Source: Candidatus Minthosoma caballi
Lineage (GTDB): Bacteria > Bacteroidota > Bacteroidia > Bacteroidales > Bacteroidaceae
Length of the DNA: 64,000 nt
Direction of reading: 5' to 3'
NCBI GenBank assembly: GCA_018064505.1
Contig: JAGHVC010000024.1
Coordinates: forward strand, 28,845 to 92,844
Positions 1-64,000 of this stretch are shown one piece after another. The translations under genes and the position numbers were made by a program. Under the pieces are notes generated by a model. It did not search any database. It was given only the letters and a program-made list of their open reading frames with translations, and had not been told where the DNA came from. Positions within the stretch are counted from its first letter, which is position 1. Each line of letters begins with the position of its first letter.

Positions 1-1795
1 CAAAGTCTGCATCCGAAGGCTGTTCTGCTACCTTCTGGCCGCCGAGATTCACCTGGCGCAGACCTATAGCATCTTGATTCTTAGAGCATTCCACGCCAAT
101 GGAGCTATTCTTTTGCCAGAACTCTTCCACGATTGCCGCATTCTTCATTCCGCTTTCAGCTTCAGCTTCAAGCCCGCCATTTCCCATTTCGAACACCACA
201 CCGCCATGCTTTGCATAATGCAATTTGCCACCGATGACAAATGCAGTTTTTGCTTTTGCCTGAGACAGAGCAGTGAATGCCTTTCCACATATCATTTTAG
301 GGCGATCAAACTGAAGAGCATACTTCTTGCCGTTTACTGTGACAGAAGGCTTCTCCCCTTTGATTGGAACGAAATAATATCCACCATCAGCTTTTGCGAA
401 CGGCTGAACGGTTGCCGCATTGATTTTCAGCTCTTTATCTAAATCAAGATTATGTGGGGTTACAGACGCAACACCTTCCTCATTAATAATGCGAACATAG
501 GTATTGCGGAACACAAAACTGCCTCTACGAGCATAGTTATCACTCAGAGAATCCACATCCATTTGAGATAATTCCTCACCCCAATCCGACAGGAATTGAT
601 GAAACCAGCGCGTTTGATGATAAGCATTCTCATTCAGTTGCCCCATCTCTCCAAGCGGGCACTGAAAATCATAAGACATGTGAGGCAAATCATTATAAGC
701 AGTAGTTCGAGATGCCTGGCATTCTGCCATAGTATGAGCAGGATTGTATGGGTTTGTACCTCCATGATACATGTAATAGCCAGGCAAATTACTGCCACTG
801 CCCACTTTGCAAATTGCAAGCGGAAGCGGCTCATTTCCACTCATATTCAGACGGCGATGATAAGCAACAGTCATGCCTCCGCCAAGTTCACAAGTGAGGT
901 ATGGATACTGCAAATCCTTGCCATCCATCTTAGTGTCTTGATTTGAGCCAAATGTTTCTGTAGCAATCACTCCAGACAATCGTGTGTCTTTGAATATGAA
1001 TGCCTTAGGATAATCTCCAGGCATGTCGGTAAGCACTCTGTCCCAGAATCCATCAGCATAGTCACCATACAAAGGCAACATCTTTCCGAACTCTTCGTTA
1101 CCATTCAGTTTAGGCCACCCTGTACGAGTGTAGAATGGGGTGTCAAAACCTATGCTCACCGCCATGTTTTTCAGAGCCATGTAGTACCCCCAAGGGCCAC
1201 GGCATTCATTCTCAATCTGCACTCCCACCACAGGGCCTCCGTCCTTCCACATCATGTCGCTTGCCTGAGCATAAATATTGCTGTAAAGCCGCTGTGTTGC
1301 CGCCATAAATCCAGGAGCAAGCGAACGAAGCTTATAGTTTTTCGGATCAGCTATTGACTTATCAACCATCCACACAGGGAAACCACCTTGATACACCTCG
1401 CCATGGCAAAAAGGTCCTATTCGCAGCACCACTGGCATACCTTCTTCCTTACAGATTTGCAGGAACTTATGCAGATTTTTATTGCCACTCCAGTCCCACT
1501 TGCCCTCTTCTTCCTCATGATGAATCCAAAAGCAGTAAGTGGCAACCACAGTAATGCCTCCCGCCTTCATCTTGAGTATTTCCCTGCGCCAATCCTTCTC
1601 AGGCACACGAGCATAATGGAGCTCTCCCATCACAGGCAGCACATGTTTTCCGCCAATGACGAATCCCTTAGAATCCACTTCAAATTTCACTCCTTCCGGG
1701 TTTGTGTTTGTGCCAAAACTGAAAGTCTGCTGAGCAAATGCCCCTACAGAGATTACGATTGACAGGAGTGATGTCAAAATGCATTTATTATTCAT
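1..1795 (-). CDS. Glycoside hydrolase family 35-like beta-galactosidase; the N-terminal ~598 codons are present and the C-terminus runs off the window start
   Basis: Absent from the ORF track because there is no in-window stop. Manual reverse-strand translation from the ATG at 1795 stays open to base 2. It reads MNNKCILTSLLSIVISVGAFAQQ (signal peptide) ... GKHVLPVMGELHYARVPEKDWRREILKMKAGGITVVATYCFWIHHEEEEGKWDW ... VVLRIGPFCHGEVYQGGFPVWM ... VQIENE. This resembles the GH35 TIM-barrel N-terminus (compare human GLB1 SIHYSRVP...MAGLNAIQTYVPWNFHEP). Confidence 0.75.
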   Translation of the reverse strand, partial: MNNKCILTSLLSIVISVGAFAQQTFSFGTNTNPEGVKFEVDSKGFVIGGKHVLPVMGELHYARVPEKDWRREILKMKAGGITVVATYCFWIHHEEEEGKWDWSGNKNLHKFLQICKEEGMPVVLRIGPFCHGEVYQGGFPVWMVDKSIADPKNYKLRSLAPGFMAATQRLYSNIYAQASDMMWKDGGPVVGVQIENECRGPWGYYMALKNMAVSIGFDTPFYTRTGWPKLNGNEEFGKMLPLYGDYADGFWDRVLTDMPGDYPKAFIFKDTRLSGVIATETFGSNQDTKMDGKDLQYPYLTCELGGGMTVAYHRRLNMSGNEPLPLAICKVGSGSNLPGYYMYHGGTNPYNPAHTMAECQASRTTAYNDLPHMSYDFQCPLGEMGQLNENAYHQTRWFHQFLSDWGEELSQMDVDSLSDNYARRGSFVFRNTYVRIINEEGVASVTPHNLDLDKELKINAATVQPFAKADGGYYFVPIKGEKPSVTVNGKKYALQFDRPKMICGKAFTALSQAKAKTAFVIGGKLHYAKHGGVVFEMGNGGLEAEAESGMKNAAIVEEFWQKNSSIGVECSKNQDAIGLRQVNLGGQKVAEQPSDADF

Positions 1796-1831
1796 AAACA
1801 AAGTACGAAATTAAAACGAGATTTACTTGTT

Positions 1832-4800
1832 CTACTTCACGCTTGCAACGGCAGACAATCCTGCATTGCCCAACATAATCATATTCTCACAATGCTTTCT
1901 GTTACGCACATTCAAATCCTCGTCCCACACCAGAAGATCTGGCAAAGACACCGCGAAATAATCCATCGTAACTGTGTCGTAATAATGCTGTTCGCCATAA
2001 TTCTTCAACTTATAGAACAGGCCTCTTGCCTTATCTTCTTCGCCAAGAGCGCGGTAGCAGAGAGCTGCAAAATAAATCTTTTCTGGCTTGGCGTCATTGT
2101 AGTAAAGTGCTGCGGCAGGTTCTGTAGGACCAACAGTGCCTAATTGCCACATCTCTCGAGCTTTCTCTTCATTTCCCTGCAAGCTGTATGCCTGGCCGAG
2201 ATAGTAATAGAAGTCATTATCCTGAGCGCCATAGAGCTTGCCTTCTCCTAAGTTATGTGGGAATACAAGACATTCCTCAAGCAAGCGAATAGCCTCTGGC
2301 TTAGTCAAATCCTTTTTAGCCAATTCCAATCTTGACAATTGGTACTGGCCGCTCACTTTGCCTTCTCCGCCTTCCCATGGATGGAATATGCGATTATCAA
2401 TCACAGACTTAGCCTCTTCATATCGGCCAAGCTGATTGAGCAGAGTTGCATGTTCAAGAACAAGGTCGTCTCGCTGTAAAATAAGCTCTGGCATTGATTC
2501 GTAGTTGGCAATGCGCTCCTCTGCTGTTTTCTCAAGCTTCTTATACAATTGGTCAAGCTCCATGAAAATACGCGAATCAGACTTGTCGAGCGAGAATGCC
2601 AATTCCATCTCGGCAAGAGCCTTGGCTGCATCATTCTCCTTATTATAATAGAGCAAAGCCAAATTGCGATGCACTGCTGGCAATGCCGTATTGCGTTCAC
2701 GAGCAATTTCCCAATACTTTTTCGCAAGTTCATACTGGCGCTTGTCATAATATAGACAGCCAAGCAAATAAGGCGCACGAGCACTTGCTGTCTGTTCTGT
2801 ATGCCAGCAAAGCACATTGATATCCTCAAGTCTATTAGGGAAGAAGATGCCTGCCTCACATGTCTCACCTACACTCATTACAGAAGAATCTCCTGCATTC
2901 ATAAGCGCAGCACAAGCATCCTGATGGAAACGGCTCATTGCCGTCATTGCATTTTCTTCGTTTGCTGTTTTCCAAATGTTTATAGCATCAGAAAGCATTC
3001 CCATAGATTTATAATGAAGAGCAAGCGAATCGTAGTTGAAATCACTTTGACGCATCAGTTGCTTCATTCGAGCCAAAACCGCACTATCTGCCGTGAGAAG
3101 ATATTTCTCGTATAAGCAGCCATAGTTGAAATGGTCACGCACTTCTTCTGCCTCGATAGCTGCAAGAGCTGCGTCCTTTTTTCCCAGCATACGAAGAGCT
3201 GCAACTTTCACAGCTACTGCACGATGGTTGTGAGCACCAAACTCGATAGCTCTATCTGCTTCGTCAAGCGCATCCTCATATCTGCACTCTTGCATGCTAA
3301 TAAGCGCGCAATGCAAGTACGAGGCACATGCCCAGCCGGCATTCCATGTTGCTTTCCAGAACCATTTGTAAGCAACAGCCGCATTGCCAAGATATTCATT
3401 GCAAAGGGCAAGATTATACAATGGCTCGCCCCAGTAAGGGTTAGGATTTCTTTTCTGCAGCACTTTAACAGCTTTCTCAAAATACGGAAGAGCTTCTGCA
3501 AAGCGTCCGCGGCGCATCAGCCACAAACCTTTCTGATTGTTGCATCGTACATCTTTTGGGTCGCGGCGAAGAGCCTCGTCATAATAGTCAAGAGCCGACC
3601 ATGTGGCATGACGATACTGCTCCAAATGCAAGCCTGTAAGGTAAAGCTGCTCCACTGTTTTTGTATCCTCAGGAGAGAATGCAGCCTCTGCTGCGTCTGG
3701 AATCTGGCGAATTTCATCAGGTTCAGGGCTATAGCTCAGCAGAACTCTGCCATTGCGAGGCTCATCTTCCGTGTCGAGAACATACACGGAAGTGTCGCAG
3801 CAGCCTTCAAATTTCACTGTCACAACTCCCTTTGGAGATACCTTCACCACCTGTTCCTCGCTACCGCACTTCACCACCACATCTCGCTCGCTTGTGCCAT
3901 ACACAAGCACCTCAATGCCACATTCTTTCTTCTCAACATTCATCACAAGATCCTTGCTGGCATTCTTCACATCAGCCATGTTGCAATATGGCATGAAATA
4001 TTGCTTGAAGTGCTTCTCCTCGCAAGGCATCAGCCAAGTGAAATCAGGCTGATTCTCTGTGTAAACACCAGCCATCAACTCGATATACGGCCCGTCTTCA
4101 TCCGTAAGATTGCGATCCCAAGCACGGCCAAAATCGCCATTGCCCCAAGTCCACTGCTTCTTTCCTGGCGAATAATGATTGCTTGCCACATGCAGCATTC
4201 CCCCCTTCGAATCATTCTCATATCCGCCCTCGAAATTATACTTGGAGTTCACACCCATGTATGATGTTGGCACCTTGATATTCTTATAGTTAGCGATATC
4301 AACACCTGCAGAGTAATCCATCTTATAATATGTGCCTGTAGCAATAGGGAAAGAGCTGACAGCACGCTTTCCATGGTCAAACACAGCGTTGATGTCTGGA
4401 GGGAAAATCGAGCGATACTCATCATTCACCTTTACGGCAGGGTTAGCCCACCACAAGAATGTCTGTGGCAAGTTCGACTGATTGCTAACCTTACCTTCTA
4501 TTTCGAGATAGGCATGTCCTGGACGAAGAGTGAACCCAGCCATGCCCTTCTGACCGAACATGCGCTCATGTTCGTTTATCCACACTGTAACCGACTCGTC
4601 CTCGTTCTCCACAATAGTGCAATCTACTGGCATATAAGTAGATGGGCGGTGATGCTGCGGCCAGTTAAACTCAATGCCACCGCTAATCCATGGGCCAAGC
4701 AAACCTACAAGTGCAGGTTTCACAACGCTGTTATAATACACGAAATGACGCTCACGCACTTTATCATAAGCCATCTGCACACGACCACCCAGTTCTGGGA

Positions 4801-5011
4801 GAATCATCACCTTAATATATTCATTTTCAAGGTACACAGCATTCCACGCATGAGGAGTAGGAGCATCTGCCATGCTTTCTATCACAGGATATGGATACAC
4901 CACTCCACTGCTGCCTTGATATACTCGTTTCTCAAGAAATATAGGATTTTTCTCAGGCTTACCCACCTCATAGGTAGGAATCACCACTTCTTCTTTCCAA
5001 GCCTTTACCAT
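1832..5011 (-). CDS. DUF5107-like domain protein with C-terminal TPR repeats (1059 aa)
   Basis: ORF of 1059 aa. The N-terminus (IPTYEVGKPEKNPIFLEKRVYQGSSGVVYPYP...LGPWISGGIEFNWPQHHRPST) recalls DUF5107. The C-terminal half is rich in TPR-like A/Y/L repeats. It sits between a GH35 gene and a sugar porter. Confidence 0.6.
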   Translation of the reverse strand: MVKAWKEEVVIPTYEVGKPEKNPIFLEKRVYQGSSGVVYPYPVIESMADAPTPHAWNAVYLENEYIKVMILPELGGRVQMAYDKVRERHFVYYNSVVKPALVGLLGPWISGGIEFNWPQHHRPSTYMPVDCTIVENEDESVTVWINEHERMFGQKGMAGFTLRPGHAYLEIEGKVSNQSNLPQTFLWWANPAVKVNDEYRSIFPPDINAVFDHGKRAVSSFPIATGTYYKMDYSAGVDIANYKNIKVPTSYMGVNSKYNFEGGYENDSKGGMLHVASNHYSPGKKQWTWGNGDFGRAWDRNLTDEDGPYIELMAGVYTENQPDFTWLMPCEEKHFKQYFMPYCNMADVKNASKDLVMNVEKKECGIEVLVYGTSERDVVVKCGSEEQVVKVSPKGVVTVKFEGCCDTSVYVLDTEDEPRNGRVLLSYSPEPDEIRQIPDAAEAAFSPEDTKTVEQLYLTGLHLEQYRHATWSALDYYDEALRRDPKDVRCNNQKGLWLMRRGRFAEALPYFEKAVKVLQKRNPNPYWGEPLYNLALCNEYLGNAAVAYKWFWKATWNAGWACASYLHCALISMQECRYEDALDEADRAIEFGAHNHRAVAVKVAALRMLGKKDAALAAIEAEEVRDHFNYGCLYEKYLLTADSAVLARMKQLMRQSDFNYDSLALHYKSMGMLSDAINIWKTANEENAMTAMSRFHQDACAALMNAGDSSVMSVGETCEAGIFFPNRLEDINVLCWHTEQTASARAPYLLGCLYYDKRQYELAKKYWEIARERNTALPAVHRNLALLYYNKENDAAKALAEMELAFSLDKSDSRIFMELDQLYKKLEKTAEERIANYESMPELILQRDDLVLEHATLLNQLGRYEEAKSVIDNRIFHPWEGGEGKVSGQYQLSRLELAKKDLTKPEAIRLLEECLVFPHNLGEGKLYGAQDNDFYYYLGQAYSLQGNEEKAREMWQLGTVGPTEPAAALYYNDAKPEKIYFAALCYRALGEEDKARGLFYKLKNYGEQHYYDTVTMDYFAVSLPDLLVWDEDLNVRNRKHCENMIMLGNAGLSAVASVK

Positions 5012-5044
5012 CTTTTTATATATAATGTTTAGGTAATTTATGTA

Positions 5045-6337
5045 TCACTTAATTAATTCTTTTTCAAGTTCCTCAAACGATTTGCCTTTTGTCTCAGGAC
5101 AGCTCTTCATGAGATACACGAATGCAGCTGCGCATATCGCTGAATAAATCCAGAAACTGCCATAACTGCCCAAAGAAGCATTCATTATAGGGAATGTGTA
5201 AGTCAATGTGCAACAGCCTGCCCATAGCGCGAATGTGCACACTGCCATTGCAATGCCACGGATTTTATTTGGGAATATTTCAGACAAAAGCACCCAGGTG
5301 ATTGGTCCCAAAGTCATTGCATAGCATGAAATGGCTGCCACAACAAGCACCACCATAAATACGCCTGTCACTTCCATATAGTAGCATGTGCCAAGCGTGA
5401 GATAGATAACTGCCAATCCGCATGAGCCTATGAGCATGAGTGTGCGGCGTCCCCATTTCTCCACTGTGTAAAGAGCTACGATAGTGAAAAGCACATTAGC
5501 AACTCCTGTTATCACGATATTTATAAACATGCCATCAACATCAAATCCTGCCCCGATGAATATCTCCTGAGCATAATTGAAAATCACATTTGTGCCACAC
5601 CACTGCTGGAACACAGCGATTATCAATCCGAGAACCAGCACCTTAGCATACTTGGAAGAGAAAAGCTGCGCCAACCCTCCTGCAGTTTCATCACCGCCAT
5701 CATTATTTATATTGCCATTCTGTTTTCCTTCTTTCAGACGCAGATACACAGGTGACTCAGGAATGAAGAATGCCATGATGAGGAATGCCGCAGCAGGCAC
5801 CGTTTCTGCCCAAAACATCCATCGCCATCCCCACTCTCTGCCCCATTCATCGCTCACGCCTGTGCCGATAAGCATGTTGGCAATCTGAGCCGCAAGTATG
5901 CCAAGCACAATCGTCATTTGATTAATGCTCACCATCCTACCTCTCACTTGCGACGGGCTCACCTCGGCAATATACATTGGCGACAAAGCGCTGGCCACTC
6001 CGATGCCAATACCGCCAATGAATCGAGCTATATTGAACAAAATGAAATCATTAAACACTCCCGTTGCCAAAGCACTGACAGTAAACAGCACTGCAGCAAG
6101 AATCAGCAGTGGCTTCCTGCCAAACTTGTCTGCCATTGCACCGGCCACCATAGCTCCAATCAAGCACCCAATCAAAGCTGTAGTCATTGCCACTCCCTGC
6201 ATCACAGGGTCATCGCCAATGCCGAAAAACTGCTCATAGAAAGGCTTTGCTCCTCCAATCACCACCCAATCGTAGCCGAACAGAAGCCCACCCATTGCTG
6301 AGACACAACAGATGAAATATAAAAATGATTTATTCAT
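5045..6337 (-). CDS. MFS sugar porter (sugar:H+ symporter family)
   Basis: 430 aa with about 12 hydrophobic segments. Sugar-porter motifs are GLLFGYD, GRKPLL, PESPVYL, and PETKGKSFEELE at the C-terminus. Confidence 0.85.
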   Translation of the reverse strand: MNKSFLYFICCVSAMGGLLFGYDWVVIGGAKPFYEQFFGIGDDPVMQGVAMTTALIGCLIGAMVAGAMADKFGRKPLLILAAVLFTVSALATGVFNDFILFNIARFIGGIGIGVASALSPMYIAEVSPSQVRGRMVSINQMTIVLGILAAQIANMLIGTGVSDEWGREWGWRWMFWAETVPAAAFLIMAFFIPESPVYLRLKEGKQNGNINNDGGDETAGGLAQLFSSKYAKVLVLGLIIAVFQQWCGTNVIFNYAQEIFIGAGFDVDGMFINIVITGVANVLFTIVALYTVEKWGRRTLMLIGSCGLAVIYLTLGTCYYMEVTGVFMVVLVVAAISCYAMTLGPITWVLLSEIFPNKIRGIAMAVCTFALWAGCCTLTYTFPIMNASLGSYGSFWIYSAICAAAFVYLMKSCPETKGKSFEELEKELIK

Positions 6338-6409
6338 AAGGTAAAAGTTAGTAATTTATATTTAGGTGAAACAAAAGGCTAAACACATTTTGTGTTCTCA
6401 ATTTCCGTG

Positions 6410-6441
6410 CAAAGTTAATAAATATTGTCAATTGTAACAAA
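6410..6441 (-). promoter_or_regulatory. Bacteroides-type promoter for the sugar porter gene
   Basis: On the reverse strand, TAACTTTG (6410-6417) fits the -7 consensus TAnnTTTG. A TTTG (6438-6441) lies 20 nt upstream and fits the -33 element. The box is 73 nt from the ATG at 6337. Confidence 0.5.
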
Positions 6442-6599
6442 AAACCTAAAGAAAACACAAGAAAACCCAAAAGAAAAAACATTCCACACTACCAGCATTA
6501 ATCATCCATGCGCCAACGGCATATAGTTGTCCGCCAGTGGAGAATTTCTACACTGGTGGCGAGTATTATTACAGCAGTGGCGTACGGATGATAAGCCAC

Positions 6600-7028
6600 T
6601 TATCTTGAGACAAACATTGCGTAGTCAATGCCATCGCATGAAATGGATGTGCATTGCGGCTCGTTTTGAGTTGCCATATCGCTCTTATTGTCAACAACTT
6701 TCTTATCCACATCCTTCACCTTTCGGTCGCGCCAAACTATACGCTCACGCTCTTCCACTTTGGTAAGATAGATGGTGTCTTGAGTGTGGTGTGGCACATG
6801 GATGGTGTCATGTACCTGAACGAACTGCACTTGCTGTTCTGCGTCATTGACAAGCATGGGCAAACTCATTCCAAACACGATGCCGATGACTGCTGCCGCT
6901 GGCGTGGCTACCCACCCCCAATATGTGCGTTTCCCTGTCATCGGGTTCTGTGGAACACGAAATTTCTTGTCGTCTTCATGTTTTATGCGTTGAGCCGAAT
7001 TGGTAAGTTGTTCTTCAAATGTTGCCAT
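6600..7028 (-). CDS. Putative anti-sigma factor (single-pass membrane protein)
   Basis: 142 aa with one TM helix (WGWVATPAAAVIGIVFGMSLPML). Its start overlaps the 3' end of the upstream ECF sigma gene by 14 nt. There is no recognisable catalytic motif. Confidence 0.45.
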   Translation of the reverse strand: MATFEEQLTNSAQRIKHEDDKKFRVPQNPMTGKRTYWGWVATPAAAVIGIVFGMSLPMLVNDAEQQVQFVQVHDTIHVPHHTQDTIYLTKVEERERIVWRDRKVKDVDKKVVDNKSDMATQNEPQCTSISCDGIDYAMFVSR

Positions 7029-7620
7029 ATTGCTTCAATTTTTCTTTGAGGATTCTTGTTAGTGAATGTAAGCGTGATTTTACCGTCCCTTGTGGGATGC
7101 CCATGATATCAGAGATCTGCGGAATAGTAAGTTCTTCTTCAAATCTCAGAGAGAATAGCGTTCGCATTTCGGGAGGCATTGTGTCGAGAACCGACTGTAG
7201 TGCTTTGTCGAAGATTTCGGCATCTATTTCCAGTTCTGCATCATCGGCATAATCTTCGTCTTGCGTATTGAGCACATGCTGCTCATAGTCAGTTTTGTAT
7301 CCGTTATGCCGATATTCATTCTTGCTGATGTTGAAGGCGATTGTGAAAAGCCAAGGCAGGAACTCCTTTTCTGCTTTCCATCGCTGTCGATTAGTCCATG
7401 CCCGCATAAAAGTGTCCTGCATCAAATCGGAGGCACGCTCTTCATCATGATTCATCTGACGGTAGAAGAAACCCATCACACGACGAGCATGGCGATGATA
7501 AAGCTCATCAAAAGCCTTATCATCGTCATTTGCGCATACGCGTTCCATCAACTGCTCATTGGTGAGCTTGTAGAGAGGAAGAACCTTATTACGAATGTTA
7601 AACAGAAACGGTATGATCAT
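7015..7620 (-). CDS. ECF-type RNA polymerase sigma-70 family factor
   Basis: 201 aa. Region 2-like sequence: FDELYHRHARRVMGFFYRQ...DLMQDTFMRAW. Region 4 HTH-like sequence: LTIPQISDIMGIPQGTVKSRLHS. Its ATG overlaps the stop of the upstream gene (ATGA at 7617-7620). A later start at MERVCAN is possible. Confidence 0.8.
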   Translation of the reverse strand: MIIPFLFNIRNKVLPLYKLTNEQLMERVCANDDDKAFDELYHRHARRVMGFFYRQMNHDEERASDLMQDTFMRAWTNRQRWKAEKEFLPWLFTIAFNISKNEYRHNGYKTDYEQHVLNTQDEDYADDAELEIDAEIFDKALQSVLDTMPPEMRTLFSLRFEEELTIPQISDIMGIPQGTVKSRLHSLTRILKEKLKQYGNI

Positions 7621-8873
7621 TGCTCTTCTCTATATTGTGCTTCATTAGACAAATACAGTGCGAATCGGACATTTTCTTCCCCTTCCGTACATCGTTCAAT
7701 GCATTTCCCTAAGGTGAAGTACAAACGGTTTGACTCGCTCTTGTCACCTTTCTTCCATAGCTTTGGCACGAGATTCGCAAGCAGAGTGACACAGTTTAGA
7801 TCAAGCATATTACTTGTTTCCCATTTATTGGGGTGAAGGTCAGGTTCTGCCAGATAATCCAGGTGATAATACTCCTTAACATTGCGCATCGCCACATCAA
7901 AATTATTGTACTGGTGGTCGCTCCACTTCAGCAGGAGTCCTTCGTTGTAGATGCTGTCTTTATCGAGGTCAGCATGTGTCAACACATCGGTAGAGAAATA
8001 AGCAGGGCGCTTGCTCTCACGAATCAGATACATTATCATGTCAGCATAAAACTGCTTGCCCCAATCCCCTTCAAGCTGGGCATAATCCGCAAAATTCACA
8101 TTCATTGGTTTTATGCCAAGACGCTTGTATAATACATCGCGAAACTTATCGACATATAGGAACGACATAGGTATGACAACCACATCCTGACGCATATCGA
8201 GGGCATCCTGCAGCGTCTTCATGGGTTTGGTAATGTTATCGCCATTGGCAAAGTAGATAGCATTTTCATCCATGCTTTGCAGCATGTTCCAGTTGTAACG
8301 GAGAATACGTTCAGGGTAATATCCTTTCTCGTATGTCCTCTTGTTTAGCTCGGCTATCTTGCTGTTTTCCGGGTCGGTTACCCACAATCGGCAAGTCAAG
8401 TAGTCAACATCCTCGTCATTAGCATCCTCTGGCATCAATTCTATTGCACGAAAGATGTTGTCGCCTCGTCTTGCTGCAGAGTCAGTTGTTAGACAGAAGC
8501 GTCCTTTACAGAGGTTAAGCACATAGCTATCGGGGAAAGCAGCCTCGATTTTGCGAAGTATGTCGGCAGTCTTTGATTGGTCTTGGTCATCGCCAAAGCC
8601 ATCGGTAAACATGTCATAGTAATTTGTAGCACGAAACAAGTTGCGCCACGCCCATTCGTCCTTTGGGTTTTCATCAACAACCTTCTGCCAAGCCTGTGCC
8701 TGCGCTCCGTACCATTCCGTTTCGTGAGAATTGGCAGCAAAGGTCTCTATTGTTTCGGGAGTCTCTGTGCAAACTGTTTTTTTTCCGCTGTCAGCAGCAT
8801 CTGCTGTTTCTTTTTGTGCCGAAGCGGCCAAACTCGTCATCAGCAGCACTGCCATTATAAATAATTGTCTCAT
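7617..8873 (-). CDS. Secreted hypothetical protein co-transcribed with the ECF sigma gene
   Basis: 418 aa with an N-terminal signal peptide (MRQLFIMAVLLMTSLAASAQ). There is a 4-nt overlap with the downstream sigma gene. I recognise no family. Confidence 0.5.
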   Translation of the reverse strand: MRQLFIMAVLLMTSLAASAQKETADAADSGKKTVCTETPETIETFAANSHETEWYGAQAQAWQKVVDENPKDEWAWRNLFRATNYYDMFTDGFGDDQDQSKTADILRKIEAAFPDSYVLNLCKGRFCLTTDSAARRGDNIFRAIELMPEDANDEDVDYLTCRLWVTDPENSKIAELNKRTYEKGYYPERILRYNWNMLQSMDENAIYFANGDNITKPMKTLQDALDMRQDVVVIPMSFLYVDKFRDVLYKRLGIKPMNVNFADYAQLEGDWGKQFYADMIMYLIRESKRPAYFSTDVLTHADLDKDSIYNEGLLLKWSDHQYNNFDVAMRNVKEYYHLDYLAEPDLHPNKWETSNMLDLNCVTLLANLVPKLWKKGDKSESNRLYFTLGKCIERCTEGEENVRFALYLSNEAQYREEQ

Positions 8874-9093
8874 TGTAACTGTAATTTTGAATTATGAACT
8901 AATATTGAGGCGCTCTCATAAATGCATACACATGAAACAGGAAATCGTTCACCGGCAATAGCATTTTTCTACATTTTTTCTTAAAACGCTCAAATAAACT
9001 CAAAAAACATTTGCAAATATACGAAATAAAAGCAGAATAATAGCAAATTCCTCGCCCTGTTTCCTTGTTTATTCCGCCAACTTTATCACCCAA

Positions 9094-9186
9094 AACTCTC
9101 TGCCCGTCTCGCATCATCGCTTTCGCCCGATAAGCCATATCGCTTACAAGGCATAAGCAATGAAGCGTGACGGGCGCACGCTTTCC
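9094..9186 (+). repeat. Y-shaped palindromic intergenic repeat, copy C1
   Basis: AACTCTCTGCCCGTCTCGC ... GCGTGACGGGCGCACGCTTTCC. The outer arms GCCCGTCTCGC / GCGTGACGGGC pair at 10 of 11 positions. The same family occurs at 25318-25412 and 53674-53766. Confidence 0.8.
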
Positions 9187-9262
9187 GCCTTGAAATGAAA
9201 CAAATCATTACGCATTGTTACAAAAATAATCCACAAATTCGTCATAATTAAAAAAAAATATG

Positions 9263-9270
9263 TATGTTTG
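9263..9270 (+). promoter_or_regulatory. Candidate -7 promoter box (TATGTTTG)
   Basis: Matches the Bacteroides TAnnTTTG -7 consensus, 67 nt upstream of the ATG at 9337. Confidence 0.4.
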
Positions 9271-9336
9271 CAGTCAAATATCAATAAAAAAGAAAATCAA
9301 GGAAAATTATTATTTACTAATTAAGAACTTAAACTT

Positions 9337-9954
9337 ATGAAAAAGAACATTTTGAGCATCATCGCTCTCGTGGCAGCAATGGTTGTTGCTATGCCATCTC
9401 AGGCTCAGGTAAAGTTCGGTCTTAAGGCAGGCCTTAATATGAACAAAGTGGAAGGTGAGTTATCTGGTTTTGGACAGTCACTTTCAGAGAACGGCAAGAA
9501 CACTACAGGCTTCTTCGTTGGTCCTACTGCTGATGTTACAATCCCTCTTGCTGGTCTTGGTGCTGACATCTCTCTCCTCTACGATCAGAAGAAGATGAAG
9601 TTTGACGACACTTCTAAGACTCTCAGCTACATCTCTATTCCTGTAAATGCAAAGTACACTGTTGGCTTCAGCAGCCTTGCAAGTGCATATATCGCTACTG
9701 GCCCTCAGTTCTCATTCAATGTTAGCGGCAAGAAGTGGGCAGAAATGGGAGATGAATGGAAACTCAAGTCTTCTGAACTTAGCTGGAATGTTGGTGCAGG
9801 CGTAACTGTTCTTAGCCACCTTCGCGTAGGCTACAACTACAATATCGCTCTCGGCAAAACAGCAGAGGCAACTGCCTTTTCTATAGCAGGCGATGCTGTG
9901 AAGGGAAAGCTCAAGAACAACACTCATCAGGTTTCTCTCTCTTACCTCTTCTAA
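9337..9954 (+). CDS. Outer membrane beta-barrel (porin-family) protein
   Basis: 205 aa. Signal peptide MKKNILSIIALVAAMVVAMPSQAQ. Alternating beta-strand pattern, starting KFGLKAGLNMN. The C-terminus ends in an aromatic residue (SLSYLF). Confidence 0.7.
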   Translation: MKKNILSIIALVAAMVVAMPSQAQVKFGLKAGLNMNKVEGELSGFGQSLSENGKNTTGFFVGPTADVTIPLAGLGADISLLYDQKKMKFDDTSKTLSYISIPVNAKYTVGFSSLASAYIATGPQFSFNVSGKKWAEMGDEWKLKSSELSWNVGAGVTVLSHLRVGYNYNIALGKTAEATAFSIAGDAVKGKLKNNTHQVSLSYLF

Positions 9955-9987
9955 GAACTTAAGAACTCAAAAACTTAAGAACTTACA
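9955..9987 (+). repeat. CTTAAGAACT intergenic repeat, short copy
   Basis: GAACTTAAGAACTCAAAAACTTAAGAACTTACA lies directly after a TAA stop. An expanded copy in the same transcriptional orientation lies at 37558-37610. Confidence 0.7.
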
Positions 9988-9989
9988 CA

Positions 9990-12008
9990 TTGTTTGCCGA
10001 CATCATACTACCTATAGCATTCGACAGCTTCACATATCTTGTTCCAGAAGCAATGGAAGGACAAGTTGTGCGAGGCTGTCGAGTTGTTGTGCCTCTTGGC
10101 AAAAACAAAATCTACACTGGCGTGGTGCTTTCTACACACAACAACAAGCCAAAGGGAGTAGAGATTAAGGCAATTATTGAAGTGCTAGACGAACACCCAG
10201 TGGTGAACGAGCAGCAATTCAAATTCTGGCAATGGATTGCCAGCTACTACATCTGTCCGCTGGGCGATGTGATGAAGTGCGGATTGCCTGGAGCGATGAA
10301 GCCTAAGGATGAGAATGCACTGAAAGAGGCAAGCAGGAAGCGCCGGGCACAGAAAAGCGACTTCGCCTCGGAAGATGGCTTCGTGTACAACAACCTAAAC
10401 GAAGCACAGAAAACAGCCATGAAGGAGATTGAGGAATCCTTCACAACAAAGAATGTCACCTTGCTGCACGGAGTCACTTCGAGCGGCAAGACTGAAATTT
10501 ATATTCACCTCATAGACAAGTATTTGAGCGAGGGCAAGCAAGTGCTTTATCTTCTTCCCGAAATTGCTCTTACTACTCAAATAACCGACCGTTTGCGCCA
10601 AGTGTTTGGCGACCGAATGGGAGTGTATCACAGCAAGTTCACAGATGTGCAGCGACTGCAAGTGTACAAGCGTCAAGCATCGTCAATGCCATATCATCTG
10701 ATACTCGGCGTCAGGTCGAGCATCTTCCTTCCTTTCCAAAATCTCGGATTGATAATCGTGGACGAAGAGCATGAACAAAGCTACAAGCAGCAAGATCCCG
10801 CTCCGCGCTATCATGCCCGTTCGGCGGCCATAATGCTGGCACACATGTTTGGCGCAAAGACTCTGCTCGGCACTGCCACTCCAAGCTTCGAGACCTATCA
10901 TCTGGCAAGAAAAGAACGCTATGGCTATGTGCAGCTAACAAAGCGATACAAGGATATGCAACTACCCGTCATTGAGGTAGTTGACACAAAGGAAGCAAAA
11001 CGAAAGAAAGAGATGAGAGGTCTCTTCTCTCCCCGACTGATTGAGGTTGTGAGAGAAGCTCTCGAGCACAAGGAACAAGTCATTTTATTTCAAAACAGAC
11101 GCGGTTTCTCATCTTTCATCGAATGTAAGCAATGCGGCTGGGTGCCTCGATGTCCTCATTGTGATGTCAGTCTCACGCTCCACAAGAAGTCGAGCAGCCT
11201 CACATGTCATTACTGCGGATACACTTGCCGCATTCCTGAGAAATGTCCAAATTGCGAGACATCTGAGTTTGTGGAGGTTGGCACAGGCACAGAGCGCGTG
11301 GAAGACCACATCGCACAAATTTTTCCTCAAGCAACCACTCTTCGCATGGACCTCGACACTGCCAAGACACGAAGCCAGTATGAGCGCATAATATCCGACT
11401 TTGCCGACCATAAAGCCGACATTCTTGTCGGAACTCAGATGGTGACAAAAGGCCTGGATTTTGACAATGTTTCGGTGGTGGGGATTCTCGACGCCGACAC
11501 TATGCTCAATCTTCCAGACTTCCGCAGCTATGAGCGTGCTTTTCAGACTCTTAGCCAAGTAGCTGGAAGAGCAGGAAGAAAGAGTACTTCGGGGCATGTT
11601 ATTCTGCAAACACGCAGCGCCGAAAGCGAGATTATCAGCCAGATCACCAGCAATGACTACTGGCACATGTTCTACAATCAGATGCTGGAACGACAAATGT
11701 TCCGCTACCCTCCTTTCTATCGTCTGATTTATGTCTATCTTCGCCACAAAGACGACCATCTGCTTGAGCATCTTGCCGATGACATGGGCACAAAGCTGCG
11801 CAGCGTCTTCGGAGAGCGCGTGCTTGGCCCAGACCGTCCTCCTGTGTCGCGAATACATTCGCTTTATATCCGCAAGATAATGATAAAGATAGAGCACTCT
11901 GCTTCTATCGAAAAAGTGCGTCAGGCATTGCTCGCCATTCAGCAGCAGATGCTTGAGCAAGCCGTGGCTAAAAGCCTCAACATTTTCTACGATGTTGACC
12001 CACTATAA
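9990..12008 (+). CDS. priA: Primosomal protein N' (replication restart helicase PriA)
   Basis: 672 aa with a TTG start. The N-terminus FADIILPIAFDSFTYLVPE is typical of PriA. Walker A is GVTSSGKTE and DEAH-like is VDEEH. The Cys-rich zinc region is CKQCGWVPRCPHCDVSLTLHK...CHYCGY...CPNC. Confidence 0.9.
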   Translation: MFADIILPIAFDSFTYLVPEAMEGQVVRGCRVVVPLGKNKIYTGVVLSTHNNKPKGVEIKAIIEVLDEHPVVNEQQFKFWQWIASYYICPLGDVMKCGLPGAMKPKDENALKEASRKRRAQKSDFASEDGFVYNNLNEAQKTAMKEIEESFTTKNVTLLHGVTSSGKTEIYIHLIDKYLSEGKQVLYLLPEIALTTQITDRLRQVFGDRMGVYHSKFTDVQRLQVYKRQASSMPYHLILGVRSSIFLPFQNLGLIIVDEEHEQSYKQQDPAPRYHARSAAIMLAHMFGAKTLLGTATPSFETYHLARKERYGYVQLTKRYKDMQLPVIEVVDTKEAKRKKEMRGLFSPRLIEVVREALEHKEQVILFQNRRGFSSFIECKQCGWVPRCPHCDVSLTLHKKSSSLTCHYCGYTCRIPEKCPNCETSEFVEVGTGTERVEDHIAQIFPQATTLRMDLDTAKTRSQYERIISDFADHKADILVGTQMVTKGLDFDNVSVVGILDADTMLNLPDFRSYERAFQTLSQVAGRAGRKSTSGHVILQTRSAESEIISQITSNDYWHMFYNQMLERQMFRYPPFYRLIYVYLRHKDDHLLEHLADDMGTKLRSVFGERVLGPDRPPVSRIHSLYIRKIMIKIEHSASIEKVRQALLAIQQQMLEQAVAKSLNIFYDVDPL

Positions 12009-12114
12009 TGCTTTTTTGCAGCCCTTTTCGTCGATTGCCAAGCATTATCTTTGCTAAAAATCTATAAAATGTAATTTTATTCCGCATTTTATTGCCTTTG
12101 TCATGGAAATTTAC

Positions 12115-12122
12115 TAATTTTG
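12115..12122 (+). promoter_or_regulatory. Candidate -7 promoter box (TAATTTTG) for the etf operon
   Basis: Matches TAnnTTTG, 75 nt upstream of the ATG at 12197. Confidence 0.4.
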
Positions 12123-12196
12123 CACCGCTAATATTCTCTGCTTTATAAGAATAACTAAACCAAGTATTGGCAAAAAACAAATTAACTAATAATAAT

Positions 12197-13006
12197 ATGG
12201 GTTTGAAAATTATCGTACTCGCTAAGCAGGTTCCTGACACACGCAATGTCGGACCAGACGCGATGACTCCAGAGGGTACAGTGAACCGTGCTGCACTTCC
12301 AGCAGTGTTCAACCCTGAGGATTTGAATGCCCTCGAGCAGGCACTTCGTTTGAAGGATGCTAATCCGGGCTCAACTATCACAATGCTCACAATGGGTCTT
12401 CCAAAGGCTGCAGAAGTGTTGAAAGAAGGTCTTTACCGTGGCGCTGATGAAGGCGTCCTCATTACAGACCGCGCTCTCGGCGGTGCCGACACTCTCGCTA
12501 CTTCTTACACTTTGGCACAGGCTATCAAGAAGGTGGGCGACTATGACATCATCCTTTGCGGTCGTCAGGCTATCGACGGCGACACAGCTCAGGTTGGTCC
12601 ACAGGTTGCTGAAAAACTTGGTCTCACTCAGATTACTTACACTGAGGAAATCATTTCTATCGACAAGGAAGCTAAGAAGATCGTTGCTAAGCGTCACATC
12701 GACGGCGGCGTTGAGACTGTAGAAGGTCCACTTCCAATCGTTGTTACAGTAAATGGCTCTGCTGCACCTTGCCGCACACGCAATGTGAAGCTCGTGTGGA
12801 AGAACAAGAACGCTGAGTTCCCAGCATGGGGCGCTGCTGACATCGAAGCAGATCCAATGCAGATTGGCAAGGCTGGTTCTCCAACAAATGTAAAGGCAGT
12901 GAAGTCAATCGTCTTCAAGGCTAAGGAAAACAAGACCCTCACATCAAGCGATGCTGATATCGAAGGTCTTATTGTAGAACTTATGGAAAGCAACACAATC
13001 GGATAA
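12197..13006 (+). CDS. etfB: Electron transfer flavoprotein beta subunit
   Basis: MGLKIIVLAKQVPDTRNVG... is a typical EtfB N-terminus. The track ORF begins at an upstream TTG (12167), and I prefer the ATG at 12197. The stop lies 1 nt before etfA. Confidence 0.88.
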   Translation: MGLKIIVLAKQVPDTRNVGPDAMTPEGTVNRAALPAVFNPEDLNALEQALRLKDANPGSTITMLTMGLPKAAEVLKEGLYRGADEGVLITDRALGGADTLATSYTLAQAIKKVGDYDIILCGRQAIDGDTAQVGPQVAEKLGLTQITYTEEIISIDKEAKKIVAKRHIDGGVETVEGPLPIVVTVNGSAAPCRTRNVKLVWKNKNAEFPAWGAADIEADPMQIGKAGSPTNVKAVKSIVFKAKENKTLTSSDADIEGLIVELMESNTIG

Positions 13007-13007
13007 T

Positions 13008-14048
13008 ATGAATAGCGTATTTGTATATTGCGAACTTGAAGGCAACAAGGTTGCTGATGTAAGTTTGGAGCTCTGCACCAAAGGTCGCAAGCTCGCCAAC
13101 ACTCTCGGCGTTCAGCTTGAGGCTGTACTCGTAGGTACAGGTCTCGATGGTGTTGAAAAGCAGGTTATGCCTTACGGCGTTGACAAGGTTCATGTGTTTG
13201 ACGCAGAAGGTCTTTTCCCATACACTTCACTCCCACACACTTCTGCAGTTGTGAACCTCTTCAAGGAGGAGCAGCCACAGATCTGCCTCCTCGGCGCAAC
13301 AGTTATCGGTCGTGACCTCGGCCCACGCGTTTCTTCTGCGCTCCACTCAGGTCTTACTGCAGACTGTACTCAGCTCGAGATTGGCGACTTCGACATGAAG
13401 GTGAAGAATGAGGCTGGCGAGTTCGTTGAGAAGCACTACGAGCAGCAGCTCTACCAGATTCGTCCTGCATTCGGCGGTTCTATCATTGCCACTATCGTGA
13501 ACCCTGAGCATCGTCCACAGATGGCTACAGTTCGCGACGGCGTGATGAAGAAGGAGATTCTCGACGAGAACTACAAGGGCGAAGTTATCAAGCACGATGT
13601 TGCTAAGTACATCCCAACAACTGACTATGTAGTTAAGGTTCTCGATCGTCATGTAGAGGCTGCTAAGCACAACCTCAAGGGCGCTCAGATCATCGTTGCT
13701 GGCGGTTATGGTGTAGGTTCTGCTGAAGGCTTCAACCAGTTGTTCGAACTTGCAAAGGAACTTCATGCAGAGGTAGGCGCAAGCCGTGCTGCAGTTGACG
13801 CAGGCTGGATTGACCACGATCGTCAGATTGGTCAGACTGGTGTTACTGTTCGTCCTAAGGTTTACATCGCTTGCGGTATCTCAGGCGCTATCCAGCACAT
13901 CGCTGGTATGAAGGACGCAGGCATCATCATCTCTATCAACAACGACCCTAACGCTCCAATCAACCAGATTGCTGACTACATCATCAACGGCACTGTTGAA
14001 GAGGTTGTTCCAAAGCTCATCAAGTACTACAAGAAGAATTCTAAGTAG
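13008..14048 (+). CDS. etfA: Electron transfer flavoprotein alpha subunit
   Basis: 346 aa. The FAD-binding signature VYIACGISGAIQHIAGM is present, and the gene is adjacent to etfB. Confidence 0.9.
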   Translation: MNSVFVYCELEGNKVADVSLELCTKGRKLANTLGVQLEAVLVGTGLDGVEKQVMPYGVDKVHVFDAEGLFPYTSLPHTSAVVNLFKEEQPQICLLGATVIGRDLGPRVSSALHSGLTADCTQLEIGDFDMKVKNEAGEFVEKHYEQQLYQIRPAFGGSIIATIVNPEHRPQMATVRDGVMKKEILDENYKGEVIKHDVAKYIPTTDYVVKVLDRHVEAAKHNLKGAQIIVAGGYGVGSAEGFNQLFELAKELHAEVGASRAAVDAGWIDHDRQIGQTGVTVRPKVYIACGISGAIQHIAGMKDAGIIISINNDPNAPINQIADYIINGTVEEVVPKLIKYYKKNSK

Positions 14049-14186
14049 CCCCCCGTCCCCCAAAGGGGGCGGCCTTCCGGACGAGGGCTATCATGTCAAA
14101 CAACAAGAAAAAAAACTCCTCTGACTTCCGCTCAGATGCATGCTACCCGGATGGCATGCCCCCTTCGGGGGTTAGGGGGCTTCAAT
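14049..14186 (+). other. GC-rich structured spacer inside the etfBA / acyl-CoA dehydrogenase operon
   Basis: Module one is TAGCCC-CCGTCCCCCAAAGGGGGCGG-...-GGGCTA (14046-14090). An A-rich linker follows. Module two is GCATGC-N10-GCATGC plus CCCCCTTCGGGGG plus GGGGGC (14137-14180), and it ends 6 nt before the ATG at 14187. Confidence 0.5.
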
Positions 14187-15896
14187 ATGGCAAATTCATA
14201 TACTGACGTTCCCGAGATTAAATTTCACATGGAACACCCGCTCATGAAGCGCATTGTTGAGCTTAAGGAGCGCAATTATGCTGACTACGGTCAGTACGAC
14301 TATGCACCAAAGGACTTCGAGGATGCTATGGACAACTACGACAAGCTTCTCGACATCACTGGTGACATCAATGCAAACATCATCGGCCCTAACTCTGAGG
14401 ATGTTGATGCAGAAGGCCCTCACTGTGAGAATGGCCGCGTTCGCTATGCAAGCAAGACTTACGAGAACCTTGACGCTACTATCAAGGCTGGTCTCTGCGG
14501 CATGACAATGCCACGCCGCTACGAAGGCCTCAACCTTCCTAATGTTGTCTATACAGCTGCTAACGAAATCATCGCTGAGGGCGATGCAGGCTTCGAGAAC
14601 ATCTGGTCTCTCCAGGACTGTATCGAGACTCTCTATGAGTTCGGTGACGAGGATCAGCGCCGTCGCTACATCCCACGCGTTTGTGCTGGCGAAACAATGT
14701 CTATGGACCTCACTGAGCCAGACGCAGGTTCTGACCTCCAGTCTGTAATGCTCAAGGCTACATATTCAGAGGAAGACAAGTGCTGGTACCTCAATGGTGT
14801 TAAGCGCTTCATCACTAATGGTGACGCAGACATCCACCTCGTGCTCGCTCGTTCTATTGAGGGCACAAAGGATGGTCGCGGTCTTTCTATGTTCATCTAC
14901 GACAAGCGCAACGGCGGCGTTAATGTTCGTCGTATTGAGAACAAGCTCGGTATTCACGGTTCTCCAACATGTGAGCTCGTTTACAAGAACGCTAAGGCAG
15001 AGCTCTGCGGCTCTGAGAAGCTCGGTCTTATCAAGTATGTAATGGGCTTGATGAACGGCGCTCGTCTTGGCATCGCTTCTCAGTCAGTAGGTGCTGAGCA
15101 GGCTGCATACGAAGAGGCTATCAACTACGCTCTCGACCGCAAGCAGTTCGGCAAGGAAATCATCAACTTCCCAGCTGTATATGATATGATCGCTCGCATC
15201 AAGGCTAAGCTCGACGCTGGTCGTTCACTCCTCTACATGACAGCTCGCTATGTTGACATCTACAAGTGTCTCGACGACATCTCTAAGGAGCGTTCACTCA
15301 CTCCAGAGGAGCGCGCAGAGTTCAAGAAGTACAGCAAGATGGCTGACGCATTCACTCCACTCGCTAAGGGTATGAACTCTGAGTTCGCTAACGAGTCTGC
15401 TTACGATTCAATTCAGGTACACGGTGGTTCTGGCTTCATGCTCGAGTACAAGTGCCAGCGCGTTTATCGCGATGCTCGTATCATGTCAATCTACGAGGGT
15501 ACTACTCAGCTCCAGACAGTTGCTGCTATCCGCTACATCACTTCTGGATTCTACGAGGGCATCATCAACGAGTACGCACAGGAGCCAGTTGCAGCAGAGT
15601 ACGCTCCATACGCAGAGCGCATCGCAGCTATGTTCGAGAAGCTCAAGGCTTGCACAGCTAAGGCTAAGGAGCCTGCTAACCAGGAGTTCCTCGACCTTTG
15701 TTCACGCCACCTCTACGAGATGACAGCTTATGTAATCATGTCTCATCTCCTCCTTCAGGATGTTCAGCGCAACGCAGACCTCTTCAAGAAGAGCCTCGTT
15801 GTCTTCATGAACTATGCTGAAAGCAAGGTTGAAGAGCACTGCAACTACATCACTAAGCTCGATGTAGATCAGCTTGACGCATACCGTCAGGAATAA
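14187..15896 (+). CDS. Acyl-CoA dehydrogenase family protein (long form, ~570 aa)
   Basis: Motifs include MTEPDAGSDL-like (DLTEPDAGSDLQS), GxKRFITNG, and IYEGTTQLQ. It lies downstream of etfBA. I prefer the start MANSYTDVPE at 14187, because the track's start at 14136 lies inside the hairpin spacer. Confidence 0.85.
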   Translation: MANSYTDVPEIKFHMEHPLMKRIVELKERNYADYGQYDYAPKDFEDAMDNYDKLLDITGDINANIIGPNSEDVDAEGPHCENGRVRYASKTYENLDATIKAGLCGMTMPRRYEGLNLPNVVYTAANEIIAEGDAGFENIWSLQDCIETLYEFGDEDQRRRYIPRVCAGETMSMDLTEPDAGSDLQSVMLKATYSEEDKCWYLNGVKRFITNGDADIHLVLARSIEGTKDGRGLSMFIYDKRNGGVNVRRIENKLGIHGSPTCELVYKNAKAELCGSEKLGLIKYVMGLMNGARLGIASQSVGAEQAAYEEAINYALDRKQFGKEIINFPAVYDMIARIKAKLDAGRSLLYMTARYVDIYKCLDDISKERSLTPEERAEFKKYSKMADAFTPLAKGMNSEFANESAYDSIQVHGGSGFMLEYKCQRVYRDARIMSIYEGTTQLQTVAAIRYITSGFYEGIINEYAQEPVAAEYAPYAERIAAMFEKLKACTAKAKEPANQEFLDLCSRHLYEMTAYVIMSHLLLQDVQRNADLFKKSLVVFMNYAESKVEEHCNYITKLDVDQLDAYRQE

Positions 15897-15920
15897 TATC
15901 CTACACATTATTTATATATA

Positions 15921-15951
15921 AAAAGGACTCGCCGTTTGGTGAGTCCTTTTT
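15921..15951 (+). terminator. Rho-independent terminator of the etf-acd operon
   Basis: AAAAGGACTC-gccgtttggt-GAGTCCTTTT followed by T. The stem is 10 bp including the A/T extension, with a U-tract. Confidence 0.75.
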
Positions 15952-16061
15952 GTGTGTCGATAATGAATTAATCATTTAGCTATACGAGGGGATTGCAATT
16001 TGTCAAATTGGGGAAAACATAAAAGAGCGAGTTGCAGAATTATGGTTTACCTTTTAACTTA

Positions 16062-16892
16062 CTACTTTATCTGTTCTATTGGAATTAAGGAGTAATCGAA
16101 CATCACTTCTGAGTGATTATTCCAATTCAACTCCCTCTTTATCAGCTTGCCTGTAGCACGATCAAGGGTTTCTCTATAAATCTTTGATATGCGATAGAAC
16201 TTTCCATTATCCTCCTTGTGGAAATGATGATTCTCTTCTACCAATCTATAAGTCCAAGGGTACTCATTGGTGGTACGCAATTCTGCATGAAGGGAATCAC
16301 CTTCACACCATGTGCAAACCTGTACTGGCTGATCGGTATCATTGCGGAAACGATAGTCCACGAAATTATAGTTCACAGAAGTACCTGCACTATAAGGCAC
16401 CCTCACCCCATTAGGATCCGGAGCTAAAGCGTCAGAATGATGATGAATCTCTGTTACTGTCAAAGGGCTATGCATCACAAGCAAATTGAGCGTATTAGCA
16501 AGATTACACAAGCCACCTCCTACGCCTGCAACCAATTTACCATTGATTATCACTCTACCCTCCGCAAATCCATTCTTCTTGTTCGTTTTGCCTACATAAT
16601 GCCAGAAAGAGAACGATTCGCCAGGCATAACAACTACTCCATTCATCTTACTACAAGCCAAACGAATATTATCTGCCTTATTTTGCTGATGAAGAGCATT
16701 GATACCTGGACCTCTCTTTATCATATCGTTGCTATGACTGGTTATGACTACTGGAAGTTTCTCCTCTTGCTTCACCTTAGCAAACTTCTCCTTGCCCAAA
16801 AAGTTCTTGATGTGTCGCTTCACGATTTCCTTATAAAGGGAAATCTTGTAAGTTGTAGGACTGATTTCGCAAAATAGTTTTTTTCGTGCCAT
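16062..16892 (-). CDS. VanW family protein
   Basis: 276 aa. Motifs: GESFSFWHYVGKTNKKNGF...GKLVAGVGGGLCNLANTLN...HSD. These are typical VanW-domain motifs. Confidence 0.75.
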   Translation of the reverse strand: MARKKLFCEISPTTYKISLYKEIVKRHIKNFLGKEKFAKVKQEEKLPVVITSHSNDMIKRGPGINALHQQNKADNIRLACSKMNGVVVMPGESFSFWHYVGKTNKKNGFAEGRVIINGKLVAGVGGGLCNLANTLNLLVMHSPLTVTEIHHHSDALAPDPNGVRVPYSAGTSVNYNFVDYRFRNDTDQPVQVCTWCEGDSLHAELRTTNEYPWTYRLVEENHHFHKEDNGKFYRISKIYRETLDRATGKLIKRELNWNNHSEVMFDYSLIPIEQIK

Positions 16893-16898
16893 GTGTAT

Positions 16899-18233
16899 TT
16901 ATCGTTTTTGCAACTCGAAAATAACATACGAACTATACTCTTTAATCATACTGTTGGCCAAAGCGAAGTCTAACGAAGTGAGAGGCTTACGCACACTAAC
17001 TGGTAGTTTGTGGACAGGTAGCATCATTATTCCATGCGAACTCGTCACTTCGAACTTATCTGTTACCATTCGCTTCACATCATCCGCAGAAAGGGCTGTG
17101 GCACCATGCCAGTTTTCCTGCTTGTGGTGCAGAAAAGAACGGCGTTTTTTAGACGGAATATCAAAGATGAAACGGCCTCCTGGCTTCAAAATGCGATACA
17201 CTTCATCGAATATGCCCTGAATGGTCTGTTCGTCAAGATGCATGAGCAGATGGAACGAATATACCAAATCCACAGATTGGTCATCAAAGCCTGTTGCTGT
17301 AGCAGATGCCTGACGGAACTGTACATTCTTGTGCCTCTTCTTGGCGTGAGCCATCATCTCGCTGCTTGCATCAAGTCCGTGACTGGCATAGTTGGTCAGT
17401 CTGCCTGTACCGCAAGCAATCTCTAGTCGAACGGAGTCAGCCTTAGTGTTTATCAACTTGTCAAGCACTCTGCGCTCTTCAGCATCGATAAAACGGCCAT
17501 AACTATTGTTGAAACGGCTTTCGTCGTACTGATCTGCGATAGTGTCATAATAGTTTACTACTTCATTATCATTCATATAATCGCACACTTTGTCAATTTG
17601 TTCCTTGAAACTACCTCCAAACTTGTTGTCGAAGAAAGCGCTTCCAATGGTGAAAGTCCAAGGCGAAGCCTCCTTCACCTCGCTAAGTCTCTGGAAACTA
17701 TCAACGCTACCTGCCAAACACACTGGAGCTGGCACATTTTTCACTAAAGCAGCATTGAGAGCCACCGCATCGCCAGTGAATCGGTAGCCCAAAAGATCAA
17801 TGCCGTAAGCACCCTTCTCCACATAGCGCCTCGCTTCATCAATCATTTCCTCTATGCTTCCTTCAAGCACCGATGGGCGACCTGTTATTTTGCCCACAAA
17901 AGGCATGTATCGCATGTTATGTTCCTTGCAATAATCATTGATGGAATCATGAAAAATAGTGCCCATAAGCACATCACACCCACACTCCACAGCCACTTTT
18001 GCACCGGCCAAGCCCTCTTCTTCAGTGTATGCCACAACTTCAAGGAAAGTTGTCTTTCCACACTCTTTCATGCGAGAATACAGTCTCTTCATATCTTCCA
18101 AAGGCAATGGATGTTCCTTGAATCCCCAGAATTTTGCCTTTGAGTCTTTGCATTCCTCAAATATCTCTGCTGCATTCATCACAGTAAAGTCATTATGAGT
18201 AAGCATCACTACAAGTTCAGGATTTTGTGTCAT
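16899..18233 (-). CDS. Fusion protein: uncharacterised N-terminal domain (possibly barrel-like, ~225 aa) plus a class I SAM-dependent methyltransferase
   Basis: 444 aa. The C-terminal half has SAM-MTase motif I (LEIACGTGRLT), post-I (LDASSEM), and motif IV region (LKPGGRFIFD). The N-terminal half (ELVVMLTHND...GIDLLGYRF...CLAGSV) matches no family I can name. It ends 6 nt upstream of the VanW gene. Confidence 0.6.
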   Translation of the reverse strand: MTQNPELVVMLTHNDFTVMNAAEIFEECKDSKAKFWGFKEHPLPLEDMKRLYSRMKECGKTTFLEVVAYTEEEGLAGAKVAVECGCDVLMGTIFHDSINDYCKEHNMRYMPFVGKITGRPSVLEGSIEEMIDEARRYVEKGAYGIDLLGYRFTGDAVALNAALVKNVPAPVCLAGSVDSFQRLSEVKEASPWTFTIGSAFFDNKFGGSFKEQIDKVCDYMNDNEVVNYYDTIADQYDESRFNNSYGRFIDAEERRVLDKLINTKADSVRLEIACGTGRLTNYASHGLDASSEMMAHAKKRHKNVQFRQASATATGFDDQSVDLVYSFHLLMHLDEQTIQGIFDEVYRILKPGGRFIFDIPSKKRRSFLHHKQENWHGATALSADDVKRMVTDKFEVTSSHGIMMLPVHKLPVSVRKPLTSLDFALANSMIKEYSSYVIFELQKR

Positions 18234-18256
18234 GTTGTCTTCTGTATAATTTTATG

Positions 18257-18264
18257 CAAAATTA
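18257..18264 (-). promoter_or_regulatory. Candidate -7 box (TAATTTTG) for the methyltransferase-VanW operon
   Basis: The reverse strand reads TAATTTTG, 24 nt upstream of the ATG at 18233. Confidence 0.45.
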
Positions 18265-18358
18265 GTAAAAAAGCACTGTAACAAGTACATTTACGCCTAT
18301 ATTTTAGCTGTTTTGCACAAAGACAGCACAAAAAACGCATTATATCAAATAATGATTG

Positions 18359-18366
18359 TAAATTTG
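18359..18366 (+). promoter_or_regulatory. Candidate -7 box (TAAATTTG) for the secreted-protein island
   Basis: Matches TAnnTTTG, 39 nt upstream of the ATG at 18405. Confidence 0.45.
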
Positions 18367-18404
18367 CAAAAATCAAATAAACAATTAACAAGAAAACATA
18401 TACA

Positions 18405-19133
18405 ATGAAAAAAATTATCCTTCCCCTTTTTGCGGCACTCATGCTTTGCTCATGCGGCAACACTACCAGCAAAAGCGCTGGTGAATGCGATTCAGACTCG
18501 GTTGCATCTTTTGAAGAAACAGAAGAATGCGAGGCAAACCTCAACTACATGCACCCTGACACTCAGATGTTTGAACTCTTCGGCATGGTAAAGAGCATGA
18601 CTCTCACCAAGTATTACGATGTCAGCTCCGAAGGAGAAATTAAGGACAAGAGCAACAGCTTTGTCGAGAAGAAGCTTTTCTTCACGCGCAGTGGCGAATT
18701 TGACATTTATAACAAGGATTTCGAATGGAGGCTCACTAATCCACAGTTCGATCGTAGCAGCGAACTGAAAGTCTCAAAAGTCACTTGGTATGTCGAGGAC
18801 TTTGACATGAATCTCTCCGACACATACGAGTACAACAGCCGCGGCATGGTCAGCAAATTGGAGAGCGAGGGAGTAGAAAACTTCAGCACCATTACCTTCA
18901 AGTACGACAACAATACAAACCTCATCTCCTCTCACGATGAATCTGCGGGCGAAGGTTCCATTTTCTGCACAGACATCACATACACTATCCTCGAAAAAGA
19001 TGCCCAGGGCAACTGGACAAAGCGCTTGTTGAAGTGCGACGAGAAAACAGGCGACGATGACGGATCTGGCAAGTACACAGAATCAAGCACATACTACGAA
19101 GTCGAAACTCGTGAGATTGAGTATTACGAATAG
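18405..19133 (+). CDS. Hypothetical lipoprotein
   Basis: 242 aa with a lipoprotein signal (MKKIILPLFAALMLCSCGN). It contains weak YD-repeat-like strings (TYEYNSRGMVSKL, TFKYDNNTNLIS). The gene is AT-rich. Confidence 0.55.
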   Translation: MKKIILPLFAALMLCSCGNTTSKSAGECDSDSVASFEETEECEANLNYMHPDTQMFELFGMVKSMTLTKYYDVSSEGEIKDKSNSFVEKKLFFTRSGEFDIYNKDFEWRLTNPQFDRSSELKVSKVTWYVEDFDMNLSDTYEYNSRGMVSKLESEGVENFSTITFKYDNNTNLISSHDESAGEGSIFCTDITYTILEKDAQGNWTKRLLKCDEKTGDDDGSGKYTESSTYYEVETREIEYYE

Positions 19134-19245
19134 ATCTTGTTTTGATTCGTTTACAAGCAGAATTTTGTTGCTGTTCTCTATTGGATGTACAGCAAAAACA
19201 TAAAAAATCAACTTATATAATTATAAATAATCACAAAAAAACACT

Positions 19246-19917
19246 ATGAATATGAAACGCGTATTTTTAGCTATACTTATCTGTTCAATCAGCACACTTG
19301 CTTTCGCTCAAAACATTGATGTAAAGAAAAAGGGAGGCATTAATCCTAAGGAATGGAAGGCAAATGAATCTGCCACTATCAGCATCAATCGTATTCCAAC
19401 GACTATTGAAGAATTCAAGCAGGTTCAAAGCGAAATCGGCACTACACCAGAAGGCGCTGTCATGCTTCAGCTATTGGCAATGGAAATGTACAATCAAAAT
19501 CCGACTGTAGGAACTGAGTGTATCAAACTCAACAACATACAATCAAACCAATCATCAGTTCTTAGCCGCATGCCTGAGATTTTCAGCAAAAAGGACATGA
19601 ACTATGCTCGTCCTCATCTCGTAGCAACATTCTTCAATGGCTCTACACCTCAGAATGGTTTCAACCCAAAGAATCCATACACTATCCAAGTACGCACTCG
19701 TGCAAATATGCAGTATCAGCGCTCTGAAATGATGAGGGGCTATGTTCTATACCTTGAAGTTTACAGTTCTGGTTATCAAACAAGCCCATGGCGTTCTGTA
19801 GAAGTAATTAAGCAGAAAGGCAGCGAGTTCTTCCAAGTCAGCAACTCCCCTGCACTCTATGTACAGTGCATGGATGTTGACTTCGACAGCGACAGAGACT
19901 ATGAAGGGCTAAAGTAA
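19246..19917 (+). CDS. Hypothetical secreted protein
   Basis: 223 aa with signal peptide MNMKRVFLAILICSISTLAFAQN. No family recognised. Confidence 0.5.
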   Translation: MNMKRVFLAILICSISTLAFAQNIDVKKKGGINPKEWKANESATISINRIPTTIEEFKQVQSEIGTTPEGAVMLQLLAMEMYNQNPTVGTECIKLNNIQSNQSSVLSRMPEIFSKKDMNYARPHLVATFFNGSTPQNGFNPKNPYTIQVRTRANMQYQRSEMMRGYVLYLEVYSSGYQTSPWRSVEVIKQKGSEFFQVSNSPALYVQCMDVDFDSDRDYEGLK

Positions 19918-19959
19918 CCGTCGTAATTCATAGGTTTCACTTTTATATTTATAACAACA

Positions 19960-20874
19960 ATGGTAAAAAACATCTTCACATACCTATCTATAATATTGCT
20001 CGTTTCTTGTAGCAATCAGGTTTCGACTACTAGTATCAATGAAAACGACAGCCTCTGCGTTGCCGACACCATTGTCACACTAGGGGACGATAAGCAAGAT
20101 TTCTCTATTGAATTCAAGACTTACCAGAAACAAACACTTTTGAAGGCAGACTATGAGCGAAAGAATATCTACCACGAGAATTCCATAACTCTTCAATGGC
20201 CTGTGAAAGCACAAGGTTTCAATCTTGACTCACTCCAGCATGCCCTCTCTGAATTAATGTCAGAAGGAAACATTGAAGATCCTCAAGTGTTTGTCGACGA
20301 ATGGGCAAAAGGAATGTGGGCAGAACATGGATGGGGATGGAACTATGAAATAGTTGACAGTCGTGAAGAAGAGGCAAACAATGACGAAAACGATGATGAC
20401 GATGAAAACGATGATGATGACGATATTGTACAATATGACACTGATGCTTCATTAGAACTGACTTGCATTGATTCCGACTCCATTAATCATCTCATCACCT
20501 TCATGAAATCTTACTCCTACAACAACGGTTGCGGCTTAGGTTCATGTATTTATTTCGGATTCGATCATTTGGTATATGACTATGTTAACTGTAAAAAAGT
20601 GGAACTTAGCGACATCATCGCAAACGAGAAAGAAGCCATTAATCAGTTAAAAAAACAATGTATAAACAGTGATCAATACAGTGGGCTCGAAGGCCTCAAG
20701 GAACTTACTGAGCTCCCTACCAATTTCCGTATAAGCGACAATGTGATATTTTTCCAGTTCGAGAAATACGAGATATCATACGGAGCCGATGGATGCCCTG
20801 AATTAGGTTTTGATGTCAGCAAATGTCCAAACCTCCTTACTGACTACGGAAAGCAAGTATTTAGGATAAAGTAA
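19960..20874 (+). CDS. Hypothetical lipoprotein with an acidic D/N/E tract and a possible DUF3298-like C-terminus
   Basis: 304 aa. The lipobox is LLVSCSN. The acidic run is EEEANNDENDDDDENDDDDD (about 20365-20425). The C-terminal FFQFEKYEISYGADG resembles the DUF3298 motif F.F..YE.APYA.G. Confidence 0.5.
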   Translation: MVKNIFTYLSIILLVSCSNQVSTTSINENDSLCVADTIVTLGDDKQDFSIEFKTYQKQTLLKADYERKNIYHENSITLQWPVKAQGFNLDSLQHALSELMSEGNIEDPQVFVDEWAKGMWAEHGWGWNYEIVDSREEEANNDENDDDDENDDDDDIVQYDTDASLELTCIDSDSINHLITFMKSYSYNNGCGLGSCIYFGFDHLVYDYVNCKKVELSDIIANEKEAINQLKKQCINSDQYSGLEGLKELTELPTNFRISDNVIFFQFEKYEISYGADGCPELGFDVSKCPNLLTDYGKQVFRIK

Positions 20875-20940
20875 TATAATTTCGAAGACTATTCCCCATT
20901 AACTTAATACAAAAAAAGAACAATAACAACACCTATAGAT

Positions 20941-22020
20941 ATGAAGAAAGCATTCATTATAGCACTTGCTCTCATCATGCAACTCAGTGCTTTTGCGGAC
21001 GGGAACCCTATGTGGAATAACTATGGCAAGACCGTACAAGTAAAAGGAGGAGCAGGCATAGAACAATTCGTCGAAGCTATATTAGGCTATAAACCAGACG
21101 ATTGGTCAAGAGACCCTGTATATGACAAGCGAAACGGATTCTTCCACTATTACGAGGAAGGCAGCGGACACATAGAATACTATGTCAGCTACTGGAATCG
21201 CAACGACGGCAAGAAGCTTGTCATCATGTCATACGACGAAGCCGACTTCGGCAAACCAATCACACCACAGTCATCTCCATGGGGATACTACAGCACCACT
21301 ATGGTTGCCGACAATGACATGGAGTCTGAAGCGGAAGGCGTCAATACTGATACAGGCTTCCGAGCTTATCTCTACGACGAGGCAAAGAAGCAGCTCACGC
21401 CATTGACTACTCCCCCATTCAATGGATTTGACAATCCTGTAAATAATCACTATCTGCTCATGCTGCCTCAGCAGGGAAAGGATATCCGAGTTCGCGAGCA
21501 GAAAGACGAGGCAGGATTCTTCGTTTACCACACACTAAAATGGAATGGAATGACTTTCGATTTCATAAGAGAAGGAAATGTTGTAGCATCATTCTTTGGC
21601 ACAGAGGCAAATATTAATATCCGAACTGCTCCTAATGGGAGAATAGTATATACTACCCCAAATACAGGTGAATACAGTTTTGATATCGTTAAGATCGAGA
21701 ATGGCTGGTGCCTTATAGATGGAACAAGCATCTATGAAAACGAAGAAAGCACTATGATTGAACTTAACGGCTCCAACTCTGGATACTGGGTTCACTCTTC
21801 ATGCATTGGTGCAAAAGGAGGAAATGGAGATGGAGCTGTCACACTTCTTGCCTCGCCAGATGACAATGCCAAGGTTGTGTACAAGAGCAACGACTACACA
21901 ATCATTGAGCCAATTGAAATTCGTGGCGAATGGGTTAAAGTACGAGCTCGTGTAAGCAAAAAAGTTGGTTGGATAAGAATATACGACATGTGTTCTAACC
22001 CTCTCACAAACTGCTGCTAG
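20941..22020 (+). CDS. Hypothetical secreted protein with possible C-terminal SH3b-like repeats
   Basis: 359 aa with signal peptide MKKAFIIALALIMQLSAFA. Two SH3b-like segments are NIRTAPNGRIVYT...GWCLI and LLASPDDNAKVVYK...GEWVKVR...GWI. Confidence 0.45.
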   Translation: MKKAFIIALALIMQLSAFADGNPMWNNYGKTVQVKGGAGIEQFVEAILGYKPDDWSRDPVYDKRNGFFHYYEEGSGHIEYYVSYWNRNDGKKLVIMSYDEADFGKPITPQSSPWGYYSTTMVADNDMESEAEGVNTDTGFRAYLYDEAKKQLTPLTTPPFNGFDNPVNNHYLLMLPQQGKDIRVREQKDEAGFFVYHTLKWNGMTFDFIREGNVVASFFGTEANINIRTAPNGRIVYTTPNTGEYSFDIVKIENGWCLIDGTSIYENEESTMIELNGSNSGYWVHSSCIGAKGGNGDGAVTLLASPDDNAKVVYKSNDYTIIEPIEIRGEWVKVRARVSKKVGWIRIYDMCSNPLTNCC

Positions 22021-22120
22021 ACCATCCTACAAATACTACTAACATAGCAGACTTTACAGGTGCGAACAATAACCATCCTAAAGATGGAAAACAAGCATTA
22101 AAACAATAAACCTTATCAAT

Positions 22121-23896
22121 ATGATAAAGAATATATTAACAATAGTATCCTTCTTCGTAGCCACTACAGGCTTTGCGCAAAACGATGCATGGAGCAAGGT
22201 GACTAACTGGAACAAATACTTTGAAAATGACCTCGAGAACATAGTGGCCTATGCCCTTTACGATATCGACGGTGACGGAATCAACGAAGCATTCGTGCGC
22301 GACGAAGCCAACTGCTACGGCTGTCTCTCATGTGGTGGTGGAGAAATCAAGGCCGTCACAAACTCAATCATGACTACTGATCTTTATTACTGTAAAGGCA
22401 TACCATATGTCATCCATAAGGGAGGTTGCGGAACTGGTTGTTTCCACAAAGAAATATGCAAGATAGAGAAGAGTAAGCTTACAACGCGTTTGCTTGACAT
22501 TGCATATTATGGCCCTGAAGGTCAGGAAGAGCACGAATGCAGCACTCACAAGACTGGAGAGGACAAAGACATCAGCTATGCCCAATTTCAAAAGCTGGCT
22601 CCAAAATTGAATGATTTGAAACACATGACAACTCTCAAATGGATTCCTGTTACTTCTGTTTCAAACACTCCTAAAGCTGCTCCTACATCTGACCTTGCCA
22701 CACTTCACGCTGTCAATGGCGATACTGTTATCATCAAGGATTCAAAGGGATACCTCTATCAGATTATGAGTGACGCAAGCGTTGGTGTTGCTCCAGGCGG
22801 TGCATACTCTGGCGACATAGTCATTCCGTCACAGATTAAGTATGAGGGACGCACACGCAATGTCACTACTGTTCGCCGTGGAGCTATGTGGAAAAAAGAA
22901 GGAACCTCAAATATTGGCAACATAACTTCCATTACCCTTCCTGAGACAGTCACTCTTGTCGGTGCAGATGCCTTTCGTGGCAATGCCAACCTTACTGCTG
23001 TCAACTACAGCGATAAGACTCGCATTGAGGTACGCTCATTCTGGGGATGTCCAAAGCTTCAGATTGAGCAGAATGAACCTGCATATGCATTTACCGAACC
23101 TACAGATTATTCAGAAGAGAATAGCGCTGCTACACGCGAAGCCTTCACACGAATGTACTATCCAACTGAGGAGCCTGACATGAAGGTTTCTCGATACAAT
23201 TGGGCATTCTTCAAATACAACCATAGCGGCATTGCCTTCGACTCTTGGAAAAACTTTGACAGCGAAAATGCTATGGCTTGTTTCTGTTGGCGCATAAAGA
23301 ATGTCAAGTCAGGCCTATTTCGTCTTCTGAATCCTGACAATGTAGAGCCTATGTTCAAGGGGTATCTTGAAGGCTCTGAGAATGTTATGCTTGCAGACAA
23401 TAACTATGTTGCCACACATGAGTTCCCTATGTTCAGTCGCTGGATATGGGGTGAGCAAGAGAAATCAATGCCTAAAACTTTCGTAGCAGCTATGGAAAAG
23501 AAGTACGGTCGCAAGGCTAAGTACAGCTATGAGTGCGGCAAACTCCTATATTCTACAAACGAGCAACTTGCCATCACTGAGTTTGTCATCACAAACCATG
23601 AGTGCATGTATGTTCTCTCTTGGCTGAAAGACGGCAAAGAAGTGTGCAGTTATATGGACAAGCGTCCTGTTGAGCCTGGATATGAGGAATTCAGCGTCTG
23701 GAATGTTGACGACGAGGGAGACTATGGCATTCCAAACATTATGACTATTGCTCGTGACGAGAAAGGCAACATCGAGCTCTTCCTCTTCCACGGAGCACCA
23801 GAGAGCTTCAACTTCATGCATCTTGCTCAGAGAGGCAACAAGTTTGAACAGATTGGTGATGATCATTGGTACAACTGGATTGACAGTCCGGAGTAA
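22121..23896 (+). CDS. Secreted protein with a BspA-type leucine-rich repeat segment
   Basis: 591 aa with signal peptide MIKNILTIVSFFVATTGFAQ. It has an FG-GAP-like DIDGDGINEAF string. The central segment IPSQIKYEGR..VTTVRRGAMW...ITSITLPETVTLVGADAFRGNANLTAVNY...IEVRSFWGCPKL resembles LRR_5 (BspA-like) repeats. Confidence 0.5.
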   Translation: MIKNILTIVSFFVATTGFAQNDAWSKVTNWNKYFENDLENIVAYALYDIDGDGINEAFVRDEANCYGCLSCGGGEIKAVTNSIMTTDLYYCKGIPYVIHKGGCGTGCFHKEICKIEKSKLTTRLLDIAYYGPEGQEEHECSTHKTGEDKDISYAQFQKLAPKLNDLKHMTTLKWIPVTSVSNTPKAAPTSDLATLHAVNGDTVIIKDSKGYLYQIMSDASVGVAPGGAYSGDIVIPSQIKYEGRTRNVTTVRRGAMWKKEGTSNIGNITSITLPETVTLVGADAFRGNANLTAVNYSDKTRIEVRSFWGCPKLQIEQNEPAYAFTEPTDYSEENSAATREAFTRMYYPTEEPDMKVSRYNWAFFKYNHSGIAFDSWKNFDSENAMACFCWRIKNVKSGLFRLLNPDNVEPMFKGYLEGSENVMLADNNYVATHEFPMFSRWIWGEQEKSMPKTFVAAMEKKYGRKAKYSYECGKLLYSTNEQLAITEFVITNHECMYVLSWLKDGKEVCSYMDKRPVEPGYEEFSVWNVDDEGDYGIPNIMTIARDEKGNIELFLFHGAPESFNFMHLAQRGNKFEQIGDDHWYNWIDSPE

Positions 23897-23914
23897 CATC
23901 GGAAAAGCCAATTT

Positions 23915-23948
23915 GGGCTTGAAATAAACACAGAAGCCCTTTCTTTTC
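23915..23948 (+). terminator. Putative terminator of the secreted-protein island
   Basis: GGGCTT-N13-AAGCCC followed by TTTCTTTTC. It lies directly before the left end of the inverted-repeat cassette. Confidence 0.5.
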
Positions 23949-24250
23949 GATTTTCACTTCCCCACATACCCTTTCATCGGTAAGCGATTGGGGATTAACA
24001 AACTACACAGGGTAAGTGTCCATGCCGGCACTTACCCTTTATTTTCCCCAATACTTACCCCGAACACTTTCACTAACCGCAACCCACCACTTCTAAAAGC
24101 TAAGGCGGCCAAAAGTCCGTTCGAGCAGATATGGCGTTTTTTTGCGTCAAATCGCAACTAACGACAGAAAAATAACACCGAGACACATTACGCAACATCA
24201 TTGCGTAAGATGCCTCGAATGTATAATCAGCGGATAGTGGAACCTATCCT

Positions 24251-24580
24251 TCAAAAAACAGCTGCCACGCGTCGCAATGCAGATAGTCGCTGGAGGAAAG
24301 TAGGGCTATTCTTTGTTTGTTGTAAATTATAGTCCATTTGAATCCTGAGCAGAGGAGCAGCGTTGACTCCAAGCACAGCCTCTATCAGCAACGCCATTTC
24401 TGGAGTCAGCTGTCGTTTTTTGTTCAGCATCTCATTAAGCTGAGAATATGACACACCTATCTCTTTCGCAAACTGTCGCTGCGAAATCCGTCTAAATTCA
24501 AGCTCGTCCTTAATTATCTCACCAGGGTGCGTTGCAACAAATGGTGTTGCGTCATTAGCAGAAAACTTTTGTGTTGCCAT
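24251..24580 (-). CDS. higA: HigA-family antitoxin (XRE-type HTH)
   Basis: 109 aa. HPGEIIKDELEFRRISQRQFAKEIGVSYSQLNEMLNKKRQLTPEMALLIE matches the HigA/VapI HTH pattern. It lies 6 nt downstream of the toxin gene. Confidence 0.85.
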   Translation of the reverse strand: MATQKFSANDATPFVATHPGEIIKDELEFRRISQRQFAKEIGVSYSQLNEMLNKKRQLTPEMALLIEAVLGVNAAPLLRIQMDYNLQQTKNSPTFLQRLSALRRVAAVF

Positions 24581-24586
24581 ACTATT

Positions 24587-24904
24587 TTAGCTATAATGAT
24601 TTGACAATTCTGTAATGTTGCAGATTGTGGCAATCTCCTTGCCATCTTCCAATTCTTCCTTAAACTCTATGCGGTATTGGTCATTGACTCTGACAGAAGA
24701 TAACCCCTCCTTGTCTCCATGCAGATGCTCATAGTGCAGTGACCCATATTTAGCAAGCCCCATCACATTGTCTTCAGCCGTCATCAGTTTTATCACGCGT
24801 ATGTATTTGTTGACTATCTGTGGCTGAAAACGATGTTTCTTATCATTCACCTTTCCTTTCGTATAAAGGTCATAGAGATATTCTTGCTCAAAGTTTACCG
24901 TCAT
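24587..24904 (-). CDS. higB: HigB-like toxin (RelE/ParE superfamily, plasmid maintenance killer type)
   Basis: 105 aa. LHYEHLHGDKEGLSSVRVNDQYRIEF resembles the HigB motif (L.G...G..S.R.N.Q.RI.F). The toxin-first gene order is typical of higBA. Confidence 0.8.
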   Translation of the reverse strand: MTVNFEQEYLYDLYTKGKVNDKKHRFQPQIVNKYIRVIKLMTAEDNVMGLAKYGSLHYEHLHGDKEGLSSVRVNDQYRIEFKEELEDGKEIATICNITELSNHYS

Positions 24905-24926
24905 ACGCTAAATTATGAATTTCATG

Positions 24927-24934
24927 CAAAGATA
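24927..24934 (-). promoter_or_regulatory. Candidate -7 box (TATCTTTG) for higBA
   Basis: The reverse strand reads TATCTTTG, 22 nt upstream of the higB ATG at 24904. Confidence 0.45.
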
Positions 24935-25136
24935 GCAAATTCATCTTCTGTTCGCAAATTTGTTAACACTTTTATGTCTAGGACACTTTGAAAAGTTACC
25001 AAAACACAGAATCTTTGCAGGATACATAATCAATCGAGGCATCCTGTGCTAAAAAAATAGCAGGGATGCCTCTGATAGAATTATGCGTATAGGAAAGACT
25101 GGATTGACTAAACCTTGGAGCGAATCAATGGAGCCT

Positions 25137-25166
25137 GTCCCCCATGATTTTGTCCCCCATGATTTT
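25137..25166 (+). repeat. Perfect 15-bp tandem duplication (GTCCCCCATGATTTT x2)
   Basis: Read directly from the sequence: units at 25137-25151 and 25152-25166. It lies in the non-coding part of E1. Confidence 0.9.
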
Positions 25167-25208
25167 CCCTACAACCCGACCTCTTTCCCAACTCACAGGG
25201 TGTGAGTT

Positions 25209-25290
25209 GCGGTTCGCATAAGGTAAGAGAAGCGGTTCATAAAGGGTGTAAGACGCGCTTCTCAAAGGGCGTGAGATTGAGGTTCCAAAA
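25209..25290 (+). repeat. Degenerate ~23-bp direct repeats containing GGTAAG-like motifs
   Basis: GCGGTTCGCATAAGGTAAGAGAA / GCGGTTCATAAAGGGTGTAAGAC / GCGCTTCTCAAAGGGCGTGAGATT / GAGGTTCCAAAAACG. The AAGGGTGTAAG-type cores resemble the GGGTAAGT motif of the element ends. They are preceded by the hairpin CAACTCACA-GGG-TGTGAGTTG. Confidence 0.6.
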
Positions 25291-25317
25291 ACGAAGATTG
25301 CACCACTTTTTCCCTCT

Positions 25318-25412
25318 CAAAACCTTGCGCCCGTCACGCTTGATCGCTTACGCCTTGTAAGCCTTATCGCTTACGCCCGAAAAGCGATAAGGCTTCACGG
25401 GCAGAGACTTTT
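25318..25412 (-). repeat. Y-shaped palindromic intergenic repeat, copy C2 (inside E1)
   Basis: TTGCGCCCGTCACGC ... GCTTACGCCTTGTAAGC ... CCTTATCGCTT-N9-AAGCGATAAGG ... CACGGGCAGAGAC. Its ends are the reverse complement of the C1 and C3 ends. Confidence 0.75.
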
Positions 25413-25693
25413 CAGTCTGATTCTTGGAGGAGCCCCCTCTAGCTCCCCCAGAGGGAGGATAGCCATTCGGAATGACATCAGCAATACTGCCATGGTACTC
25501 TCTGTGGATGGTAAGTGTCAACATTGGTACTTACCCTATGCAACTCATTCATTTCCTACAAATTAGAAGCAAAAGGGGGGTAAGTAGGGAAGTAGAAATG
25601 GAAAAACACAAGAATGCTGAGTAAAATGATGGGAAAACGCTATTTTTGCATCGAAAACATTGACAAATGCGAGGAAAAGCGGAAAAAAGAATG

Positions 25694-25701
25694 TAACTTT
25701 G
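25694..25701 (+). promoter_or_regulatory. Candidate -7 box (TAACTTTG) for the rhamnogalacturonan lyase gene
   Basis: Matches TAnnTTTG, 51 nt upstream of the ATG at 25752. A second candidate, TATTTTTG, lies at 25641-25648. Confidence 0.45.
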
Positions 25702-25751
25702 CAAAAATAACGGAACTTATGCACGAAATTAACTTTACTCAACACACCATC

Positions 25752-28190
25752 ATGAAAAGATTACATATATTTGCAGCATCACTGCTGCTTTCATCTATCG
25801 GAGCAACTGCGCAAGTGACTCCTATCAGCCAGATGGAGAAACTTGACCGTGGCGTTGTGGCTCTGCCATCGCAGACGAGCGGCATGTTCGTCAGCTGGCG
25901 TTTTCTTGGCACTGACGATGCCGACAACACCTCATTTGATGTTCTGCGCGACGGAATAGCTGTGGGCAAGAATATCACTAAGTGCACTTGCTATAATGAT
26001 GCTATCGGAAAATCAACAAGCGGATATCAAGTAGTGACAAAAGTGGATGGAGTGGCGATTGACACCACTGACATCGTGAAACCTTGGTCACAAGTGTATA
26101 AGACGCTGAAGCTTGACCGTCCAAAAGAAGGTGACTTAGGAGAAGGGACTTACACTTATTCCCCTAACGACATAAGCGTGGGTGATGTTGATGGCGACGG
26201 AGAGTATGAATTGTTTGTGAAATGGGATCCTTCCAACTCCAAAGACAACTCTCAAAGTGGCATCACTGGCAATGTGTATCTCGATTGCTACCGTATGGAT
26301 GGTACAAAGCTGTGGCGCATCGACCTCGGAAGGAATATCCGTGCAGGCGCTCACTACACACAGTTCATGGTGTATGACTTCGATGGCGATGGCCGTGCAG
26401 AGATGATGTGCAAGACCGCTCCTGGCAGCAAGGACGGAATGGGCGAATATGTGAATCAAGCAGCTACCGACACGAAAATCAAAGCTGCATCGAATTCAAA
26501 GAGCTGGGTAGTGAGTGGCGGCCGCATTGATGGAGGTCATGAATATCTCACTGTGTTTGAAGGCTCTACAGGCAAAGCGATACACACCATTGCTTACAAC
26601 CCAAACCGCAATGCTTCTTCCACTCTTAATGAGGCAACCGGCACTTTCAATTGGGACGACAGAAGCGGAAAGAGCGACAAGGGCAACTACGGCAACCGCG
26701 GCGAGCGATTCCTTGCTGCCGTAGCCTCGCTTGATGGCCCTGATGCTCCGCCTTCGGGCATCTTCTGCCGTGGATACTACACCTTTGCTTATGTGTGGGC
26801 TGTAGATTTCGACGGCAAACAGCTCAAACCTCGATGGCTGCATAAGTCGGCATCTAAGACAAGCTACAGCGTGGTTGACTACACAGAGAGCGCAGCTGGA
26901 AAGACAAAGACATACACAGCACCGGCAAGCAAGTCGGGCTCGGGCAAGAACACCCTCTATGCCAACGGCAATCACAACATCTCTGTAGCCGATGTTGATG
27001 GTGACGGAAAAGACGAAATCATCTACGGCTCAGCAGCTCTCGATGATGACGGAAAATTGCTTTACAGCGTTGGCTTTGGTCATGGCGATGCTATGCACCT
27101 CGGCGACCTCGACCCTACTCGCGAAGGAATGGAAGTGTTTCAAGTGCATGAAGAAAAAGGCACCTACTCGTGGGATGTGCACGATGCTGCCACAGGCCAG
27201 ATACTCTTCAAGGGCGGCAATAGCGGAGTGGACAACGGCAGAGGCATTGCTGCACAACTCTCATCAAGCCACTATGGCTACTATTTCAGTTCGAGCGACG
27301 ATCGTCAGCAGCGCAGCGCTGTGACTGGCAAGGCAGTGTCTTCGGGCAACACATCGCTCAACTTCCGCATCTATTGGGACGGCGACCTTCAGGATGAGCT
27401 CTTCGATGGCGGCAAGATTGACAAATGGAACGGCAGCGGCACAACGCGCCTCTACATAAAGGGAAAGAATCCGTACGACTACAACTCATCAAGCACTTGC
27501 AACAGCACGAAGTCTACACCAAATCTGCAAGCCGACATCTTTGGCGACTGGCGCGAAGAGATAATATTGTGGAACTCGCAAGACGGGGCAACGCTCAACA
27601 TCTTCTCTGCCAACACCACCACAAACTACCGAGTACCTACGCTCATGCACGACCACACCTACCGCATGGGCATTGCATGGCAGAATGTGGCATACAATCA
27701 GCCGCCACATCTTGGCTACTATCTGCCCGACATGTTCCGTACCACTTTCAAGCCAAAGGATGAGCACTCGCTGGAACAGACCGTGGAGTGTGGCGACAGC
27801 ATTCTCGCCATGACAACAGCATACCTCAACTGCACCTCGATAGCCGTTGATTCAACCTACACCCCTACGGGAAACATAAAAGGCCTGGATGAAGCATTCC
27901 AGATGAAGCGCGACCTTGCCACTCACTCAGTCATCATCACGGGAAAGCCTGAAGTGGCTGGCGACTACACCATAGTGCTGCGCGGCTCTGGCAACTCCAA
28001 CTTTGCTGGCAATGCATATCACACCCTCACCATCCATGTTTTGCCATCGGTGGGCATAGCCTCTATACAGACCAAATCCACCCCAGTCATCTACGACCTC
28101 AGCGGCCGCCGAATGACAGGCAGCCACCTTCCATCAGGAGTGTATCTGCTGAAAGAAAACGGCGTGGTGAAGAAGATAAGGATAAAATAG
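25752..28190 (+). CDS. Rhamnogalacturonan endolyase, polysaccharide lyase family 11 (YesW-like), with a T9SS C-terminal sorting domain
   Basis: DVDGDGEYELFVKWDPSNSKDNSQSGITGNVYLDCYRMDGTKLWRIDLGRNIRAGAHYTQFMVYDFDGDGRAEMMCKTAPGSKDG is near-diagnostic for PL11 (B. subtilis YesW/YesX). The signal peptide begins at MKRLHIFAASLLLSSIGATAQ, which puts the start at 25752 rather than the track's 25614. The C-terminal VIYDLSGRRM....LPSGVYLLKENGVVKKIRIK fits the T9SS type A CTD pattern. Confidence 0.88.
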   Translation: MKRLHIFAASLLLSSIGATAQVTPISQMEKLDRGVVALPSQTSGMFVSWRFLGTDDADNTSFDVLRDGIAVGKNITKCTCYNDAIGKSTSGYQVVTKVDGVAIDTTDIVKPWSQVYKTLKLDRPKEGDLGEGTYTYSPNDISVGDVDGDGEYELFVKWDPSNSKDNSQSGITGNVYLDCYRMDGTKLWRIDLGRNIRAGAHYTQFMVYDFDGDGRAEMMCKTAPGSKDGMGEYVNQAATDTKIKAASNSKSWVVSGGRIDGGHEYLTVFEGSTGKAIHTIAYNPNRNASSTLNEATGTFNWDDRSGKSDKGNYGNRGERFLAAVASLDGPDAPPSGIFCRGYYTFAYVWAVDFDGKQLKPRWLHKSASKTSYSVVDYTESAAGKTKTYTAPASKSGSGKNTLYANGNHNISVADVDGDGKDEIIYGSAALDDDGKLLYSVGFGHGDAMHLGDLDPTREGMEVFQVHEEKGTYSWDVHDAATGQILFKGGNSGVDNGRGIAAQLSSSHYGYYFSSSDDRQQRSAVTGKAVSSGNTSLNFRIYWDGDLQDELFDGGKIDKWNGSGTTRLYIKGKNPYDYNSSSTCNSTKSTPNLQADIFGDWREEIILWNSQDGATLNIFSANTTTNYRVPTLMHDHTYRMGIAWQNVAYNQPPHLGYYLPDMFRTTFKPKDEHSLEQTVECGDSILAMTTAYLNCTSIAVDSTYTPTGNIKGLDEAFQMKRDLATHSVIITGKPEVAGDYTIVLRGSGNSNFAGNAYHTLTIHVLPSVGIASIQTKSTPVIYDLSGRRMTGSHLPSGVYLLKENGVVKKIRIK

Positions 28191-28201
28191 CAAAAAGAAA
28201 C

Positions 28202-28240
28202 AAAATGCAACCTTCAGCAATGGGGGTTGCATTTTGTTTG
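28202..28240 (+). terminator. Rho-independent terminator after the lyase gene
   Basis: AAAATGCAACC-N12-GGTTGCATTTT followed by GTTTG. Confidence 0.75.
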
Positions 28241-28250
28241 CTAACTTAGC

Positions 28251-28281
28251 TTTGCTACTTTTGAAAAAATCAGTAACTTTG
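28251..28281 (+). promoter_or_regulatory. Bacteroides-type promoter (-33 TTTG, -7 TAACTTTG)
   Basis: TTTG at 28251-28254, a 19-nt spacer, then TAACTTTG at 28274-28281. This places the S1 element in the 5' leader of the oxidoreductase gene. Confidence 0.55.
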
Positions 28282-28290
28282 CAGACGGAA

Positions 28291-28380
28291 TCAGGACAAT
28301 GACGAAAACGATGACTCGAGAAATCGTTTAATTGATTATACGATTAATCGGGAAAACGATGACGATAACGACGACTAACG
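28291..28380 (+). promoter_or_regulatory. S-element copy S1 (AT-rich repeat with a TTAATYG palindromic core and hexamer-periodic flanks)
   Basis: GGACAATGACGAAAACGATGACTCGAGAAATCGTTTAATTGATTATACGATTAATCGGGAAAACGATGACGATAACGACGAC. By eye it is near-identical to S3 across the core. It lies between the promoter and the coding start. Confidence 0.7.
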
Positions 28381-29558
28381 ACCAATCAACTTCCACACTC
28401 ATGACAACAGAAGTTCTCATCATAGGCGCTGGCCCTGCTGGCAGTGCGTGTGCAATATCCCTGCAAAAAGCGGGGGTGGACTGCATCGTGGCAGACAAGG
28501 CAGCATTTCCACGCTTCAAGCTGTGCGGCGGACTCATCACCCAGAAAGGGCAAGACTGCCTTCGCGAGGTGCTGGGCAACGACGCCTACGAGCAATGCAT
28601 GGAAGTATGCGTGAGAGGCAGAGAGCAATATTTCGCACTGTGGGATGAATGCAAACGCATAGTGAGAGTGAAGCTCGACAACAACATCGTGCTCATCGAC
28701 CGCCCTACGATGGACAACTGGCTCGTGCAGCACTACAAGTCGCTGGGAGGCAGAATCATGGAGGGCAACGGAGTGAAAAGCATCGACTTTGCCGCCCATG
28801 TGGCAGTGCTCGAATCGGGCGAAGAAGTGAGCTACAAGAAGCTCGTGGCAGCCGACGGAGTGCACAGTCCCGTGGCACACATGCTCGCCGATGCCGACAA
28901 GCGATACAAGCTCAACAAGAAAGGGTGCTTCTGCCTTGAAGTGTTCGTCGATGAGAAAGATTGCGACATTGAGGATGTGAACATCCATTTCAACCTCGTG
29001 CCAAACTTCTACACATGGGCATTCAAGAAAGGCAACCAAGTGGCAATAGGATTGGGCAAGCTGACAACCGACAAGATTGACATCAAAGAAGTGCTGATAG
29101 ACTACATGAAGCGAATGGGAGTGAGACAAGGAGCAGAACAGGCATCTGCCCCCATCCGCGGAGCCGTCATCCCTTCCGAAGTGCGCCAAGCCGAATGGAA
29201 GAGCGCCGATGTGCTGTTTGCTGGCGACGCAGGCGGATTCGTCGAGCTGCTCACCTACGAAGGCATCTACTACGCCATCCGCAGCGGAAGCTATGCAGCC
29301 CAGAGCATCATCAGCGGCACATCCTACACACAACTCGTGCGTCCTATGCACCGCAAGATGCAGTACGGCAGCTTCTTCCAGAAGTTCATCTACTGGAAGC
29401 CATTCCTCAACATCATGTGCAAGTACGGCAGCACACACGGCGCCTTTATAGCCAAATTCTATGCCGACAACATTGACAACATACCATCCAAGCCACTCTG
29501 GAAGCAGATTGCCATTGTGCTGATGAAAACCGTGAGAGTGGCAGTGAAAAGGAAGTGA
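28359..29558 (+). CDS. FAD-dependent oxidoreductase, geranylgeranyl reductase-like family
   Basis: The dinucleotide-binding motif VLIIGAGPAGSACA...VADK is followed by the GGR-family RFKLCGGLIT string. The start is uncertain: TTG 28332 (track), ATG 28359 (context AAAACGATGACGATAA is shared with the SGNH gene start at 33881), or ATG 28401 (MTTEVLIIGAGPAG). Confidence 0.75.
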   Translation: MTITTTNDQSTSTLMTTEVLIIGAGPAGSACAISLQKAGVDCIVADKAAFPRFKLCGGLITQKGQDCLREVLGNDAYEQCMEVCVRGREQYFALWDECKRIVRVKLDNNIVLIDRPTMDNWLVQHYKSLGGRIMEGNGVKSIDFAAHVAVLESGEEVSYKKLVAADGVHSPVAHMLADADKRYKLNKKGCFCLEVFVDEKDCDIEDVNIHFNLVPNFYTWAFKKGNQVAIGLGKLTTDKIDIKEVLIDYMKRMGVRQGAEQASAPIRGAVIPSEVRQAEWKSADVLFAGDAGGFVELLTYEGIYYAIRSGSYAAQSIISGTSYTQLVRPMHRKMQYGSFFQKFIYWKPFLNIMCKYGSTHGAFIAKFYADNIDNIPSKPLWKQIAIVLMKTVRVAVKRK

Positions 29559-29581
29559 AAGAAAAGCAAGAAGCAAGAAAT

Positions 29582-30337
29582 ATGGAAAAAGAAACAGAAC
29601 ATACAACAGCACACACTCCGAGAACTTTGGTCGATGTTCACACCCACACCATAATGTCGGGCCACGCATTCAACACCGTGATGGAGATGATAGCCGCAGC
29701 TCAGGAAAAAGGACTGAAGATATTCGGCATCACCGAGCACGGACCAGGCATACCAGGCACATGCCATCCGCTCTATTTCCGCAACACCCATGTAGTGCCT
29801 CGCCAGTGGGGCGACATGCGCCTGCTGATGGGCGCCGAGATGAACATACTCGACACCAAGGGCACTCTCGACCTCGACGACTTCCACTGCAGCCTACTCG
29901 ACATACGCATTGCCGGCATACATCAGCTGTGCTGGAAAGGAGGCACAATAGAAGAAAACACCGACGGTATGGTAGCAGCCATCCGCAACAAATGGACTCA
30001 CATCATCTCACATCCAGGCGATGGCACAGCCGACCTGCTGTTCGAGCCCATAGTGCTTGCCGCAAAAGAGTCGCACACCCTGCTCGAGATCAACAACAGC
30101 ACATTCAAGCCATCGCGCGGCAAGACAGCCAAGGCACGCCCCCTCAACCTCGAGATTCTCCGTCTCTGCAAGCAATACGAAGTGCCTGTCATTCTCGGCA
30201 GCGATGCCCACATCAGTTTCGACATTGCCCGCTACGACTTCGTCCTCCCCATGCTTGCCGAAACCGAATTCCCCGATGCACTCGTCATGAACGACAAGCC
30301 AGAACTGTTCCTGAAATACCTTAGCATTGACGAATAA
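29582..30337 (+). CDS. PHP-domain phosphatase (YcdX-like)
   Basis: VDVHTHT...GITEHGP...GAEMNI...IAGIH...ISHPG...LEINNS...GSDAH is colinear with E. coli YcdX metal-binding motifs. The track start (GTG 29555) overlaps the upstream stop, so I prefer ATG 29582. Confidence 0.85.
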   Translation: MEKETEHTTAHTPRTLVDVHTHTIMSGHAFNTVMEMIAAAQEKGLKIFGITEHGPGIPGTCHPLYFRNTHVVPRQWGDMRLLMGAEMNILDTKGTLDLDDFHCSLLDIRIAGIHQLCWKGGTIEENTDGMVAAIRNKWTHIISHPGDGTADLLFEPIVLAAKESHTLLEINNSTFKPSRGKTAKARPLNLEILRLCKQYEVPVILGSDAHISFDIARYDFVLPMLAETEFPDALVMNDKPELFLKYLSIDE

Positions 30338-30338
30338 T

Positions 30339-30361
30339 AAAACGATGACTATGACAAATCG
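30339..30361 (+). repeat. Truncated S-element fragment S4
   Basis: AAAACGATGACTATGACAAATCG, compared with AAAACGATGACTCGAGAAATCG in S1. It lies directly after the PHP gene stop. Confidence 0.45.
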
Positions 30362-30702
30362 CCATACGGAACAAAACAAGAAGGAACATCACTATAGTGC
30401 AAAAGAACACAAAATTGTTCTGTTGGGTAACACACGAGTTTGTTCGGATTGAAATTCTATAATTTCTTAAATAGAACGATTTGTGGACACAAAATTAGTC
30501 AGAGCATTATTAATAGAGAATTTTAACTGTTTTTTTTGGGGGGCAAACCTTAACACATCTATTGACTGTTTGGGAAAAATAATTACCAATATGAGAAAAG
30601 TAAGTTTTATCTTTACTGCTTTGTTTCTTTTCCCTATTCATCTCATAGAAATACTTAACATCAAAAAGACTCTTCACCAACTTTGATTTCTCTCCCAAAA
30701 TT

Positions 30703-31228
30703 CCCTTTTTCTACTTCCCCACTTACCCTTTAGGTCATAACCAACAGATAATTAAGGCATTACAAGGGGTAAGTATCCTACTTCACACTTACCCTTTACT
30801 TACCCTGAACCTACCACATGGAGCAAGCTGCAAAGGGTTGCTGTTTTTGTGTTTCTGTTTCGTCGCAATCGAGTTGTTGACAAAACTATGTTTACAGGGG
30901 CTTCAGCATAATGTTGTGACGGCAACTGCGGTAATTTGATTGCGGTTCTTCCGTAATGTTATTCCTGCAACTGCCGTAATGATGTTACGGTTCGTCCGTA
31001 ATTGTTTTACGGAAGTTTCAGGAAAAGTTTTACGGCGGAGGGCTGCATTGTGGAGAATATGAATACAAGGAAATGAGAGCATGAACATCTCTTTTGGGGC
31101 CATATAGGGTAAGTCTGGGGTAAGTAAAGGGTAAGTGTGAAGCAGGACACTTACCCTATGTATTTCATTTATTCTCAATCATTTGCAGCCTAAAGGGTAA
31201 GTGGGGAAGTAGAAACACAGAAAAAGGG
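30703..31228. mobile_element. Inverted-repeat element E2 (about 0.5 kb, MITE-like, no credible ORF)
   Basis: A perfect 27-bp terminal inverted repeat: TTTCTACTTCCCCACTTACCCTTTAGG (30708-30734) and CCTAAAGGGTAAGTGGGGAAGTAGAAA (31189-31215). The imperfect inverted-repeat arms extend to about 115 bp. There are nine GGGTAAGT/ACTTACCC copies. The subterminal hairpins are at 30767-30794 and 31129-31156. Confidence 0.75.
30922..31006 (+). repeat. Tandem ~45-bp direct repeat in the centre of E2, with CCGTAA-N5-TTACGG hairpins
   Basis: GCAACTGCGGTAATTTGATTGCGGTTCTTCCGTAATGTT (30922-30960) and GCAACTGCCGTAATGATGTTACGGTTCGTCCGTAATTGTT (30967-31006). Hairpins CCGTAATGATGTTACGG and CCGTAATTGTTTTACGG are present. 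Confidence 0.7.
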
Positions 31229-31278
31229 TTTCTACGCAAACCTTTGGTGCAGAATGTGAACACCTATATTCCCCCACC

Positions 31279-32865
31279 TTAGAACTGGAAATATATGAAT
31301 GGCTGCACATCGCTGCTCTTTATCTGGATGACAATGAAGATGAGGATGATGAGGATGAGGGCTTTGAGGAGGAGCGGCATCTTGATGATGAGCGACCTGC
31401 TCTTGTCTGTCCATGAGTCGGGAAGCAGGTGGAGCACATAGCCGAGGAGCATGAGGGTGGCTACTGCCCAGTAGGATTCTACCCACTGCATGAACACTTG
31501 GGGCTGGAACTGGGTGAGAATCTGAGTGAACACCTGATTGGCTATGCCGAAGCTCTGGGCACGGAATAGCACCCAGCATGCTGCCACGAGATGGAAGGTG
31601 ATGAGGGTGGAGAGGGCTGTGAGAAGAAGGAGGGGGAATTTACGGTTATGGTTTATGTTATCGCTCACTGACTTCTTGCCTGGCAGGTAGGTGAGAGGGC
31701 TTGCTGCTGGACAGATGCTGTGCCAGATCTTGTCGATGCAGAGGAAGAGGCCATGCAGTCCTCCCCAGAGGATGAAGTTGAGGGATGCGCCGTGCCATAA
31801 GCCTCCGAGGAGCATGGTCATGAGCAGGTTGAAGTACTGACGGAACTTGCCGTGGCGATTGCCTCCCATGCTGATGTAGAGGTAGTCTTTGAGCCACGAT
31901 GAGAGGCTGATGTGCCAGCGACGCCAGAACTCGGTGATGCTGGCGGATTTGTATGGGCTGTCGAAGTTCTTGGGGAACTGGAATCCGAGCAGGAGGGCTA
32001 TGCCTATTGCCATGTCGGAGTAGCCTGAGAAGTCGCAGTAGATTTGCAGGGTGTAGCCATAGACGGCGAGGAGATTTTCCACTCCGCTGTAGAGGTCGGG
32101 CTGGTCGAACACTCGCTCGACGAAGTTGACGCTGATGTAGTCGCTGATGACGGCTTTCTTGAAGAGGCCTGCCATGATGAAGAATACGCCTGAGCCGAAC
32201 ATCTCGTTGCTGATGTGGAGGGGACGGCGTATCTGGGGGATGAAGTCGCGGGCACGAACGATTGGTCCTGCCACGAGCTGGGGAAAGAAGGACACATAGA
32301 AGGCGTAGTCGAGCAAGCGGCTGAGGGGCTTGATGTTGCCTCGATAGACATCTATGGTGTAGCTGAGCGACTGGAATGTGAAAAATGAGATGCCCACGGG
32401 GAGGAATATGTCGCGGGGCTGCCATGCCACGCCTTGGAGGTAGCTTCCTGTGATGGCTGGCGGCACATGGAATCCGTAGCTGGAGAGGATGGTGCAGATG
32501 GTCTCGCCGAGGAAGTTGGTGTATTTGAAGAAGACGAGGAGACCGAGGTCGAGCACGAGAGACAGGAGCACGAGGGTCTTGCCCAGTGCGCCCTTCCCTA
32601 CTCCGCTGAGGGCTTTAGCTATGAAATAGTCGGTGATGGTGACCAAGGCAAGGAGCACGAAGAAGAGTCCGCTGCTTTTGTAGTAGAAGAAGTAGGAGAA
32701 CAGCGTGACGAAGAGTATGCGCAGCGTGTCTGCTTTGCCGAGGAGGCTGTAGATGAGCGAGAAGCCGAGAAACAGGAAGAGGAAGATTCCGCTGATGAAT
32801 ATCATCGGACTATCTGGCTGGTATATGAATTGGTCTATGACCCTTTGAAAATCTATGTCGAACAT
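31279..32865 (-). CDS. MBOAT family O-acyltransferase (AlgI/PatA/DltB-like)
   Basis: 528 aa and polytopic. FWRRWHISLSSWLKDYLYISMGGNRHG and LLGGLWHGAS are the MBOAT signature regions, including the conserved His. Confidence 0.88.
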   Translation of the reverse strand: MFDIDFQRVIDQFIYQPDSPMIFISGIFLFLFLGFSLIYSLLGKADTLRILFVTLFSYFFYYKSSGLFFVLLALVTITDYFIAKALSGVGKGALGKTLVLLSLVLDLGLLVFFKYTNFLGETICTILSSYGFHVPPAITGSYLQGVAWQPRDIFLPVGISFFTFQSLSYTIDVYRGNIKPLSRLLDYAFYVSFFPQLVAGPIVRARDFIPQIRRPLHISNEMFGSGVFFIMAGLFKKAVISDYISVNFVERVFDQPDLYSGVENLLAVYGYTLQIYCDFSGYSDMAIGIALLLGFQFPKNFDSPYKSASITEFWRRWHISLSSWLKDYLYISMGGNRHGKFRQYFNLLMTMLLGGLWHGASLNFILWGGLHGLFLCIDKIWHSICPAASPLTYLPGKKSVSDNINHNRKFPLLLLTALSTLITFHLVAACWVLFRAQSFGIANQVFTQILTQFQPQVFMQWVESYWAVATLMLLGYVLHLLPDSWTDKSRSLIIKMPLLLKALILIILIFIVIQIKSSDVQPFIYFQF

Positions 32866-32890
32866 TTAATGGTGGTTTAATTTCTTTAGT

Positions 32891-32972
32891 TTTGAGCTGT
32901 CATCGTTATCGTTATAGTCACCCCGATTAATCGATTAAACGAATTATCGATTTCTCGAGGCATCGTCTTCGT
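32891..32972 (-). promoter_or_regulatory. S-element copy S2
   Basis: In gene orientation: ACGAAGACGATGCCTCGAGAAATCGATAATTCGTTTAATCGATTAATCGGGGTGACTATAACGATAACGATGACAGC. It lies between the SGNH stop (32973) and the MBOAT start (32865). Confidence 0.7.
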
Positions 32973-33881
32973 TTAAAACCCTTTCATGCTCTTGTATGGT
33001 TTCTTTTCTTGTGGCGTGGAGCCATGCATCATGCGTGTCTGCGAGCCTGAGGTTGGCGTGTTGCTATATGCCTTGAATATGGCTTCGCCGAGCAGTTTGC
33101 CTTGCAGGATGTAGCCTTGGGCTTGATAGTGTATCTGATCCACTGCCATGAGTCCTGCTCCCGACCAGTTGCTTGGGGCTGAGTGCCCTCCTGCGATGGT
33201 GAAGATGTCCCACACGGCATAGCGATTGGAGTGGCAGAAAGAGACGATGCTGCGTGCCACTTTCTCCGTGTTGGCTATGTTTGGCACCTTCGAGGTGGTG
33301 TAGTGCGTTTTCTTGTATCGCCCTTTGCCTGTGGTGTAGCTGCCTGTGCGATTGGTGATGTAGCTGCCAGGTGGCGTGGTGAAGAGGAACGAGACGCCTG
33401 GGCAACGCTCCTTGATGCGCTGGGTGAGCAGCTGCATGGTCTCGGCATGGACACGCTCATCGATGGAGTAGGCATGTGCCTCGTTTGTGCCGAAGGACAA
33501 CACCACGAGGTCGGGATGCTCTGCTGCTACGCGCTGAATCATGTCGTTCTCGTAGAATCGTCTTGCCCATGCTCCGTTGATGCCGTAGTAGGCAAACTCT
33601 ATGCGAGGAAAGTACCCCTCAAGGGTGGAGCCAAGGGTGCGAGGCAGATAGTTGCCACGCACATGGGAGTCGCCGATGTGCATCACCTTCACGGTCTTGC
33701 CTGCCTTGAGCTTCTTGAACACTGGCTGAAGCGAGGAACCGTCGATAAGTTCGTTGCTGTGAGTGTTGCGGAAGCTGGACGGGAAGGGGGTGAAAAGCGA
33801 CTGTGCTTCGACTGTCACCGCGCATAGAATGGTGGCTGTCAAGCACATAAGCTTCAATATATTTCTTTTGTTTATCGTCAT
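32973..33881 (-). CDS. SGNH/GDSL hydrolase-family protein (PatB/Ape-like), secreted
   Basis: 302 aa with signal peptide MTINKRNILKLMCLTATILCAVTVEAQ. SGNH blocks are GDSHV (I), YGINGA (II), FGTNEA (III), and DQIHY (V). Confidence 0.75.
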   Translation of the reverse strand: MTINKRNILKLMCLTATILCAVTVEAQSLFTPFPSSFRNTHSNELIDGSSLQPVFKKLKAGKTVKVMHIGDSHVRGNYLPRTLGSTLEGYFPRIEFAYYGINGAWARRFYENDMIQRVAAEHPDLVVLSFGTNEAHAYSIDERVHAETMQLLTQRIKERCPGVSFLFTTPPGSYITNRTGSYTTGKGRYKKTHYTTSKVPNIANTEKVARSIVSFCHSNRYAVWDIFTIAGGHSAPSNWSGAGLMAVDQIHYQAQGYILQGKLLGEAIFKAYSNTPTSGSQTRMMHGSTPQEKKPYKSMKGF

Positions 33882-33964
33882 CGTTTTTCGTGATTGTCAT
33901 TGTCAACCCGATTAATCGTATATCGATTAAACGATTTCTCAAGTCATTGGACATCGTTATATGC
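33871..33964 (-). promoter_or_regulatory. S-element copy S3
   Basis: In gene orientation: ATAACGATGTCCAATGACTTGAGAAATCGTTTAATCGATATACGATTAATCGGGTTGACAATGACAATCACGAAAAACGATGACGATAAA. The core palindrome is TTAATCG-ATATA-CGATTAA. It fills the whole gap between the 501-aa SGNH gene stop and the 302-aa SGNH gene start. Confidence 0.7.
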
Positions 33965-35470
33965 TCACTTCATTCGATTGTCATAGTTTTCTTTGCCATT
34001 CATCAGCACCTCGAAAAGAAGTTCTGCCAAGTGGCGACCGCCAGCAAAATTGATGTGAGTATAGTCGAGATTCGCCTGCTTGTTCTCCTTCATTCGGGCT
34101 ATGCTGCCATCGCCTCCCATTGCCTCATAGAGATTCCAGAATGCCACATGGTGGTCGCTTGCCATCTTTCGCTCGTAGGATATCAGCTCCTTCACTCCAC
34201 CCATTGTGTGCATCAAGCCGTCGGAACCTTTCTTGTCGCGGTCACCCATGCTGACCACGAGGATGCTTGCTTTTGGATATGCAGCTTTGAGATGGGCTAT
34301 GGCATTGCCAAGGCGCGAGGTGTAGGCACTGTAGTCTTTCTGCTTAGGACCTGCTACATTCAATCCATACTGAATGATGATGAGGTCGTATGGTCGCTCG
34401 TTGGCAAAGCTGCGCATGGTTTCCTGAGGGATTGTCTCGATGAACTGACCGCCACTGCCTCTCATGCTGAAGTTGTCCACTGCCACACCATGACGGCCAT
34501 CGAGGGCTACACCATAGAAACGGGAACCGCTGCCTCCAGACACCGACATGTTGAACTTGCCGATGCGACCTGTCACTGACTTTGACACAAGCACTCCTGC
34601 TGCTTGCTGAGCATGTGACGGCGTGACACGACGACGACGATACACCACTGAGTCTTTTACCGTGGTGTCAATCTCCTCCACATATTCTTCGGCTGGTGCA
34701 GCACCGCCGCCAGAGTAGAGAGTGGAAGAAGGGCCTCCATTGAGAGAGTAGTCGATGTTCAAGCTGCTGCTAGGAGTGAAATACACTGTGGCAACCTCGG
34801 CTGTGTCGAGAAGATTGGCATACACATTATTCTGCCCTCTCAGCTCGAAGGTTGCTGTGCCACCTGGCACAAAATAGCTGCCTGCCATGCCTTGCAGAGA
34901 GTTGCTGAATCCATGGCCTTTTGCATTGGAGTAGTAGCAACTCCAGCCAGAGCGCTTGGCATTTACGGAGCGGCGGAAGCCCGATGAAACACAGTTAATT
35001 TCCACAAAACCAACGCCTTTGCCACCATACTTGCCTTGCAGCATTCCTCTCAAGTCCATAGTGAGGATATCGCCCTCAATGTAAGAGTCGCTGTAGTATG
35101 CCACTCTCACGAGTCGGTTGCGAGCTTGGTCGAGAGCCGAGTAGAACAAGTCCATCTCGCGATTCAATCCCTGAGCATCAGCAAAGTCTTCAATAGCCAC
35201 CATGCCTTTAGGGATGGAATCTACATATTCCAGCCTCTTCACCATCACTGCAGCAGAGTCGATGCCCTGCTCCACAAAGCCATCTATGGAGTCTGCTTTC
35301 ACCTCTGCTATGATCTTGCCATCAGCTGTGCGCTGCTGCACATCGCTAAGAATATTCACACGACGCAAGTCTGTGCCAGCAATGTTGATTCGTGGCAAAT
35401 AGAACAAAGCGAATAGTGCCACAAGCACTATCAGGGTAAGCACGAATGTTTTCCAAACATTATTTTTCAT
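33965..35470 (-). CDS. Membrane-anchored SGNH-like hydrolase/acyltransferase (501 aa)
   Basis: N-terminal TM anchor (WKTFVLTLIVLVALFALFYL). SGNH-like blocks are YYSDSYIEG (I), IIQYGLNVA (III), and DYTHINFAGG (V). Confidence 0.6.
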   Translation of the reverse strand: MKNNVWKTFVLTLIVLVALFALFYLPRINIAGTDLRRVNILSDVQQRTADGKIIAEVKADSIDGFVEQGIDSAAVMVKRLEYVDSIPKGMVAIEDFADAQGLNREMDLFYSALDQARNRLVRVAYYSDSYIEGDILTMDLRGMLQGKYGGKGVGFVEINCVSSGFRRSVNAKRSGWSCYYSNAKGHGFSNSLQGMAGSYFVPGGTATFELRGQNNVYANLLDTAEVATVYFTPSSSLNIDYSLNGGPSSTLYSGGGAAPAEEYVEEIDTTVKDSVVYRRRRVTPSHAQQAAGVLVSKSVTGRIGKFNMSVSGGSGSRFYGVALDGRHGVAVDNFSMRGSGGQFIETIPQETMRSFANERPYDLIIIQYGLNVAGPKQKDYSAYTSRLGNAIAHLKAAYPKASILVVSMGDRDKKGSDGLMHTMGGVKELISYERKMASDHHVAFWNLYEAMGGDGSIARMKENKQANLDYTHINFAGGRHLAELLFEVLMNGKENYDNRMK

Positions 35471-35499
35471 CCTAAAAACAAATTACGAGTTCTAAGTAA

Positions 35500-37551
35500 T
35501 CAACTCTTAAGCTCTGGATACGAAATTCTTGTATGATAAATAGTTTTCAGTTTCTCTTGCAGCACGCTCTTTGCAACAGCAATATCCTTGAAAGTGATAG
35601 AGCTTTCGCTAAAGAAGCCGTCGGCCACCTGACCGTCAATAATCCTATCGACAAGGCTATTGATGCTTTCCTCTGTGTATTCTGGCAATGATCGTGAAGC
35701 AGCCTCAACAGCATCACACATCATTAATATCGCTTCTTCCTTACTGCTCGGATTTGGACCCGGGTATGTGAACAACTTCTCGTCCACCTTTTCATCGGGA
35801 TGCTCATTCTTGTATGTTACATAGAAGAACTTTGCCTTACCCACTCCGTGGTGAGTCGTGATGAATCGCTTTATTGTGTCAGGAATGTGATTCTTCTCCG
35901 CCAAAGCAATACCATTATACACATGGGCAATGATGACCTCCGCGCTCTTCAAAGCTGTAAGGTGCTTGTGAGGAGAGATACCATTCTGATTTTCAGTAAA
36001 GAATACGGGGCGTTCCATTTTGCCAATGTCATGATAGAGAGCACCTGTACGCACCAGCTGAGCCTTTGCGCCAATCTTGTTTGCCACCTCAGCACTGAGA
36101 TTTGCAACTTGCATCGAATGCTGGAAAGTGCCAGGAGCCACCTCCGTCATGCGCTGAAGCAGAGGATTGTTGATGTTGCTTAGCTCAACAAGGGTGACAT
36201 CACTCACGAAGCCAAACAACTTCTCAAGCATCCAAAGAAGCGGATAGGCGAACAGAAGCAAAACTCCATTCACGCCAAAGCACACATACATCCATGTGTC
36301 GGGATTGAAGTCATTTTCATGAATGAGAGAATAGCTTGTGTAGAACACAACATATACCAAGAAGATAACTACTGCTGTGCGTATAATCTGCGAGCGCTCA
36401 GAAAGCTCCCTAAGCATCTGGATTGCCACCATGCCCGCAGTCAGCTGCACAATCACAAACTCGTAGTTACTCTCCAGCATCAGCGAGATGATAAGCACCA
36501 TGGCGCAATGGAACATGAATGCGGTACGCGAGTCCATGAACACGCGAATGATTATTGGCACCATACAGCATGGCAACATAAATACATTCAGGAACTTATG
36601 CGACACCATCAGCGATGCTATAATACAAAACAACACTGGCAAAGCAAACAGCATAATTCCACTGCGATAGTTGTCGAAATAGTCTTCGCGGAAAAGCGTC
36701 AAATATGTGACGAGCGAGATGAATATGACAAGCACAAACACCGACTGCCCCAGTGCCTTGAAAGAAATGTGGTCAGACACCACCACATGCTTCGACATTT
36801 CCTTTTCATACGACTTCAGAATATTGTAAACTTCCTCGGTCACCAACTCGCCACGGTCCACAATCTTTTGTCCCGCCAGCACGAATCCGTTAGACAGGGT
36901 TATATTCTTGATCGCCTCGCTCAGCTCTGCCTCCGACTTCATGTTGTCATAGGTAAGGTTTGGCGAGATGAACTCATTTATATTATACTCTTGCAATACG
37001 AGGCGCGAATACTTATCCGACTCATCAGTCATGATATACTCGTATGCCGAGCGTGTAGAAAACACATCTTTCAGCTGCACAGGCGTTGCCTGATTATCCC
37101 TCACGATGCGTATCGACTTCTGCCCCTTATCCTTCAATGCCGAGTAGTCATCCACTGACAACACACCATGCTTATACACAGTGTCGAGCAAAGCGGTAAT
37201 GTGCTTCACATACATAGCAGCATTCTGTCCATTCCACTCCTTAGAGCCATTAGCTTTCAATCGGAGCATCATGGTGTCCTTCACTGCCACATCTGCATTA
37301 TAATAAGGTTGAAACCTACGCGCAATGCTATCCTGCTCCCTATGCATAACAGAGTCGTTTTTATAGATAGGGAACTTGAAAGTTGACATCAGCTGTCCGT
37401 ACTTCCAAGGCTTGTTCACCTCATACTGGAAGCCGAATTCCTCGCCTCGAGGCATGAAATAGACAATCAAGGCAGTGGCAACCACTGTCAGCACTATCTT
37501 CATCATCAAGCGAGTTCTGTCGTTGCGTCTTTGCTGCTTTGTAGGTTTCAT
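35500..37551 (-). CDS. pgpH: 7TM-HD membrane phosphohydrolase (PgpH/YqfF-like HDIG protein)
   Basis: 683 aa. It has an extracytoplasmic N-domain, seven TM helices, and a C-terminal HD domain (HSMQVANL...LYHDIGKM...HHG). This architecture matches the c-di-AMP phosphodiesterase PgpH family. Confidence 0.75.
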   Translation of the reverse strand: MKPTKQQRRNDRTRLMMKIVLTVVATALIVYFMPRGEEFGFQYEVNKPWKYGQLMSTFKFPIYKNDSVMHREQDSIARRFQPYYNADVAVKDTMMLRLKANGSKEWNGQNAAMYVKHITALLDTVYKHGVLSVDDYSALKDKGQKSIRIVRDNQATPVQLKDVFSTRSAYEYIMTDESDKYSRLVLQEYNINEFISPNLTYDNMKSEAELSEAIKNITLSNGFVLAGQKIVDRGELVTEEVYNILKSYEKEMSKHVVVSDHISFKALGQSVFVLVIFISLVTYLTLFREDYFDNYRSGIMLFALPVLFCIIASLMVSHKFLNVFMLPCCMVPIIIRVFMDSRTAFMFHCAMVLIISLMLESNYEFVIVQLTAGMVAIQMLRELSERSQIIRTAVVIFLVYVVFYTSYSLIHENDFNPDTWMYVCFGVNGVLLLFAYPLLWMLEKLFGFVSDVTLVELSNINNPLLQRMTEVAPGTFQHSMQVANLSAEVANKIGAKAQLVRTGALYHDIGKMERPVFFTENQNGISPHKHLTALKSAEVIIAHVYNGIALAEKNHIPDTIKRFITTHHGVGKAKFFYVTYKNEHPDEKVDEKLFTYPGPNPSSKEEAILMMCDAVEAASRSLPEYTEESINSLVDRIIDGQVADGFFSESSITFKDIAVAKSVLQEKLKTIYHTRISYPELKS

Positions 37552-37557
37552 TAAAAT

Positions 37558-37610
37558 AAGTTCTTAAGTTTGAAGATTCTTGAGTTTGAAGATTCTTGAG
37601 TTCTTAAGTT
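37558..37610 (-). repeat. CTTAAGAACT intergenic repeat, expanded copy with a 16-bp tandem duplication
   Basis: In gene orientation: TAACTTAAGAACTCAAGAATCTTCAAACTCAAGAATCTTCAAACTTAAGAACTTA. The plus strand shows TGAAGATTCTTGAGTT twice (37571-37586 and 37587-37602). It lies directly after the thrC stop. Confidence 0.75.
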
Positions 37611-38919
37611 ACTGCTTCAACAAGAACTGCTTAAACTCACCAAACTCCTTGCTCATTTCCACGCTCTGCTTGGTGCCGTTCATGAACGCAGCAAGCTTAG
37701 CTGGAATCTCAACATCAGAGTTGATGATGCTTTCCACAGTGTCCTTGAACTTAGCAGGATGAGCAGTCTCAAGGAACACGCCCACTTCGCCTGGCTGCAA
37801 TCCCTCTTTCAATGCACGATAACCACAAGCACCATGAGGATCGCAGAGGTAGCCTGTTTCTGTTTTCACCTCCTTGATAGTCTCTGCAATCTGTTCATCC
37901 TTGTATGTTGCGCCGCTGATGTCAGCACAAATAGCAGCATGGTCCTTATTGTAGAGGTCATAGATACGAGCGAAGTTGCTTGGATCGCCCACATCCATTG
38001 CGTTTGCAATAGTCTGCACAGAAGCCTTTGGCTCATAGCTACCTGTCTGCAAATACTTGAAGAAGATATCGTTAGCATTGTTAGCAGCAATGAAGCGCTT
38101 GATTGGCAATCCCATCTTCTTACCAAAGAGAGCCGAGCAGATGTTACCAAAGTTGCCAGAAGGCACACACACTACCATCTGGTCAGCCAAACCGGCCTTT
38201 TTCATCTGAGCGTATGCATAAAAATAGTAGAATGCCTGAGGCAAGAAGCGTGCCACATTGATAGAGTTTGCGCTCGTCAGCTTCATGTGAGCATTCAAAT
38301 CTGCATCCATAAACGCATTCTTCACCAATGCCTGGCAGTCGTCAAACACGCCATCAACCTCAACTGCAGTGATATTCTTACCAAGAGTAGTGAACTGGCA
38401 TTCCTGAATTGGCGACACTTTACCCTTTGGATAAAGCACATACACACGAATGCCATCTACACCGAGGAATCCATTTGCTACTGCAGAGCCTGTATCGCCA
38501 GAAGTTGCTACAAGCACATTGACCTCACTGCCATTATTCTCCTTCTTTAAGAAATACTGAAGAAGACGAGCCATGAAACGAGCACCTACATCCTTGAAAG
38601 CAAGAGTCGGGCCATGGAACAATTCCAAAGAATAGATTGTGTCTGTCACCTTCACGCAAGGGCAGTCAAACTGCAATGTGTCATACACGATTGCCTTCAA
38701 GCTCTCAGCATCCACATCCTCGCCGAAGAATGCATCAGCCACTGTATATGCTATCTCTTGAAAAGAAAGATTCTCGATGTTGTCAAAGAACTCCTTTGGC
38801 AGAGCCTTGATACGCTCTGGCATATAAAGTCCCTTATCCTCTGCAAGCCCCTTTACTACAGCTTTCTCCAACGAAGCTATTGGCGCCTTACCGTTTGTGC
38901 TATAAAAATTCATTGTCAA
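37609..38919 (-). CDS. thrC: Threonine synthase
   Basis: 436 aa. ELFHGPTLAFKDVGARFMA contains the PLP-lysine motif of long-form ThrC (E. coli: ELFHGPTLAFKDFGGRFMA). Confidence 0.92.
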   Translation of the reverse strand: MTMNFYSTNGKAPIASLEKAVVKGLAEDKGLYMPERIKALPKEFFDNIENLSFQEIAYTVADAFFGEDVDAESLKAIVYDTLQFDCPCVKVTDTIYSLELFHGPTLAFKDVGARFMARLLQYFLKKENNGSEVNVLVATSGDTGSAVANGFLGVDGIRVYVLYPKGKVSPIQECQFTTLGKNITAVEVDGVFDDCQALVKNAFMDADLNAHMKLTSANSINVARFLPQAFYYFYAYAQMKKAGLADQMVVCVPSGNFGNICSALFGKKMGLPIKRFIAANNANDIFFKYLQTGSYEPKASVQTIANAMDVGDPSNFARIYDLYNKDHAAICADISGATYKDEQIAETIKEVKTETGYLCDPHGACGYRALKEGLQPGEVGVFLETAHPAKFKDTVESIINSDVEIPAKLAAFMNGTKQSVEMSKEFGEFKQFLLKQ

Positions 38920-38944
38920 TTGGGTATAATTTGGTAATTTGGTG

Positions 38945-38952
38945 CAAAGTTA
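38945..38952 (-). promoter_or_regulatory. Candidate internal -7 box (TAACTTTG) upstream of thrC
   Basis: The reverse strand reads TAACTTTG, 25 nt upstream of the thrC ATG (38919). It lies within a 347-bp gap in the thr cluster. Confidence 0.45.
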
Positions 38953-39266
38953 CGCCTTTTCTTTCGATACTCAAAGGTTTCTGTATTGAAAAATGCTGAT
39001 TACCACATTATTGTTACCTAAAAAGATGGTAATTTGCAAATCTCACAACCGCAATTAAGATGAAATAAAGACGATAAAACAAAGCGAAACTTGCGTTTTT
39101 TAAGCCACAAGTCCCGCTTTCGCCAATCATAAGTTCCGTTTTGTGAGTCGCAACTTATGTAATTGTTATTTTCTAAGTTTCTTTAGAGCAGAGATTGCTC
39201 TATTCTTTTTATGGAACAACATGAAAGAACACTGATATTGTCAAATGTTTCTTCTATTTATCCTAA

Positions 39267-40568
39267 TCAATCTACATTCATAAATGCACGAATGAACTCG
39301 TCCTTTTCGAGAAGTCCATAATAGCCATTCTTGCAACTTAATTCATCGAATGTCTCCACGCTGTCTGGCTGAATGCCAGGAGCATAGATAAGGAATGGAA
39401 TTGGCTCGTTAGTGTGAGTACGATGCGCCACAGGAGTTGGATGGTCAGGAAGCACTGCAATGGCAACAGGCTCAAGGTCTGCTGTCGGCGTACCAGGCTT
39501 GCCCCAATCCTTCACGGCCTCGTAGATAGGTCCTATAGCACGACGATCAAGATAATCGATAGTGGAAAGCTTGAGTTCAAGGTTGCCATCGTGTCCGGCT
39601 TCGTCAGATGCTTCTATGTGGAGATAGACAAAGTCGTCTGTCTTGAGAGCATCAACAGCAGCAGCCGCTTTCCCCTCATAGTTAGTGTCGGCAAGGCCTG
39701 TTGCACCTTTCACATCAATAACACGAAGCCCCGCCAATGCACCGATGCCACGAATGAGGTCGACTGCTGTTATTACTGATCCGCGCTTTATCTGAGGGAA
39801 AATCGTAGTAACAGGCACCATGTGAGGACGATAACCTCCTGCCCACGGCCAGATGCTGTTGGCCGGATCCTTGCCCTCGGCTATGCGCTGAGTATTGAAT
39901 GGATGAGCAGAGAGAAGCTTCTGCGACTTGATAATGAGTAGATTAATGAGTTCTGCAGTCTCTGTTGCAGAGAGTTTACTCTTTATGTCGCTAGCAGCTT
40001 CTGCTTCGAGATCTGGCTGCACAAGGAGAGGTTTCCAAGGCTTCAGAGGTACATCGTGAGGAGGCGTGCACTTGAGATGCTTGCTGCCTCCGTTGACAAC
40101 GAGAAGGTGACGATACTGCACTCCTGTGTAGAAATGAACAATGTGACCATACTTTTCCACCACCTCTGTATCGTTGGCAAGGTGCTCCTGCAGGTATTTG
40201 ATGAGGATGTCCCCCTCTGCTGTTTCGAGATGACCACAAGAGTGATTCTTGATGTGGTCACCTTCGATGCAGATTATGTTGCAACGGATAGCCATGTCAT
40301 CTGGGGCAAGTTCCACGCCGATGCTGGCAGCCTCAAGCGGTCCGCGTCCTTCGTACACTTCATTTTGGTCATAACCAAGGATGCTGCTATTTGCAACTTC
40401 ACTGCCTGGGTGGAACCCGTCTTGCACGGTCTTAAGCATGCCTGTCCGTCCATTCTTGGCAAGCATGTCCATGTATGGAGTGTTGGCGTACTGGAGCAGA
40501 GTCTTATTGCCAAGTGATTCCACTGGCCAATCTGCCATTCCGTCGCCAAGAATAATCAAATGTTTCAT
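39267..40568 (-). CDS. Cofactor-independent phosphoglycerate mutase-like protein (archaeal ApgM type), in the thrB position
   Basis: 433 aa. MKHLIILGDGMADWP...GSEVANSSILGYD...HIEASDEAGHDGN...LPDHPTP are metalloenzyme (alkaline phosphatase superfamily) iPGM motifs. It lies between thrA and thrC. Confidence 0.75.
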   Translation of the reverse strand: MKHLIILGDGMADWPVESLGNKTLLQYANTPYMDMLAKNGRTGMLKTVQDGFHPGSEVANSSILGYDQNEVYEGRGPLEAASIGVELAPDDMAIRCNIICIEGDHIKNHSCGHLETAEGDILIKYLQEHLANDTEVVEKYGHIVHFYTGVQYRHLLVVNGGSKHLKCTPPHDVPLKPWKPLLVQPDLEAEAASDIKSKLSATETAELINLLIIKSQKLLSAHPFNTQRIAEGKDPANSIWPWAGGYRPHMVPVTTIFPQIKRGSVITAVDLIRGIGALAGLRVIDVKGATGLADTNYEGKAAAAVDALKTDDFVYLHIEASDEAGHDGNLELKLSTIDYLDRRAIGPIYEAVKDWGKPGTPTADLEPVAIAVLPDHPTPVAHRTHTNEPIPFLIYAPGIQPDSVETFDELSCKNGYYGLLEKDEFIRAFMNVD

Positions 40569-40689
40569 ATTGTTGTAAAGGTTAAAAATTAAAGGTTTAA
40601 GAGATAATAACTTGCCTGTGGGAATAGAAGTCTTTCCGCATACAATGTGATATTTCTTTAACCTCTATAGCCTTTAAACCTATATTATA

Positions 40690-43170
40690 TTAAATGTTAG
40701 CGATAGACATAATGTCGGCGAATACGCCGGCAGCTGTTACTGATGCACCTGCTCCATAGCCCTGAATGAGCATTGGGTACTCATGATAGCGCTCTGTAGT
40801 GATAAGAATGATGTTGTTAGAGCCTTCAAGGTCGTAGAATGGATGGTGCTCATCAACACGCTGGAGGGATACACTGCCTTTGCCATTCTCAAGCTTAGCC
40901 ACAAAACGCCAGTGCTGCTTGCTTGCCTCCACTTGACGACGCTCCGCCTCAAACTGTGCATCGAGCGATGGAAGGTTCTTCCAAAACTCGTCAAGAGTTC
41001 CTTCGAAGAAAGAATTTGGAATGAAGAGCTGCTTCTCCACATCTTCTTGGCTTAGCTTATAACCAGCCTCGCGTGAGAGGATGACGAGCTTGCGAATAAC
41101 ATCTTTTCCAGAGAGGTCGATGCGTGGATCAGGCTCTGCATAACCCTCTTCTTTGGCAAGACGAACTGTCTCCGAGAATGGCACATCTGCAGAAATTGTG
41201 TTGAAAATATAATTGAGGGTGCCAGAAAGCACTGCTTCGAGCTTAAGAATCTTGTCTCCTGAGTTGATGAGGTCGTTGATTGTGTTAATGATAGGAAGAC
41301 CTGCACCCACATTAGTTTCAAAGAGATACTTGACACCACGCTTGCGAGCTGTCTGCTTGAGCACAGCATAGTTGTCGTAGTCACTTGATGCCGCAACCTT
41401 ATTAGCTGCAACAACAGAAATATTGTTGCTAAGGAAATCGTGGTAGAGCGATGCAACATCAGCACTTGCTGTACAATCCACAAACACGCTGTTGAAAATG
41501 TTCATGCCAACCACTTCATTCTTAAGACGCTCGAGGTTGCTTGACTCGGCAGACTTAAGGTGAGCACGAAGAGCTGTGATAGAGAATGAGCCATCCTCCA
41601 CAAACTGGGCGAGGTCAATACCTTCACGACTGAAAATAGCGTTATGACCACTGGCTATGCCTACGACATTGAGTTTGAGGTTGCGCTCCTTTTTCAGCTT
41701 TTCCTGCTGATTGGCTATCTGAGAAAGGAGACTTCCACCTACAGTACCTACTCCACAAAGGAAGATGTTAAGCACTTGGTACTCAGACAAGAAAAAACTG
41801 TCATGTATTACATTGAGAGACTTGCGCAAAGACTTGCTCTCAACGACAAACGAGATATTTGTCTCGCTGGCACCCTGAGCACATGCGATTACACTGATAC
41901 CATTGCGGCCGAGTGTGCCAAAGAGCTTGCCAGCAATACCAGGAGTGTGCTTCATGTTCTCACCTACAATTGCCACGGTAGCAAGGTCGCTCTCAAGCTT
42001 CATCTTGTACATGGCTCCCATCTCTATCTCCTTTGCAAACTCATCGTTGAGCACCTCACAAGCACGATCAGCATCTTCGTTGCGGACACCTATAGAAGTT
42101 GAATTCTCAGATGATGCCTGGCTGACCATAAACACGCTTATGCCTGCTGTTGCAAGAGAGCTGAAGATGCGCTGATTGACACCAATCACACCGACCATCG
42201 ATAGGCCGCTGACTGTGATAAGGCTTGTATTGTTGATAGATGAAATACCCTTGATTGCGCGATTTGAGTCGCCGCTATCAGCTGTGATGATTGTACCTTT
42301 GTCCTCTGGGCGGAATGTATTCTTGATGAGAATTGGAATATTCTTCACACAAACTGGGTAGATTGTTGGAGGATACACTACCTTTGCGCCGAAGTTGCAG
42401 AGCTCAGTAGCCTCAACATACGAGAGTTTGTCAATAGGATAAGCGGTGTTAATGACGCGAGGGTCAGCAGTCATAAAGCCACTCACATCTGTCCAGATTT
42501 CAAGCACTTCCGCATTGAGTTCTGCTGCAAGAATCGCTGCAGTGTAGTCAGAACCGCCACGGCCAAGGTTTGTAACCTCACCTGTGACAACATCTGTAGA
42601 GATGAAGCCAGGAGCAAGGCACACAGTATGACTAGCCTTACCCTCTATGAAATCCTTAAACGCCTCCTGAATGAGAGGGGAGCTAACACTTGTAGAGAAA
42701 AGGTTCTTACCCTGCTTTTTCTTTGTCTTTATGAAAGACAGAGAATTGTACCACTGAGCATTATCAATTAGAGTGGCAACTATCTGGCTAGACATACGCT
42801 CGCCATAAGAAACGATGGCGTTGCTTGTTTTCTCGCTAAGGTCGCGAATAAGATAAACGCCCTGATATATGCTTCTAAGCTCGCCAAGAAGAGTATCAAC
42901 TGTGGCGAGCAATTTTGTTCGTGCGGTAGTGTCGGTGATGATGGTTTCAATCATCTTATGATGACGCTCCACCATCTCATTATATGAGTCAATGTAGGCA
43001 GCATCACCTGACACTGCCTTCTGGCTGGTGGCAATGAGCTTGTCGGTAAGTCCGCCAAGTGCAGACACAACAACAATTACAGGCTCATCGCAAGCCTCTA
43101 CGATTTTCTTCAGATTGAGAATGCTTTCTACGGAACCTACGGATGTTCCGCCAAACTTTAATACTTTCAC
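40690..43170 (-). CDS. thrA: Bifunctional aspartokinase / homoserine dehydrogenase
   Basis: 826 aa with a GTG start. The aspartokinase N-terminus is KVLKFGGTSVGS. It has ACT regions and a C-terminal homoserine dehydrogenase domain (GVGTVGGSL...GAGAGVTAAGVFADI-like end). Confidence 0.92.
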   Translation of the reverse strand: MKVLKFGGTSVGSVESILNLKKIVEACDEPVIVVVSALGGLTDKLIATSQKAVSGDAAYIDSYNEMVERHHKMIETIITDTTARTKLLATVDTLLGELRSIYQGVYLIRDLSEKTSNAIVSYGERMSSQIVATLIDNAQWYNSLSFIKTKKKQGKNLFSTSVSSPLIQEAFKDFIEGKASHTVCLAPGFISTDVVTGEVTNLGRGGSDYTAAILAAELNAEVLEIWTDVSGFMTADPRVINTAYPIDKLSYVEATELCNFGAKVVYPPTIYPVCVKNIPILIKNTFRPEDKGTIITADSGDSNRAIKGISSINNTSLITVSGLSMVGVIGVNQRIFSSLATAGISVFMVSQASSENSTSIGVRNEDADRACEVLNDEFAKEIEMGAMYKMKLESDLATVAIVGENMKHTPGIAGKLFGTLGRNGISVIACAQGASETNISFVVESKSLRKSLNVIHDSFFLSEYQVLNIFLCGVGTVGGSLLSQIANQQEKLKKERNLKLNVVGIASGHNAIFSREGIDLAQFVEDGSFSITALRAHLKSAESSNLERLKNEVVGMNIFNSVFVDCTASADVASLYHDFLSNNISVVAANKVAASSDYDNYAVLKQTARKRGVKYLFETNVGAGLPIINTINDLINSGDKILKLEAVLSGTLNYIFNTISADVPFSETVRLAKEEGYAEPDPRIDLSGKDVIRKLVILSREAGYKLSQEDVEKQLFIPNSFFEGTLDEFWKNLPSLDAQFEAERRQVEASKQHWRFVAKLENGKGSVSLQRVDEHHPFYDLEGSNNIILITTERYHEYPMLIQGYGAGASVTAAGVFADIMSIANI

Positions 43171-43303
43171 TTTGGAAATTTGAGATTAAAAGTTAAAAAT
43201 AAATTATAAAAAAAAGTGACACCAGCACCCAGTGTAGCCAGAAATACGAGATCTGCATGACATTTAACACTGACGCTCAAAAGGGACACTCCCATTAAAA
43301 ATA

Positions 43304-43311
43304 CAAAATTA
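43304..43311 (-). promoter_or_regulatory. Candidate -7 box (TAATTTTG) for thrA
   Basis: The reverse strand reads TAATTTTG. It implies a leader of about 125 nt before the GTG at 43170. Confidence 0.45.
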
Positions 43312-43465
43312 CGACATTTCCACGAACTGACCAAAATTTATTGCTCAAAAAAAGAATTGCCATCCTTTTATGGACAGCAACCACATGTTTTTTCAAAAAG
43401 CAGAAGTTTTCAGCACATAAAACAGCACAAGCTCTCACTTACAAAAATGGTCATGTACATATACG

Positions 43466-43509
43466 AAAAAAAATCTGCACCAGCACCTATGTTGAGGAAC
43501 CAATGCAGA
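43466..43509 (-). terminator. Putative terminator of the T9SS operon (after gldN)
   Basis: Reverse strand: UCUGCA-(loop with wobble-extended stem)-UGCAGA followed by U8 (plus-strand A8 at 43466-43473). Confidence 0.55.
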
Positions 43510-43580
43510 CTTTAATCTTATACAAATTGTCTTGTAAACGAAATTGCGGATGAGTACAGACTTGGTAATTCACGAAGGAA

Positions 43581-44669
43581 TTAGTGTCTTTGACGACGAA
43601 CTGACACCCGTGGAGCACCACTTGATGCACTGCTCGAACTGCTTGACTTGCTACCCTTCGAAGAAGATGCAGATGTCCCACCACGACGAGATGTGCGTGA
43701 AGCTGATGAAGATGCAGAAGACGACTTGACTTTCTTGCCCTTAGAAGAGGCCTCTGCTGCAATAGAATCCTTCTTAGCCTGAGCAATGGAATCAATAGGC
43801 TCTTTCCATATATGCTCCTCGAAATCTGACATTTCCTTTTCAATGCGAGTCTGTTCCTTCTTAAGGAGGCTATCAGTAGGGAAAAGCTCCTGAAGAGCCT
43901 TGTTCTGCATGTTGGTTGTCATGTAAATCTTTCCCTGATAGTGATTAGTGGAGAAGAAATCGTCCATAGACATCTTGGCTGCATTATTCACATTGCTTGT
44001 CATCACCATATGATTGCTAAGATGCTTGGACACATCCTCATACTTCACCCAGAAAAGAGGGTACTTTAATGCCTCATAGCTAAAGTCGTCAGCACGATGA
44101 AGCACTGGACAAATAGCAACGACGCGACTATGATATGTAGCTGTATTCTGGTCGTAATAACTGCTCTCTTTCACATAGAAGCTAAGCACCTCTGAAGATG
44201 GAATATCCGAAGGATCAACATTAATGCTATTGCCATTTATCTGATAAGGAATCTTGTATCTGTCAAGCATATCCTTGAAATGCATACGGTTAGCCTGACG
44301 AAAGTCTTCTACTCCATCGAGTTTATACTGATAAGCAGGAATCTGTCCCTTGTTGAGCAACTGGAAGAGAAGCGTGAAGAGATTAACATCATCGCCTCGA
44401 GCCTCAACAGGGAAATAAAGCGCTGCATTTTCATCTTTCTGAAGATCGAGCACACGATAGATATCACGACGCCAAGTCACTTCCTCTGGTACATCAACAG
44501 CTGTAGGGAACATCAAAGCTGCACGGCTGCTTGAAGCCGCCTGCTGAGTGCGTGTTGCTGCTGTGCGGTTGTTTGTCTGCACTCTGCTCTTCTGAGGCTG
44601 AGCCAACACGAGAGTGAAGAGTGAAGAGTGAAGAAGTAATAATGAAAGTATGAATAGTTTTCTTCTCAT
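43581..44669 (-). CDS. gldN: T9SS ring protein GldN/PorN with a Ser-rich basic C-terminal tail
   Basis: 362 aa with a signal peptide. It is the last gene of the porP-gldKLM-N order. The tail is AAEASSKGKKVKSSSASSSASRTSRRGGTSASSSKGSKSSSSSSASSGAPRVSVRRQRH. Confidence 0.75.
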   Translation of the reverse strand: MRRKLFILSLLLLHSSLFTLVLAQPQKSRVQTNNRTAATRTQQAASSSRAALMFPTAVDVPEEVTWRRDIYRVLDLQKDENAALYFPVEARGDDVNLFTLLFQLLNKGQIPAYQYKLDGVEDFRQANRMHFKDMLDRYKIPYQINGNSINVDPSDIPSSEVLSFYVKESSYYDQNTATYHSRVVAICPVLHRADDFSYEALKYPLFWVKYEDVSKHLSNHMVMTSNVNNAAKMSMDDFFSTNHYQGKIYMTTNMQNKALQELFPTDSLLKKEQTRIEKEMSDFEEHIWKEPIDSIAQAKKDSIAAEASSKGKKVKSSSASSSASRTSRRGGTSASSSKGSKSSSSSSASSGAPRVSVRRQRH

Positions 44670-44707
44670 AATCTTATTGTATTTACCAATGAAGGAGACA
44701 CTTCATT

Positions 44708-46267
44708 TTAGTTTATTGTAACTTCAAGAGCATAAGGTAATGTGCGCTCTATGCCATCAGGTCCTTTAACTCGAACTCGGCTGATATTAAAGAACTTGCC
44801 ACGATTAAGGCCACGAATAACCTCTCGCTGGCGAGGAGTGAAATCTGCAGAACTTGACACCTCTGGCACCACATTGCCCATATTGTCAACGAAGCGAGTT
44901 TCAAAGCCAAGCACAGTGAATGGAATATCAAGCAAGCCATCATCAATTGCAGCACCAATGCCTTTAGCAGAAAGCAATGTCTGCTTTGACAAACGGCCTC
45001 CTTTGAAACGGGCTGCATTACCCTTCTCGTCAGAATACTGAATGAATGCGGTAGGATCAGGAAGCTTGCGCACATGGAAAGTAAATTTACCCATCTCCTG
45101 CTGGCGACCTTCATTTTCTGCAGTTACAGTAAATGTAACATCCTCTCCCACTTTTGATGGCACAGCCACATAGTTACCGCCATCCTTCTTTGTGAGTGTA
45201 CCGTTCGACATGGAAAGACCAATCTTATTGACAGGAACTCCAGGCACACTGACGCTTATTGGGTTCTGATAACCAGCATAAAGCATGTTCATGAGAGTGG
45301 CGCTAACTGTTGCCGATGGCTCTACGACTGTATATGGCTGAGAGAACTCACGGCGAATAGTTTCACCATTACCATTCTTCATAACAAGATAGCCTTTGAG
45401 GGTAAAATCTCCCGTTGAACCGCACACAGTTTCGTAGCGACCATTAGATGACTTGAGCAAAGTATTGCCTACATAAATCTCGGGACGCTGAGTAGTATCA
45501 ACTGCTGCCATGATAATCTGTGCAGAGAACTTACCGCCACGAACAACTGTCTGTGAGCTAGGAATAACATACGCATTAATTTGATTAACACGCACATCCT
45601 TCACATCGATGTTTGAAATAAGCTGATGAAGCATCTCGCCCTCTGCATAGCGTACATCCGTCTGCAACTTTGTGAGCAGAGTGACTGCCGCTGCCACAGG
45701 AGTATTCTCAAACATGTATTCTTGCCAGTTCTTACCAAGAAGCTTAGCTTTCTGCGGCACCTCTGTAGTGAGGTTTGAACTGATAATATCCTTCTGAGTC
45801 TTATCATTCAGCATCTTGGTGATACCAGCGCAATATGCATCAATAGCATTCTTAAGCTTCTCACCCTTTCCGATGCCAGGGGCAAGCATCACATGAGTGG
45901 CTGCTTCAAGATTGTCGCGTCCCTCAATATTCTCCAAATCAGCATCTTCACCGTCAGCATAACGAACGACTTCCCATTTCAGCTCTTCAGCAAAGAGATA
46001 GAGAGAATCAGACATTGAACGCACTTGCTGCGCCTTCTCATACCATTCGCGAGTCTTCTCAGGATTCTGCTTCATAGCATCTGCCAACTGAGAATATATA
46101 GCCTCGTTCTGGGTGGTAGAGTTCACTTTTGAACGATTAAGACTTTCATCCACAAGCGAGAATCCTTCCAACACATCAGATGACACATTGAGGGCGAGCA
46201 TTGCCATCAACACGACATACATCAGGTTGATCATCTTCTGGCGTGGACTTAATTTCTTGCGTATCAT
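44708..46267 (-). CDS. gldM: T9SS motor-associated protein GldM/PorM
   Basis: 519 aa. The N-terminal SPRQKMINLMYVVLMAMLALNVS is the conserved GldM TM segment. Confidence 0.88.
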   Translation of the reverse strand: MIRKKLSPRQKMINLMYVVLMAMLALNVSSDVLEGFSLVDESLNRSKVNSTTQNEAIYSQLADAMKQNPEKTREWYEKAQQVRSMSDSLYLFAEELKWEVVRYADGEDADLENIEGRDNLEAATHVMLAPGIGKGEKLKNAIDAYCAGITKMLNDKTQKDIISSNLTTEVPQKAKLLGKNWQEYMFENTPVAAAVTLLTKLQTDVRYAEGEMLHQLISNIDVKDVRVNQINAYVIPSSQTVVRGGKFSAQIIMAAVDTTQRPEIYVGNTLLKSSNGRYETVCGSTGDFTLKGYLVMKNGNGETIRREFSQPYTVVEPSATVSATLMNMLYAGYQNPISVSVPGVPVNKIGLSMSNGTLTKKDGGNYVAVPSKVGEDVTFTVTAENEGRQQEMGKFTFHVRKLPDPTAFIQYSDEKGNAARFKGGRLSKQTLLSAKGIGAAIDDGLLDIPFTVLGFETRFVDNMGNVVPEVSSSADFTPRQREVIRGLNRGKFFNISRVRVKGPDGIERTLPYALEVTIN

Positions 46268-46271
46268 AGGC

Positions 46272-47117
46272 TTATCCTATCTTCATCTTAAGTGCTTCAA
46301 CCATCTTTGAATATACCTCGTTGAGCTCTGTGAGCTGCTTAGCAAGCTGCTTTGTCTGCTCGTTCACTTCGTCGATAGTAGCAGACTGAGTGCCTACGCT
46401 GCGAAGCTGCAACTCGTAGAAACGGTTGATGCCTGTAAGCGTGCGGTTCATAGTCTCCATCTCCTCCGAATCGCGAGTGAGACGCCTGCTCTGCTCTGCC
46501 ACCTGCTTGAGCACATCTGTAAGTTCGTTGAGCTGAGCAACATAATTCTTTGTTGCCTCCTGCATTTCTGGAGTCATTGCGTTGTACTGTGCAGAAGAGA
46601 ATACTGGAGCCGAAGAAATATTCTCAGCAAGTTCTGCTGCATTTACAATAGTGACAGGGGTAGGTTCTTGAGGACCACCTGCATTTGCTGAAAGCGGAGC
46701 CACAACTTCTGTTCCGCCCACAATAGGGTCACCGACTACAACTGTTCCACTACCAACAACTCCACCTCTTGGAGCTTTGGCTGCAGCTGATGCTGCATTT
46801 GCGAGTGCTGCTGTTTCTTCTGAAATACCAGAGCCTGCAACAACATTGGCACGAATCTGAGCATCCTCAACTGCCTCTTCTGCAAGCTCGGCAGCATCCA
46901 TGCTCTCCTGTGGCTCAAAACCTGCAAGGAAGAATACGATAACCTCTGTACCCATACCCAAGAAGAGCATGATATCGGCGCCATCAATGTGAGTGAGTTT
47001 GAAGAGCGCTCCTGCAATTACGACTGAGGCACCCCAGCTATACGCATAGTTAAGGAAGGTCTGTCCTGCCTTTGTGCGGAGAAAACGCTGAATTGCGTTA
47101 TATTGTTGTCTTGCCAT
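46272..47117 (-). CDS. gldL: T9SS motor protein GldL/PorL
   Basis: 281 aa. Two N-terminal TM helices (FLNYAYSWGASVVIAGALFKL, IMLFLGMGTEVIVFFLAGFEP) include the conserved Glu. There is an Ala/Gly-rich linker. Confidence 0.85.
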   Translation of the reverse strand: MARQQYNAIQRFLRTKAGQTFLNYAYSWGASVVIAGALFKLTHIDGADIMLFLGMGTEVIVFFLAGFEPQESMDAAELAEEAVEDAQIRANVVAGSGISEETAALANAASAAAKAPRGGVVGSGTVVVGDPIVGGTEVVAPLSANAGGPQEPTPVTIVNAAELAENISSAPVFSSAQYNAMTPEMQEATKNYVAQLNELTDVLKQVAEQSRRLTRDSEEMETMNRTLTGINRFYELQLRSVGTQSATIDEVNEQTKQLAKQLTELNEVYSKMVEALKMKIG

Positions 47118-47190
47118 GTGAACAAGTATAATTTCGAGTTAAAAAAATATTTTTAATAATACCAAGCTTTCTTTCTACATAAAAGAGGGC

Positions 47191-48624
47191 TTATTTCTTT
47201 GCTTTGCTTGCTGTTCCTACCTGACTGCGAACGCAACGGAATCCGATGAATGAGCGTCCAACATTCTGATATTCATTTGAGCGCCAAGCTGATTTGATGA
47301 AGCTTTCTGGATCCTTCCAAGAGCCACCGCGAACACTCTTCTTCTTGAGAGCGTAAGGGTCTTCCTTTGCCGCATTGTAGGTGAGCGTTGGATTCATATC
47401 ACTCATACTGAGCACACCTGCCTCCGTAAATACGGTGCTTGTCCATTCTGCCACATTACCTGCCATGTCATACAAGCCATTTGAGTTAGCGCTGTAAATG
47501 CCCACTTTGCTGGTAATCAAGTTTCCATCCTTAGTGTAGTTGCCCCTATCAGGCTTGAAGTTGGCAAAATAGCATCCTTTCTCGCTTGCCACACCTTCCT
47601 GTTCCCATGGAAGTTCATTGCCATCCTTGCCACGAGCCGCGAACTCCCACTCTGCCTCTGTTGGGAGACGGTAGCGCTGTATGAACTTAGCCTGGCTGCC
47701 TAATCCCTTGAGCAAGAAGTCTGTACGCCAGTTGCAGAATGCATTTGCCTGTTCCCAGTCAACGCCTACTACTGGATATTCATTATAGTTAGGATGCGAG
47801 AAATACAATCTCATGTACACCTCATTCTCTGCATTCTGGAAGTCGTTAATCCAGCAAGTTGTGTCAGGATACACATTTACTATATATGTATTAACAAAAT
47901 CCCACATGCTTGAAAGAGGACGAGTGATTGTCTCGCGATGAATCAGACCATCATCATCAACATAAGCAGTATCCTTCGAAATCATAACAACCTCATTAGG
48001 ATCGACTGTAACATCTGTATTGAGGTTGCGCTCTGCAGGGTTGAGACGATACTTGCGCTTTGCAGCCATCACATAGTCAAACACCTCATAGCGATAGTTG
48101 AGCTGGCTTGCATCAAGCATCTTCTCGCCTGTGACAGGATGAACTGTATAAACGCTTTCTATGGCGCGCTGCTGATCCTCATCAGGATTGCGAGGAATAG
48201 CCTTATTCCAGTTGAGATGAGGAGTGATTGGGTCGCCATTCTTGTCTTCCTCAATCTTGAAGCTTTCATCACCGCCGTATGCTGGGTCTGCAAGACGCTC
48301 ACGGATGATTGAGTCACGCACCCAATACACAAACTGACGATACATAGAGTTTGTCACCTCTTTCTCGTCCATCCAGAATGCATCAACAGAAATGTCGCGT
48401 GTAGGCATGTCCTTGCCCCACAGCGAGTCTGTCTTTTCCGTGCCCATTTTAAGCGAGCCTCTCTTCACAAGCACCATTCCATAAGGCGCTGGTTCAGAGA
48501 TAGATGTACCGCCTGTACCAGTCACCTCTCCGCCAGTAGCATTCGAACCTCCCTTGCTTGAGAAGCACGATGCAACGCCCAGAGCGATAACTGCTGCACA
48601 TATTGCAAATAAAATCTTTTTCAT
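47191..48624 (-). CDS. gldK: T9SS lipoprotein GldK/PorK (FGE-sulfatase/SUMF1-like fold)
   Basis: 477 aa. The lipobox is LGVASCF. SUMF1-like motifs are NVAEWT and RGGSWKD. Confidence 0.88.
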   Translation of the reverse strand: MKKILFAICAAVIALGVASCFSSKGGSNATGGEVTGTGGTSISEPAPYGMVLVKRGSLKMGTEKTDSLWGKDMPTRDISVDAFWMDEKEVTNSMYRQFVYWVRDSIIRERLADPAYGGDESFKIEEDKNGDPITPHLNWNKAIPRNPDEDQQRAIESVYTVHPVTGEKMLDASQLNYRYEVFDYVMAAKRKYRLNPAERNLNTDVTVDPNEVVMISKDTAYVDDDGLIHRETITRPLSSMWDFVNTYIVNVYPDTTCWINDFQNAENEVYMRLYFSHPNYNEYPVVGVDWEQANAFCNWRTDFLLKGLGSQAKFIQRYRLPTEAEWEFAARGKDGNELPWEQEGVASEKGCYFANFKPDRGNYTKDGNLITSKVGIYSANSNGLYDMAGNVAEWTSTVFTEAGVLSMSDMNPTLTYNAAKEDPYALKKKSVRGGSWKDPESFIKSAWRSNEYQNVGRSFIGFRCVRSQVGTASKAKK

Positions 48625-48717
48625 CTTATAATGAGTTTTTTATATTTTCAAATCAATTCTTTCAAAAGCAAAGGCTTAGCCTGCTGTTAAATTTTCGTTT
48701 ATGCTGTTTTTCGTTTA

Positions 48718-49659
48718 TTATAGCCACCTCACACTCTTGTGCCTGTTTCTTCCCTTTTTGAAAAGATCTAAGTCTGCTTGATAACCGAGCACAAGCTCGT
48801 GGCTTCCATTTATGTAACCAACTCCCGATGTGTACATCTGGTAGTTATAGCCAAGTTTTATGCCATGGAAATAGCCTCCAACCAGGAATGTAACAGAAGT
48901 GTTCGGACTATAGCCTAAGCCACCGTAGAACTTCTTGCCATCATACTCGTACAGCATTTTGCACTGCACATCCTCACGCCAAGTATCTAAATCTGACTGC
49001 ACCAGGAAAGATGGCTGTAATGTTAATAACGAATTTTTCAGCTTAATATTGCATCCTCCCATCAAATAAAACATTCTTGACAGTTCCATCTCGTTTGTTT
49101 CGCCTATTTCGATAGTAGGAGCAAGCAAGTGCTGGCCACTGATTCCAAGCCACATTTTAGGGTGATAATAATAAAGACCTGCACCAAGATCCACGGTGTT
49201 GCCATCCATCTGGGAAGAAGGGAATGCTGGGTCAGAATTGTCCTCAAGCTCCAATCCGCTTGGGTCGATAGTCTCCGACAACAAGCCGCCAAGGAATCCT
49301 ATTGCCAATCTTCCTTTCTTACCAATCTTAGCATTGTAAGCATACTGAAGGCTAATTTTTGTTGTCTTGAAAATACCTATTTCATCATTCAGGAAACTCA
49401 CGCCTGCACCATGGCGAGGACTAAGGAAATAAATTGGCAAATCTGCACCAACATACATCGTTGCTGGCGCATCATCATAACCTACCATTTGCATTGAATA
49501 CGCAGCTTGCACATTCAAGATGCCCTCTGTGCCTGACACTGCCGGGTTATAATACGACTTTAAGGCTGTGAAGTCCGAGAACTGCACATCCAACTGTGCT
49601 CTTATTGACGCAGAAAATGCCAAGAAGAGTGATACTATTGCAAAAAGCCGCTTTGCCAT
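48718..49659 (-). CDS. porP: PorP/SprF family T9SS outer-membrane protein
   Basis: I prefer the start MAKRLFAIVSLFLAFSASIRAQ (ATG 49659). QLDVQFSDFTALKSYYNPAVSG fits the PorP/SprF N-terminal motif. It lies directly upstream of gldK. Confidence 0.8.
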   Translation of the reverse strand: MAKRLFAIVSLFLAFSASIRAQLDVQFSDFTALKSYYNPAVSGTEGILNVQAAYSMQMVGYDDAPATMYVGADLPIYFLSPRHGAGVSFLNDEIGIFKTTKISLQYAYNAKIGKKGRLAIGFLGGLLSETIDPSGLELEDNSDPAFPSSQMDGNTVDLGAGLYYYHPKMWLGISGQHLLAPTIEIGETNEMELSRMFYLMGGCNIKLKNSLLTLQPSFLVQSDLDTWREDVQCKMLYEYDGKKFYGGLGYSPNTSVTFLVGGYFHGIKLGYNYQMYTSGVGYINGSHELVLGYQADLDLFKKGRNRHKSVRWL

Positions 49660-49889
49660 ACTGTGGTTTAAACTAAAAATACCGACAATATATTGTGAAA
49701 AGTTAGTGAAAAATAACCAAATATCCAATAAATTATCAGCAACTTAAACGATTAAGCAAGTTTTAGAAAAAAAAATGAGGACGCTAGATTCACACCCCAC
49801 GCCCCCCATAAAAAAACAGAGTTAGTCAATATTACTTTTAATAGGTACTTATGTTCACTATGAGATAGTACGAATATTAATTCAAAAAA

Positions 49890-50417
49890 TTAAAAACCGC
49901 CGCCGAAGCCGCCACCTCCGAAGCCGCCGCCACCAAAGCCACCGCCTGGACGACCACCACCGAAGCCGCCACCTGGACGACCACCACCGAAGCCCTGACG
50001 CATGCCCTGGCGCTGCAAGAAAATCTGTGCAGCCTGAGCTGGCGTAAGGATTTCAAGGAACTTTGCAAGATATTCCTTATCTACTGCAAGCTGTGCCTCC
50101 TGGCCCTTGAACTGCTTTTCAATCAGTTCTGCAGCTTGAGCATCCGTGATCTTCTTCAAGTCAATCTTCTCATCCTCAGCATTCTCGCCCTTTGGGTTTG
50201 CCGCATTGTGACGAGCTGTCTGGTAGTCAAGATAAAGCACCTTGAACACCCCTTCCTTGTCGTCATCAAGCTTCATCTGCTTTGCAAGACGCTCAGCCAT
50301 ACGATTATACATCTCTGTTGGGTCAAGTCTCTGACGCTGTCCGCCATTGAACCCTTGTGCCATTGCAACAGTCGCAACAAACACAAATACTAATGTTGTG
50401 AAGACAAACTTTTTCAT
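49890..50417 (-). CDS. Periplasmic Spy/CpxP-like (DUF4890-like) protein with a Gly-rich C-terminal repeat
   Basis: 175 aa with signal peptide ...VATVAMAQGF. It is helical and charged. The tail is GFGGGRPGGGFGGGRPGGGFGGGGFGGGGFGGGF. A paralogue lies at 53164-53556. Confidence 0.55.
   Translation of the reverse strand: MKKFVFTTLVFVFVATVAMAQGFNGGQRQRLDPTEMYNRMAERLAKQMKLDDDKEGVFKVLYLDYQTARHNAANPKGENAEDEKIDLKKITDAQAAELIEKQFKGQEAQLAVDKEYLAKFLEILTPAQAAQIFLQRQGMRQGFGGGRPGGGFGGGRPGGGFGGGGFGGGGFGGGF
49893..49991. repeat. Coding tandem repeats (27-bp x2 plus shorter 12-15-bp units) encoding the GGGF/GGGRPG tail
   Basis: GCCACCGCCTGGACGACCACCACCGAA (49938-49964) and GCCGCCACCTGGACGACCACCACCGAA (49965-49991), preceded by GCCGCCACC-type units. 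Confidence 0.8.
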
Positions 50418-50569
50418 ATTACTTTTGTATTATTATTTAGCCTTTTTGTGGGGTTTGAATTGTAAGACGAAGAATTTACGAAAAAGTTTAATTAAAACCG
50501 TGTTAAAAAATGTAAAGAGTCTGTTTTGTAGTTAATTTCCTTTGAATAACAATAAGTCTACATCGTGCA

Positions 50570-50767
50570 TTATTTGGATTTCAGCAACCCATACACATTA
50601 TATCCGAACCATCCAACCGCAGCTCCGAAGATTGTGCTCATTATATAGAATGTGGAAAGGTTCTCGTCACCCGCTGGCAACGCAACAGAGAAATATACGC
50701 TGGCTCCGAAGCACAATGCCACGAAGACCAGCGATACTATCATCATTATAAGTTTAGCTTTTTCCAT
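50570..50767 (-). CDS. Small two-TM membrane protein (about 65 aa)
   Basis: MEKAKLIMMIVSLVFVALCFGASVYFSVAL...STIFGAAVGWFGYNVYGLL. The start at 50767 avoids overlap with the cysS 3' end. No family recognised. Confidence 0.35.
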   Translation of the reverse strand: MEKAKLIMMIVSLVFVALCFGASVYFSVALPAGDENLSTFYIMSTIFGAAVGWFGYNVYGLLKSK

Positions 50768-50775
50768 TTCGTTTG

Positions 50776-52293
50776 CTACTTGTTGAGTTTCCAAGAGAAA
50801 CCGTCCTTTGTGTCCTTCACTTCAAATCCGAGTGCAGCCAGATTGTCGCGAATAAGGTCGCTTGTAGCCCAATCCTTATTAGCCTTTGCCTTCATGCGCT
50901 GCTCAAGAAGCATATCAACAACCTTGCCGAATGCCTCTTCGCGAGCATCATTCGAAGCAGAAGCACTTGCGCTGCCAGCATTTGCCTTCAAGCCGAGAAG
51001 CTCTATAGCAAAAGTCTGGAACAATGCCTTCATTGCCTCAAGCGCCTCTTCTGTAAACGAAGCCTTCTTGTCAGCAGCAAGATTCACGAGTTTGCATGCC
51101 TCAAAGAGATTACTGATCACGATAGGAGTGTTAAAGTCGTCATACATAGCATCATAGCACTTCTGACGAATAGCCTCAACATCGCTTACCTCAACATTCT
51201 TAGCCCCTGCAGCAGCACCTTGCACGAGTGCAGGAGTGAGGTTTCTGTATGCATCCATCAATCTCTCATATCCTTTCTCTGCAGCCTGAAGAGCTTCGTT
51301 GCTGAAGTCAACTGTGCTGCGATAATGAGCCTGAAGAATGAAGAAACGGATTGTCATTGGAGAGTATGCACGCTCCAGCTTTGGATGGTCGCCGCTGAAG
51401 AACTGAGGCAATGTAATGAAGTTGCCAAGAGACTTACCCATCTTCTGACCATCAATAGTTATCATATTGTTATGCAGCCAGTAAGCAACCATCTGGTCGC
51501 CTTGGCTTGCAACTGCCTGTGCAATTTCACATTCGTGATGAGGGAACACGAGGTCCATGCCTCCGCCATGAATATCGAAGTGAGAGCCAAGGTATTTTCT
51601 ACCCATTGCAGTACACTCGCAATGCCAGCCTGGGAAGCCATCGCTCCATGGACTTGGCCAACGCATAATGTGCTCAGGCTGAGCAGCTTTCCACAATGCA
51701 AAGTCTGCCTGGTTTTTCTTTTCTCCCACGCCTGCAAGAGTGTCACGACTTGCATCTTTTGTATTCTCAAGAGAACGGCCTGAAAGAATGCCGTACTTGT
51801 GCACCTTGTTATATTTCTCCACATCGAAGTAGATAGAACCGTTGCTCTCGTACGCAAATCCATTGTCGAGAATCTGCTTCACAAGTTCCTGCTGCTCAAT
51901 AATGTGGCCAGTAGCATGAGGCTCGATGCTTGGAGGCAAACAGCCGAGAGCATCCATAGCTTCATGGAATCTATTTGTATAATACTGAGCCACTTCCATA
52001 GGCTCAAGCTGCTCGAGGCGCGCTTTCTTTGCTATCTTATCCTCGCCCTCGTCAGCATCATGTTCCAAGTGGCCCACATCGGTGATGTTGCGCACATAGC
52101 GAACTTTATAGCCAAGGTGCTGAAGAAAACGGAAAACAATGTCAAAAGTAATTGCCGGACGAGCATGTCCAAGGTGAGCGTCACCATATACTGTAGGTCC
52201 ACAGACATACATGCCCACATGTGGCGCATGCAGTGGGCGGAACACTTCTTTCTTTCTTGTCAGAGTGTTGTAAACATAAAGTGCTTGTTCCAT
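50776..52293 (-). CDS. cysS: Cysteine--tRNA ligase
   Basis: 505 aa. The HIGH motif is [10 protein letters not shown] and the KMSKS motif is KMGKSLGN. The N-terminus is typical ([11 protein letters not shown]). Confidence 0.93.
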
Positions 52294-52333
52294 TCGCTGT
52301 TTACTATATATTATAATGTGTACTATTTTAATG

Positions 52334-52341
52334 CAAAGTTA
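52334..52341 (-). promoter_or_regulatory. Candidate -7 box (TAACTTTG) for cysS
   Basis: The reverse strand reads TAACTTTG, 40 nt upstream of the ATG at 52293. Confidence 0.45.
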
Positions 52342-52373
52342 GGCATATTTTCTCACGCTGCAAACTTACTCGC

Positions 52374-52925
52374 CTATTTTTTAACCATTCGTAAGTAATT
52401 ATCCCCGAAAATAAACAATTTGCCATCTTCCTCAAAGCCAAGATGACGGTACAAAGCATAAGCATTGGTATTGTCAGGATCGCAAGCCAAAACCGGCAGC
52501 AGCCCTTTGTCCTTGGCAATTCCTACGCCACGATTCAGCAGTGCAGTACCCACTCCTTTGCCTCTCCATTTTGGCAGCACAGCCAACGAGTCAAGATAGT
52601 ACTCACCTTCTCTTGTCTCGTCATCCATGTGATCGGCATCAAACGAAATGAATTTCTTCACCAAGCTGAAAGTGAACACCTTAACATCATGATATCCCTT
52701 CCCCTCGTATGCAATCAGCGCACCTGCAATCTCGCCGTCAACCTCTGCAATAGTAGCATTTCGCCACGAGTACAAAGTATCCGTTCTGCTGCACACATCC
52801 ACCAGATGCTTCTCAGGCACACGCCCCTCCTCCATCATCGGCACTTCCACCGCCTCAAGCATGACCGTTGCCACAAACTCAGCATCTTCTATTGTTGCTG
52901 ACCTAAACACACACTGATTTTCCAT
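52374..52925 (-). CDS. GNAT family N-acetyltransferase
   Basis: 183 aa. The acetyl-CoA motif A is LAVLPKWRGKGVGTALL. A candidate -7 box, TACCTTTG, lies at 52987-52994. Confidence 0.8.
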   Translation of the reverse strand: MENQCVFRSATIEDAEFVATVMLEAVEVPMMEEGRVPEKHLVDVCSRTDTLYSWRNATIAEVDGEIAGALIAYEGKGYHDVKVFTFSLVKKFISFDADHMDDETREGEYYLDSLAVLPKWRGKGVGTALLNRGVGIAKDKGLLPVLACDPDNTNAYALYRHLGFEEDGKLFIFGDNYLRMVKK

Positions 52926-53163
52926 ACGCTTTTTCTTTCTTGAATTATCTCATTGCCAACTCTCTATTCCATCAACAAACCTAATGCAAAGGTACATAAA
53001 TATACAAAAACAGCAAGCGTTTTGTCACCAAAACTTGGTGTCTGTACCATGCAGAAAAATGAAGGACAACTCGAAAGAGCTGCCCTTCTATAAACATCAT
53101 ACTTAATGAGAACTTCTAAGAAAACTTTATTCTAATTAATTTCATTACACACTTTTATATTCA

Positions 53164-53556
53164 TTATCTTGGGCCACCGCCACCAAAACGCTGACGACGC
53201 TCAGCCTGCATCTTTTCGTAAGCAGCAACTTGCTCCTCATTCAAAAGAGCCTTGATTGCAGCATTCTGCTCTTCGTTACGCTTTCTCATCTTCTCACGAT
53301 CAAAACTCTGACGGAAATCGCCTCCTGCAGCCTGGATAGAATCAAGCTCTACCTTCATCTTCTCTGCATTCTTAATCAGCAGATCACACACTGACTTGTA
53401 CTGTTCGTCGCTGAGGTTGCAAGCATTCTTGATCTGCTCTGCCTGACGAGTGGCCATTTCCTTAGGATTGAATTCACGGCGCTGGAAACCTTGAGCCATT
53501 GCGCTCACTGTCATCAGCATTACGATGAGGGAAAGGATAATCTTTTTCATAATCAA
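53164..53556 (-). CDS. Periplasmic Spy/CpxP-like (DUF4890-like) protein, short paralogue
   Basis: 130 aa. The signal peptide ends AMAQGF. It shares the AQGF..R...P.EM..R.AE pattern with the 49890-50417 product, and it ends RQRFGGGGPR. Confidence 0.5.
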   Translation of the reverse strand: MIMKKIILSLIVMLMTVSAMAQGFQRREFNPKEMATRQAEQIKNACNLSDEQYKSVCDLLIKNAEKMKVELDSIQAAGGDFRQSFDREKMRKRNEEQNAAIKALLNEEQVAAYEKMQAERRQRFGGGGPR

Positions 53557-53673
53557 TTCTTTATTAAATAGGTTTTGTAGATAAATTGTTCAGTCGTTAC
53601 GATTTGTATGACCGACATAATTAGAAAAAGTTTAATCCCTACACAAATATTTTTCTCCTTTTTTCTGTTCCAG

Positions 53674-53766
53674 AACTCTCTGCCCGTCACGCTTCATTGC
53701 TTACGCCTTGTAAGCCATATCGCTTCAGCCCGATAAGCGATGATGCGTGACGGGCGCAAGCTTTTC
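53674..53766 (+). repeat. Y-shaped palindromic intergenic repeat, copy C3
   Basis: AACTCTCTGCCCGTCACGC-TTCAT-[GCTTAC-GCCTT-GTAAGC]-[ATCGCTT-N9-AAGCGAT]-GATGC-GTGACGGGCGCAAGCTTTTC. The outer stem is a perfect 11 bp (GCCCGTCACGC / GCGTGACGGGC). Confidence 0.8.
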
Positions 53767-53835
53767 ATCCTCTGCCGTGCGACTCTCAAGCGATGTAATC
53801 ACAACACTTTCGGCGCAAAAGCATAGGTTCCTTTT

Positions 53836-55212
53836 TCATTCTTTATTCTCTTTGTTCAGCACTATTCGCAAGCCCTCCACTCCTGTGCGACGAGTCATCC
53901 ACTCTTTCAACCGTGAAATTTCTGCTGCTGAAAGCGAAGAAGAAATATCAATGACGGCAACCACCTGCGCAGCGGTTGTATCGGCAGAAGCTACTGCGCC
54001 TTTAGCCATGCTAACCCCCTGAACTTGAGGATAGAGAACTTGCAGTTCAGAGCAGATATTTTTGGCAGAGGACTCTGCGTCATGGTATGCTTGCAACTGC
54101 ATTTCCAGCTCTGCTAAGTGAGCTCGTTGCTGAGAGATAACAGCTTCATTGTCAGTGAGACGAGTATTGCTGTCGTGAATCATGTGGCGGAACTCCTCCG
54201 CATTGATATTTGCCGTGCCTTGCAGCACTTCCATCTGCACACCTTCAAGATCATAATAAGGCAGTTTTTCACGAACGCTCTGCAACTGAGCTGAATCCAC
54301 TTCTGCTCCAATCAGCACCACATTAAACGACTTCGTCTTGAATTCCGTGTGGTGAGACAGCACATGTGTGGAAGGAAACACCATTTCCTTCTTGATGAAA
54401 TTTCGCACTCGCTGCTCAAAATAGCTCTCGTGCACCATTCCGAGCGTGAGCATTATGGCTGGAAGCACTGTGATGATAGCCACTGCATAGATTGTGAACT
54501 TCACCTTTTTTTCACGCGAAGCATCGATGAAGGCTTTCTTCTTGAATCGCATGATAAAAACTGCTCCTATAAATGTGGCGGTCGCAATAAATATCGTATT
54601 GATAACGAAGAGGTAAAGCGCCCCCAGAGCATATGCCCAATTGGCTGTGGCAATGCCAAAACCGACCGTACATAGAGGCGGCATGAGAGCCGTTGCAATT
54701 GCCACGCCAGGAATCACATTGCCAGTGCGCTGGCTGCGGCTGCTCAACGCTACAATGCCTGCCAAACCACCACAAAGAGCAATCAGCACATCATAAATCG
54801 TAGGAGATGTGCGCGCCAGCAACTCACTCTGCGCATCTGCTATCGGAGTGATCAGGAAATACACCGTAGCCGTAACAATACTGAATAGCGTTGCCACAAT
54901 GTAGTTGTGCCAGCTGCGACGCAGAAGTTCAAAGTCGTAAATGCCTGATCCCAAGCCCATTCCTATAATAGGCCCCATGAGTGGCGATATCAGCATCGCA
55001 CCAATAATCACTGCTGCTGAATTGGTATTCAAGCCCAATGAAGCAACGAAAATGGCAAGAATAAGAATCCAAAGCTTTGCTCCACGGAACTGTATTCCTT
55101 GCTTTATGCCTTCTATCACATCTTCTTCACTTGCAGCATCTTCGCCAAGTCCAAACAGATAGTCAAGCTTCCGTTTCATGAACACAGCTATTTCTGTCAA
55201 CGAGTTCTTCAT
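53836..55212 (-). CDS. DUF389 (TIGR00341-like) integral membrane protein
   Basis: 458 aa. LGLNTNSAAVIIGAMLISPLMGPIIGMG is characteristic of DUF389. A candidate -7 box, TACCTTTG, lies at 55252-55259. Confidence 0.7.
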   Translation of the reverse strand: MKNSLTEIAVFMKRKLDYLFGLGEDAASEEDVIEGIKQGIQFRGAKLWILILAIFVASLGLNTNSAAVIIGAMLISPLMGPIIGMGLGSGIYDFELLRRSWHNYIVATLFSIVTATVYFLITPIADAQSELLARTSPTIYDVLIALCGGLAGIVALSSRSQRTGNVIPGVAIATALMPPLCTVGFGIATANWAYALGALYLFVINTIFIATATFIGAVFIMRFKKKAFIDASREKKVKFTIYAVAIITVLPAIMLTLGMVHESYFEQRVRNFIKKEMVFPSTHVLSHHTEFKTKSFNVVLIGAEVDSAQLQSVREKLPYYDLEGVQMEVLQGTANINAEEFRHMIHDSNTRLTDNEAVISQQRAHLAELEMQLQAYHDAESSAKNICSELQVLYPQVQGVSMAKGAVASADTTAAQVVAVIDISSSLSAAEISRLKEWMTRRTGVEGLRIVLNKENKE

Positions 55213-55356
55213 AATAGATTTCTATTTATATTTTACATGTTCGTTTGGTTACAAAGGTATGCATTATTTATGAACACAGCTCTTATATGAACAAAAAAAG
55301 TTTCTTAAAGTTCGTTAAGTAGCACAACAACAGCCTCATTTTTTGCAAAAAATCAC

Positions 55357-55364
55357 TAACTTTG
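55357..55364 (+). promoter_or_regulatory. Candidate -7 box (TAACTTTG) for rubrerythrin
   Basis: Matches TAnnTTTG, 63 nt upstream of the ATG at 55427. Confidence 0.45.
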
Positions 55365-55426
55365 CATAAAGAGATAAAATATCGACTAACATTATTGTTT
55401 AACTAACACAAAAAAAACGAACTAAT

Positions 55427-55990
55427 ATGGCTAAATGGATTTGTCCTGTATGCGGTTATGTTCACGAAGGTGAAGCCGCTCCTGAGCGTTGCCCACAGTG
55501 CAAGGTTCCAGGTTCAAAGTTTAAGAAGATGGAAGAGGGAGCAGCCCTTCAGTTTGTAACAGAGCATGAGCTTGGCATTGCAGACGCTATTCCTCAGACA
55601 GAAGAAGGTGCATTCGTGCTTCAGGGATTGAAGGATCACTTCATGGGTGAGTGCACAGAAGTTGGCATGTATCTCGCAATGAGCCGCCAGGCTGACCGCG
55701 AGGGTTATCCAGAAATAGCAGAAGCATTCAAGCGCTATGCACTTGAGGAGGCTGACCACGCATCTCGTTTCGCAGAAATGCTCGGCGAGGTTGTTTGGGA
55801 CACAAAGACAAATGTTGAGAAGCGCATGCTCGCTGAAGAGGGAGCTTGCAAGGGTAAAATGGAGATTGCAAAGGTGGCTAAGGAGCTCAACCTCGACGCA
55901 ATCCACGACTCTGTTCACGAAATGGCAAAAGACGAGGCTCGTCACGGAGCTGGTTTCCAAGGACTCTTCAATCGCTACTTCAAGAAATAA
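55427..55990 (+). CDS. rbr: Reverse-type rubrerythrin (N-terminal rubredoxin-like Cys4 domain plus ferritin-like diiron domain)
   Basis: 187 aa. The N-terminus has CPVCGY...CPQC. The diiron ligand helices are EC.EVGMY, EEADH, E.GA.KGK, and DEARH. Confidence 0.85.
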
Positions 55991-56012
55991 AGCACTGCTT
56001 TATCAAAAAAAG

Positions 56013-56057
56013 AATGCCGCAAACAGACTCATCATCTGCTTGCGGCATTTATTTTTC
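56013..56057. terminator. Hairpin terminator between the convergent rbr and ispG genes
   Basis: ATGCCGCAAACAG-N9-CTGCTTGCGGCAT followed by TTATTTTTC on the plus strand and preceded by an A-run. It may act in both directions. Confidence 0.7.
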
Positions 56058-56106
56058 AACATAAATATATCCTGAGGATTGCTATATTTCCTTAGCGCAT
56101 ACAGCT

Positions 56107-57501
56107 TTATTTCAAATCTTCCTCAATGAACTGCATGAGTCTATCAACAGCTTCTACTTCTGGAATGTTTTTCTCAATACACTCCTTACTGCGATAAAGA
56201 CTCACCTTGCCCACTCCTGCTCCTACATAGCCATAATCAGCATCCGCCATTTCTCCAGGTCCGTTCACAATACAGCCCATGATTCCAATCTTGAGAGTAT
56301 TGAATCTAGCATCACTCTTGGCTTTCTCACTCACGGCTTTCTTTATGCGAGCTATAGTTGACTCAAGATTATATAATGTTCGGCCACACCCTGGACAAGA
56401 AATATACTCTGTCTTGGTGAAGCGTACTCTTGCTGCCTGCAAGATTGCATCTGATAGATTTTTCGCGATTTCATCGGAGAAATTAGGATTTTTAAGCACC
56501 AATTCATGAGCGAATCCATCTATCAGTAATGCTCCCGCATCCATCGCTGCCTTGAGTTGGAAATCCTCAAGAACCGCGTCATCATATTCAAGAGTGATTG
56601 TATCAGCAGCTATAGCAGCTTTTGCTACAGCTCGTTTTGCGGCACTTTGTTCCGTATATGCAACAAGCTTGCGTGCAACAGGAATCTCGGCTTCTGGGGC
56701 CTCACTGAGTGACACGCGAATTGTGTCGCCAATACCTTCTGCCAACAATGCTCCGATGCCAACAGCACTCTTAATACGGCCATCTTCGCCCTCGCCTGCC
56801 TCTGTAACTCCCATATGCAAAGGGAATGCCATACCTTCACTATCCATGACTTTGACAAGAAGGCGCACCGTGCGCACCATGACAACAGTATTGCTTGCCT
56901 TGATGCTTATCACCACATCGTTGAAGTTTTCTTTCACGCAAATACGGAGAAACTCCATGCAAGATTCCACAATACCTTCTGGAGTATCTCCATAACGAGA
57001 CATAATGCGATCGCTGAGTGAACCATGATTTACGCCTATACGAACAGCGGTATTATGTTCCTTGCAAATATTGAGGAAAGGTACAAACTTTGCTTCAATC
57101 CTCTTGATTTCATCGGCATACTCCTCGTCTGTGTATTCAAGATGCTTGAATGTACGACCCGGATCAACATAATTGCCAGGATTGACACGCACTTTTTCCA
57201 CAATTGCAGCAGCAGTGTCGGCAACAGCAGCATTGAAATGCACATCTGCCACAAGAGGAACAGTATACCCATCTCTGCGAAGGCCATCACGAATTGCTTG
57301 CATGTTCAAAGCTTCGCGCTGTCCCTGAGTGGTGAAACGGACAATTTCACCACCAGCATCAACAATTCGCTTAGCTTGCGCAATGCTGCCTTCTGTGTCC
57401 ATTGTGGATGTGTTTGCCATCGACTGAACACGAATAGGATTGTCACCGCCAAGCAACACTCCGCCAACATTGACAACTGAACTATTTCTTCTTTTGTACA
57501 T
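56107..57501 (-). CDS. ispG: 4-hydroxy-3-methylbut-2-en-1-yl diphosphate synthase (IspG/GcpE) with an inserted domain
   Basis: NPIRVQSMANT, VRFTTQG, ADVHF, RVNPGN, and C-terminal CPGCGRT...GCIVNGPGE (Fe-S cluster Cys ligands). I prefer the start MYKRRNS (ATG 57501), because the track start at 57558 would overlap purE. Confidence 0.9.
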   Translation of the reverse strand: MYKRRNSSVVNVGGVLLGGDNPIRVQSMANTSTMDTEGSIAQAKRIVDAGGEIVRFTTQGQREALNMQAIRDGLRRDGYTVPLVADVHFNAAVADTAAAIVEKVRVNPGNYVDPGRTFKHLEYTDEEYADEIKRIEAKFVPFLNICKEHNTAVRIGVNHGSLSDRIMSRYGDTPEGIVESCMEFLRICVKENFNDVVISIKASNTVVMVRTVRLLVKVMDSEGMAFPLHMGVTEAGEGEDGRIKSAVGIGALLAEGIGDTIRVSLSEAPEAEIPVARKLVAYTEQSAAKRAVAKAAIAADTITLEYDDAVLEDFQLKAAMDAGALLIDGFAHELVLKNPNFSDEIAKNLSDAILQAARVRFTKTEYISCPGCGRTLYNLESTIARIKKAVSEKAKSDARFNTLKIGIMGCIVNGPGEMADADYGYVGAGVGKVSLYRSKECIEKNIPEVEAVDRLMQFIEEDLK

Positions 57502-57548
57502 TCTTTCTTTGTTTAATAAAAGAACTGATTTTGTATTAATAATGTGGA

Positions 57549-58058
57549 TTAGTTGCACTTGAAGTTAAACTTCACTTCTTTCAAATCTTCATTCGCCTTT
57601 TCAATCTTCTTGCGAAGACCATTCTTGTAAGCTGCGAACTTTTCTGCAAGAGCATCATCGCTAAGAGCAAGCATCTGCACAGCAAGGATACCTGCATTGA
57701 GAGCGCCATTAATTGCAACTGTTGCAACAGGAATTCCTGGAGGCATCTGAAGCATAGAATACACAGCATCAACTCCATCAAGCACGCTACCCTTTACTGG
57801 CACACCAATAACTGGCAATGTTGTGCTTGCAGCAATAACTCCTGGAAGAGCAGCCGCCATACCGGCACCTGCAATGATCACTTTGATTCCCCTATCCTTT
57901 GCGCCCTTGGCAAAAGCCTCAACTGCATCTGGAGTACGGTGAGCACTCAGCGCATTGATTTCAAACGGAATCTCCATTTCATCGAAGAACTTAGCAGCTT
58001 TTTCCATTACTGGAAGATCAGAAGTGCTGCCCATGATAATTGACACAATTGGTTTCAT
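57549..58058 (-). CDS. purE: 5-(carboxyamino)imidazole ribonucleotide mutase
   Basis: 169 aa. IIMGSTSDLPVM...SAHRTP...IIAGAGMAAALPG are PurE signatures. Confidence 0.92.
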   Translation of the reverse strand: MKPIVSIIMGSTSDLPVMEKAAKFFDEMEIPFEINALSAHRTPDAVEAFAKGAKDRGIKVIIAGAGMAAALPGVIAASTTLPVIGVPVKGSVLDGVDAVYSMLQMPPGIPVATVAINGALNAGILAVQMLALSDDALAEKFAAYKNGLRKKIEKANEDLKEVKFNFKCN

Positions 58059-58238
58059 AAGTAATTGTAGTCCCTTCCCACACTCTCTCTTGCGAGGATA
58101 GAAGCGTATTATTCGACACCACCTAAGATAGGTCTGAAGGGCAATTTAAGTGTTTATAATTATTGTAATAATATCATATTGAGTATTCTCATCTCTTGCA
58201 ATCTCCTCTCTTTGCGTGGCAAGAGAAAGGAAGCATTC

Positions 58239-58862
58239 TTACATCCAACTGATAAGGATAAATGTCATCGTGCAAATATAGCCAATGGCAAATCCTACCA
58301 ACACTTGCGCCAGTGAATGCTGACGGAGGATAATTCGGCTTGTTCCTAAAGCTCCTGACAAAAGGAGCAACCCACAGAAAGGCCACACTGGATTATAATA
58401 GAACAATATGCTGAATGCATTTAATGCTCCAACCAAACCTCCCATTCCTACCATGTGAGTACTGACTTTCCACCACGCATTCACCGTCACACAAACAATC
58501 TGAGCTATCAGCGCAGACATCACAATACCACGGAAGAACATTGCCGTGTTAAGCTTCGTCATTATGACTAAGCAAGCCGCATAGCTAATCAGCGTAACCA
58601 CATACGGCATGTGACGATGCTCTCGGTGGCTAAGTTGCCAGTGTGTCCATCTCTTAAAAATACGGAACACATTGATTCCCATATGAGGGATAAACACCGT
58701 GAACACATACACGAGCAGAAGTATGAAGAACTTATACCCCCAAGGCAGCATGCGCAAATAGCTGAACACGAACAGCCCAAATATCACCCATATTGGCGCA
58801 TACAGAGGCGAGAACAGCGTAGAAAGAACTTTTGCTATTTGTATAAGCCTTTTTTCACTCAT
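58239..58862 (-). CDS. PAP2-superfamily membrane phosphatase-like protein
   Basis: 207 aa with about six TM helices. Degenerate PAP2 motifs are SHREHRHMP, STH, and SRIILRQHSLAQV. Confidence 0.55.
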   Translation of the reverse strand: MSEKRLIQIAKVLSTLFSPLYAPIWVIFGLFVFSYLRMLPWGYKFFILLLVYVFTVFIPHMGINVFRIFKRWTHWQLSHREHRHMPYVVTLISYAACLVIMTKLNTAMFFRGIVMSALIAQIVCVTVNAWWKVSTHMVGMGGLVGALNAFSILFYYNPVWPFCGLLLLSGALGTSRIILRQHSLAQVLVGFAIGYICTMTFILISWM

Positions 58863-58924
58863 ATATATTTGTCCTATAATGCTTTTCTGATTTTCTTAAT
58901 CTATAATCTATACACTTTCGACTA

Positions 58925-60436
58925 TCATGCTTGCCGATCAGCAACCGGAGGAATTCCAAGCTCGTTCCTATACTTCGCCACTGTTCTTCTCGCCAATGCA
59001 ATTCCTTTTGCTTTCATCAGCTCTGCCAGCTGGTCGTCAGTGTATGGGTATGACTTATCCTCATGTTCAATGATTTCTGACAGCAATTGCGTCACTTGCT
59101 GCTTATCGACCTCTTTGCCTTGAGCATTCTTGCGAGTAAGTTTAAAGAACTCTTCCAGCTTGTAAATGCGTCCATCCAACAATGCGCACTTTGACTTGCA
59201 GACTCTCGAAACTGTCGAGATATCATATCCCGACAGTTCAGCAACATCCTTCAGCACCATGCGCTTTTTGTCGTTCTCATCCTTGGAGAGAATGAATGGC
59301 CGCTGCAAATGTATGATTGCCTTCATTGTTTCATAAAGAGTGCGGCGTCGCTGCTTTACAGATTCTATAAACATTTGAGCTGCTTCCACCTTCTCTTTAG
59401 TGTATTGAAGTCCTTCTTTCTCACTTCTGGACAGCTTGCGCGTGTTTGCTTGCAACATCTTCATCTGCTCCACATAATCACGACGCACATGAAGCCTTGG
59501 AACATCACCACTATTCAATCGCAATTCTATTCCGCCTTCCGGGTCGGTTTCCACGATGAAATCGGGTATTTGTGTCTCCACGCGGGAACTTTCCGACTCT
59601 GCAAGTGCTAATCCTGGATTAACATTCAACTTTTTCAAAGCATCAAAGACTGCATTGACAGCAACTTCATTCAGCTTCAGCTCAGACTTCAGCTTTTCTT
59701 TGTTTTTATTCAAGAACAAATTGAAATAATCAGAGACAATCGAACGCTGAAGCAACAAAAAGCGTTCTTGCATTTCTGAAACAGGAATATCCTCATCAAG
59801 CTGACGGTCAATCTGCAAAAGCAAGCACTCCTGCACATTTCTAGCACCTATGCCTGGAGGATCAAAGCTCTGAAGCACTTTTAGCAAATCCTCCACATAT
59901 TGCTCATCTACATCTATATATTCCTTGAAAGACAGTTCATCAACAATTGTCGAGATTGGCAAATCAATGAATCCTCTGTTATCCAGCAAGCCTATTAAGT
60001 AGCGAAGCACCTGCTGCTGAACCTCGTCAAGGTCGTAATTCACAATTTGTGATTCGAGATACTCTATAAATGAACCGCTATCTCCCAAAGGCAAATCATT
60101 GCGCTCATCCACGCCGTTATTCACTTTGTAAACAGGCAAGTCACCATCATCAAAACCAGAAGCTAATTCCTGATAATCAGAATCACTGTATGGATCTTCT
60201 CCCGTATCATTTTCTTCCATTTCATCGGAGGAATCTGCACTTTTCGAATCCATATCAATATCATCATCATAAGCACCTTCTTCCAAAGCAGGGTTTTCCA
60301 CCATCTCTTTCTTGACACTTTCCTCGTAATCGCCAATAGACAATTCCAACAACTTCACCAGCTGAAGTTGCTGCAGAGACAGCTTCATCTGCTGTTCCTG
60401 TTTCTGCACTTGTATTTGCGTCTGGGATTGAACCAT
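58925..60436 (-). CDS. rpoN: RNA polymerase sigma-54 factor
   Basis: 503 aa. It has a Gln-rich N-terminus (QTQIQVQKQEQQMKLSLQQLQL). The C-terminal RpoN box is ARRTVAKYRNELGIP. Confidence 0.92.
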   Translation of the reverse strand: MVQSQTQIQVQKQEQQMKLSLQQLQLVKLLELSIGDYEESVKKEMVENPALEEGAYDDDIDMDSKSADSSDEMEENDTGEDPYSDSDYQELASGFDDGDLPVYKVNNGVDERNDLPLGDSGSFIEYLESQIVNYDLDEVQQQVLRYLIGLLDNRGFIDLPISTIVDELSFKEYIDVDEQYVEDLLKVLQSFDPPGIGARNVQECLLLQIDRQLDEDIPVSEMQERFLLLQRSIVSDYFNLFLNKNKEKLKSELKLNEVAVNAVFDALKKLNVNPGLALAESESSRVETQIPDFIVETDPEGGIELRLNSGDVPRLHVRRDYVEQMKMLQANTRKLSRSEKEGLQYTKEKVEAAQMFIESVKQRRRTLYETMKAIIHLQRPFILSKDENDKKRMVLKDVAELSGYDISTVSRVCKSKCALLDGRIYKLEEFFKLTRKNAQGKEVDKQQVTQLLSEIIEHEDKSYPYTDDQLAELMKAKGIALARRTVAKYRNELGIPPVADRQA

Positions 60437-60467
60437 GAAAAAAACTTGCTATAAGAATAATTATATG

Positions 60468-60475
60468 CAAAGTTA
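60468..60475 (-). promoter_or_regulatory. Candidate -7 box (TAACTTTG) for rpoN
   Basis: The reverse strand reads TAACTTTG, 31 nt upstream of the ATG at 60436. Confidence 0.45.
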
Positions 60476-60520
60476 TGCAAAAAGGTTCATTAAACAACAA
60501 AAGGAATGAAAAAAATTACT

Positions 60521-60528
60521 TAAATTTG
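60521..60528 (+). promoter_or_regulatory. Candidate -7 box (TAAATTTG) for dnaE
   Basis: Matches TAnnTTTG, 22 nt upstream of the ATG at 60550. Confidence 0.45.
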
Positions 60529-60549
60529 CAACATAATAAATTATTATCA

Positions 60550-63500
60550 TGGAAGATTTCATACATCTGCATGTTCACACGCATTTCTCCGTTCTTGACG
60601 GAATGTCAAAGATTGACGCGCTTGTTGATAAGGCTATAGAGAACGGGATGAAGGGAATGGCCCTGACCGACCATGGAAACATGTTCGGCATCAAGGAGTT
60701 ATTTGACTATTGCAGTAAAGTAAACAAAGGGAGGAAGAAAGAGGGACTTGAGCCATTCAAACCGATTTTCGGTTGCGAAATGTATGTGGCTCGCCGAAAC
60801 AAAGAAGACATGGTAGCTGCTATGGGTGATCGTAGCGGTAATCACCTAATTGTATTAGCAAAGAACAAAAACGGATACAAGAATCTCATTCGTCTTGTGT
60901 CTCGCGCATGGGTCGACGGAAACTACATTCGTCCACGAACAGACAAAAAAGATCTTGCCTTGTTCCATGAGGACTTGATAGTATGCTCTGCCTGTCTTGC
61001 TGGCGAGCCTCAGGAACTGATTAGGCGAGCTCTTAGAAGGGAAAGATTTGCTAATGAGGCATTATCGCCCGAAGAACTTTTTGCAAAGGCGGATGCTGCT
61101 GTAAAATGGTACAAGGACACTTTTGGCGACGACTATTACATGGAGTTGATGCGCCACGAAGTGACAGATCCTACAGTCAGAGCAAACAGAGAAACATACG
61201 AAGAACAGAAAGTGATTGAGCCATACCTTATTGAATTGGCGAAGAAGTACAATGTGAAACTCGTGTGCTCAAACGATGCTCACTTTGTGAATGCTGACGA
61301 TGCTGAGGCGCATGAACGACTGCTGTGTATCAGCACGGGCAAACGCATTGAGGAGCAACACATGCTGTACTCTAAGCAAGAGTGGTTCAAGACAAAGGAG
61401 GAGATGAATGAAATCTTCAAGGACATTCCTGAAGCTCTGAGCAACACTTTGGAGATTCTTGACAAGGTTGAGACTTACGACATCGAAAGCGACCCAATCA
61501 TGCCATTTTTCCCTATACCTGAGGAATTTGGCACAGAGGAAGAATGGAGGAAGAAATACACAGAAGAAGATCTGTTCCGTGAATTCACTTCTGACGAGAA
61601 TGGGGAGAATCAGCTGCCAGAGGAAGACGGCATCAAGAAGATAAAGAAGCTGGGGGGATATGAGAAGATATACAGAATAAAGTTTGAAGCAGACTACCTT
61701 GCAAAGCTTGCATACGAAGGCGCGCAGAGAATATACGGTTCTGGCACTTCGGATAATCTCACAGCTGCCACTCTTATAAAAGGCTCATACGGCATTCCAC
61801 CAGAGGTGGAGGACAGAATTAGATTCGAGCTGCACATCATGAAGACGATGGGATTCCCTGGCTACTTCCTTATTGTGTCTGACTTCATTAACTCTGCTCG
61901 CGAAGAACTCGGCGTGTGGGTAGGGCCAGGGCGTGGATCTGCTGCGGGATCAGTTGTAGCATACTGCTTAGGCATAACAAAACTTGACCCTTTGAAGTAT
62001 GACCTTCTGTTCGAGCGTTTCCTCAATCCTGACCGTATTTCTCTCCCTGATATTGATACCGATTTCGATGATGACGGGCGAGGCAGAGTGCTGCAATGGG
62101 TGATGGATAAATATGGACATGAGAACTGTGCTCATATCATCACTTACGGATCAATGGCGGCAAAGAACTCCATCAAGGATGTGGCACGAGTACAAGACAT
62201 TCCTCTGCCGGTTGTGAACGGATGGTGTAAAGCCATGCCTGACCGCTTGCCCGATGGAATGAAACCGAAGCTTAAGAATTATCTGCAATGCACTCCAGAG
62301 CTGAAACAAGCCTCAACATCTTTAGTAGAAAAAGAACGAGACACCATAAAATTCGCAACGAAGCTTGAAGGAACAGTAAGAAACACGGGCATTCACGCAT
62401 GCGGTTTCATCATTTGCCGCGACCCTATCTCTGACCATGTCCCTGTTTCAACTGCAGATGACCCGGACTTCCCTAACATAAAAACTGCTGTAACTCAGTA
62501 TGATGGACATGTTATAGAATCTACAGGTCTCATCAAGATGGACTTCCTCGGACTTAAAACTCTTTCGGAAATGAAAGAATGCGTCAAGCTGGTGAAGCAG
62601 ACACTAGGAGAGGATGTGGATCTTGACCACATTCCTATAGATGACGAACTGACATATAAACTTTATCAAGAAGGCAAAACTATAGGAACATTCCAGTTTG
62701 AGTCGGCCGGCATGCAGAAGTACCTCAAAGAACTTCACCCAACTGTGTTTGAGGACCTTATAGCCATGAACGCCCTGTATCGACCAGGGCCTATGGACTA
62801 CATTCCTTCGTTCATTGCACGCAAAAACGGCAGAGAGGAGATTTCATACGATATCGACTGTATGGAAAAATACCTCAAGGACACATGCGGCATCACTGTC
62901 TATCAGGAGCAAGTCATGCTGCTCTCACGACAACTTGCAGACTTCACCCGTGGACAATCTGATGCATTACGCAAGGCGATGGGTAAGAAGAAGAAGGACA
63001 TTGTAGATCAAATGAAACCAATGTTCATCGAAGGCGGAATGAAAAACGGCCACGATCCAAAGATTCTCGAGAAGATATGGGCAGACTGGGAGAAATTTGC
63101 ATCGTATGCGTTCAACAAGTCGCACGCTGCTTGCTACTCGTGGGTGGCATACCAGACAGCATACCTCAAGGCGCACTATCCAGCACAGTTCCTTGCAGCT
63201 CTCATGACTCGAAGAAAGTCCGACATCAAGGAGATAACAAAACTGATGGACGAGTGCAAGACTATGGACATAGACACGCTGGGACCTGACTTGAATGAAT
63301 CGTTCACCGACTTCAGCGTCAACAAGAAAGGCGAAGTGCGTTTTGGACTTGGTGGCATCAAAGGTGTGGGAGAAAATGGCGTACAAGCCATTGTAGAGGA
63401 AAGAGAGAAGAATGGCCCATACAAATCCATATTTGATTTCGTGGAGCGAGTGAACCTTTCTGCATGTAACCGAAAGAGCATTGAAAACCTTATTCTTGCC

Positions 63501-64000
63501 GGTGCATTTGACAGCTTCGGAGTGAAGAGAGAGATGTTCTTCGTGCCAACTAATGCTAAAGGCGAGACTTTCCTCGACCAATTCATACGATACGGACAAA
63601 AGTTCCAAATCGACAAGCAAAATGCGAAAAGATCATTGTTTGGCGACGATTTCATCGAGGTTTCTCACCCATTAGAGCCGAAAGGTTTTACGGAATGGAG
63701 TGCAATAGAAAGGCTGAACAAAGAGCGCGAATTGGTAGGCATATACCTTTCTGCCCACCCTTTGGATGAGTATGCAGTAGTATTGGAACATGTATGCAAC
63801 ACTAAGTTTATTCAGCTTGAGAAGAAGGAAGAACTGAAAGACTTAGACGACATCACATTAGGCGGTATTGTGACAGGCATCCGTCTCGGCACATCAAGGA
63901 ATGGCAATCCTTACGGCATTGTACGAATGGAGGACTTCAGCGGAACGGGAGAGATAGCCATATTTGGAAGAGACTGGCTCGATTTCCACAACTCATTTAT
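60550..64000 (+). CDS. dnaE: DNA polymerase III alpha subunit; the N-terminal ~1150 codons are present and the gene runs off the window end
   Basis: Absent from the ORF track because there is no in-window stop. Manual translation gives MEDFIHLHVHTHFSVLDGMSKIDALVDKAIENGMKGMALTDHGNMFGIKE (PHP domain). Later motifs are GPGRGSAAGS, LFERFLNPDRISLPDIDTDF, and AMNALYRPGP. Confidence 0.92.

Follow-up and report, generated by a model that had tools for sequence, protein, structure and literature searches.

Inverted multi-site modules border a higBA toxin-antitoxin segment and a gene-less neighbour in Candidatus Minthosoma caballi

The analyzed stretch of 64,000 nucleotides from Candidatus Minthosoma caballi (hereafter the window) contains two segments, E1 (23944-25605) and E2 (30701-31222), that both carry inverted modules of about 115 bp at their two borders. 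Within E1, only two genes are convincing, namely higB (24587-24904, minus strand), encoding a RelE-like toxin of 105 aa (PF05015 at 4.6e-10), and higA (24251-24580, minus strand), encoding an Xre-type antitoxin of 109 aa (HTH_3, PF01381, at 2.6e-10). The higBA pair reported inside E1 by the first-pass annotation is supported by these Pfam matches and by the names used at NCBI (RelE/ParE toxin and HigA antidote). The toxin gene comes first in the operon, the higB-higA gap is 6 nt and each of the two ORFs is intact in every strain; as read from the sequence, this is the gene layout of HigBA type II toxin-antitoxin pairs. The operon also appears to have its own TAnnTTTG box, as previously proposed: TATCTTTG (24927-24934, minus strand), 22 nt 5′ of the higB ATG, reads as a Bacteroidetes-type -7 box and is flanked by the inverted repeat ATGAATTT/AAATTCAT. 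This repeat is probably the HigA operator and TATCTTTG the promoter box. HigA was considered as the protein binding the 8-mers of the end modules and rejected, since its likely operator is unrelated to their motif GGGTAAGT. A terminator-like hairpin (hairpin A, 24160-24250, minus strand) lies downstream of higA and is ~85% identical to a hairpin located 3′ of a 748-aa cargo gene in strain L002, and hairpin B (25034-25074), with the stem GAGGCATCC/GGATGCCTC, lies upstream of the higBA promoter. Tenacibaculum plasmids carry relatives of higB (48% identity), as do phage-labelled faecal contigs, where the nucleotide identity is about 70%; no end module was found in the faecal contigs carrying this higBA-like DNA.

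The modules consist of 8-mers of the ACTTACCC type at offsets 0, +8, +54 (inverted), +74, +85 and +96, hence up to six 8-bp sites per module: a tip pair, followed by two inverted sites that form a hairpin and by two further sites in one-helical-turn phase. This spacing is kept across the modules of E1, of E2 and of a further copy from a second organism (L001, see below). The tips read TTTCTACTTCCCCACTTACCC, inspection of the E1 and E2 ends revealed no shared TG/CA at these tips, and the hairpins have an 11-6-11 structure, e.g. GGGTAAGTGTC CATGCC GGCACTTACCC. Identity between modules reaches 94% in the 8-mer columns versus 55% in the spacers, as would be expected of candidate protein-binding sites.

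The left module of E1 (23944-24066, plus strand, outer tip towards the inside) has sites at 23956, 23964, 24010 (inverted), 24030 and 24053, and its hairpin (24009-24038) has a computed folding energy of -10.8 kcal/mol (z = -5.2). The right one (25509-25605, minus strand, outer tip at 25605) has sites at 25586, 25578, 25529 and 25509 and lacks those at +85 and +96; it is truncated just inside the hairpin by a strain-specific fragment of the 'Z' repeat family (25425-25509). Complementarity between the outer arms of E1 (23944-23971 and 25578-25605) is 82% over 28 nt, and about 70% between its two whole modules. E2 is bordered by a left module (30701-30820, plus strand) and a right module (31100-31222, minus strand) that keeps six of six sites, including three GGGTAAGT at 11-bp phase, its 115-nt arms being 78% complementary. 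Each end of E1 and E2 has one GGTAAGT-N12-ACTTACC motif, and these four are all that the 64 kb contain (0.01 expected); if up to 3 mismatches are allowed, four copies of the 20-mer tip GGGTAAGTGGGGAAGTAGAA are present (0.00 expected), and GGGTAAGT is found 15 times (0.7 expected), 14 of these 15 lying within E1 or E2. These data confirm that the ends of E1 are inverted copies of one module and that the same module bounds a second element at 30.7-31.2 kb; more generally, all sequence features that had been described for this DNA were recovered at, or within 2 nt of, their given positions. E1 had also been said to begin directly after a hairpin terminator: the hairpin is present (23917-23941), but a simple scan did not call it a terminator. 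E2 is a ~0.5-kb segment devoid of genes (none of its ORFs matches a Pfam family) that contains iterons; the genes on its two sides are convergent, with their 3′ ends facing E2. Because the genes converge on it from both sides, a regulatory role of E2 is unlikely.

Both segments contain arrays of short repeats. In E1, four 23-bp units (25197-25290, plus strand) confirm the iteron array noticed earlier, but the GGTAAG core attributed to these iterons is found in one unit only, the others having GGGTGT(G/A)AG. A single inverted iteron-like fragment (24070-24087, minus strand), 92% complementary to 25202-25214, lies just inside the left module. The array of E2 (30906-31035, plus strand) has 22-23-bp units of the CCGTAA-N5-TTACGG type (also 2 x 45 bp). 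In both pairs, the tips of the modules face outward, and E1 and E2 have the same polarity, with plus-strand iterons beside the right module in each. Given this common polarity, we rejected an intramolecular replicative inversion of the lyase-FAD-PHP genes, which would have left E1 and E2 as its two inverted copies. The collinearity of MBOAT-FAD-PHP in L018 indicates that FAD-PHP is inverted here relative to MBOAT; however, in L019-L023, ACAD-FAD-PHP is oriented as in the window, which also opposes the inversion reading. E1 further contains the 15-bp perfect tandem previously noticed (25136-25165, plus strand), whose unit is single-copy in other strains, and, as also noticed, a copy of the separate palindromic family 'Y' (25307-25414), of which two more copies lie in the window (9080-9187 and 53660-53767). 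The window also harbours several further families of small intergenic repeats (Y, W and Z); the 'Z' family flanks a PDDEXK_3 gene in L014. An Rfam search of the 23-32 kb region returned nothing credible.

A search of 185,579 species genomes with the tip pattern gave one match only, L001, which belongs to another gut MAG. Its module is 78-85% identical to those of the window, lies at an unrelated locus and adjoins a homologous iteron array (79% identical to that of E1, ungapped). Like E2, L001 has modules and iterons and is devoid of the toxin-antitoxin pair. Among the collections searched, the family thus has three known loci (E1, E2 and L001). The modules form a genuine repeat family whose architecture is conserved and whose copies are found in the gene-less E2 and in a second organism. 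No module copy was found in two metagenome scans nor in plasmid and phage collections. Hairpin matches in viral contigs were judged to be due to chance, those of L008, L012 and L007 being located in coding regions and those of L009-L011 corresponding to a perfect palindrome beside a tRNA gene. A profile built from the spurious translations of the four module copies retrieved only repetitive-protein noise from 1.84 billion proteins. As for a partner enzyme, none of the about 40 window ORFs scanned (a set without PriA, the ETF genes, acyl-CoA dehydrogenase and DnaE) matches a transposase or recombinase family in Pfam, in agreement with the earlier statement that the window has no recombinase. 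Furthermore, exact-pattern searches of the species-genome, metagenome, viral, plasmid and phage collections revealed no transposase-linked copy; since exact patterns were required, diverged partners could have been missed. Beyond the window, the family is thus represented by one further module but by no full-length copy with a transposase, and it is extremely rare in public data.

Iterons with a period of 22-23 bp and a toxin-antitoxin pair are typical plasmid maintenance features. On this basis, E1 might be a decayed integrated plasmid or integrative element, whose iterons would derive from an origin, higBA from a stability module and the modules from an attachment or partition region, and the occurrence of higB relatives on Tenacibaculum plasmids and phage-labelled contigs would agree with such an origin. 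We regard it as very improbable: rep, mob, par and integrase genes are absent, no similarity to any of 72,556 plasmids was detected, E2 and L001 share the modules and iterons without the pair, and mirror-image modules with conserved spacing are unlike the leftovers of attachment sites.

A comparison of orthologous loci, suggested by the first-pass annotation, revealed variation of the interior cargo but neither empty sites nor polymorphism in the position of the ends. L002, L014, L015, L003 and L004 have the left end of E1 at the same place as the window; the right end is likewise unchanged in position in L002 and L013, and so is E2 in L016; no empty site or presence-absence polymorphism of E1 or E2 was found among the Candidatus Minthosoma caballi assemblies covering an end. 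In related species (L018, L019-L023 and L006), the modules are missing at the corresponding genes, but these loci are rearranged; likewise, the loci of PHP, lyase and GroEL relatives compared for clean empty sites are rearranged or non-syntenic. No direct repeat of 4-11 bp that could be a target-site duplication was found at symmetric offsets of 0-25 bp from the tips of E1 or E2. Inside E1, three strain haplotypes split at 25424, just past the 'Y' copy, and L002 carries 3.75 kb with three genes at the position of 25425-25509. The interior cargo therefore differs between strains, which is consistent with a mobile element. The 1-kb higBA block (24203-25207) is almost invariant, with 0-1 substitutions between strains, compared to 2-5% in its flanks and 1.7-3.4% in the E1 modules. 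This suggests that the toxin-antitoxin pair probably has no shared history with the ends, which weakens the idea of a cassette moving as a unit with the pair as addiction cargo.

The same comparison bears on two other explanations. First, the modules could be site-specific recombination sites, with the hairpin (two inverted 11-bp arms and a 6-bp spacer) as core, the direct 8-mers as accessory sites and a tyrosine recombinase encoded elsewhere, E1 and E2 then being invertible or exchangeable. The inner half of the module, an inverted pair plus two direct copies, does resemble the 116-bp IRS of Tn4430 (PMC2847244), recombinase-less modules located between inverted Xer sites, some with toxin-antitoxin genes, are known (PMC6449649), and both the 11-6-11 hairpins and the lack of target-site duplication are compatible with such sites. 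The strain differences located in the hairpin spacer (three of three in E2, one of four in the left module of E1) also point in this direction. However, the interior has one and the same orientation in every assembly spanning a junction, which at assembly level is not the behavior of an inverton, and the breakpoints between strains (25424, and a position just inward of the hairpin) spare the hairpin spacer. Nor would such sites account for the two 8-mers at the tip, which lie 46 nt away from the hairpin on its outer side, or for the abrupt drop of similarity beyond them; moreover, no recombinase gene is present nearby and the GC skew gives no replication-terminus signal suggestive of a dif region. 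We therefore hold this explanation to be rather unlikely. A replication terminus or dif region, which the convergent genes at E2 and the 11-6-11 hairpins could evoke, was rejected as the GC skew is negative on both sides, without any switch.

Second, the modules could be fixed cis-elements of the host, i.e. arrays for an architectural, regulatory or partition-like chromosomal DNA-binding protein, that were never mobile, with higBA residing in a variable intergenic island. The contrast between conserved sites and diverged spacers is what long selection in place would produce, and E2 differs between strains by 0.6% only, versus 4.1% in the adjacent non-coding DNA, which fits a function in place better than a dead relic. 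The rarity of the family, the lack of target-site duplication, empty site and autonomous copy, and the presence of other small intergenic repeats in the window would also agree with host elements. Nevertheless, both module pairs are strictly tip-outward around iteron arrays of equal polarity, E2 lies between the 3′ ends of convergent genes, a module with iterons is also present at an unrelated locus of another organism, related species having the same genes lack the modules, and the E1 modules change at the rate of non-coding DNA, 8-mers included (23966 A>T). These observations make the host-element explanation unlikely, marginally more so than recombination sites.

Since the same modules bound the higBA segment and its gene-less neighbour, E1 has the appearance of a non-autonomous transposon-like element that is both rare and old. 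We thus tentatively propose, with a confidence falling just short of even, that E1 and E2 are old fixed copies from an undescribed Bacteroidales family of transposon-like elements that are non-autonomous and have multi-site ends, higBA being a passenger. The strong divergence of the modules outside their sites implies that any activity is old. By analogy with the ends of Tn7, Mu and Tn402-type elements, a single transposase or recombinase, encoded at another genomic location, would occupy the 8-mer sites in several copies, and this trans-acting enzyme would once have moved both E1 and E2. E2 would be the minimal form, made of end modules and of iterons next to the right end, whereas the higBA pair, lying between the left module and the iterons of E1, would be a passenger whose arrival or replacement was probably a separate event, the small repeats Y and Z having invaded E1 later. 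In Candidatus Minthosoma caballi, the two copies seem to be fixed today, and the present variation would reflect gain and loss of DNA inside E1 rather than its movement. The mobile non-autonomous toxin-antitoxin cassette initially proposed is thus partly supported: the repeat family, the lack of a recombinase among the scanned ORFs of the window and the variable cargo stand, but no target-site duplication, empty site or autonomous copy was found, higBA probably has a separate history and movement of the element itself is not supported.

A more speculative variant, which we judge unlikely albeit somewhat less so than recombination sites, is that the six-site modules and iterons are the cis-sites of an uncharacterised transposition or recombination system of Bacteroidales that makes no target duplication, and that they delimit inverted-repeat islands swapping cassettes (higBA, surface-protein genes, the PDDEXK gene) between strains. 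If so, it would be a chromosomal exchange platform unlike integrons and dif modules and outside the known IS families. If the modules are true transposon ends, they would point to a trans-acting enzyme of gut Bacteroidales that recognises multi-site ends, and toxin-antitoxin pairs and surface-protein genes would travel in, or collect within, non-autonomous elements of this order. If they are host binding arrays instead, they would define a new conserved 8-bp motif. The locus in any case marks a strain-variable island in an uncultured lineage from horse, pig and human gut. Given this rarity and the apparent inactivity of the family, only a modest impact can be expected as long as no partner protein has been found.

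The ends of Tn7, Mu and Tn402/Tn5053 carry several copies of a short motif at defined spacing, with sites at the tip and a subterminal cluster. The modules of E1 and E2 have a similar layout, and by analogy their repeated motif at set spacing may suggest the assembly of a multi-subunit complex; the likeness is one of layout; E1 and E2 have no TG/CA tips, no 5-bp duplication and no genes for a transposase, an ATPase or a target selector. Non-autonomous inverted-repeat elements carrying passenger modules are documented, and TIMEs mobilise functional modules (PMC4133298). E1 and E2 resemble MICs, MITEs and TIMEs by (i) inverted-repeat ends without any internal transposase, mobilisation in trans being presumed, and (ii) the coexistence of a minimal gene-less form (E2) and of a larger form with a passenger (E1). 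Of two other hallmarks of MICs and MITEs, the target-site duplication was not found at symmetric offsets from the tips, and the cognate autonomous element was not found by exact-pattern searches. TIMEs have 38-bp Tn3-type ends (GGGG...TAAG), 5-6-bp duplications, copies that are 99-100% identical and a proven transposition, whereas E1 and E2 have 115-bp multi-site ends whose tips read differently and copies that are 70-85% identical, without detected duplication, cognate transposon or recent activity. Toxin-antitoxin pairs are also documented within Tn3-family transposons (PMC7157771), where, as in E1, a type II pair lies beside repeated candidate binding sites (res there, iterons here); these transposons encode a transposase and a resolvase, whereas E1 has neither and its higBA block probably has a separate strain-level history. 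The dif modules of Acinetobacter (PMC6449649) are likewise gene modules, often toxin-antitoxin pairs, with inverted 11-6-11 sites and no recombinase of their own. However, they are found on plasmids and their 28-bp sites are related to the chromosomal dif, whereas in E1 and E2 the hairpin is only a part of a 115-bp module and the strain breakpoints lie outside it. Finally, the IRS of Tn4430, the site of TnpI, has almost the same size as the modules (~116 bp) and combines an inverted core (IR1-IR2) with accessory repeats (DR1-DR2), 9 bp being common to all of them (PMC2847244), but it is the single internal site of an autonomous transposon, whereas the modules of E1 and E2 form mirror-image ends with two extra tip motifs each.

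Both elements described in the first-pass annotation are present: E1 (positions 23944-25605), which carries a higBA toxin-antitoxin pair and is bounded by inverted copies of one end module, and E2 (30701-31222), 0.5 kb long and gene-less, which is bounded by the same module. The feature is real and beyond chance: each of the four element ends carries one copy of the hairpin pattern GGTAAGT-N12-ACTTACC, which the 64 kb hold nowhere else (0.01 expected in all), the 20-nt tip occurs four times in the window at up to three mismatches (0.00 expected), and 14 of the 15 window copies of GGGTAAGT lie inside E1 or E2 (whole-window expectation 0.7). In each module, 8-mers of the ACTTACCC type sit at constant distances from the tip: direct at 0 and +8, inverted at +54, where the site pairs with that at +74 to form a hairpin, and at +74, +85 and +96 with an 11-bp phase. 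Site spacing is constant across modules, and identity over five independent modules is 94% in site columns versus 55% in other columns, a contrast that is partly circular since the conserved motif itself served to define the sites. As single-stranded DNA, four of the five modules form a stable hairpin (z -3.4 to -5.5). In E1 the right module is missing its two innermost sites, and its hairpin adjoins a partial copy of a different repeat family, Z. Inside the right end lie iterons, four of 23 bp in E1 and five or six units of 22-23 bp in E2, all on a common strand, so that both elements share one polarity; for this reason, the idea that E1 and E2 arose by replicative inversion was rejected. A rival reading takes the modules as paired recombinase sites, with a layout like that of the Tn4430 IRS (PMC2847244) or dif modules (PMC6449649). 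A Pfam scan of about 40 ORFs of the window gave no match to a transposase or recombinase family, in agreement with the first-pass annotation. A replication-terminus reading of the locus was rejected.

E1 carries intact higB (PF05015) and higA (HTH_3) genes as cargo, the toxin gene preceding the antitoxin gene, and the predicted -7 box of the pair (TATCTTTG) lies 22 nt upstream. The identical proteins in NCBI, from Candidatus Minthosoma caballi (a MAG species of the horse gut; PMC8957277), are named RelE/ParE toxin and HigA antidote, and in clusters at 90% identity the HigB of E1 is represented by this locus alone. The other reported contents of E1 were all found, namely the 23-bp iterons, the 15-bp perfect tandem (25136-25165), which is a strain-specific duplication (single copy in L002, L014 and L015, three same-species assemblies), and one copy of the palindromic Y repeat of about 108 bp (9080-9187, 25307-25414 and 53660-53767).

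The same-species assemblies compared are 97.8-100% identical, and E1 is present in every one covering its place (left end in L002, L014, L015, L003 and L004; right end in L002 and L013); E2 is present in L016 and its start in L017. Variation between strains lies inside E1: three haplotypes split at the same base, window 25424 (L002 7624; L014 6197), just past the Y palindrome. Beyond it follow 85 bp in the window; 3.75 kb in L002, with genes for three proteins (Por_Secre_tail, 139 aa; Lcl_C, 748 aa; and one of 89 aa); and no less than 6.2 kb in L014, which include a PDDEXK_3 gene and a gene for a 1418-aa protein. This PDDEXK_3 gene is flanked by the Z repeat (…CCGTTCGGATAACATCAGCAATGCCGCCAAGGCAC…; window 25425-25509, L014 4680-4830 and 5310-5460). 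Between-strain divergence is 0.4-1.8% in genes and 1.7-3.4% in E1 modules; the Y copy of E1 is the most diverged segment (5-10%). Across the block from hairpin A through higA, higB and the promoter to hairpin B (24203-25207), no substitution separates the window from L002 and one separates it from L014/L015, whereas the DNA on both sides differs by 2-5%. These near-zero substitutions imply a history younger than, or swept separately from, that of the ends, as though the block had been swept recently or acquired separately. Over 80 nt, the terminator-like hairpin that follows higA (24160-24250) shares about 85% identity with the one behind the 748-aa cargo gene of L002 (7120-7210); two different cargo units have the same tail. 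E2 differs between strains at three of 511 positions, against 4.1% in adjacent non-coding DNA; all three substitutions fall in the 8-nt loop of its right hairpin (31139-31144; L016 1795-1801; GAAGCAGG versus TGAGGAGG), which suggests a single multi-base event within a palindrome. According to another rival reading, the modules would be host binding arrays held by selection.

The search for further copies proposed in the first-pass annotation yielded one module in another MAG and none in two metagenome scans, three viral scans or blastn against plasmids and phages. A third rival reading sees E1 as a plasmid remnant. The single match of the tip pattern among 185,579 species genomes is L001, a gut MAG contig in which an iteron array with 79% identity to the E1 array comes after one module; no second end is visible. 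A frameshifted ISL3-family element with inverted repeats of about 40 bp (L001 1905-3510) is inserted beside the module, 350 bp further in, and truncates the next gene (glycoside hydrolase). Judging by how its MAG collection was designed, L001 probably differs in species from the window; its "Rikenellaceae" assignment is doubtful because its GroEL is 92-97% identical to those of Bacteroidaceae and Prevotellaceae MAGs. The few matches to the module pattern in viral collections were judged to be chance. Three related viral contigs carry a perfect 23-bp-stem palindrome (…GGGGTAAGTGATCA…) directly after a tRNA gene (L009 100-170, L010 10715-10790, L011 about 117-143) and terminate about 120 bp past it; its likeness to the module hairpin is probably fortuitous.

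Related species carry no module (L018, L019-L023 and L006), which makes the modules specific to the window's lineage. Their gene orders differ (MBOAT-FAD-PHP-DUF4491, then ACAD on the opposite strand, in L018; ACAD-FAD-PHP, then another gene, in L019-L023; FAD-PHP-CotH in L006), so E1 and E2 lie in a rearranged region and these loci are not clean empty sites. Set against L018, FAD-PHP (28332-32865) is inverted relative to MBOAT. From ACAD to FAD (15897-28331) the window holds about 12.4 kb (VanW to a 591-aa gene, E1, lyase), and L019 a gap of 143 bp. The W repeat of about 74 bp (28302-28375, 32899-32972 and 33888-33947) directly precedes each of the genes FAD, MBOAT and GDSL-302, in constant orientation relative to the gene; the MBOAT-FAD gap of L018 is only 13 bp. 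The empty sites and target-site duplications sought as signs of insertion did not appear, either in relatives or strains for the former or at the ends of E1 and E2 for the latter.

Of the earlier mobile-cassette reading, the inverted-repeat ends of a repeat family stand, and movement is still hypothetical. The strict tip-outward pairing, shared polarity and conserved site spacing, together with a gene-less member between convergent genes and a copy that another organism has at an unrelated locus, favor transposon-like ends that putatively bind one protein in several copies. We hold this reading tentatively, at slightly less than an even chance, because of the lack of a duplication, an empty site and an autonomous partner, the extreme rarity of the module and the slow between-strain change of E2. 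Overall, E1 and E2 are best classed as a new family within the non-autonomous inverted-repeat elements, of undemonstrated mobility and with higBA as a passenger. Toxin-antitoxin pairs embedded in transposons are already known (PMC7157771), and in function E1 and E2 come closest to mobile insertion cassettes and to TIME composites (PMC4133298).

Follow-up and report, generated by a model that had tools for sequence, protein, structure and literature searches.

MIRUs (Supply et al. 1997) are units of 40-100 bp that reside inside operons and insert at start codons; M. leprae lacks them at the orthologous sites (PMC3184786, PMC12548453). Palindromic repeats of the REP type that are tagged with GTAG or CGTC carry this unpaired tetranucleotide at one end of their stem (PMC3733652). 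Among the Bacteroidota, a MITE with an embedded minisatellite is described for Porphyromonas gingivalis (PMC4596501). The repeat examined in the present study, termed S, shares features with each of these systems. Its units span approximately 75-110 bases, and each consists of a hairpin with simple hexamer tracts on either side. Sequence inspection and alignment revealed three full copies, all co-oriented with the genes, in the 64-kb stretch of DNA analysed (the window). These copies and one credible arm-only relative are as follows.

28294-28382, plus strand: S1, full copy (alignment and profile HMM/covariance model, 80.9 bits)
28294-28314, plus strand: left hexamer arm of S1, GGACAATGACGAAAACGATGA
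28353-28382, plus strand: right arm of S1, AAAACGATGACGATAACGACGACTAACGACC
32866-32972, minus strand: S2, full copy (alignment and profile HMM/covariance model, 84 bits)
33882-33964, minus strand: S3, full copy (alignment and profile HMM/covariance model, 77.2 bits)
30339-30361, plus strand: S4, putative arm-only remnant AAAACGATGACTATGACAAATCG (count of AACGATGAC and unit-number polymorphism)

S2 occupies the entire 107-nt gap from the 302-aa SGNH gene to the MBOAT gene, and S3 the entire 83-nt gap from the 501-aa to the 302-aa SGNH gene. S1 matches S2 at 80% across 74 nt, and S3 at 83% across 35 nt and 92% across 26 nt; the string CGATTAATCGGG occurs exactly three times in the window, once in each full copy. 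Searches of the 64 kb with a profile HMM (--max) and a covariance model (filters off) recovered S1-S3 alone, at 77-96 bits, and the next-best non-self matches scored 14 bits or less. All three copies lie inside 5.7 kb at successive junctions of one operon, and the remaining 58 kb holds no copy. The initial annotation had placed three full copies at these sites and in this orientation, which the alignment and searches bear out. It had also listed S4, located immediately 3ʹ of the PHP stop codon, as a fragment. As a whole-element copy S4 is not significant (E = 3.4 for the profile HMM and 0.34 for the covariance model), and what stands is its relationship to the arms, as suggested by its length polymorphism and by the motif AACGATGAC, which was observed five times in the window (two in S1, the others in S2, S3 and S4) versus 0.47 expected. 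Two further dispersed repeat families (D1, D2, I1) are present in the same window.

Like MIRUs, which measure 40-100 nt, S2 (107 nt) and S3 (83 nt) each take up an intercistronic gap in the orientation of the genes, and S is probably co-transcribed with them. Also as for MIRUs, S carries imperfect inverted repeats, is located at or beside start codons, differs in length between strains and is missing from the orthologous sites of related species, of which there are six here. Moreover, two S3 alleles contain an internal ORF whose terminal ATGA falls on the downstream start, an arrangement described for MIRUs. Unlike the situation with MIRUs, however, the internal ORF of S is not conserved between copies or alleles. 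S is AT-rich, which sets it apart from MIRU inverted repeats as these are described (G-C-rich; PMC3184786), and it comprises three copies and one trace at one locus, whereas MIRUs occupy 40-50 dispersed loci. Furthermore, S varies by sub-units of 1, 6, 8, 12 and 30 nt rather than by whole-unit tandem copies, and its host phylum is Bacteroidota, not that of the mycobacteria.

The resemblance to REP/BIME elements lies in a short stem-loop palindrome (38-50 nt in S; 20-40, up to about 65 bp, in REPs) within intergenic or intercistronic DNA. As in Enterobacteria, the mRNA hairpin is a plausible barrier or processing point that could set the relative expression of cistrons. The bases abutting the S stem differ from those of tagged REPs, being ATGA/AAAA in S1, GATG/GACT in S2 and AATG/GACA in S3; on the antisense strand, the S1 stem has a CGTC 10 nt away and the S3 stem one 31 nt away, but S2 has none. 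In addition, the S stem is AT-rich with a long and variable loop. REPs are high-copy and dispersed through genomes; in the 64 kb examined, S has three copies at one locus. REPs are also associated with a RAYT (IS200/IS605-type) transposase, for which S has no counterpart among the 44 window ORFs scanned. The P. gingivalis MITE (PMC4596501) is likewise an intergenic repeat of the Bacteroidota with inverted-repeat ends and strain-variable tandem units. S differs in being much smaller, in having tandem tracts that also flank its palindrome, and in having no dispersed family or parent insertion sequence found so far.

Comparison with related genomes places the copies of S in a single ancestral operon. 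The co-linear gene order of the relatives is ThrC-7TM/HD-SGNH-SGNH-MBOAT-FAD-PHP, relative to which FAD-PHP is inverted in the window. What had originally been read as two convergent operons is one ancestral operon with an inverted tail. In L008 the same genes form one co-linear operon, and the proposal that two operons share one regulator is not supported. In the ancestral operon, the S1 site is the MBOAT|FAD junction and the S4 site the fourth junction. Among the relatives checked for empty sites (L008, L009/L010, L027, L028-L030 and L031), nhmmer and covariance model searches detected no S in the orthologous operons, which represent six other species. Their three orthologous junctions measure -11 to 20 nt, 3-64 nt and 12 nt, all without S. 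Specifically, SGNH501|SGNH302 either overlaps or is separated by 19-20 nt in relatives versus 83 nt in the window, and SGNH302|MBOAT is separated by 3-6 nt, or in L008 by 64 nt of unrelated sequence.

Filled sites were encountered only in the window and in L007, L043+L045 and L044, which exhibit 98-100% DNA identity, and the window SGNH protein is identical to MBQ0021892.1 of Candidatus Minthosoma caballi. Judging from these sequences, S appears to be restricted to this one horse-gut Bacteroidales species, represented by four assemblies. Pattern scans that demanded 20 exact bases, run on collections that may not include the genome of this species, yielded six matches in 185,579 species genomes (in unrelated phyla and at about the estimated chance number) and 16 in JGI metagenomes (agreeing with the pattern itself only), none of which is genuine. 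Among viral contigs, the scan picked up only an unrelated coding sequence that 11 related low-GC contigs share, and plasmids and phages contained no match to S. The description of S as purely local is based on the 64 kb and on these negative scans.

This distribution bears on whether S could instead be a genome-wide MITE/REP-type element with a transposase encoded elsewhere, such that the three copies represent a local cluster of a dispersed family. The filled and empty sites between species are as expected of such an element, and the two other dispersed families in the window suggest a genome that is permissive for elements of this kind. Furthermore, MITEs are defined by terminal inverted repeats and a fixed-length target-site duplication; the stem arms of S resemble imperfect terminal inverted repeats and could represent possible inverted repeats of 12-13 nt, and direct repeats flank the core in S1 (AAAACGATGAC) and S3 (ATGAC). 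However, these flanking direct repeats vary in length (11, about 6 and 5 nt) and belong to the polymorphic hexamer tract, unlike a fixed target-site duplication. A dispersed family is also difficult to reconcile with copies confined to consecutive junctions in one orientation, with the empty 58 kb, and with genome, metagenome and viral collections that lack further matches. No Pfam transposase domain, including those of RAYT/IS200 type, was detected in the 44 long window ORFs scanned, and neither a GTAG nor a CGTC tag (PMC3733652) abuts the stem. We therefore regard a dispersed family as rather unlikely.

The core of S is a 38-50-nt imperfect palindrome in which a 13-bp stem, broken by a GA/AA internal loop, closes a variable loop made of TCGWTTAA 8-mer units. 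The stem-loops of the three copies are as follows.

28315-28352, plus strand: S1 stem-loop, with P1 CUCGA/UCGGG, 2x2 internal loop GA/AA and P2 AAUCGU/ACGAUU
32920-32961, minus strand: S2 stem-loop, with P1 GCCUCGA/UCGGGGU, GA/AA loop and P2 AAUCGAU/AUCGAUU
33905-33945, minus strand: S3 stem-loop, with P1 GACUUGA/UCGGGUU (three G.U pairs), GA/AA loop and P2 AAUCGU/ACGAUU

Every copy has the same topology as its minimum-free-energy fold (z -2.9 to -4.2). S1, with an AT-rich apical part of 12 nt, folds at -12.2 kcal/mol (z -3.5; antisense -8.4). S2, whose loop and P2 are composed of 8-mer units CGATTAAT (period 8, 3.6 copies by Tandem Repeats Finder), folds at -17.3 kcal/mol (z -3.45; antisense -11.9). 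S3 folds at -12.1 kcal/mol (z -2.9), and its antisense strand adopts a different and weaker fold (-7.6). Owing to G.U pairs, the sense-strand stem exceeds its antisense counterpart in strength by 4-5 kcal/mol. In the stem alignment, 96.9% of cells pair; sliding the 3ʹ partners by 1-3 columns lowers this share to 20-48%. Two small hairpins proposed in the initial annotation exhibit no covariation, and the long-range stem is a better fit. Whole 100-nt junctions show no folding advantage over shuffled sequence (z -0.1 to -1.4). With regard to compensatory change as opposed to a DNA palindrome, two stem pairs are altered on both sides among copies (A-U/C-G and U-A/A-U), although covariation evidence is thin because there are three independent copies, and a palindrome would preserve complementarity equally well. 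It is the G.U asymmetry alone (three events versus none) that favours RNA.

A sense-biased hairpin in which two pairs covary and the GA/AA internal loop never changes, always co-oriented with genes, might be taken for a conserved structured cis-regulatory RNA, such as a riboswitch, leader or protein-binding motif. Yet the whole window has no Rfam match at the gathering score, and the 12 weak matches at E <= 10 within 28100-34200 all fall outside the S elements. Given also that S consists of one simple hairpin with a loop that differs in length between strains, that the same junctions lack it in other species and that large collections contain no match, we consider a conserved RNA of this type highly improbable.

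Transcription of S can be predicted from motifs upstream of the two gene sets.

28251-28281, plus strand: promoter motif of Bacteroidetes type, TTTG-N19-TAACTTTG, with S1 following after about 10 nt (motif scan; repeat family D5)
38945-38975, minus strand: promoter-like motif upstream of thrC (motif scan and gene order)

Eight promoter motifs of this type occur in the window versus 1.4 expected. The motif scan agrees with the earlier placement of S1 between a promoter and the coding sequence, and S1 is therefore probably transcribed as a leader, which would make it the 5ʹ-terminal part of the FAD-PHP transcript. The motif upstream of thrC is the probable promoter of the transcript bearing S3 and S2, both of which are intercistronic and have no promoter motif of their own in the motif scan of the window. 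A conserved leader or riboswitch is not supported, in view of the missing Rfam match and the absence of S from relatives.

The location of S1 just downstream of a promoter motif is also compatible with an operator function of S, in which a dimeric transcription factor would bind the DNA and regulate both gene sets together, as are the palindromic cores TTAATCG-N5-CGATTAA (S3) and TTAATCGATTAA (S2), both of which were found in the sequence as originally reported. The spacing of the TTAATCG/CGATTAA half-sites argues against a dimeric repressor, however, because it varies among copies and alleles: the half-sites overlap in S2, lie 5 nt apart in S3 of the window and 6 nt apart in S1 and in S3 of L007/L043, and are respaced by one added 8-mer unit in S2 of L007/L043. 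Moreover, two of the three copies lie between cistrons without a promoter motif, the conserved stem includes T.G mismatches that are tolerated only in RNA, and S is missing from the orthologous operons. The scanned operon genes encode no DNA-binding domain, and the nearest HTH protein (24251-24580) has the look of an antitoxin, its partner being a HigB-like toxin. An operator role is accordingly very unlikely.

The arms of S are GAYRAY hexamer tracts carrying the direct repeat AACGATGAC. Tandem Repeats Finder, which reports periods of 8, 16 and about 9-10 nt in S, supports the 6-nt periodic flanks described previously, along with an 8-nt periodic core. Alleles were compared in the four assemblies (the window, L007, L043+L045 and L044). 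In L007/L043, the S3 loop is 1 nt longer than in the window and the S2 loop is 8 nt longer through one additional TTTAATCG unit. An S2 arm is extended by a 30-nt hexamer tract in L007, and S4 by 12 nt (GATGACTATGAC) in L045. Stem positions are unchanged among these alleles; the strain differences are slippage-type indels in unit number.

Two start codons lie in or against the arms of S.

33879-33881, minus strand: SGNH302 start codon, inside the repeated arm string AAAACGATGACGATAA common to S1 (orthologues likewise start ATGACG...)
28359-28361, plus strand: ATG in the right arm of S1, in frame with the FAD oxidoreductase

As had been proposed, AAAACGATGACGATAA provides the SGNH302 start, and its occurrence in S1 holds an ATG in frame with the oxidoreductase. 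This ATG, in the A-rich context GGGAAAACGATG, is 42 nt upstream of the ATG at 28401 that aligns with orthologue starts, and was chosen by the gene caller in another assembly (P0125, 399 aa). S also contains small reading frames. The S3-internal ORF has 25 codons and ends in ATGA on the SGNH302 start in L007 and L043, but in the window and L044 it reads through out of frame over 111 codons, such that the one-base S3 allele switches between the two forms. The +8 allele of S2 cuts its internal ORF from 25 to 14 codons. Overlap of ORF ends (-4 coupling) is seen only in the L007/L043 alleles of S3, and not in S3 of the window, S2 or S1.

In other bacteria, simple repeats are known to drive phase-variable O-acetyltransferases. 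S could by analogy be a hypermutable contingency locus in which changes in unit number shift putative small upstream ORFs and thereby tune or switch translation of the O-acetylation genes. Interstrain indels do cluster in S, since a comparison over 12 kb shows four gaps, of which two fall in S2 and S3, and the alleles just described alter internal ORFs. We nonetheless find this interpretation decidedly doubtful, since the comparison comprises four assemblies only, the one-base change in S3 is not within a homopolymer, and the ORF frames differ among copies with no common design seen.

To account for the copies, the empty orthologous junctions, the slippage polymorphism, the preserved stem and the start codons of the 3ʹ arm, we favour, with somewhat more confidence than doubt, a young, lineage-restricted and non-coding insertion repeat of REP/MIRU/MITE-like character. 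It would have been amplified locally, and its transcript would comprise an mRNA hairpin together with an A-rich region for initiation. S is real, co-oriented with the genes and directly upstream of them. Among the options raised at the outset, the one nearest to the evidence is that of a small mobile repeat from intergenic DNA, co-opted within operons. In the Ca. Minthosoma caballi lineage, S may have been copied locally into each successive junction of one operon, colonising SGNH501|SGNH302, SGNH302|MBOAT and MBOAT|FAD and leaving an arm-only trace after PHP. The FAD-PHP tail, which now appears to have its own promoter, would have been inverted later. Transcribed together with the genes, S is predicted to form its sense-strand hairpin on the mRNA, where it could serve as a barrier or processing point between cistrons, as with REP hairpins. 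The unstructured A-rich arm 3ʹ of the hairpin would supply or frame the downstream start codon, and independent initiation would thereby replace the tight coupling of relatives (overlap or 3-20 nt). S may also be close to neutral. A bolder conception, to which we assign little probability, is that S is a self-propagating ‘junction cassette’ of Shine-Dalgarno-poor Bacteroidota. Its hairpin and A-rich arm, the latter bringing its own start codon, would spread between the junctions of an operon, and slippage would create a hypermutable translational-coupling switch for surface O-acetylation genes.

The significance of S is modest. It reveals neither a new conserved regulatory RNA nor an operator. 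It already causes conflicts in start calls, with the SGNH gene annotated at 291 or 302 aa and the FAD gene at 399 aa versus 385 aa from the orthologue-matching ATG. S also could be used to type strains of this uncultured species of the horse gut, as a VNTR-like marker. With four strain alleles, it provides a clean example of filled and empty sites in which the operon junctions of a Bacteroidales species have been colonised by a hairpin repeat that brings or frames start codons where junctions were formerly tight.

S is an AT-rich repeat of about 75-110 nt in which a hairpin core is set within hexamer arms. Its copies in the window are as follows.

Copies of S in the window
S1: 28294-28382, plus strand, 5' of the FAD oxidoreductase gene
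S2: 32866-32972, minus strand, in the gap between SGNH302 and MBOAT
S3: 33882-33964, minus strand, in the gap between the two SGNH genes
S4: 30339-30361, plus strand, arm-only remnant directly 3' of the PHP stop codon

The initial annotation claimed a three-copy repeat, and this claim is confirmed. S1, S2 and S3 can be mutually aligned over ~75 nt, and a repeat scan recovers inverted matches among the copies of 74 nt (80%), 35 nt (83%) and 26 nt (92%). Each copy contains a single instance of the 12-mer CGATTAATCGGG, making exactly three in all. Searches of the 64 kb with a profile HMM and a covariance model, all filters off, recover only S1-S3, with the best non-self matches beyond them scoring 14 bits or less. 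As a full copy, S4 falls below significance with both models. The string AACGATGAC is found five times in the window (0.47 expected), all within S1 (twice), S2, S3 and S4. A match at 20376-20423 was rejected as a copy, being a coding Asp/Asn-rich stretch, as were weak matches at the 3' ends of MBOAT genes, which reflect antisense GATGAN periodicity.

Two levels of organization can be distinguished within S. Tandem Repeats Finder resolves the core into 8-mers (CGATTAAT, 3.6 copies in S2, with a period of 16 in S1) and gives the arm a period of ~9-10 nt (GACGATAAC). The palindromes reported initially follow from these tandem TCGA/TTAA-containing units. In addition, a long-range stem is conserved across the copies, with the following elements.

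Conserved stem of S
P1: 5-7 bp, (G)(A/C)CU(C/U)GA with UCGGG(G/U)(U)
Internal loop after P1: GA/AA
P2: 6-7 bp, AAUCG(U/AU) with (A/AU)CGAUU
Loop closed by the stem: 10-18 nt

Across five sequences, 96.9% of stem cells are paired, versus 20-48% when the 3' partners are slid, and two stem pairs carry double-sided changes. Neither of the two small hairpins originally proposed shows covariation, and S2 and S3 disrupt them in part. Every copy has the long-range stem as its minimum-free-energy fold (-12 to -20 kcal/mol, z -2.9 to -4.2). Because three positions are G.U pairs, the stem is biased towards the sense strand; the antisense strand folds more weakly (-7.6 to -11.9 kcal/mol), and the antisense topology of S3 differs. 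Whole junctions of ~100 nt are no more stable on folding than shuffled sequences, and the core hairpin alone stands out.

Pfam assignments place ThrC, 7TM-HD, SGNH (501 aa), SGNH (302 aa) and MBOAT on the minus strand, and FAD oxidoreductase and PHP, convergent with that set, on the plus strand. The initial annotation described two convergent operons. However, an orthologous locus from another species (L008, 74% SGNH protein identity) carries the same genes together on a single strand, ordered ThrC, 7TM-HD, SGNH, SGNH, MBOAT, FAD, PHP, with junction lengths of -1, 64 and 12 nt, and the window arrangement is therefore, as judged by gene order, a single ancestral operon whose FAD-PHP tail has been inverted. 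S3, S2, S1 and S4 fill four consecutive junctions of this ancestral operon, all oriented with the genes. A Bacteroidetes-type promoter motif, TTTG-N19-TAACTTTG, precedes S1 (28251-28281) and a similar motif lies 5' of thrC (38945-38975), while a motif scan found none of this type within S2 or S3. Hence, S1 is probably a 5' leader, and S2 and S3 probably form intercistronic RNA.

Several other features of this region were recorded. The inversion of FAD-PHP relative to L008 is seen on comparing window positions 16062-30337 with L008 positions 12558-16539, and ~12 kb of accessory genes separate the inverted pair from an acyl-CoA dehydrogenase/ETF/PriA block. VanW-like, methyltransferase, DUF6935, DUF3298, LRR, HigB/HigA-like and RGL11 lyase representatives are among these accessory genes; the HigB-like toxin (105 aa) is paired with an HTH_3 antitoxin-like protein (109 aa) at 24251-24904 on the minus strand, upstream of the RGL11 lyase. 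A repeat scan places a MITE-like unit (30701-31222) precisely on the MBOAT / PHP inversion junction; the unit is built from GGGTAAGTG...CACTTACCC palindromes, and its 115-nt inverted arms are 78% complementary and 292 nt apart. Related pieces occur at two other intergenic sites, 23938-24050 and 25508-25598. Another family of intergenic repeats, dispersed in both orientations and ~108 nt long, has three window copies (9080-9187, 25307-25414 and 53660-53767) and contains internal palindromes (GCCCGTCACGC...). Apparent fragmentation of MBOAT in the same-species locus L007 was dismissed as a gene-calling artefact, since the 528-aa ORF is intact.

The distribution of S is narrow. Orthologous loci were compared in six other species (L008, L009/L010, L027, L028-L030 and L031; 72-77% SGNH protein identity), and neither nhmmer nor the covariance model found S in any of them. 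In these species, the genes at junction 1 overlap or lie 19-20 nt apart, and junction 2 spans 3-6 nt, except for the 64 nt of L008. Four assemblies whose DNA is 98-100% identical contain S (L007, L044, L043 with L045, and the window), and MBQ0021892.1 of Candidatus Minthosoma caballi has exactly the sequence of the window SGNH protein. Larger collections were scanned with a two-block pattern of 20 exact bases, GAGAAATCG-N12-18-CGATTAATCGG for genomes and a spacer of N8-30 for metagenomes. The exact-match scan of 185,579 species genomes gave six matches in unrelated phyla, which is about the chance number by our estimate, and that of JGI metagenomes gave 16, which resemble S in pattern alone. 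Eleven matches in viral contigs represent one homologous coding sequence from related low-GC viral contigs and are unrelated to S. BLAST of S1 against plasmids and phages yielded no match, and neither did Rfam at gathering-threshold or permissive settings. The orthologous loci without S, the four same-species assemblies and the negative collection scans therefore indicate that S is an insertion specific to one lineage rather than a conserved family, as judged from exact-match genome scans and 64 kb of its own genome.

An origin of the 3' half of S from the ancestral junction, where L008 has ATCGGGAA...ATGACGA, was rejected as not significant because L009 and L027 are without the 8-mer and the estimated chance of such a match is ~0.3. 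Separately, the relative L031 (72% identity) has another, unrelated insert of 226 nt between its SGNH genes at junction 1 (5775-6000), with a TAACTTTG promoter-like motif, two GC hairpins and flanking AATGTAGAATGT direct repeats. The SGNH / SGNH junction thus appears to be a recurrent insertion site.

Among the same-species assemblies, all length differences fall in the loop or arms of S.

Length differences in S between assemblies
S3 loop: +/-1 T
S2 (L007 and L043): +8 nt, an additional TTTAATCG unit
S2 (L007): +30 nt hexamer tract
S4 (L045): +12 nt (GATGACTATGAC)

Over the 12 kb compared between L043 and the window, four gaps occur, two of them in S. No stem base differs among assemblies, which carries little weight at ~1% divergence. 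The spacing of the TTAATCG/CGATTAA half-sites is variable, which disfavours the dimeric operator suggested initially; the interpretation put forward at that stage is supported in part, and only in its option of a co-opted small repeat. In the L043/L045 strain, S1 (L045, around 1256) and S3 (L043, around 8904) also share an identical G-to-A substitution in their 5' arms, which turns AACGATG into AACAATG and could reflect gene conversion or parallel CpG-type mutation.

The ATG of SGNH302 lies within the string AAAACGATGACGATAA, common to S1, as the initial annotation stated, and SGNH302 orthologues likewise start ATGACG. The equivalent S1 ATG (28359), with As at -3 to -6, is in the FAD frame and was chosen by a gene caller in another assembly (399 aa, P0125), while orthologue starts align with the ATG at 28401, 42 nt downstream. 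The SGNH gene starting at 33879-33881 is called as 291 aa (P0001) or 302 aa (P0121), depending on the assembly. Start-codon calls thus differ between assemblies because of S. Internal small ORFs vary in frame and length across copies and alleles: the L007 and L043 alleles of S3 contain an ORF of 25 codons that terminates in ATGA on the SGNH302 start, and in the window S3 allele an out-of-frame read-through extends over 111 codons. For this reason, S was rejected as a conserved micro-gene. The comparisons show S to be a preserved hairpin with slippage-prone simple tracts and start codons in its 3' arm.

In behaviour, S is closest to MIRUs, which are 40-100-bp units located inside operons and co-oriented with genes, missing from orthologous sites in a sister species, variable in length among strains, and inserted at start codons, where they bring a coupled internal ORF (PMC3184786, PMC12548453). 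However, S differs in sequence, base composition and copy number, varies by sub-units and has no consistent internal ORF. REP elements share the idea of an intercistronic hairpin, but S lacks their defining GTAG/CGTC tag (PMC3733652), and a copy number as high as theirs is not seen. For the combination of a palindrome with tandem units, a phylum-level precedent is offered by a MITE of P. gingivalis that contains an internal minisatellite (PMC4596501). The direct repeats flanking S, with lengths of 11, about 6 and 5 nt, resemble hexamer-tract microhomology more than a fixed target duplication, and the Pfam scan of 44 long window ORFs revealed no transposase domain. S belongs to no named family; it is best placed as a new and very small family within the broad class of 'small interspersed intergenic palindromic repeats'.

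On this comparative record, S proves to be a young repeat, absent from relatives and confined to a single locus within the sequence read. It may be nearly neutral. That it serves as a hypermutable junction cassette, switching the translational coupling of O-acetylation genes, is quite improbable. S would be co-transcribed and would act at the RNA level. The sense-strand hairpin could form a barrier or a processing site separating cistrons, a role described for REP elements (PMC3733652). The A-rich unstructured arm would frame downstream initiation, which fits Bacteroidota, where initiation is promoted by A-rich contexts instead of Shine-Dalgarno sequences.

Follow-up and report, generated by a model that had tools for sequence, protein, structure and literature searches.

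A 526 bp element with mirrored multi-site arms belongs to a small, previously undescribed element family of uncultured Bacteroidales that lacks a transposase

E1 lies in an AT-rich gap between convergent genes

We analysed a 64,000-nucleotide stretch of the Candidatus Minthosoma caballi genome (contig JAGHVC010000024.1; hereafter the window, in whose own numbering all positions are given unless another locus is named). The element under study, termed E1, is located between a PHP-domain gene and an MBOAT gene.

29582–30337, forward strand: PHP-domain gene
30703–31228, no strand assigned: E1, 526 bp; outer limits uncertain by about ±20 bp, conserved tips at 30708 and 31215
31279–32865, reverse strand: MBOAT gene

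The 3′ ends of both genes face E1, and its GC content (0.36–0.43) is below that of the flanking genes on either side (0.54–0.57). The convergent, AT-rich setting reported in a preliminary description of this DNA, made from the sequence alone, was thus borne out. The spacer that separates E1 from the PHP gene (30338–30702) has 31% GC. No other stretch varies as much between strains (12%, mostly through indels), and the spacer contains only short open reading frames, none of which is in the protein collection.

In the nearest other species (locus L047) the MBOAT, FAD-oxidoreductase and PHP genes are colinear. Compared with L047 7585–9452, the FAD-oxidoreductase/PHP pair of the window (28190–30337) is inverted relative to MBOAT, and E1 sits at the junction of the flipped block. 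The FAD gene is 65% identical to its L047 counterpart, as against 86–88% for its neighbours. An inversion between E1 and E2, a second element described below, was considered as the cause of the flip and fits poorly: the gene order of the relative was not reproduced, and the FAD gene is just 65% identical.

Over positions 9000–60500, about 20 kb of forward-strand genes meet about 30 kb of reverse-strand genes exactly at E1. This convergence at the 50 kb scale, together with the mirrored orientation of the sites in E1, would suit a replication terminus or fork trap made of mirrored arrays of polar binding sites. The GC skew, however, is negative on both sides and does not switch at E1, so a terminus or origin at this position was rejected despite the converging genes. 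A fork trap also fits poorly with a second array 5 kb away, around a toxin–antitoxin pair, and with related species that, where examined, have no E1. We regard this explanation as extremely improbable.

Each end of E1 carries a conserved tip and an ordered set of 8-mer sites

The ends of E1 have the following components.

30701–30815, forward strand: left arm, with sites L1–L4 and a degenerate L5
30708–30734, forward strand: left 27 bp terminal inverted repeat (TIR) TTTCTACTTCCCCACTTACCCTTTAGG, of which the first 24 nt form the terminal box TTTCTACTTCCCCACTTACCCTTT
30721–30728 (reverse), 30767–30774 (forward), 30787–30794 (reverse) and 30798–30805 (reverse): left-arm sites L1, L2, L3 and L4
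30809–30816: degenerate fifth left site L5, ACCTACCA
30765–30796: imperfect left-arm counterpart of the lox-like palindrome
31108–31222, reverse strand: right arm, with sites R5–R1, the mirror of the left arm
31107–31114 (forward), 31118–31125 (forward), 31129–31136 (forward), 31149–31156 (reverse) and 31195–31202 (forward): right-arm sites R5, R4, R3, R2 and R1
31128–31157, no strand assigned: lox-like palindrome AGGGTAAGTGT-N8-ACACTTACCCT, a perfect 11-8-11 structure
31189–31215, reverse strand: right 27 bp TIR, exact reverse complement of the left copy

The perfect 27 bp TIR claimed for E1 was found as described, 30708–30734 being the exact reverse complement of 31189–31215. The 27-mer pair had two matches in the window and none in 100 shuffles. 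The inverted similarity, which had been said to continue inward for about 115 bp, extends over arms of 115 nt each that are 78% complementary. All of the ~25 arm mismatches fall outside the 27 bp tip (0/27 within it versus ~25/88 beyond; 0.78^27 is ~0.001). The tips read TTTCTAC... and not 5′-TG...CA-3′.

The octamer GGGTAAGT occurs 15 times in the window, where 0.71 copies are expected, and nine of these copies are within E1. The left arm has four and the right arm five, and their order is exactly mirrored. All nine could be located, and the absent fifth left site turned out to be the degenerate L5. In both arms, the distance from site 1 to site 2 is 46 bp (start to start) and sites 3, 4 and 5 are phased at 11 bp. 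The arm hairpins GGGTAAGT-N12-ACTTACCC and GGGTAAGTG-N10-CACTTACCC are present, as are the two CCGTAA-N5-TTACGG hairpins reported for the centre. Folding of the whole E1 as DNA gave z = −11.4.

The same arm is found in E2 and in a Rikenellaceae contig

The remaining clusters of GGGTAAGT in the window (24010–24060 and 25529–25585) coincide with the two arms of another element, E2, which is located about 5 kb from E1 and directly upstream of a rhamnogalacturonan lyase gene.

~23929–25624, no strand assigned: E2, with arms at 23950–24060 and 25504–25600 and conserved tips at 23951 and 25603
24251–24580, reverse strand: HigA-like HTH_3 antitoxin, cargo of E2 (PF01381, 2.6e-10)
24587–24904, reverse strand: HigB-like RelE toxin, cargo of E2 (PF05015, 4.6e-10)
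25192–25290, forward strand: internal module of E2, four 23 bp units CAnAGGGTGTnAGAnGCGGTTC, 73% identical to positions 1573–1657 of locus L002

A profile hidden Markov model (HMM) was built from the two E1 arms alone and searched against 392 kb, consisting of the window and the fetched loci. It recovered the left arm of E2 (E = 1.5e-15), the right arm of E2 (7.7e-11) and one further arm (5e-18) in L002, which is contig CAAGMI010000017 of a Rikenellaceae metagenome-assembled genome and carries a single arm only. Nothing else in the 392 kb scored below 1e-3. The 64 kb of genome read contain two family members with four arms.

All five arms share the tip box, the 8-mers and the spacing, and E2 follows the same arm plan as E1. 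The 24 nt terminal box is conserved in five of five arms, and this non-palindromic tip is the most conserved part of each. The spacer next to it is exactly 39 nt long in four of the five arms and 42 nt in the remaining one, with a sequence identity of just 50–65%. Equivalents of the arm palindrome, with the consensus AGGGTAAGTRY-N8-RYACTTACCCT, were found in every arm, and further copies of ACTTACCC follow it at the 11 bp phase. In the five-arm alignment, 36 of 56 columns within sites are invariant, compared with 11 of 55 outside. The conservation of tip, sites and spacing next to a free spacer sequence indicates a protein–DNA assembly. It strengthens the earlier idea of ordered binding sites. 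A typing of arms as left or right by spacer similarity was not significant and was abandoned.

Apart from the arm and the adjoining module, the Rikenellaceae contig has no DNA similarity to the window, which argues for horizontal spread. We conclude that E1 belongs to a small element family of uncultured Bacteroidales that is without a transposase and had not been described previously. Beside the solo arm, L002 also contains an ISL3-family insertion sequence (IS) with split transposase open reading frames (1900–3470), which interrupts a GH53 galactanase gene. Its transposase was rejected as the parent enzyme, having inverted repeats of its own and lying as an interruption in the GH53 gene.

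E2 brackets cargo that varies between strains

E2 has the composition of a mobile insertion cassette: inverted ends of the family type, HigB and HigA passengers, and no transposase in any of its strain variants. It is present and colinear in all three strains (~98% identical), and its cargo differs among them. In one strain (L046 423–4172) E2 is larger by 3.75 kb and encodes a 139-aa protein with a type IX secretion system (T9SS) tail, annotated Por_Secre_tail, a 748-aa Lcl_C-domain protein and an 89-aa open reading frame. In the other (L045 1–4183) it carries a PDDEXK_3 gene flanked by 152 bp repeats and a gene for a 1418-aa protein. Both variable cargoes correspond to window 25414–25510, and E2 of the window retains a 44 nt fragment of the 152 bp repeat at 25461–25504. 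The cargo breakpoint is the edge of a separate 108 nt palindromic repeat (25307–25414) and not an arm.

This repeat is one of three intergenic palindromes of ~108 nt, GCCCGTCACGCTT...AAGCGTGACGGGC, in the window (9080–9187, 25307–25414 and 53660–53767), which form a family separate from E1 and E2; contigs of another assembly also break at it. Two further repeats were noted inside E2. A perfect tandem 15-mer, TGTCCCCCATGATTT, is present in two copies (25136–25166). A segment of 87 bp (24157–24243) with a 17 nt hairpin (24179–24217) recurs at 86% identity within the additional cargo that the sister strain carries (L046 3680–3766).

The core of E1 is a repeat array

Between the arms of E1 we distinguished two features.

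30903–31178, reverse strand: 91-aa open reading frame, judged spurious, no Pfam family
30906–31040, no strand assigned: E1 core, six units of 22–23 bp with a consensus of about CCGTAATGnTGTTACGGTTCnT

The preliminary description had placed a tandem duplication of ~45 bp here. A repeat is indeed present, but its identity of 76% is under the threshold of TRF, and the six shorter units fit the sequence better. Positions 30947–31040 form a nested palindrome of ~90 nt that folds on either strand. The 91-aa frame had been regarded as a mere translation of the repeats; consistent with this, it has no Pfam family, and its single database relative is a copy of itself. It should not be annotated as a gene. 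When 5.8 billion proteins were searched with this frame and with translations of the arms (FPTYP...HRVS..TYPL frame), no further copies were found.

The internal module of E2 has its counterpart in L002 directly after the arm (1573–1657), and the module common to both is 95 nt long. The E1 core shares with it the unit length and a similar ACGGTTC/GCGGTTC half, and the overall similarity is not significant.

It had also been suggested that the structured centre encodes a small RNA. The RNA fold of 30900–31040 gave z = −4.8 on the forward strand, a value in keeping with this suggestion, but also z = −4.2 on the reverse strand. Such near-equal values are expected of any DNA palindrome and lend no support to a small RNA. 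Rfam gave no match in the whole window at the gathering threshold and none in 30600–31300 at E ≤ 1. Within E1 there was no excess of sigma-70-like promoters, and the single Bacteroidetes-type −7 box had no −33 element and occurred at background frequency. The homologous module of E2 and L002 showed broken pairs without compensatory changes and no RNA-type covariation, and the E1 core is not significantly similar to that of E2. We consider a small RNA very unlikely.

E1 is at one site in the assemblies of the species and absent from the relatives compared

The species is represented by three to four assemblies, and E1 is at the same site in all of them. In GCA_045641945.1 it has the same place and orientation and differs at 4 of 526 positions (0.76%), whereas the flanking genes differ by 1.2–1.8% and other intergenic DNA by 12–35%. 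Named MBOAT homologues reach at most 79% identity. E1 was absent from all four other relatives examined (L047, L048, L056 and L057), which share an MBOAT match of 79–86% or a PHP cluster match. The comparison of related strains proposed earlier therefore revealed presence in conspecific assemblies and absence beyond them, and not conservation at one position across distant relatives. In these four relatives the gene order downstream of MBOAT or PHP is also different, so that none provides a clean empty site.

ERZ27229740 and ERZ2660936 have the same E1 with an unrelated IS in the AT-rich left spacer. The IS has the inverted repeat TATTACTGTCCGCTAAA and a 9 bp target-site duplication (TSD), ATAATTAAT; its junctions are at L055 3715–3744 and L053 1–53 (~window 30752–30760). 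We had considered L053, a contig of 517 bp, as an independent copy of E1; with L055 as the other junction, it is the same locus interrupted by the IS. In these strains the left arm has 13 substitutions and no indel relative to the window over 111 positions (11.7%), and all but one of them are outside the 8-mer sites. In the core and right arm, 3 of ~435 positions differ, the rest of E1 thus being >99% identical. The divergence of the left arm, noted at window 30708–30780 against L055 and L053, may have arisen by conversion from an unseen copy of the family.

Contigs of 107 kb and 20.6 kb, both assembled from short reads, span E1, which makes near-identical extra copies in those genomes unlikely. 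Assembly breaks were also considered as a sign of repetition and discarded, since L001 and L042 break in the 108 nt repeat and the AT-rich spacer, and L055 breaks at the IS.

The low divergence of E1 between strains, relative to genes and to other intergenic DNA, and the avoidance of 8-mer sites by substitutions would also be expected of a cis element, domesticated or purely of the host, with no present mobility, either an array of sites for a host DNA-binding protein or a bidirectional terminator or insulator. The convergent gap, the fold of the whole element (z = −11.4), the terminator-like scores of the arm hairpins and the existence of other small palindromic repeat families in this genome point in the same direction. 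Correia elements and REP/BIME after immobilization provide the comparison. Yet in 64 kb the motif array is confined to two loci, and E2 encloses variable cargo of kilobase size and not a gene end. An arm also turned up in another bacterial family, with which the window has nothing else in common, and E1 is missing from relatives that keep the same neighbour genes. Domestication is, in our view, a decidedly doubtful account of E1.

The arms resemble recombination sites in part

Could the arms instead be sites for a tyrosine or serine recombinase that is supplied in trans and inverts the segment, or landing sites for cargo? Invertible segments flanked by inverted repeats are reportedly common in Bacteroidales. 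E1 resembles these invertons, and lox/FRT, in having perfect inverted repeats around a few hundred base pairs and an 11-8-11 palindrome per arm, which is perfect in the right arm and has equivalents in all others. The two palindromes of E1 are mutually inverted. Each arm has extra direct-repeat sites of the same motif next to its palindrome, as integron attI combines a simple site with DR1 and DR2. In the ERZ strain the left and right palindromes have the same 8 bp central spacer (CCTGCTTC), and in the window the two spacers match at 7/8 positions. The variation of E2 cargo between near-identical strains would also be explained.

However, the most conserved part of the arm is the non-palindromic tip and not the palindrome. 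The central spacers of E2 match at just 5/8 positions, too few for exchange by a tyrosine recombinase, and the breakpoints of E2 cargo are at the other repeat (25307–25414). E1 and E2 had the same orientation in every informative assembly (these being consensus assemblies, not reads), so that, unlike with invertons, no inverted isoform was seen. E1 is downstream of both neighbours, with no adjacent regulated gene start and no convincing promoter, and the window contains no recombinase gene. We consider recombination sites an unlikely explanation, though one with several points in its favour.

Searches for an autonomous parent

By Pfam annotation of open reading frames, there was no transposase or recombinase in the 64 kb window. 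Neither the window nor the related loci contained linked DDE or AAA+ genes, and no HUH/Y1 gene was found. Pattern scans of genomes, metagenomes and viral contigs did not find an autonomous relative, at a sensitivity that was low because exact patterns of 18–23 bases were required; the one genome match was the solo arm of L002. Scans with hairpin patterns gave 38 metagenome and viral loci, all of them chance matches, and a match to the tip pattern in viral contigs was phage coding sequence. The three-part architecture pattern had no match in viral contigs, and plasmid and phage collections gave no match. Across the collections searched, nothing resembled E1 in sequence. We saw no direct repeat at the plausible boundaries of E1, E2 and the L002 arm, and the lack of a TSD is a weak negative because the exact tips are uncertain. 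Literature searches on the motif, and on MITEs or insertion cassettes in Bacteroidales, returned nothing relevant.

E1 and E2 compared with known elements

The preliminary description had called E1 MITE-like. It is small, non-coding, bounded by a TIR and member of a family, all of which agree with that reading; a TSD, an autonomous parent and a nearby transposase were not found. Bacterial MITEs such as Correia/NEMIS of Neisseria and MITE239/BrickBuilt of Porphyromonas gingivalis are likewise small, non-coding and TIR-bounded, intergenic, strongly hairpin-forming and without a transposase of their own. E1 differs from them in that no TSD was seen, its copy number is apparently low and no parent IS was found. 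It also has arms of ~115 bp with five phased sites in place of a simple TIR.

E2 can be compared with MIC231, which derives from IS231 of Bacillus cereus. In both, inverted ends bracket passenger genes and there is no transposase, the passengers of E2 being HigBA and, in another strain, surface proteins. E2 differs in that no parent IS was found, its cargo varies via indels at an internal repeat and its mobility is putative.

Long ends with ordered short sites, the terminal one at a constant distance from the tip, are also known from Tn552 (TIRs of 116 bp), Tn7 (TnsB sites), Mu (L1–3 and R1–3, with an internal enhancer) and IS21, and the internal repeat of E1 could be enhancer-like. In contrast to these elements, whose sites are 19–22 bp long, E1 has an 8 bp site. 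It shares no sequence similarity with them and lacks what defines their type, namely linked DDE and AAA+ genes, TG...CA tips and a TSD of 4–8 bp; the likeness is an analogy only.

Like E1, REP/BIME and REPIN elements with RAYT are palindromes outside genes that occur as inverted pairs, and convergent genes often flank them. REP units, however, are 20–40 nt long and highly repeated, whereas the arms of the E1 type are 115 nt long with arrays of sites, number four in 64 kb, and were seen with no RAYT gene.

A proposed non-autonomous mobile family, mobilized in trans

The same arms enclose nothing but a core in E1 and kilobases of cargo in E2, an arm is present in another bacterial family, and E1 is absent in the other relatives examined. 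These observations are best fitted by a non-autonomous mobile element. Our preferred reading, to which we give a probability of about one half, is that E1 is a MITE of a new low-copy family and E2 its cargo-carrying sibling, both depending on an enzyme that acts in trans.

In Tn7, Mu, Tn552 and IS21, multi-site ends function through enzyme binding, arm pairing and action at the tips. By analogy, this mechanism is the most likely working model for the family, and an analogy only, since the defining genes, tip dinucleotides and TSDs are not present. Each end is an arm of ~115 bp, composed of a 24 nt tip with one 8-mer, a free spacer of 39 nt, an inverted pair of sites and one or two sites at the 11 bp phase. 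An enzyme supplied in trans would bind the GGGTAAGT sites on both arms, pair the arms and then act at the conserved tips. The core of 22–23 bp repeats may serve as an additional binding region, similar to an enhancer. Where it now lies, E1 is probably inactive or rarely mobilized.

A bolder version holds that the five-site arms form the platform on which an undescribed Bacteroidales recombinase or transposase recognizes its substrate. The enzyme would act in trans on paired arms around anything from a 0.3 kb core to several kilobases of cargo. We regard this as rather improbable. If true, such elements would make up a new class, whether cargo-shuttling or invertible, in which substrate and enzyme are never linked, with toxin–antitoxin genes and T9SS surface proteins as the exchangeable cargo. 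The hypervariable, length-locked left arm would then reflect ongoing exchange between copies of the family.

To our knowledge, few MITE-like elements have been described in uncultured gut-type Bacteroidales. If confirmed, the elements presented here would constitute a new family of non-autonomous elements for this group. Their defined end architecture offers a direct handle on the cognate DNA-binding enzyme. E2 shows that the arms can enclose genes for toxin–antitoxin pairs and surface proteins. These genes differ between near-identical strains, a point of relevance to variation at the strain level.

For the biology of its neighbouring genes, E1 is probably of minor importance. Its strong palindrome between the two convergent genes could also act as a transcription barrier. 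The surroundings of these genes contain another inverted repeat, of 35 nt (83%; 28304–28371 and 33888–33922), built on 16-mers that contain GATTAATCG. One copy is upstream of the FAD gene and the other upstream of the GDSL-MBOAT operon; the pair may be a shared operator or the trace of a rearrangement.
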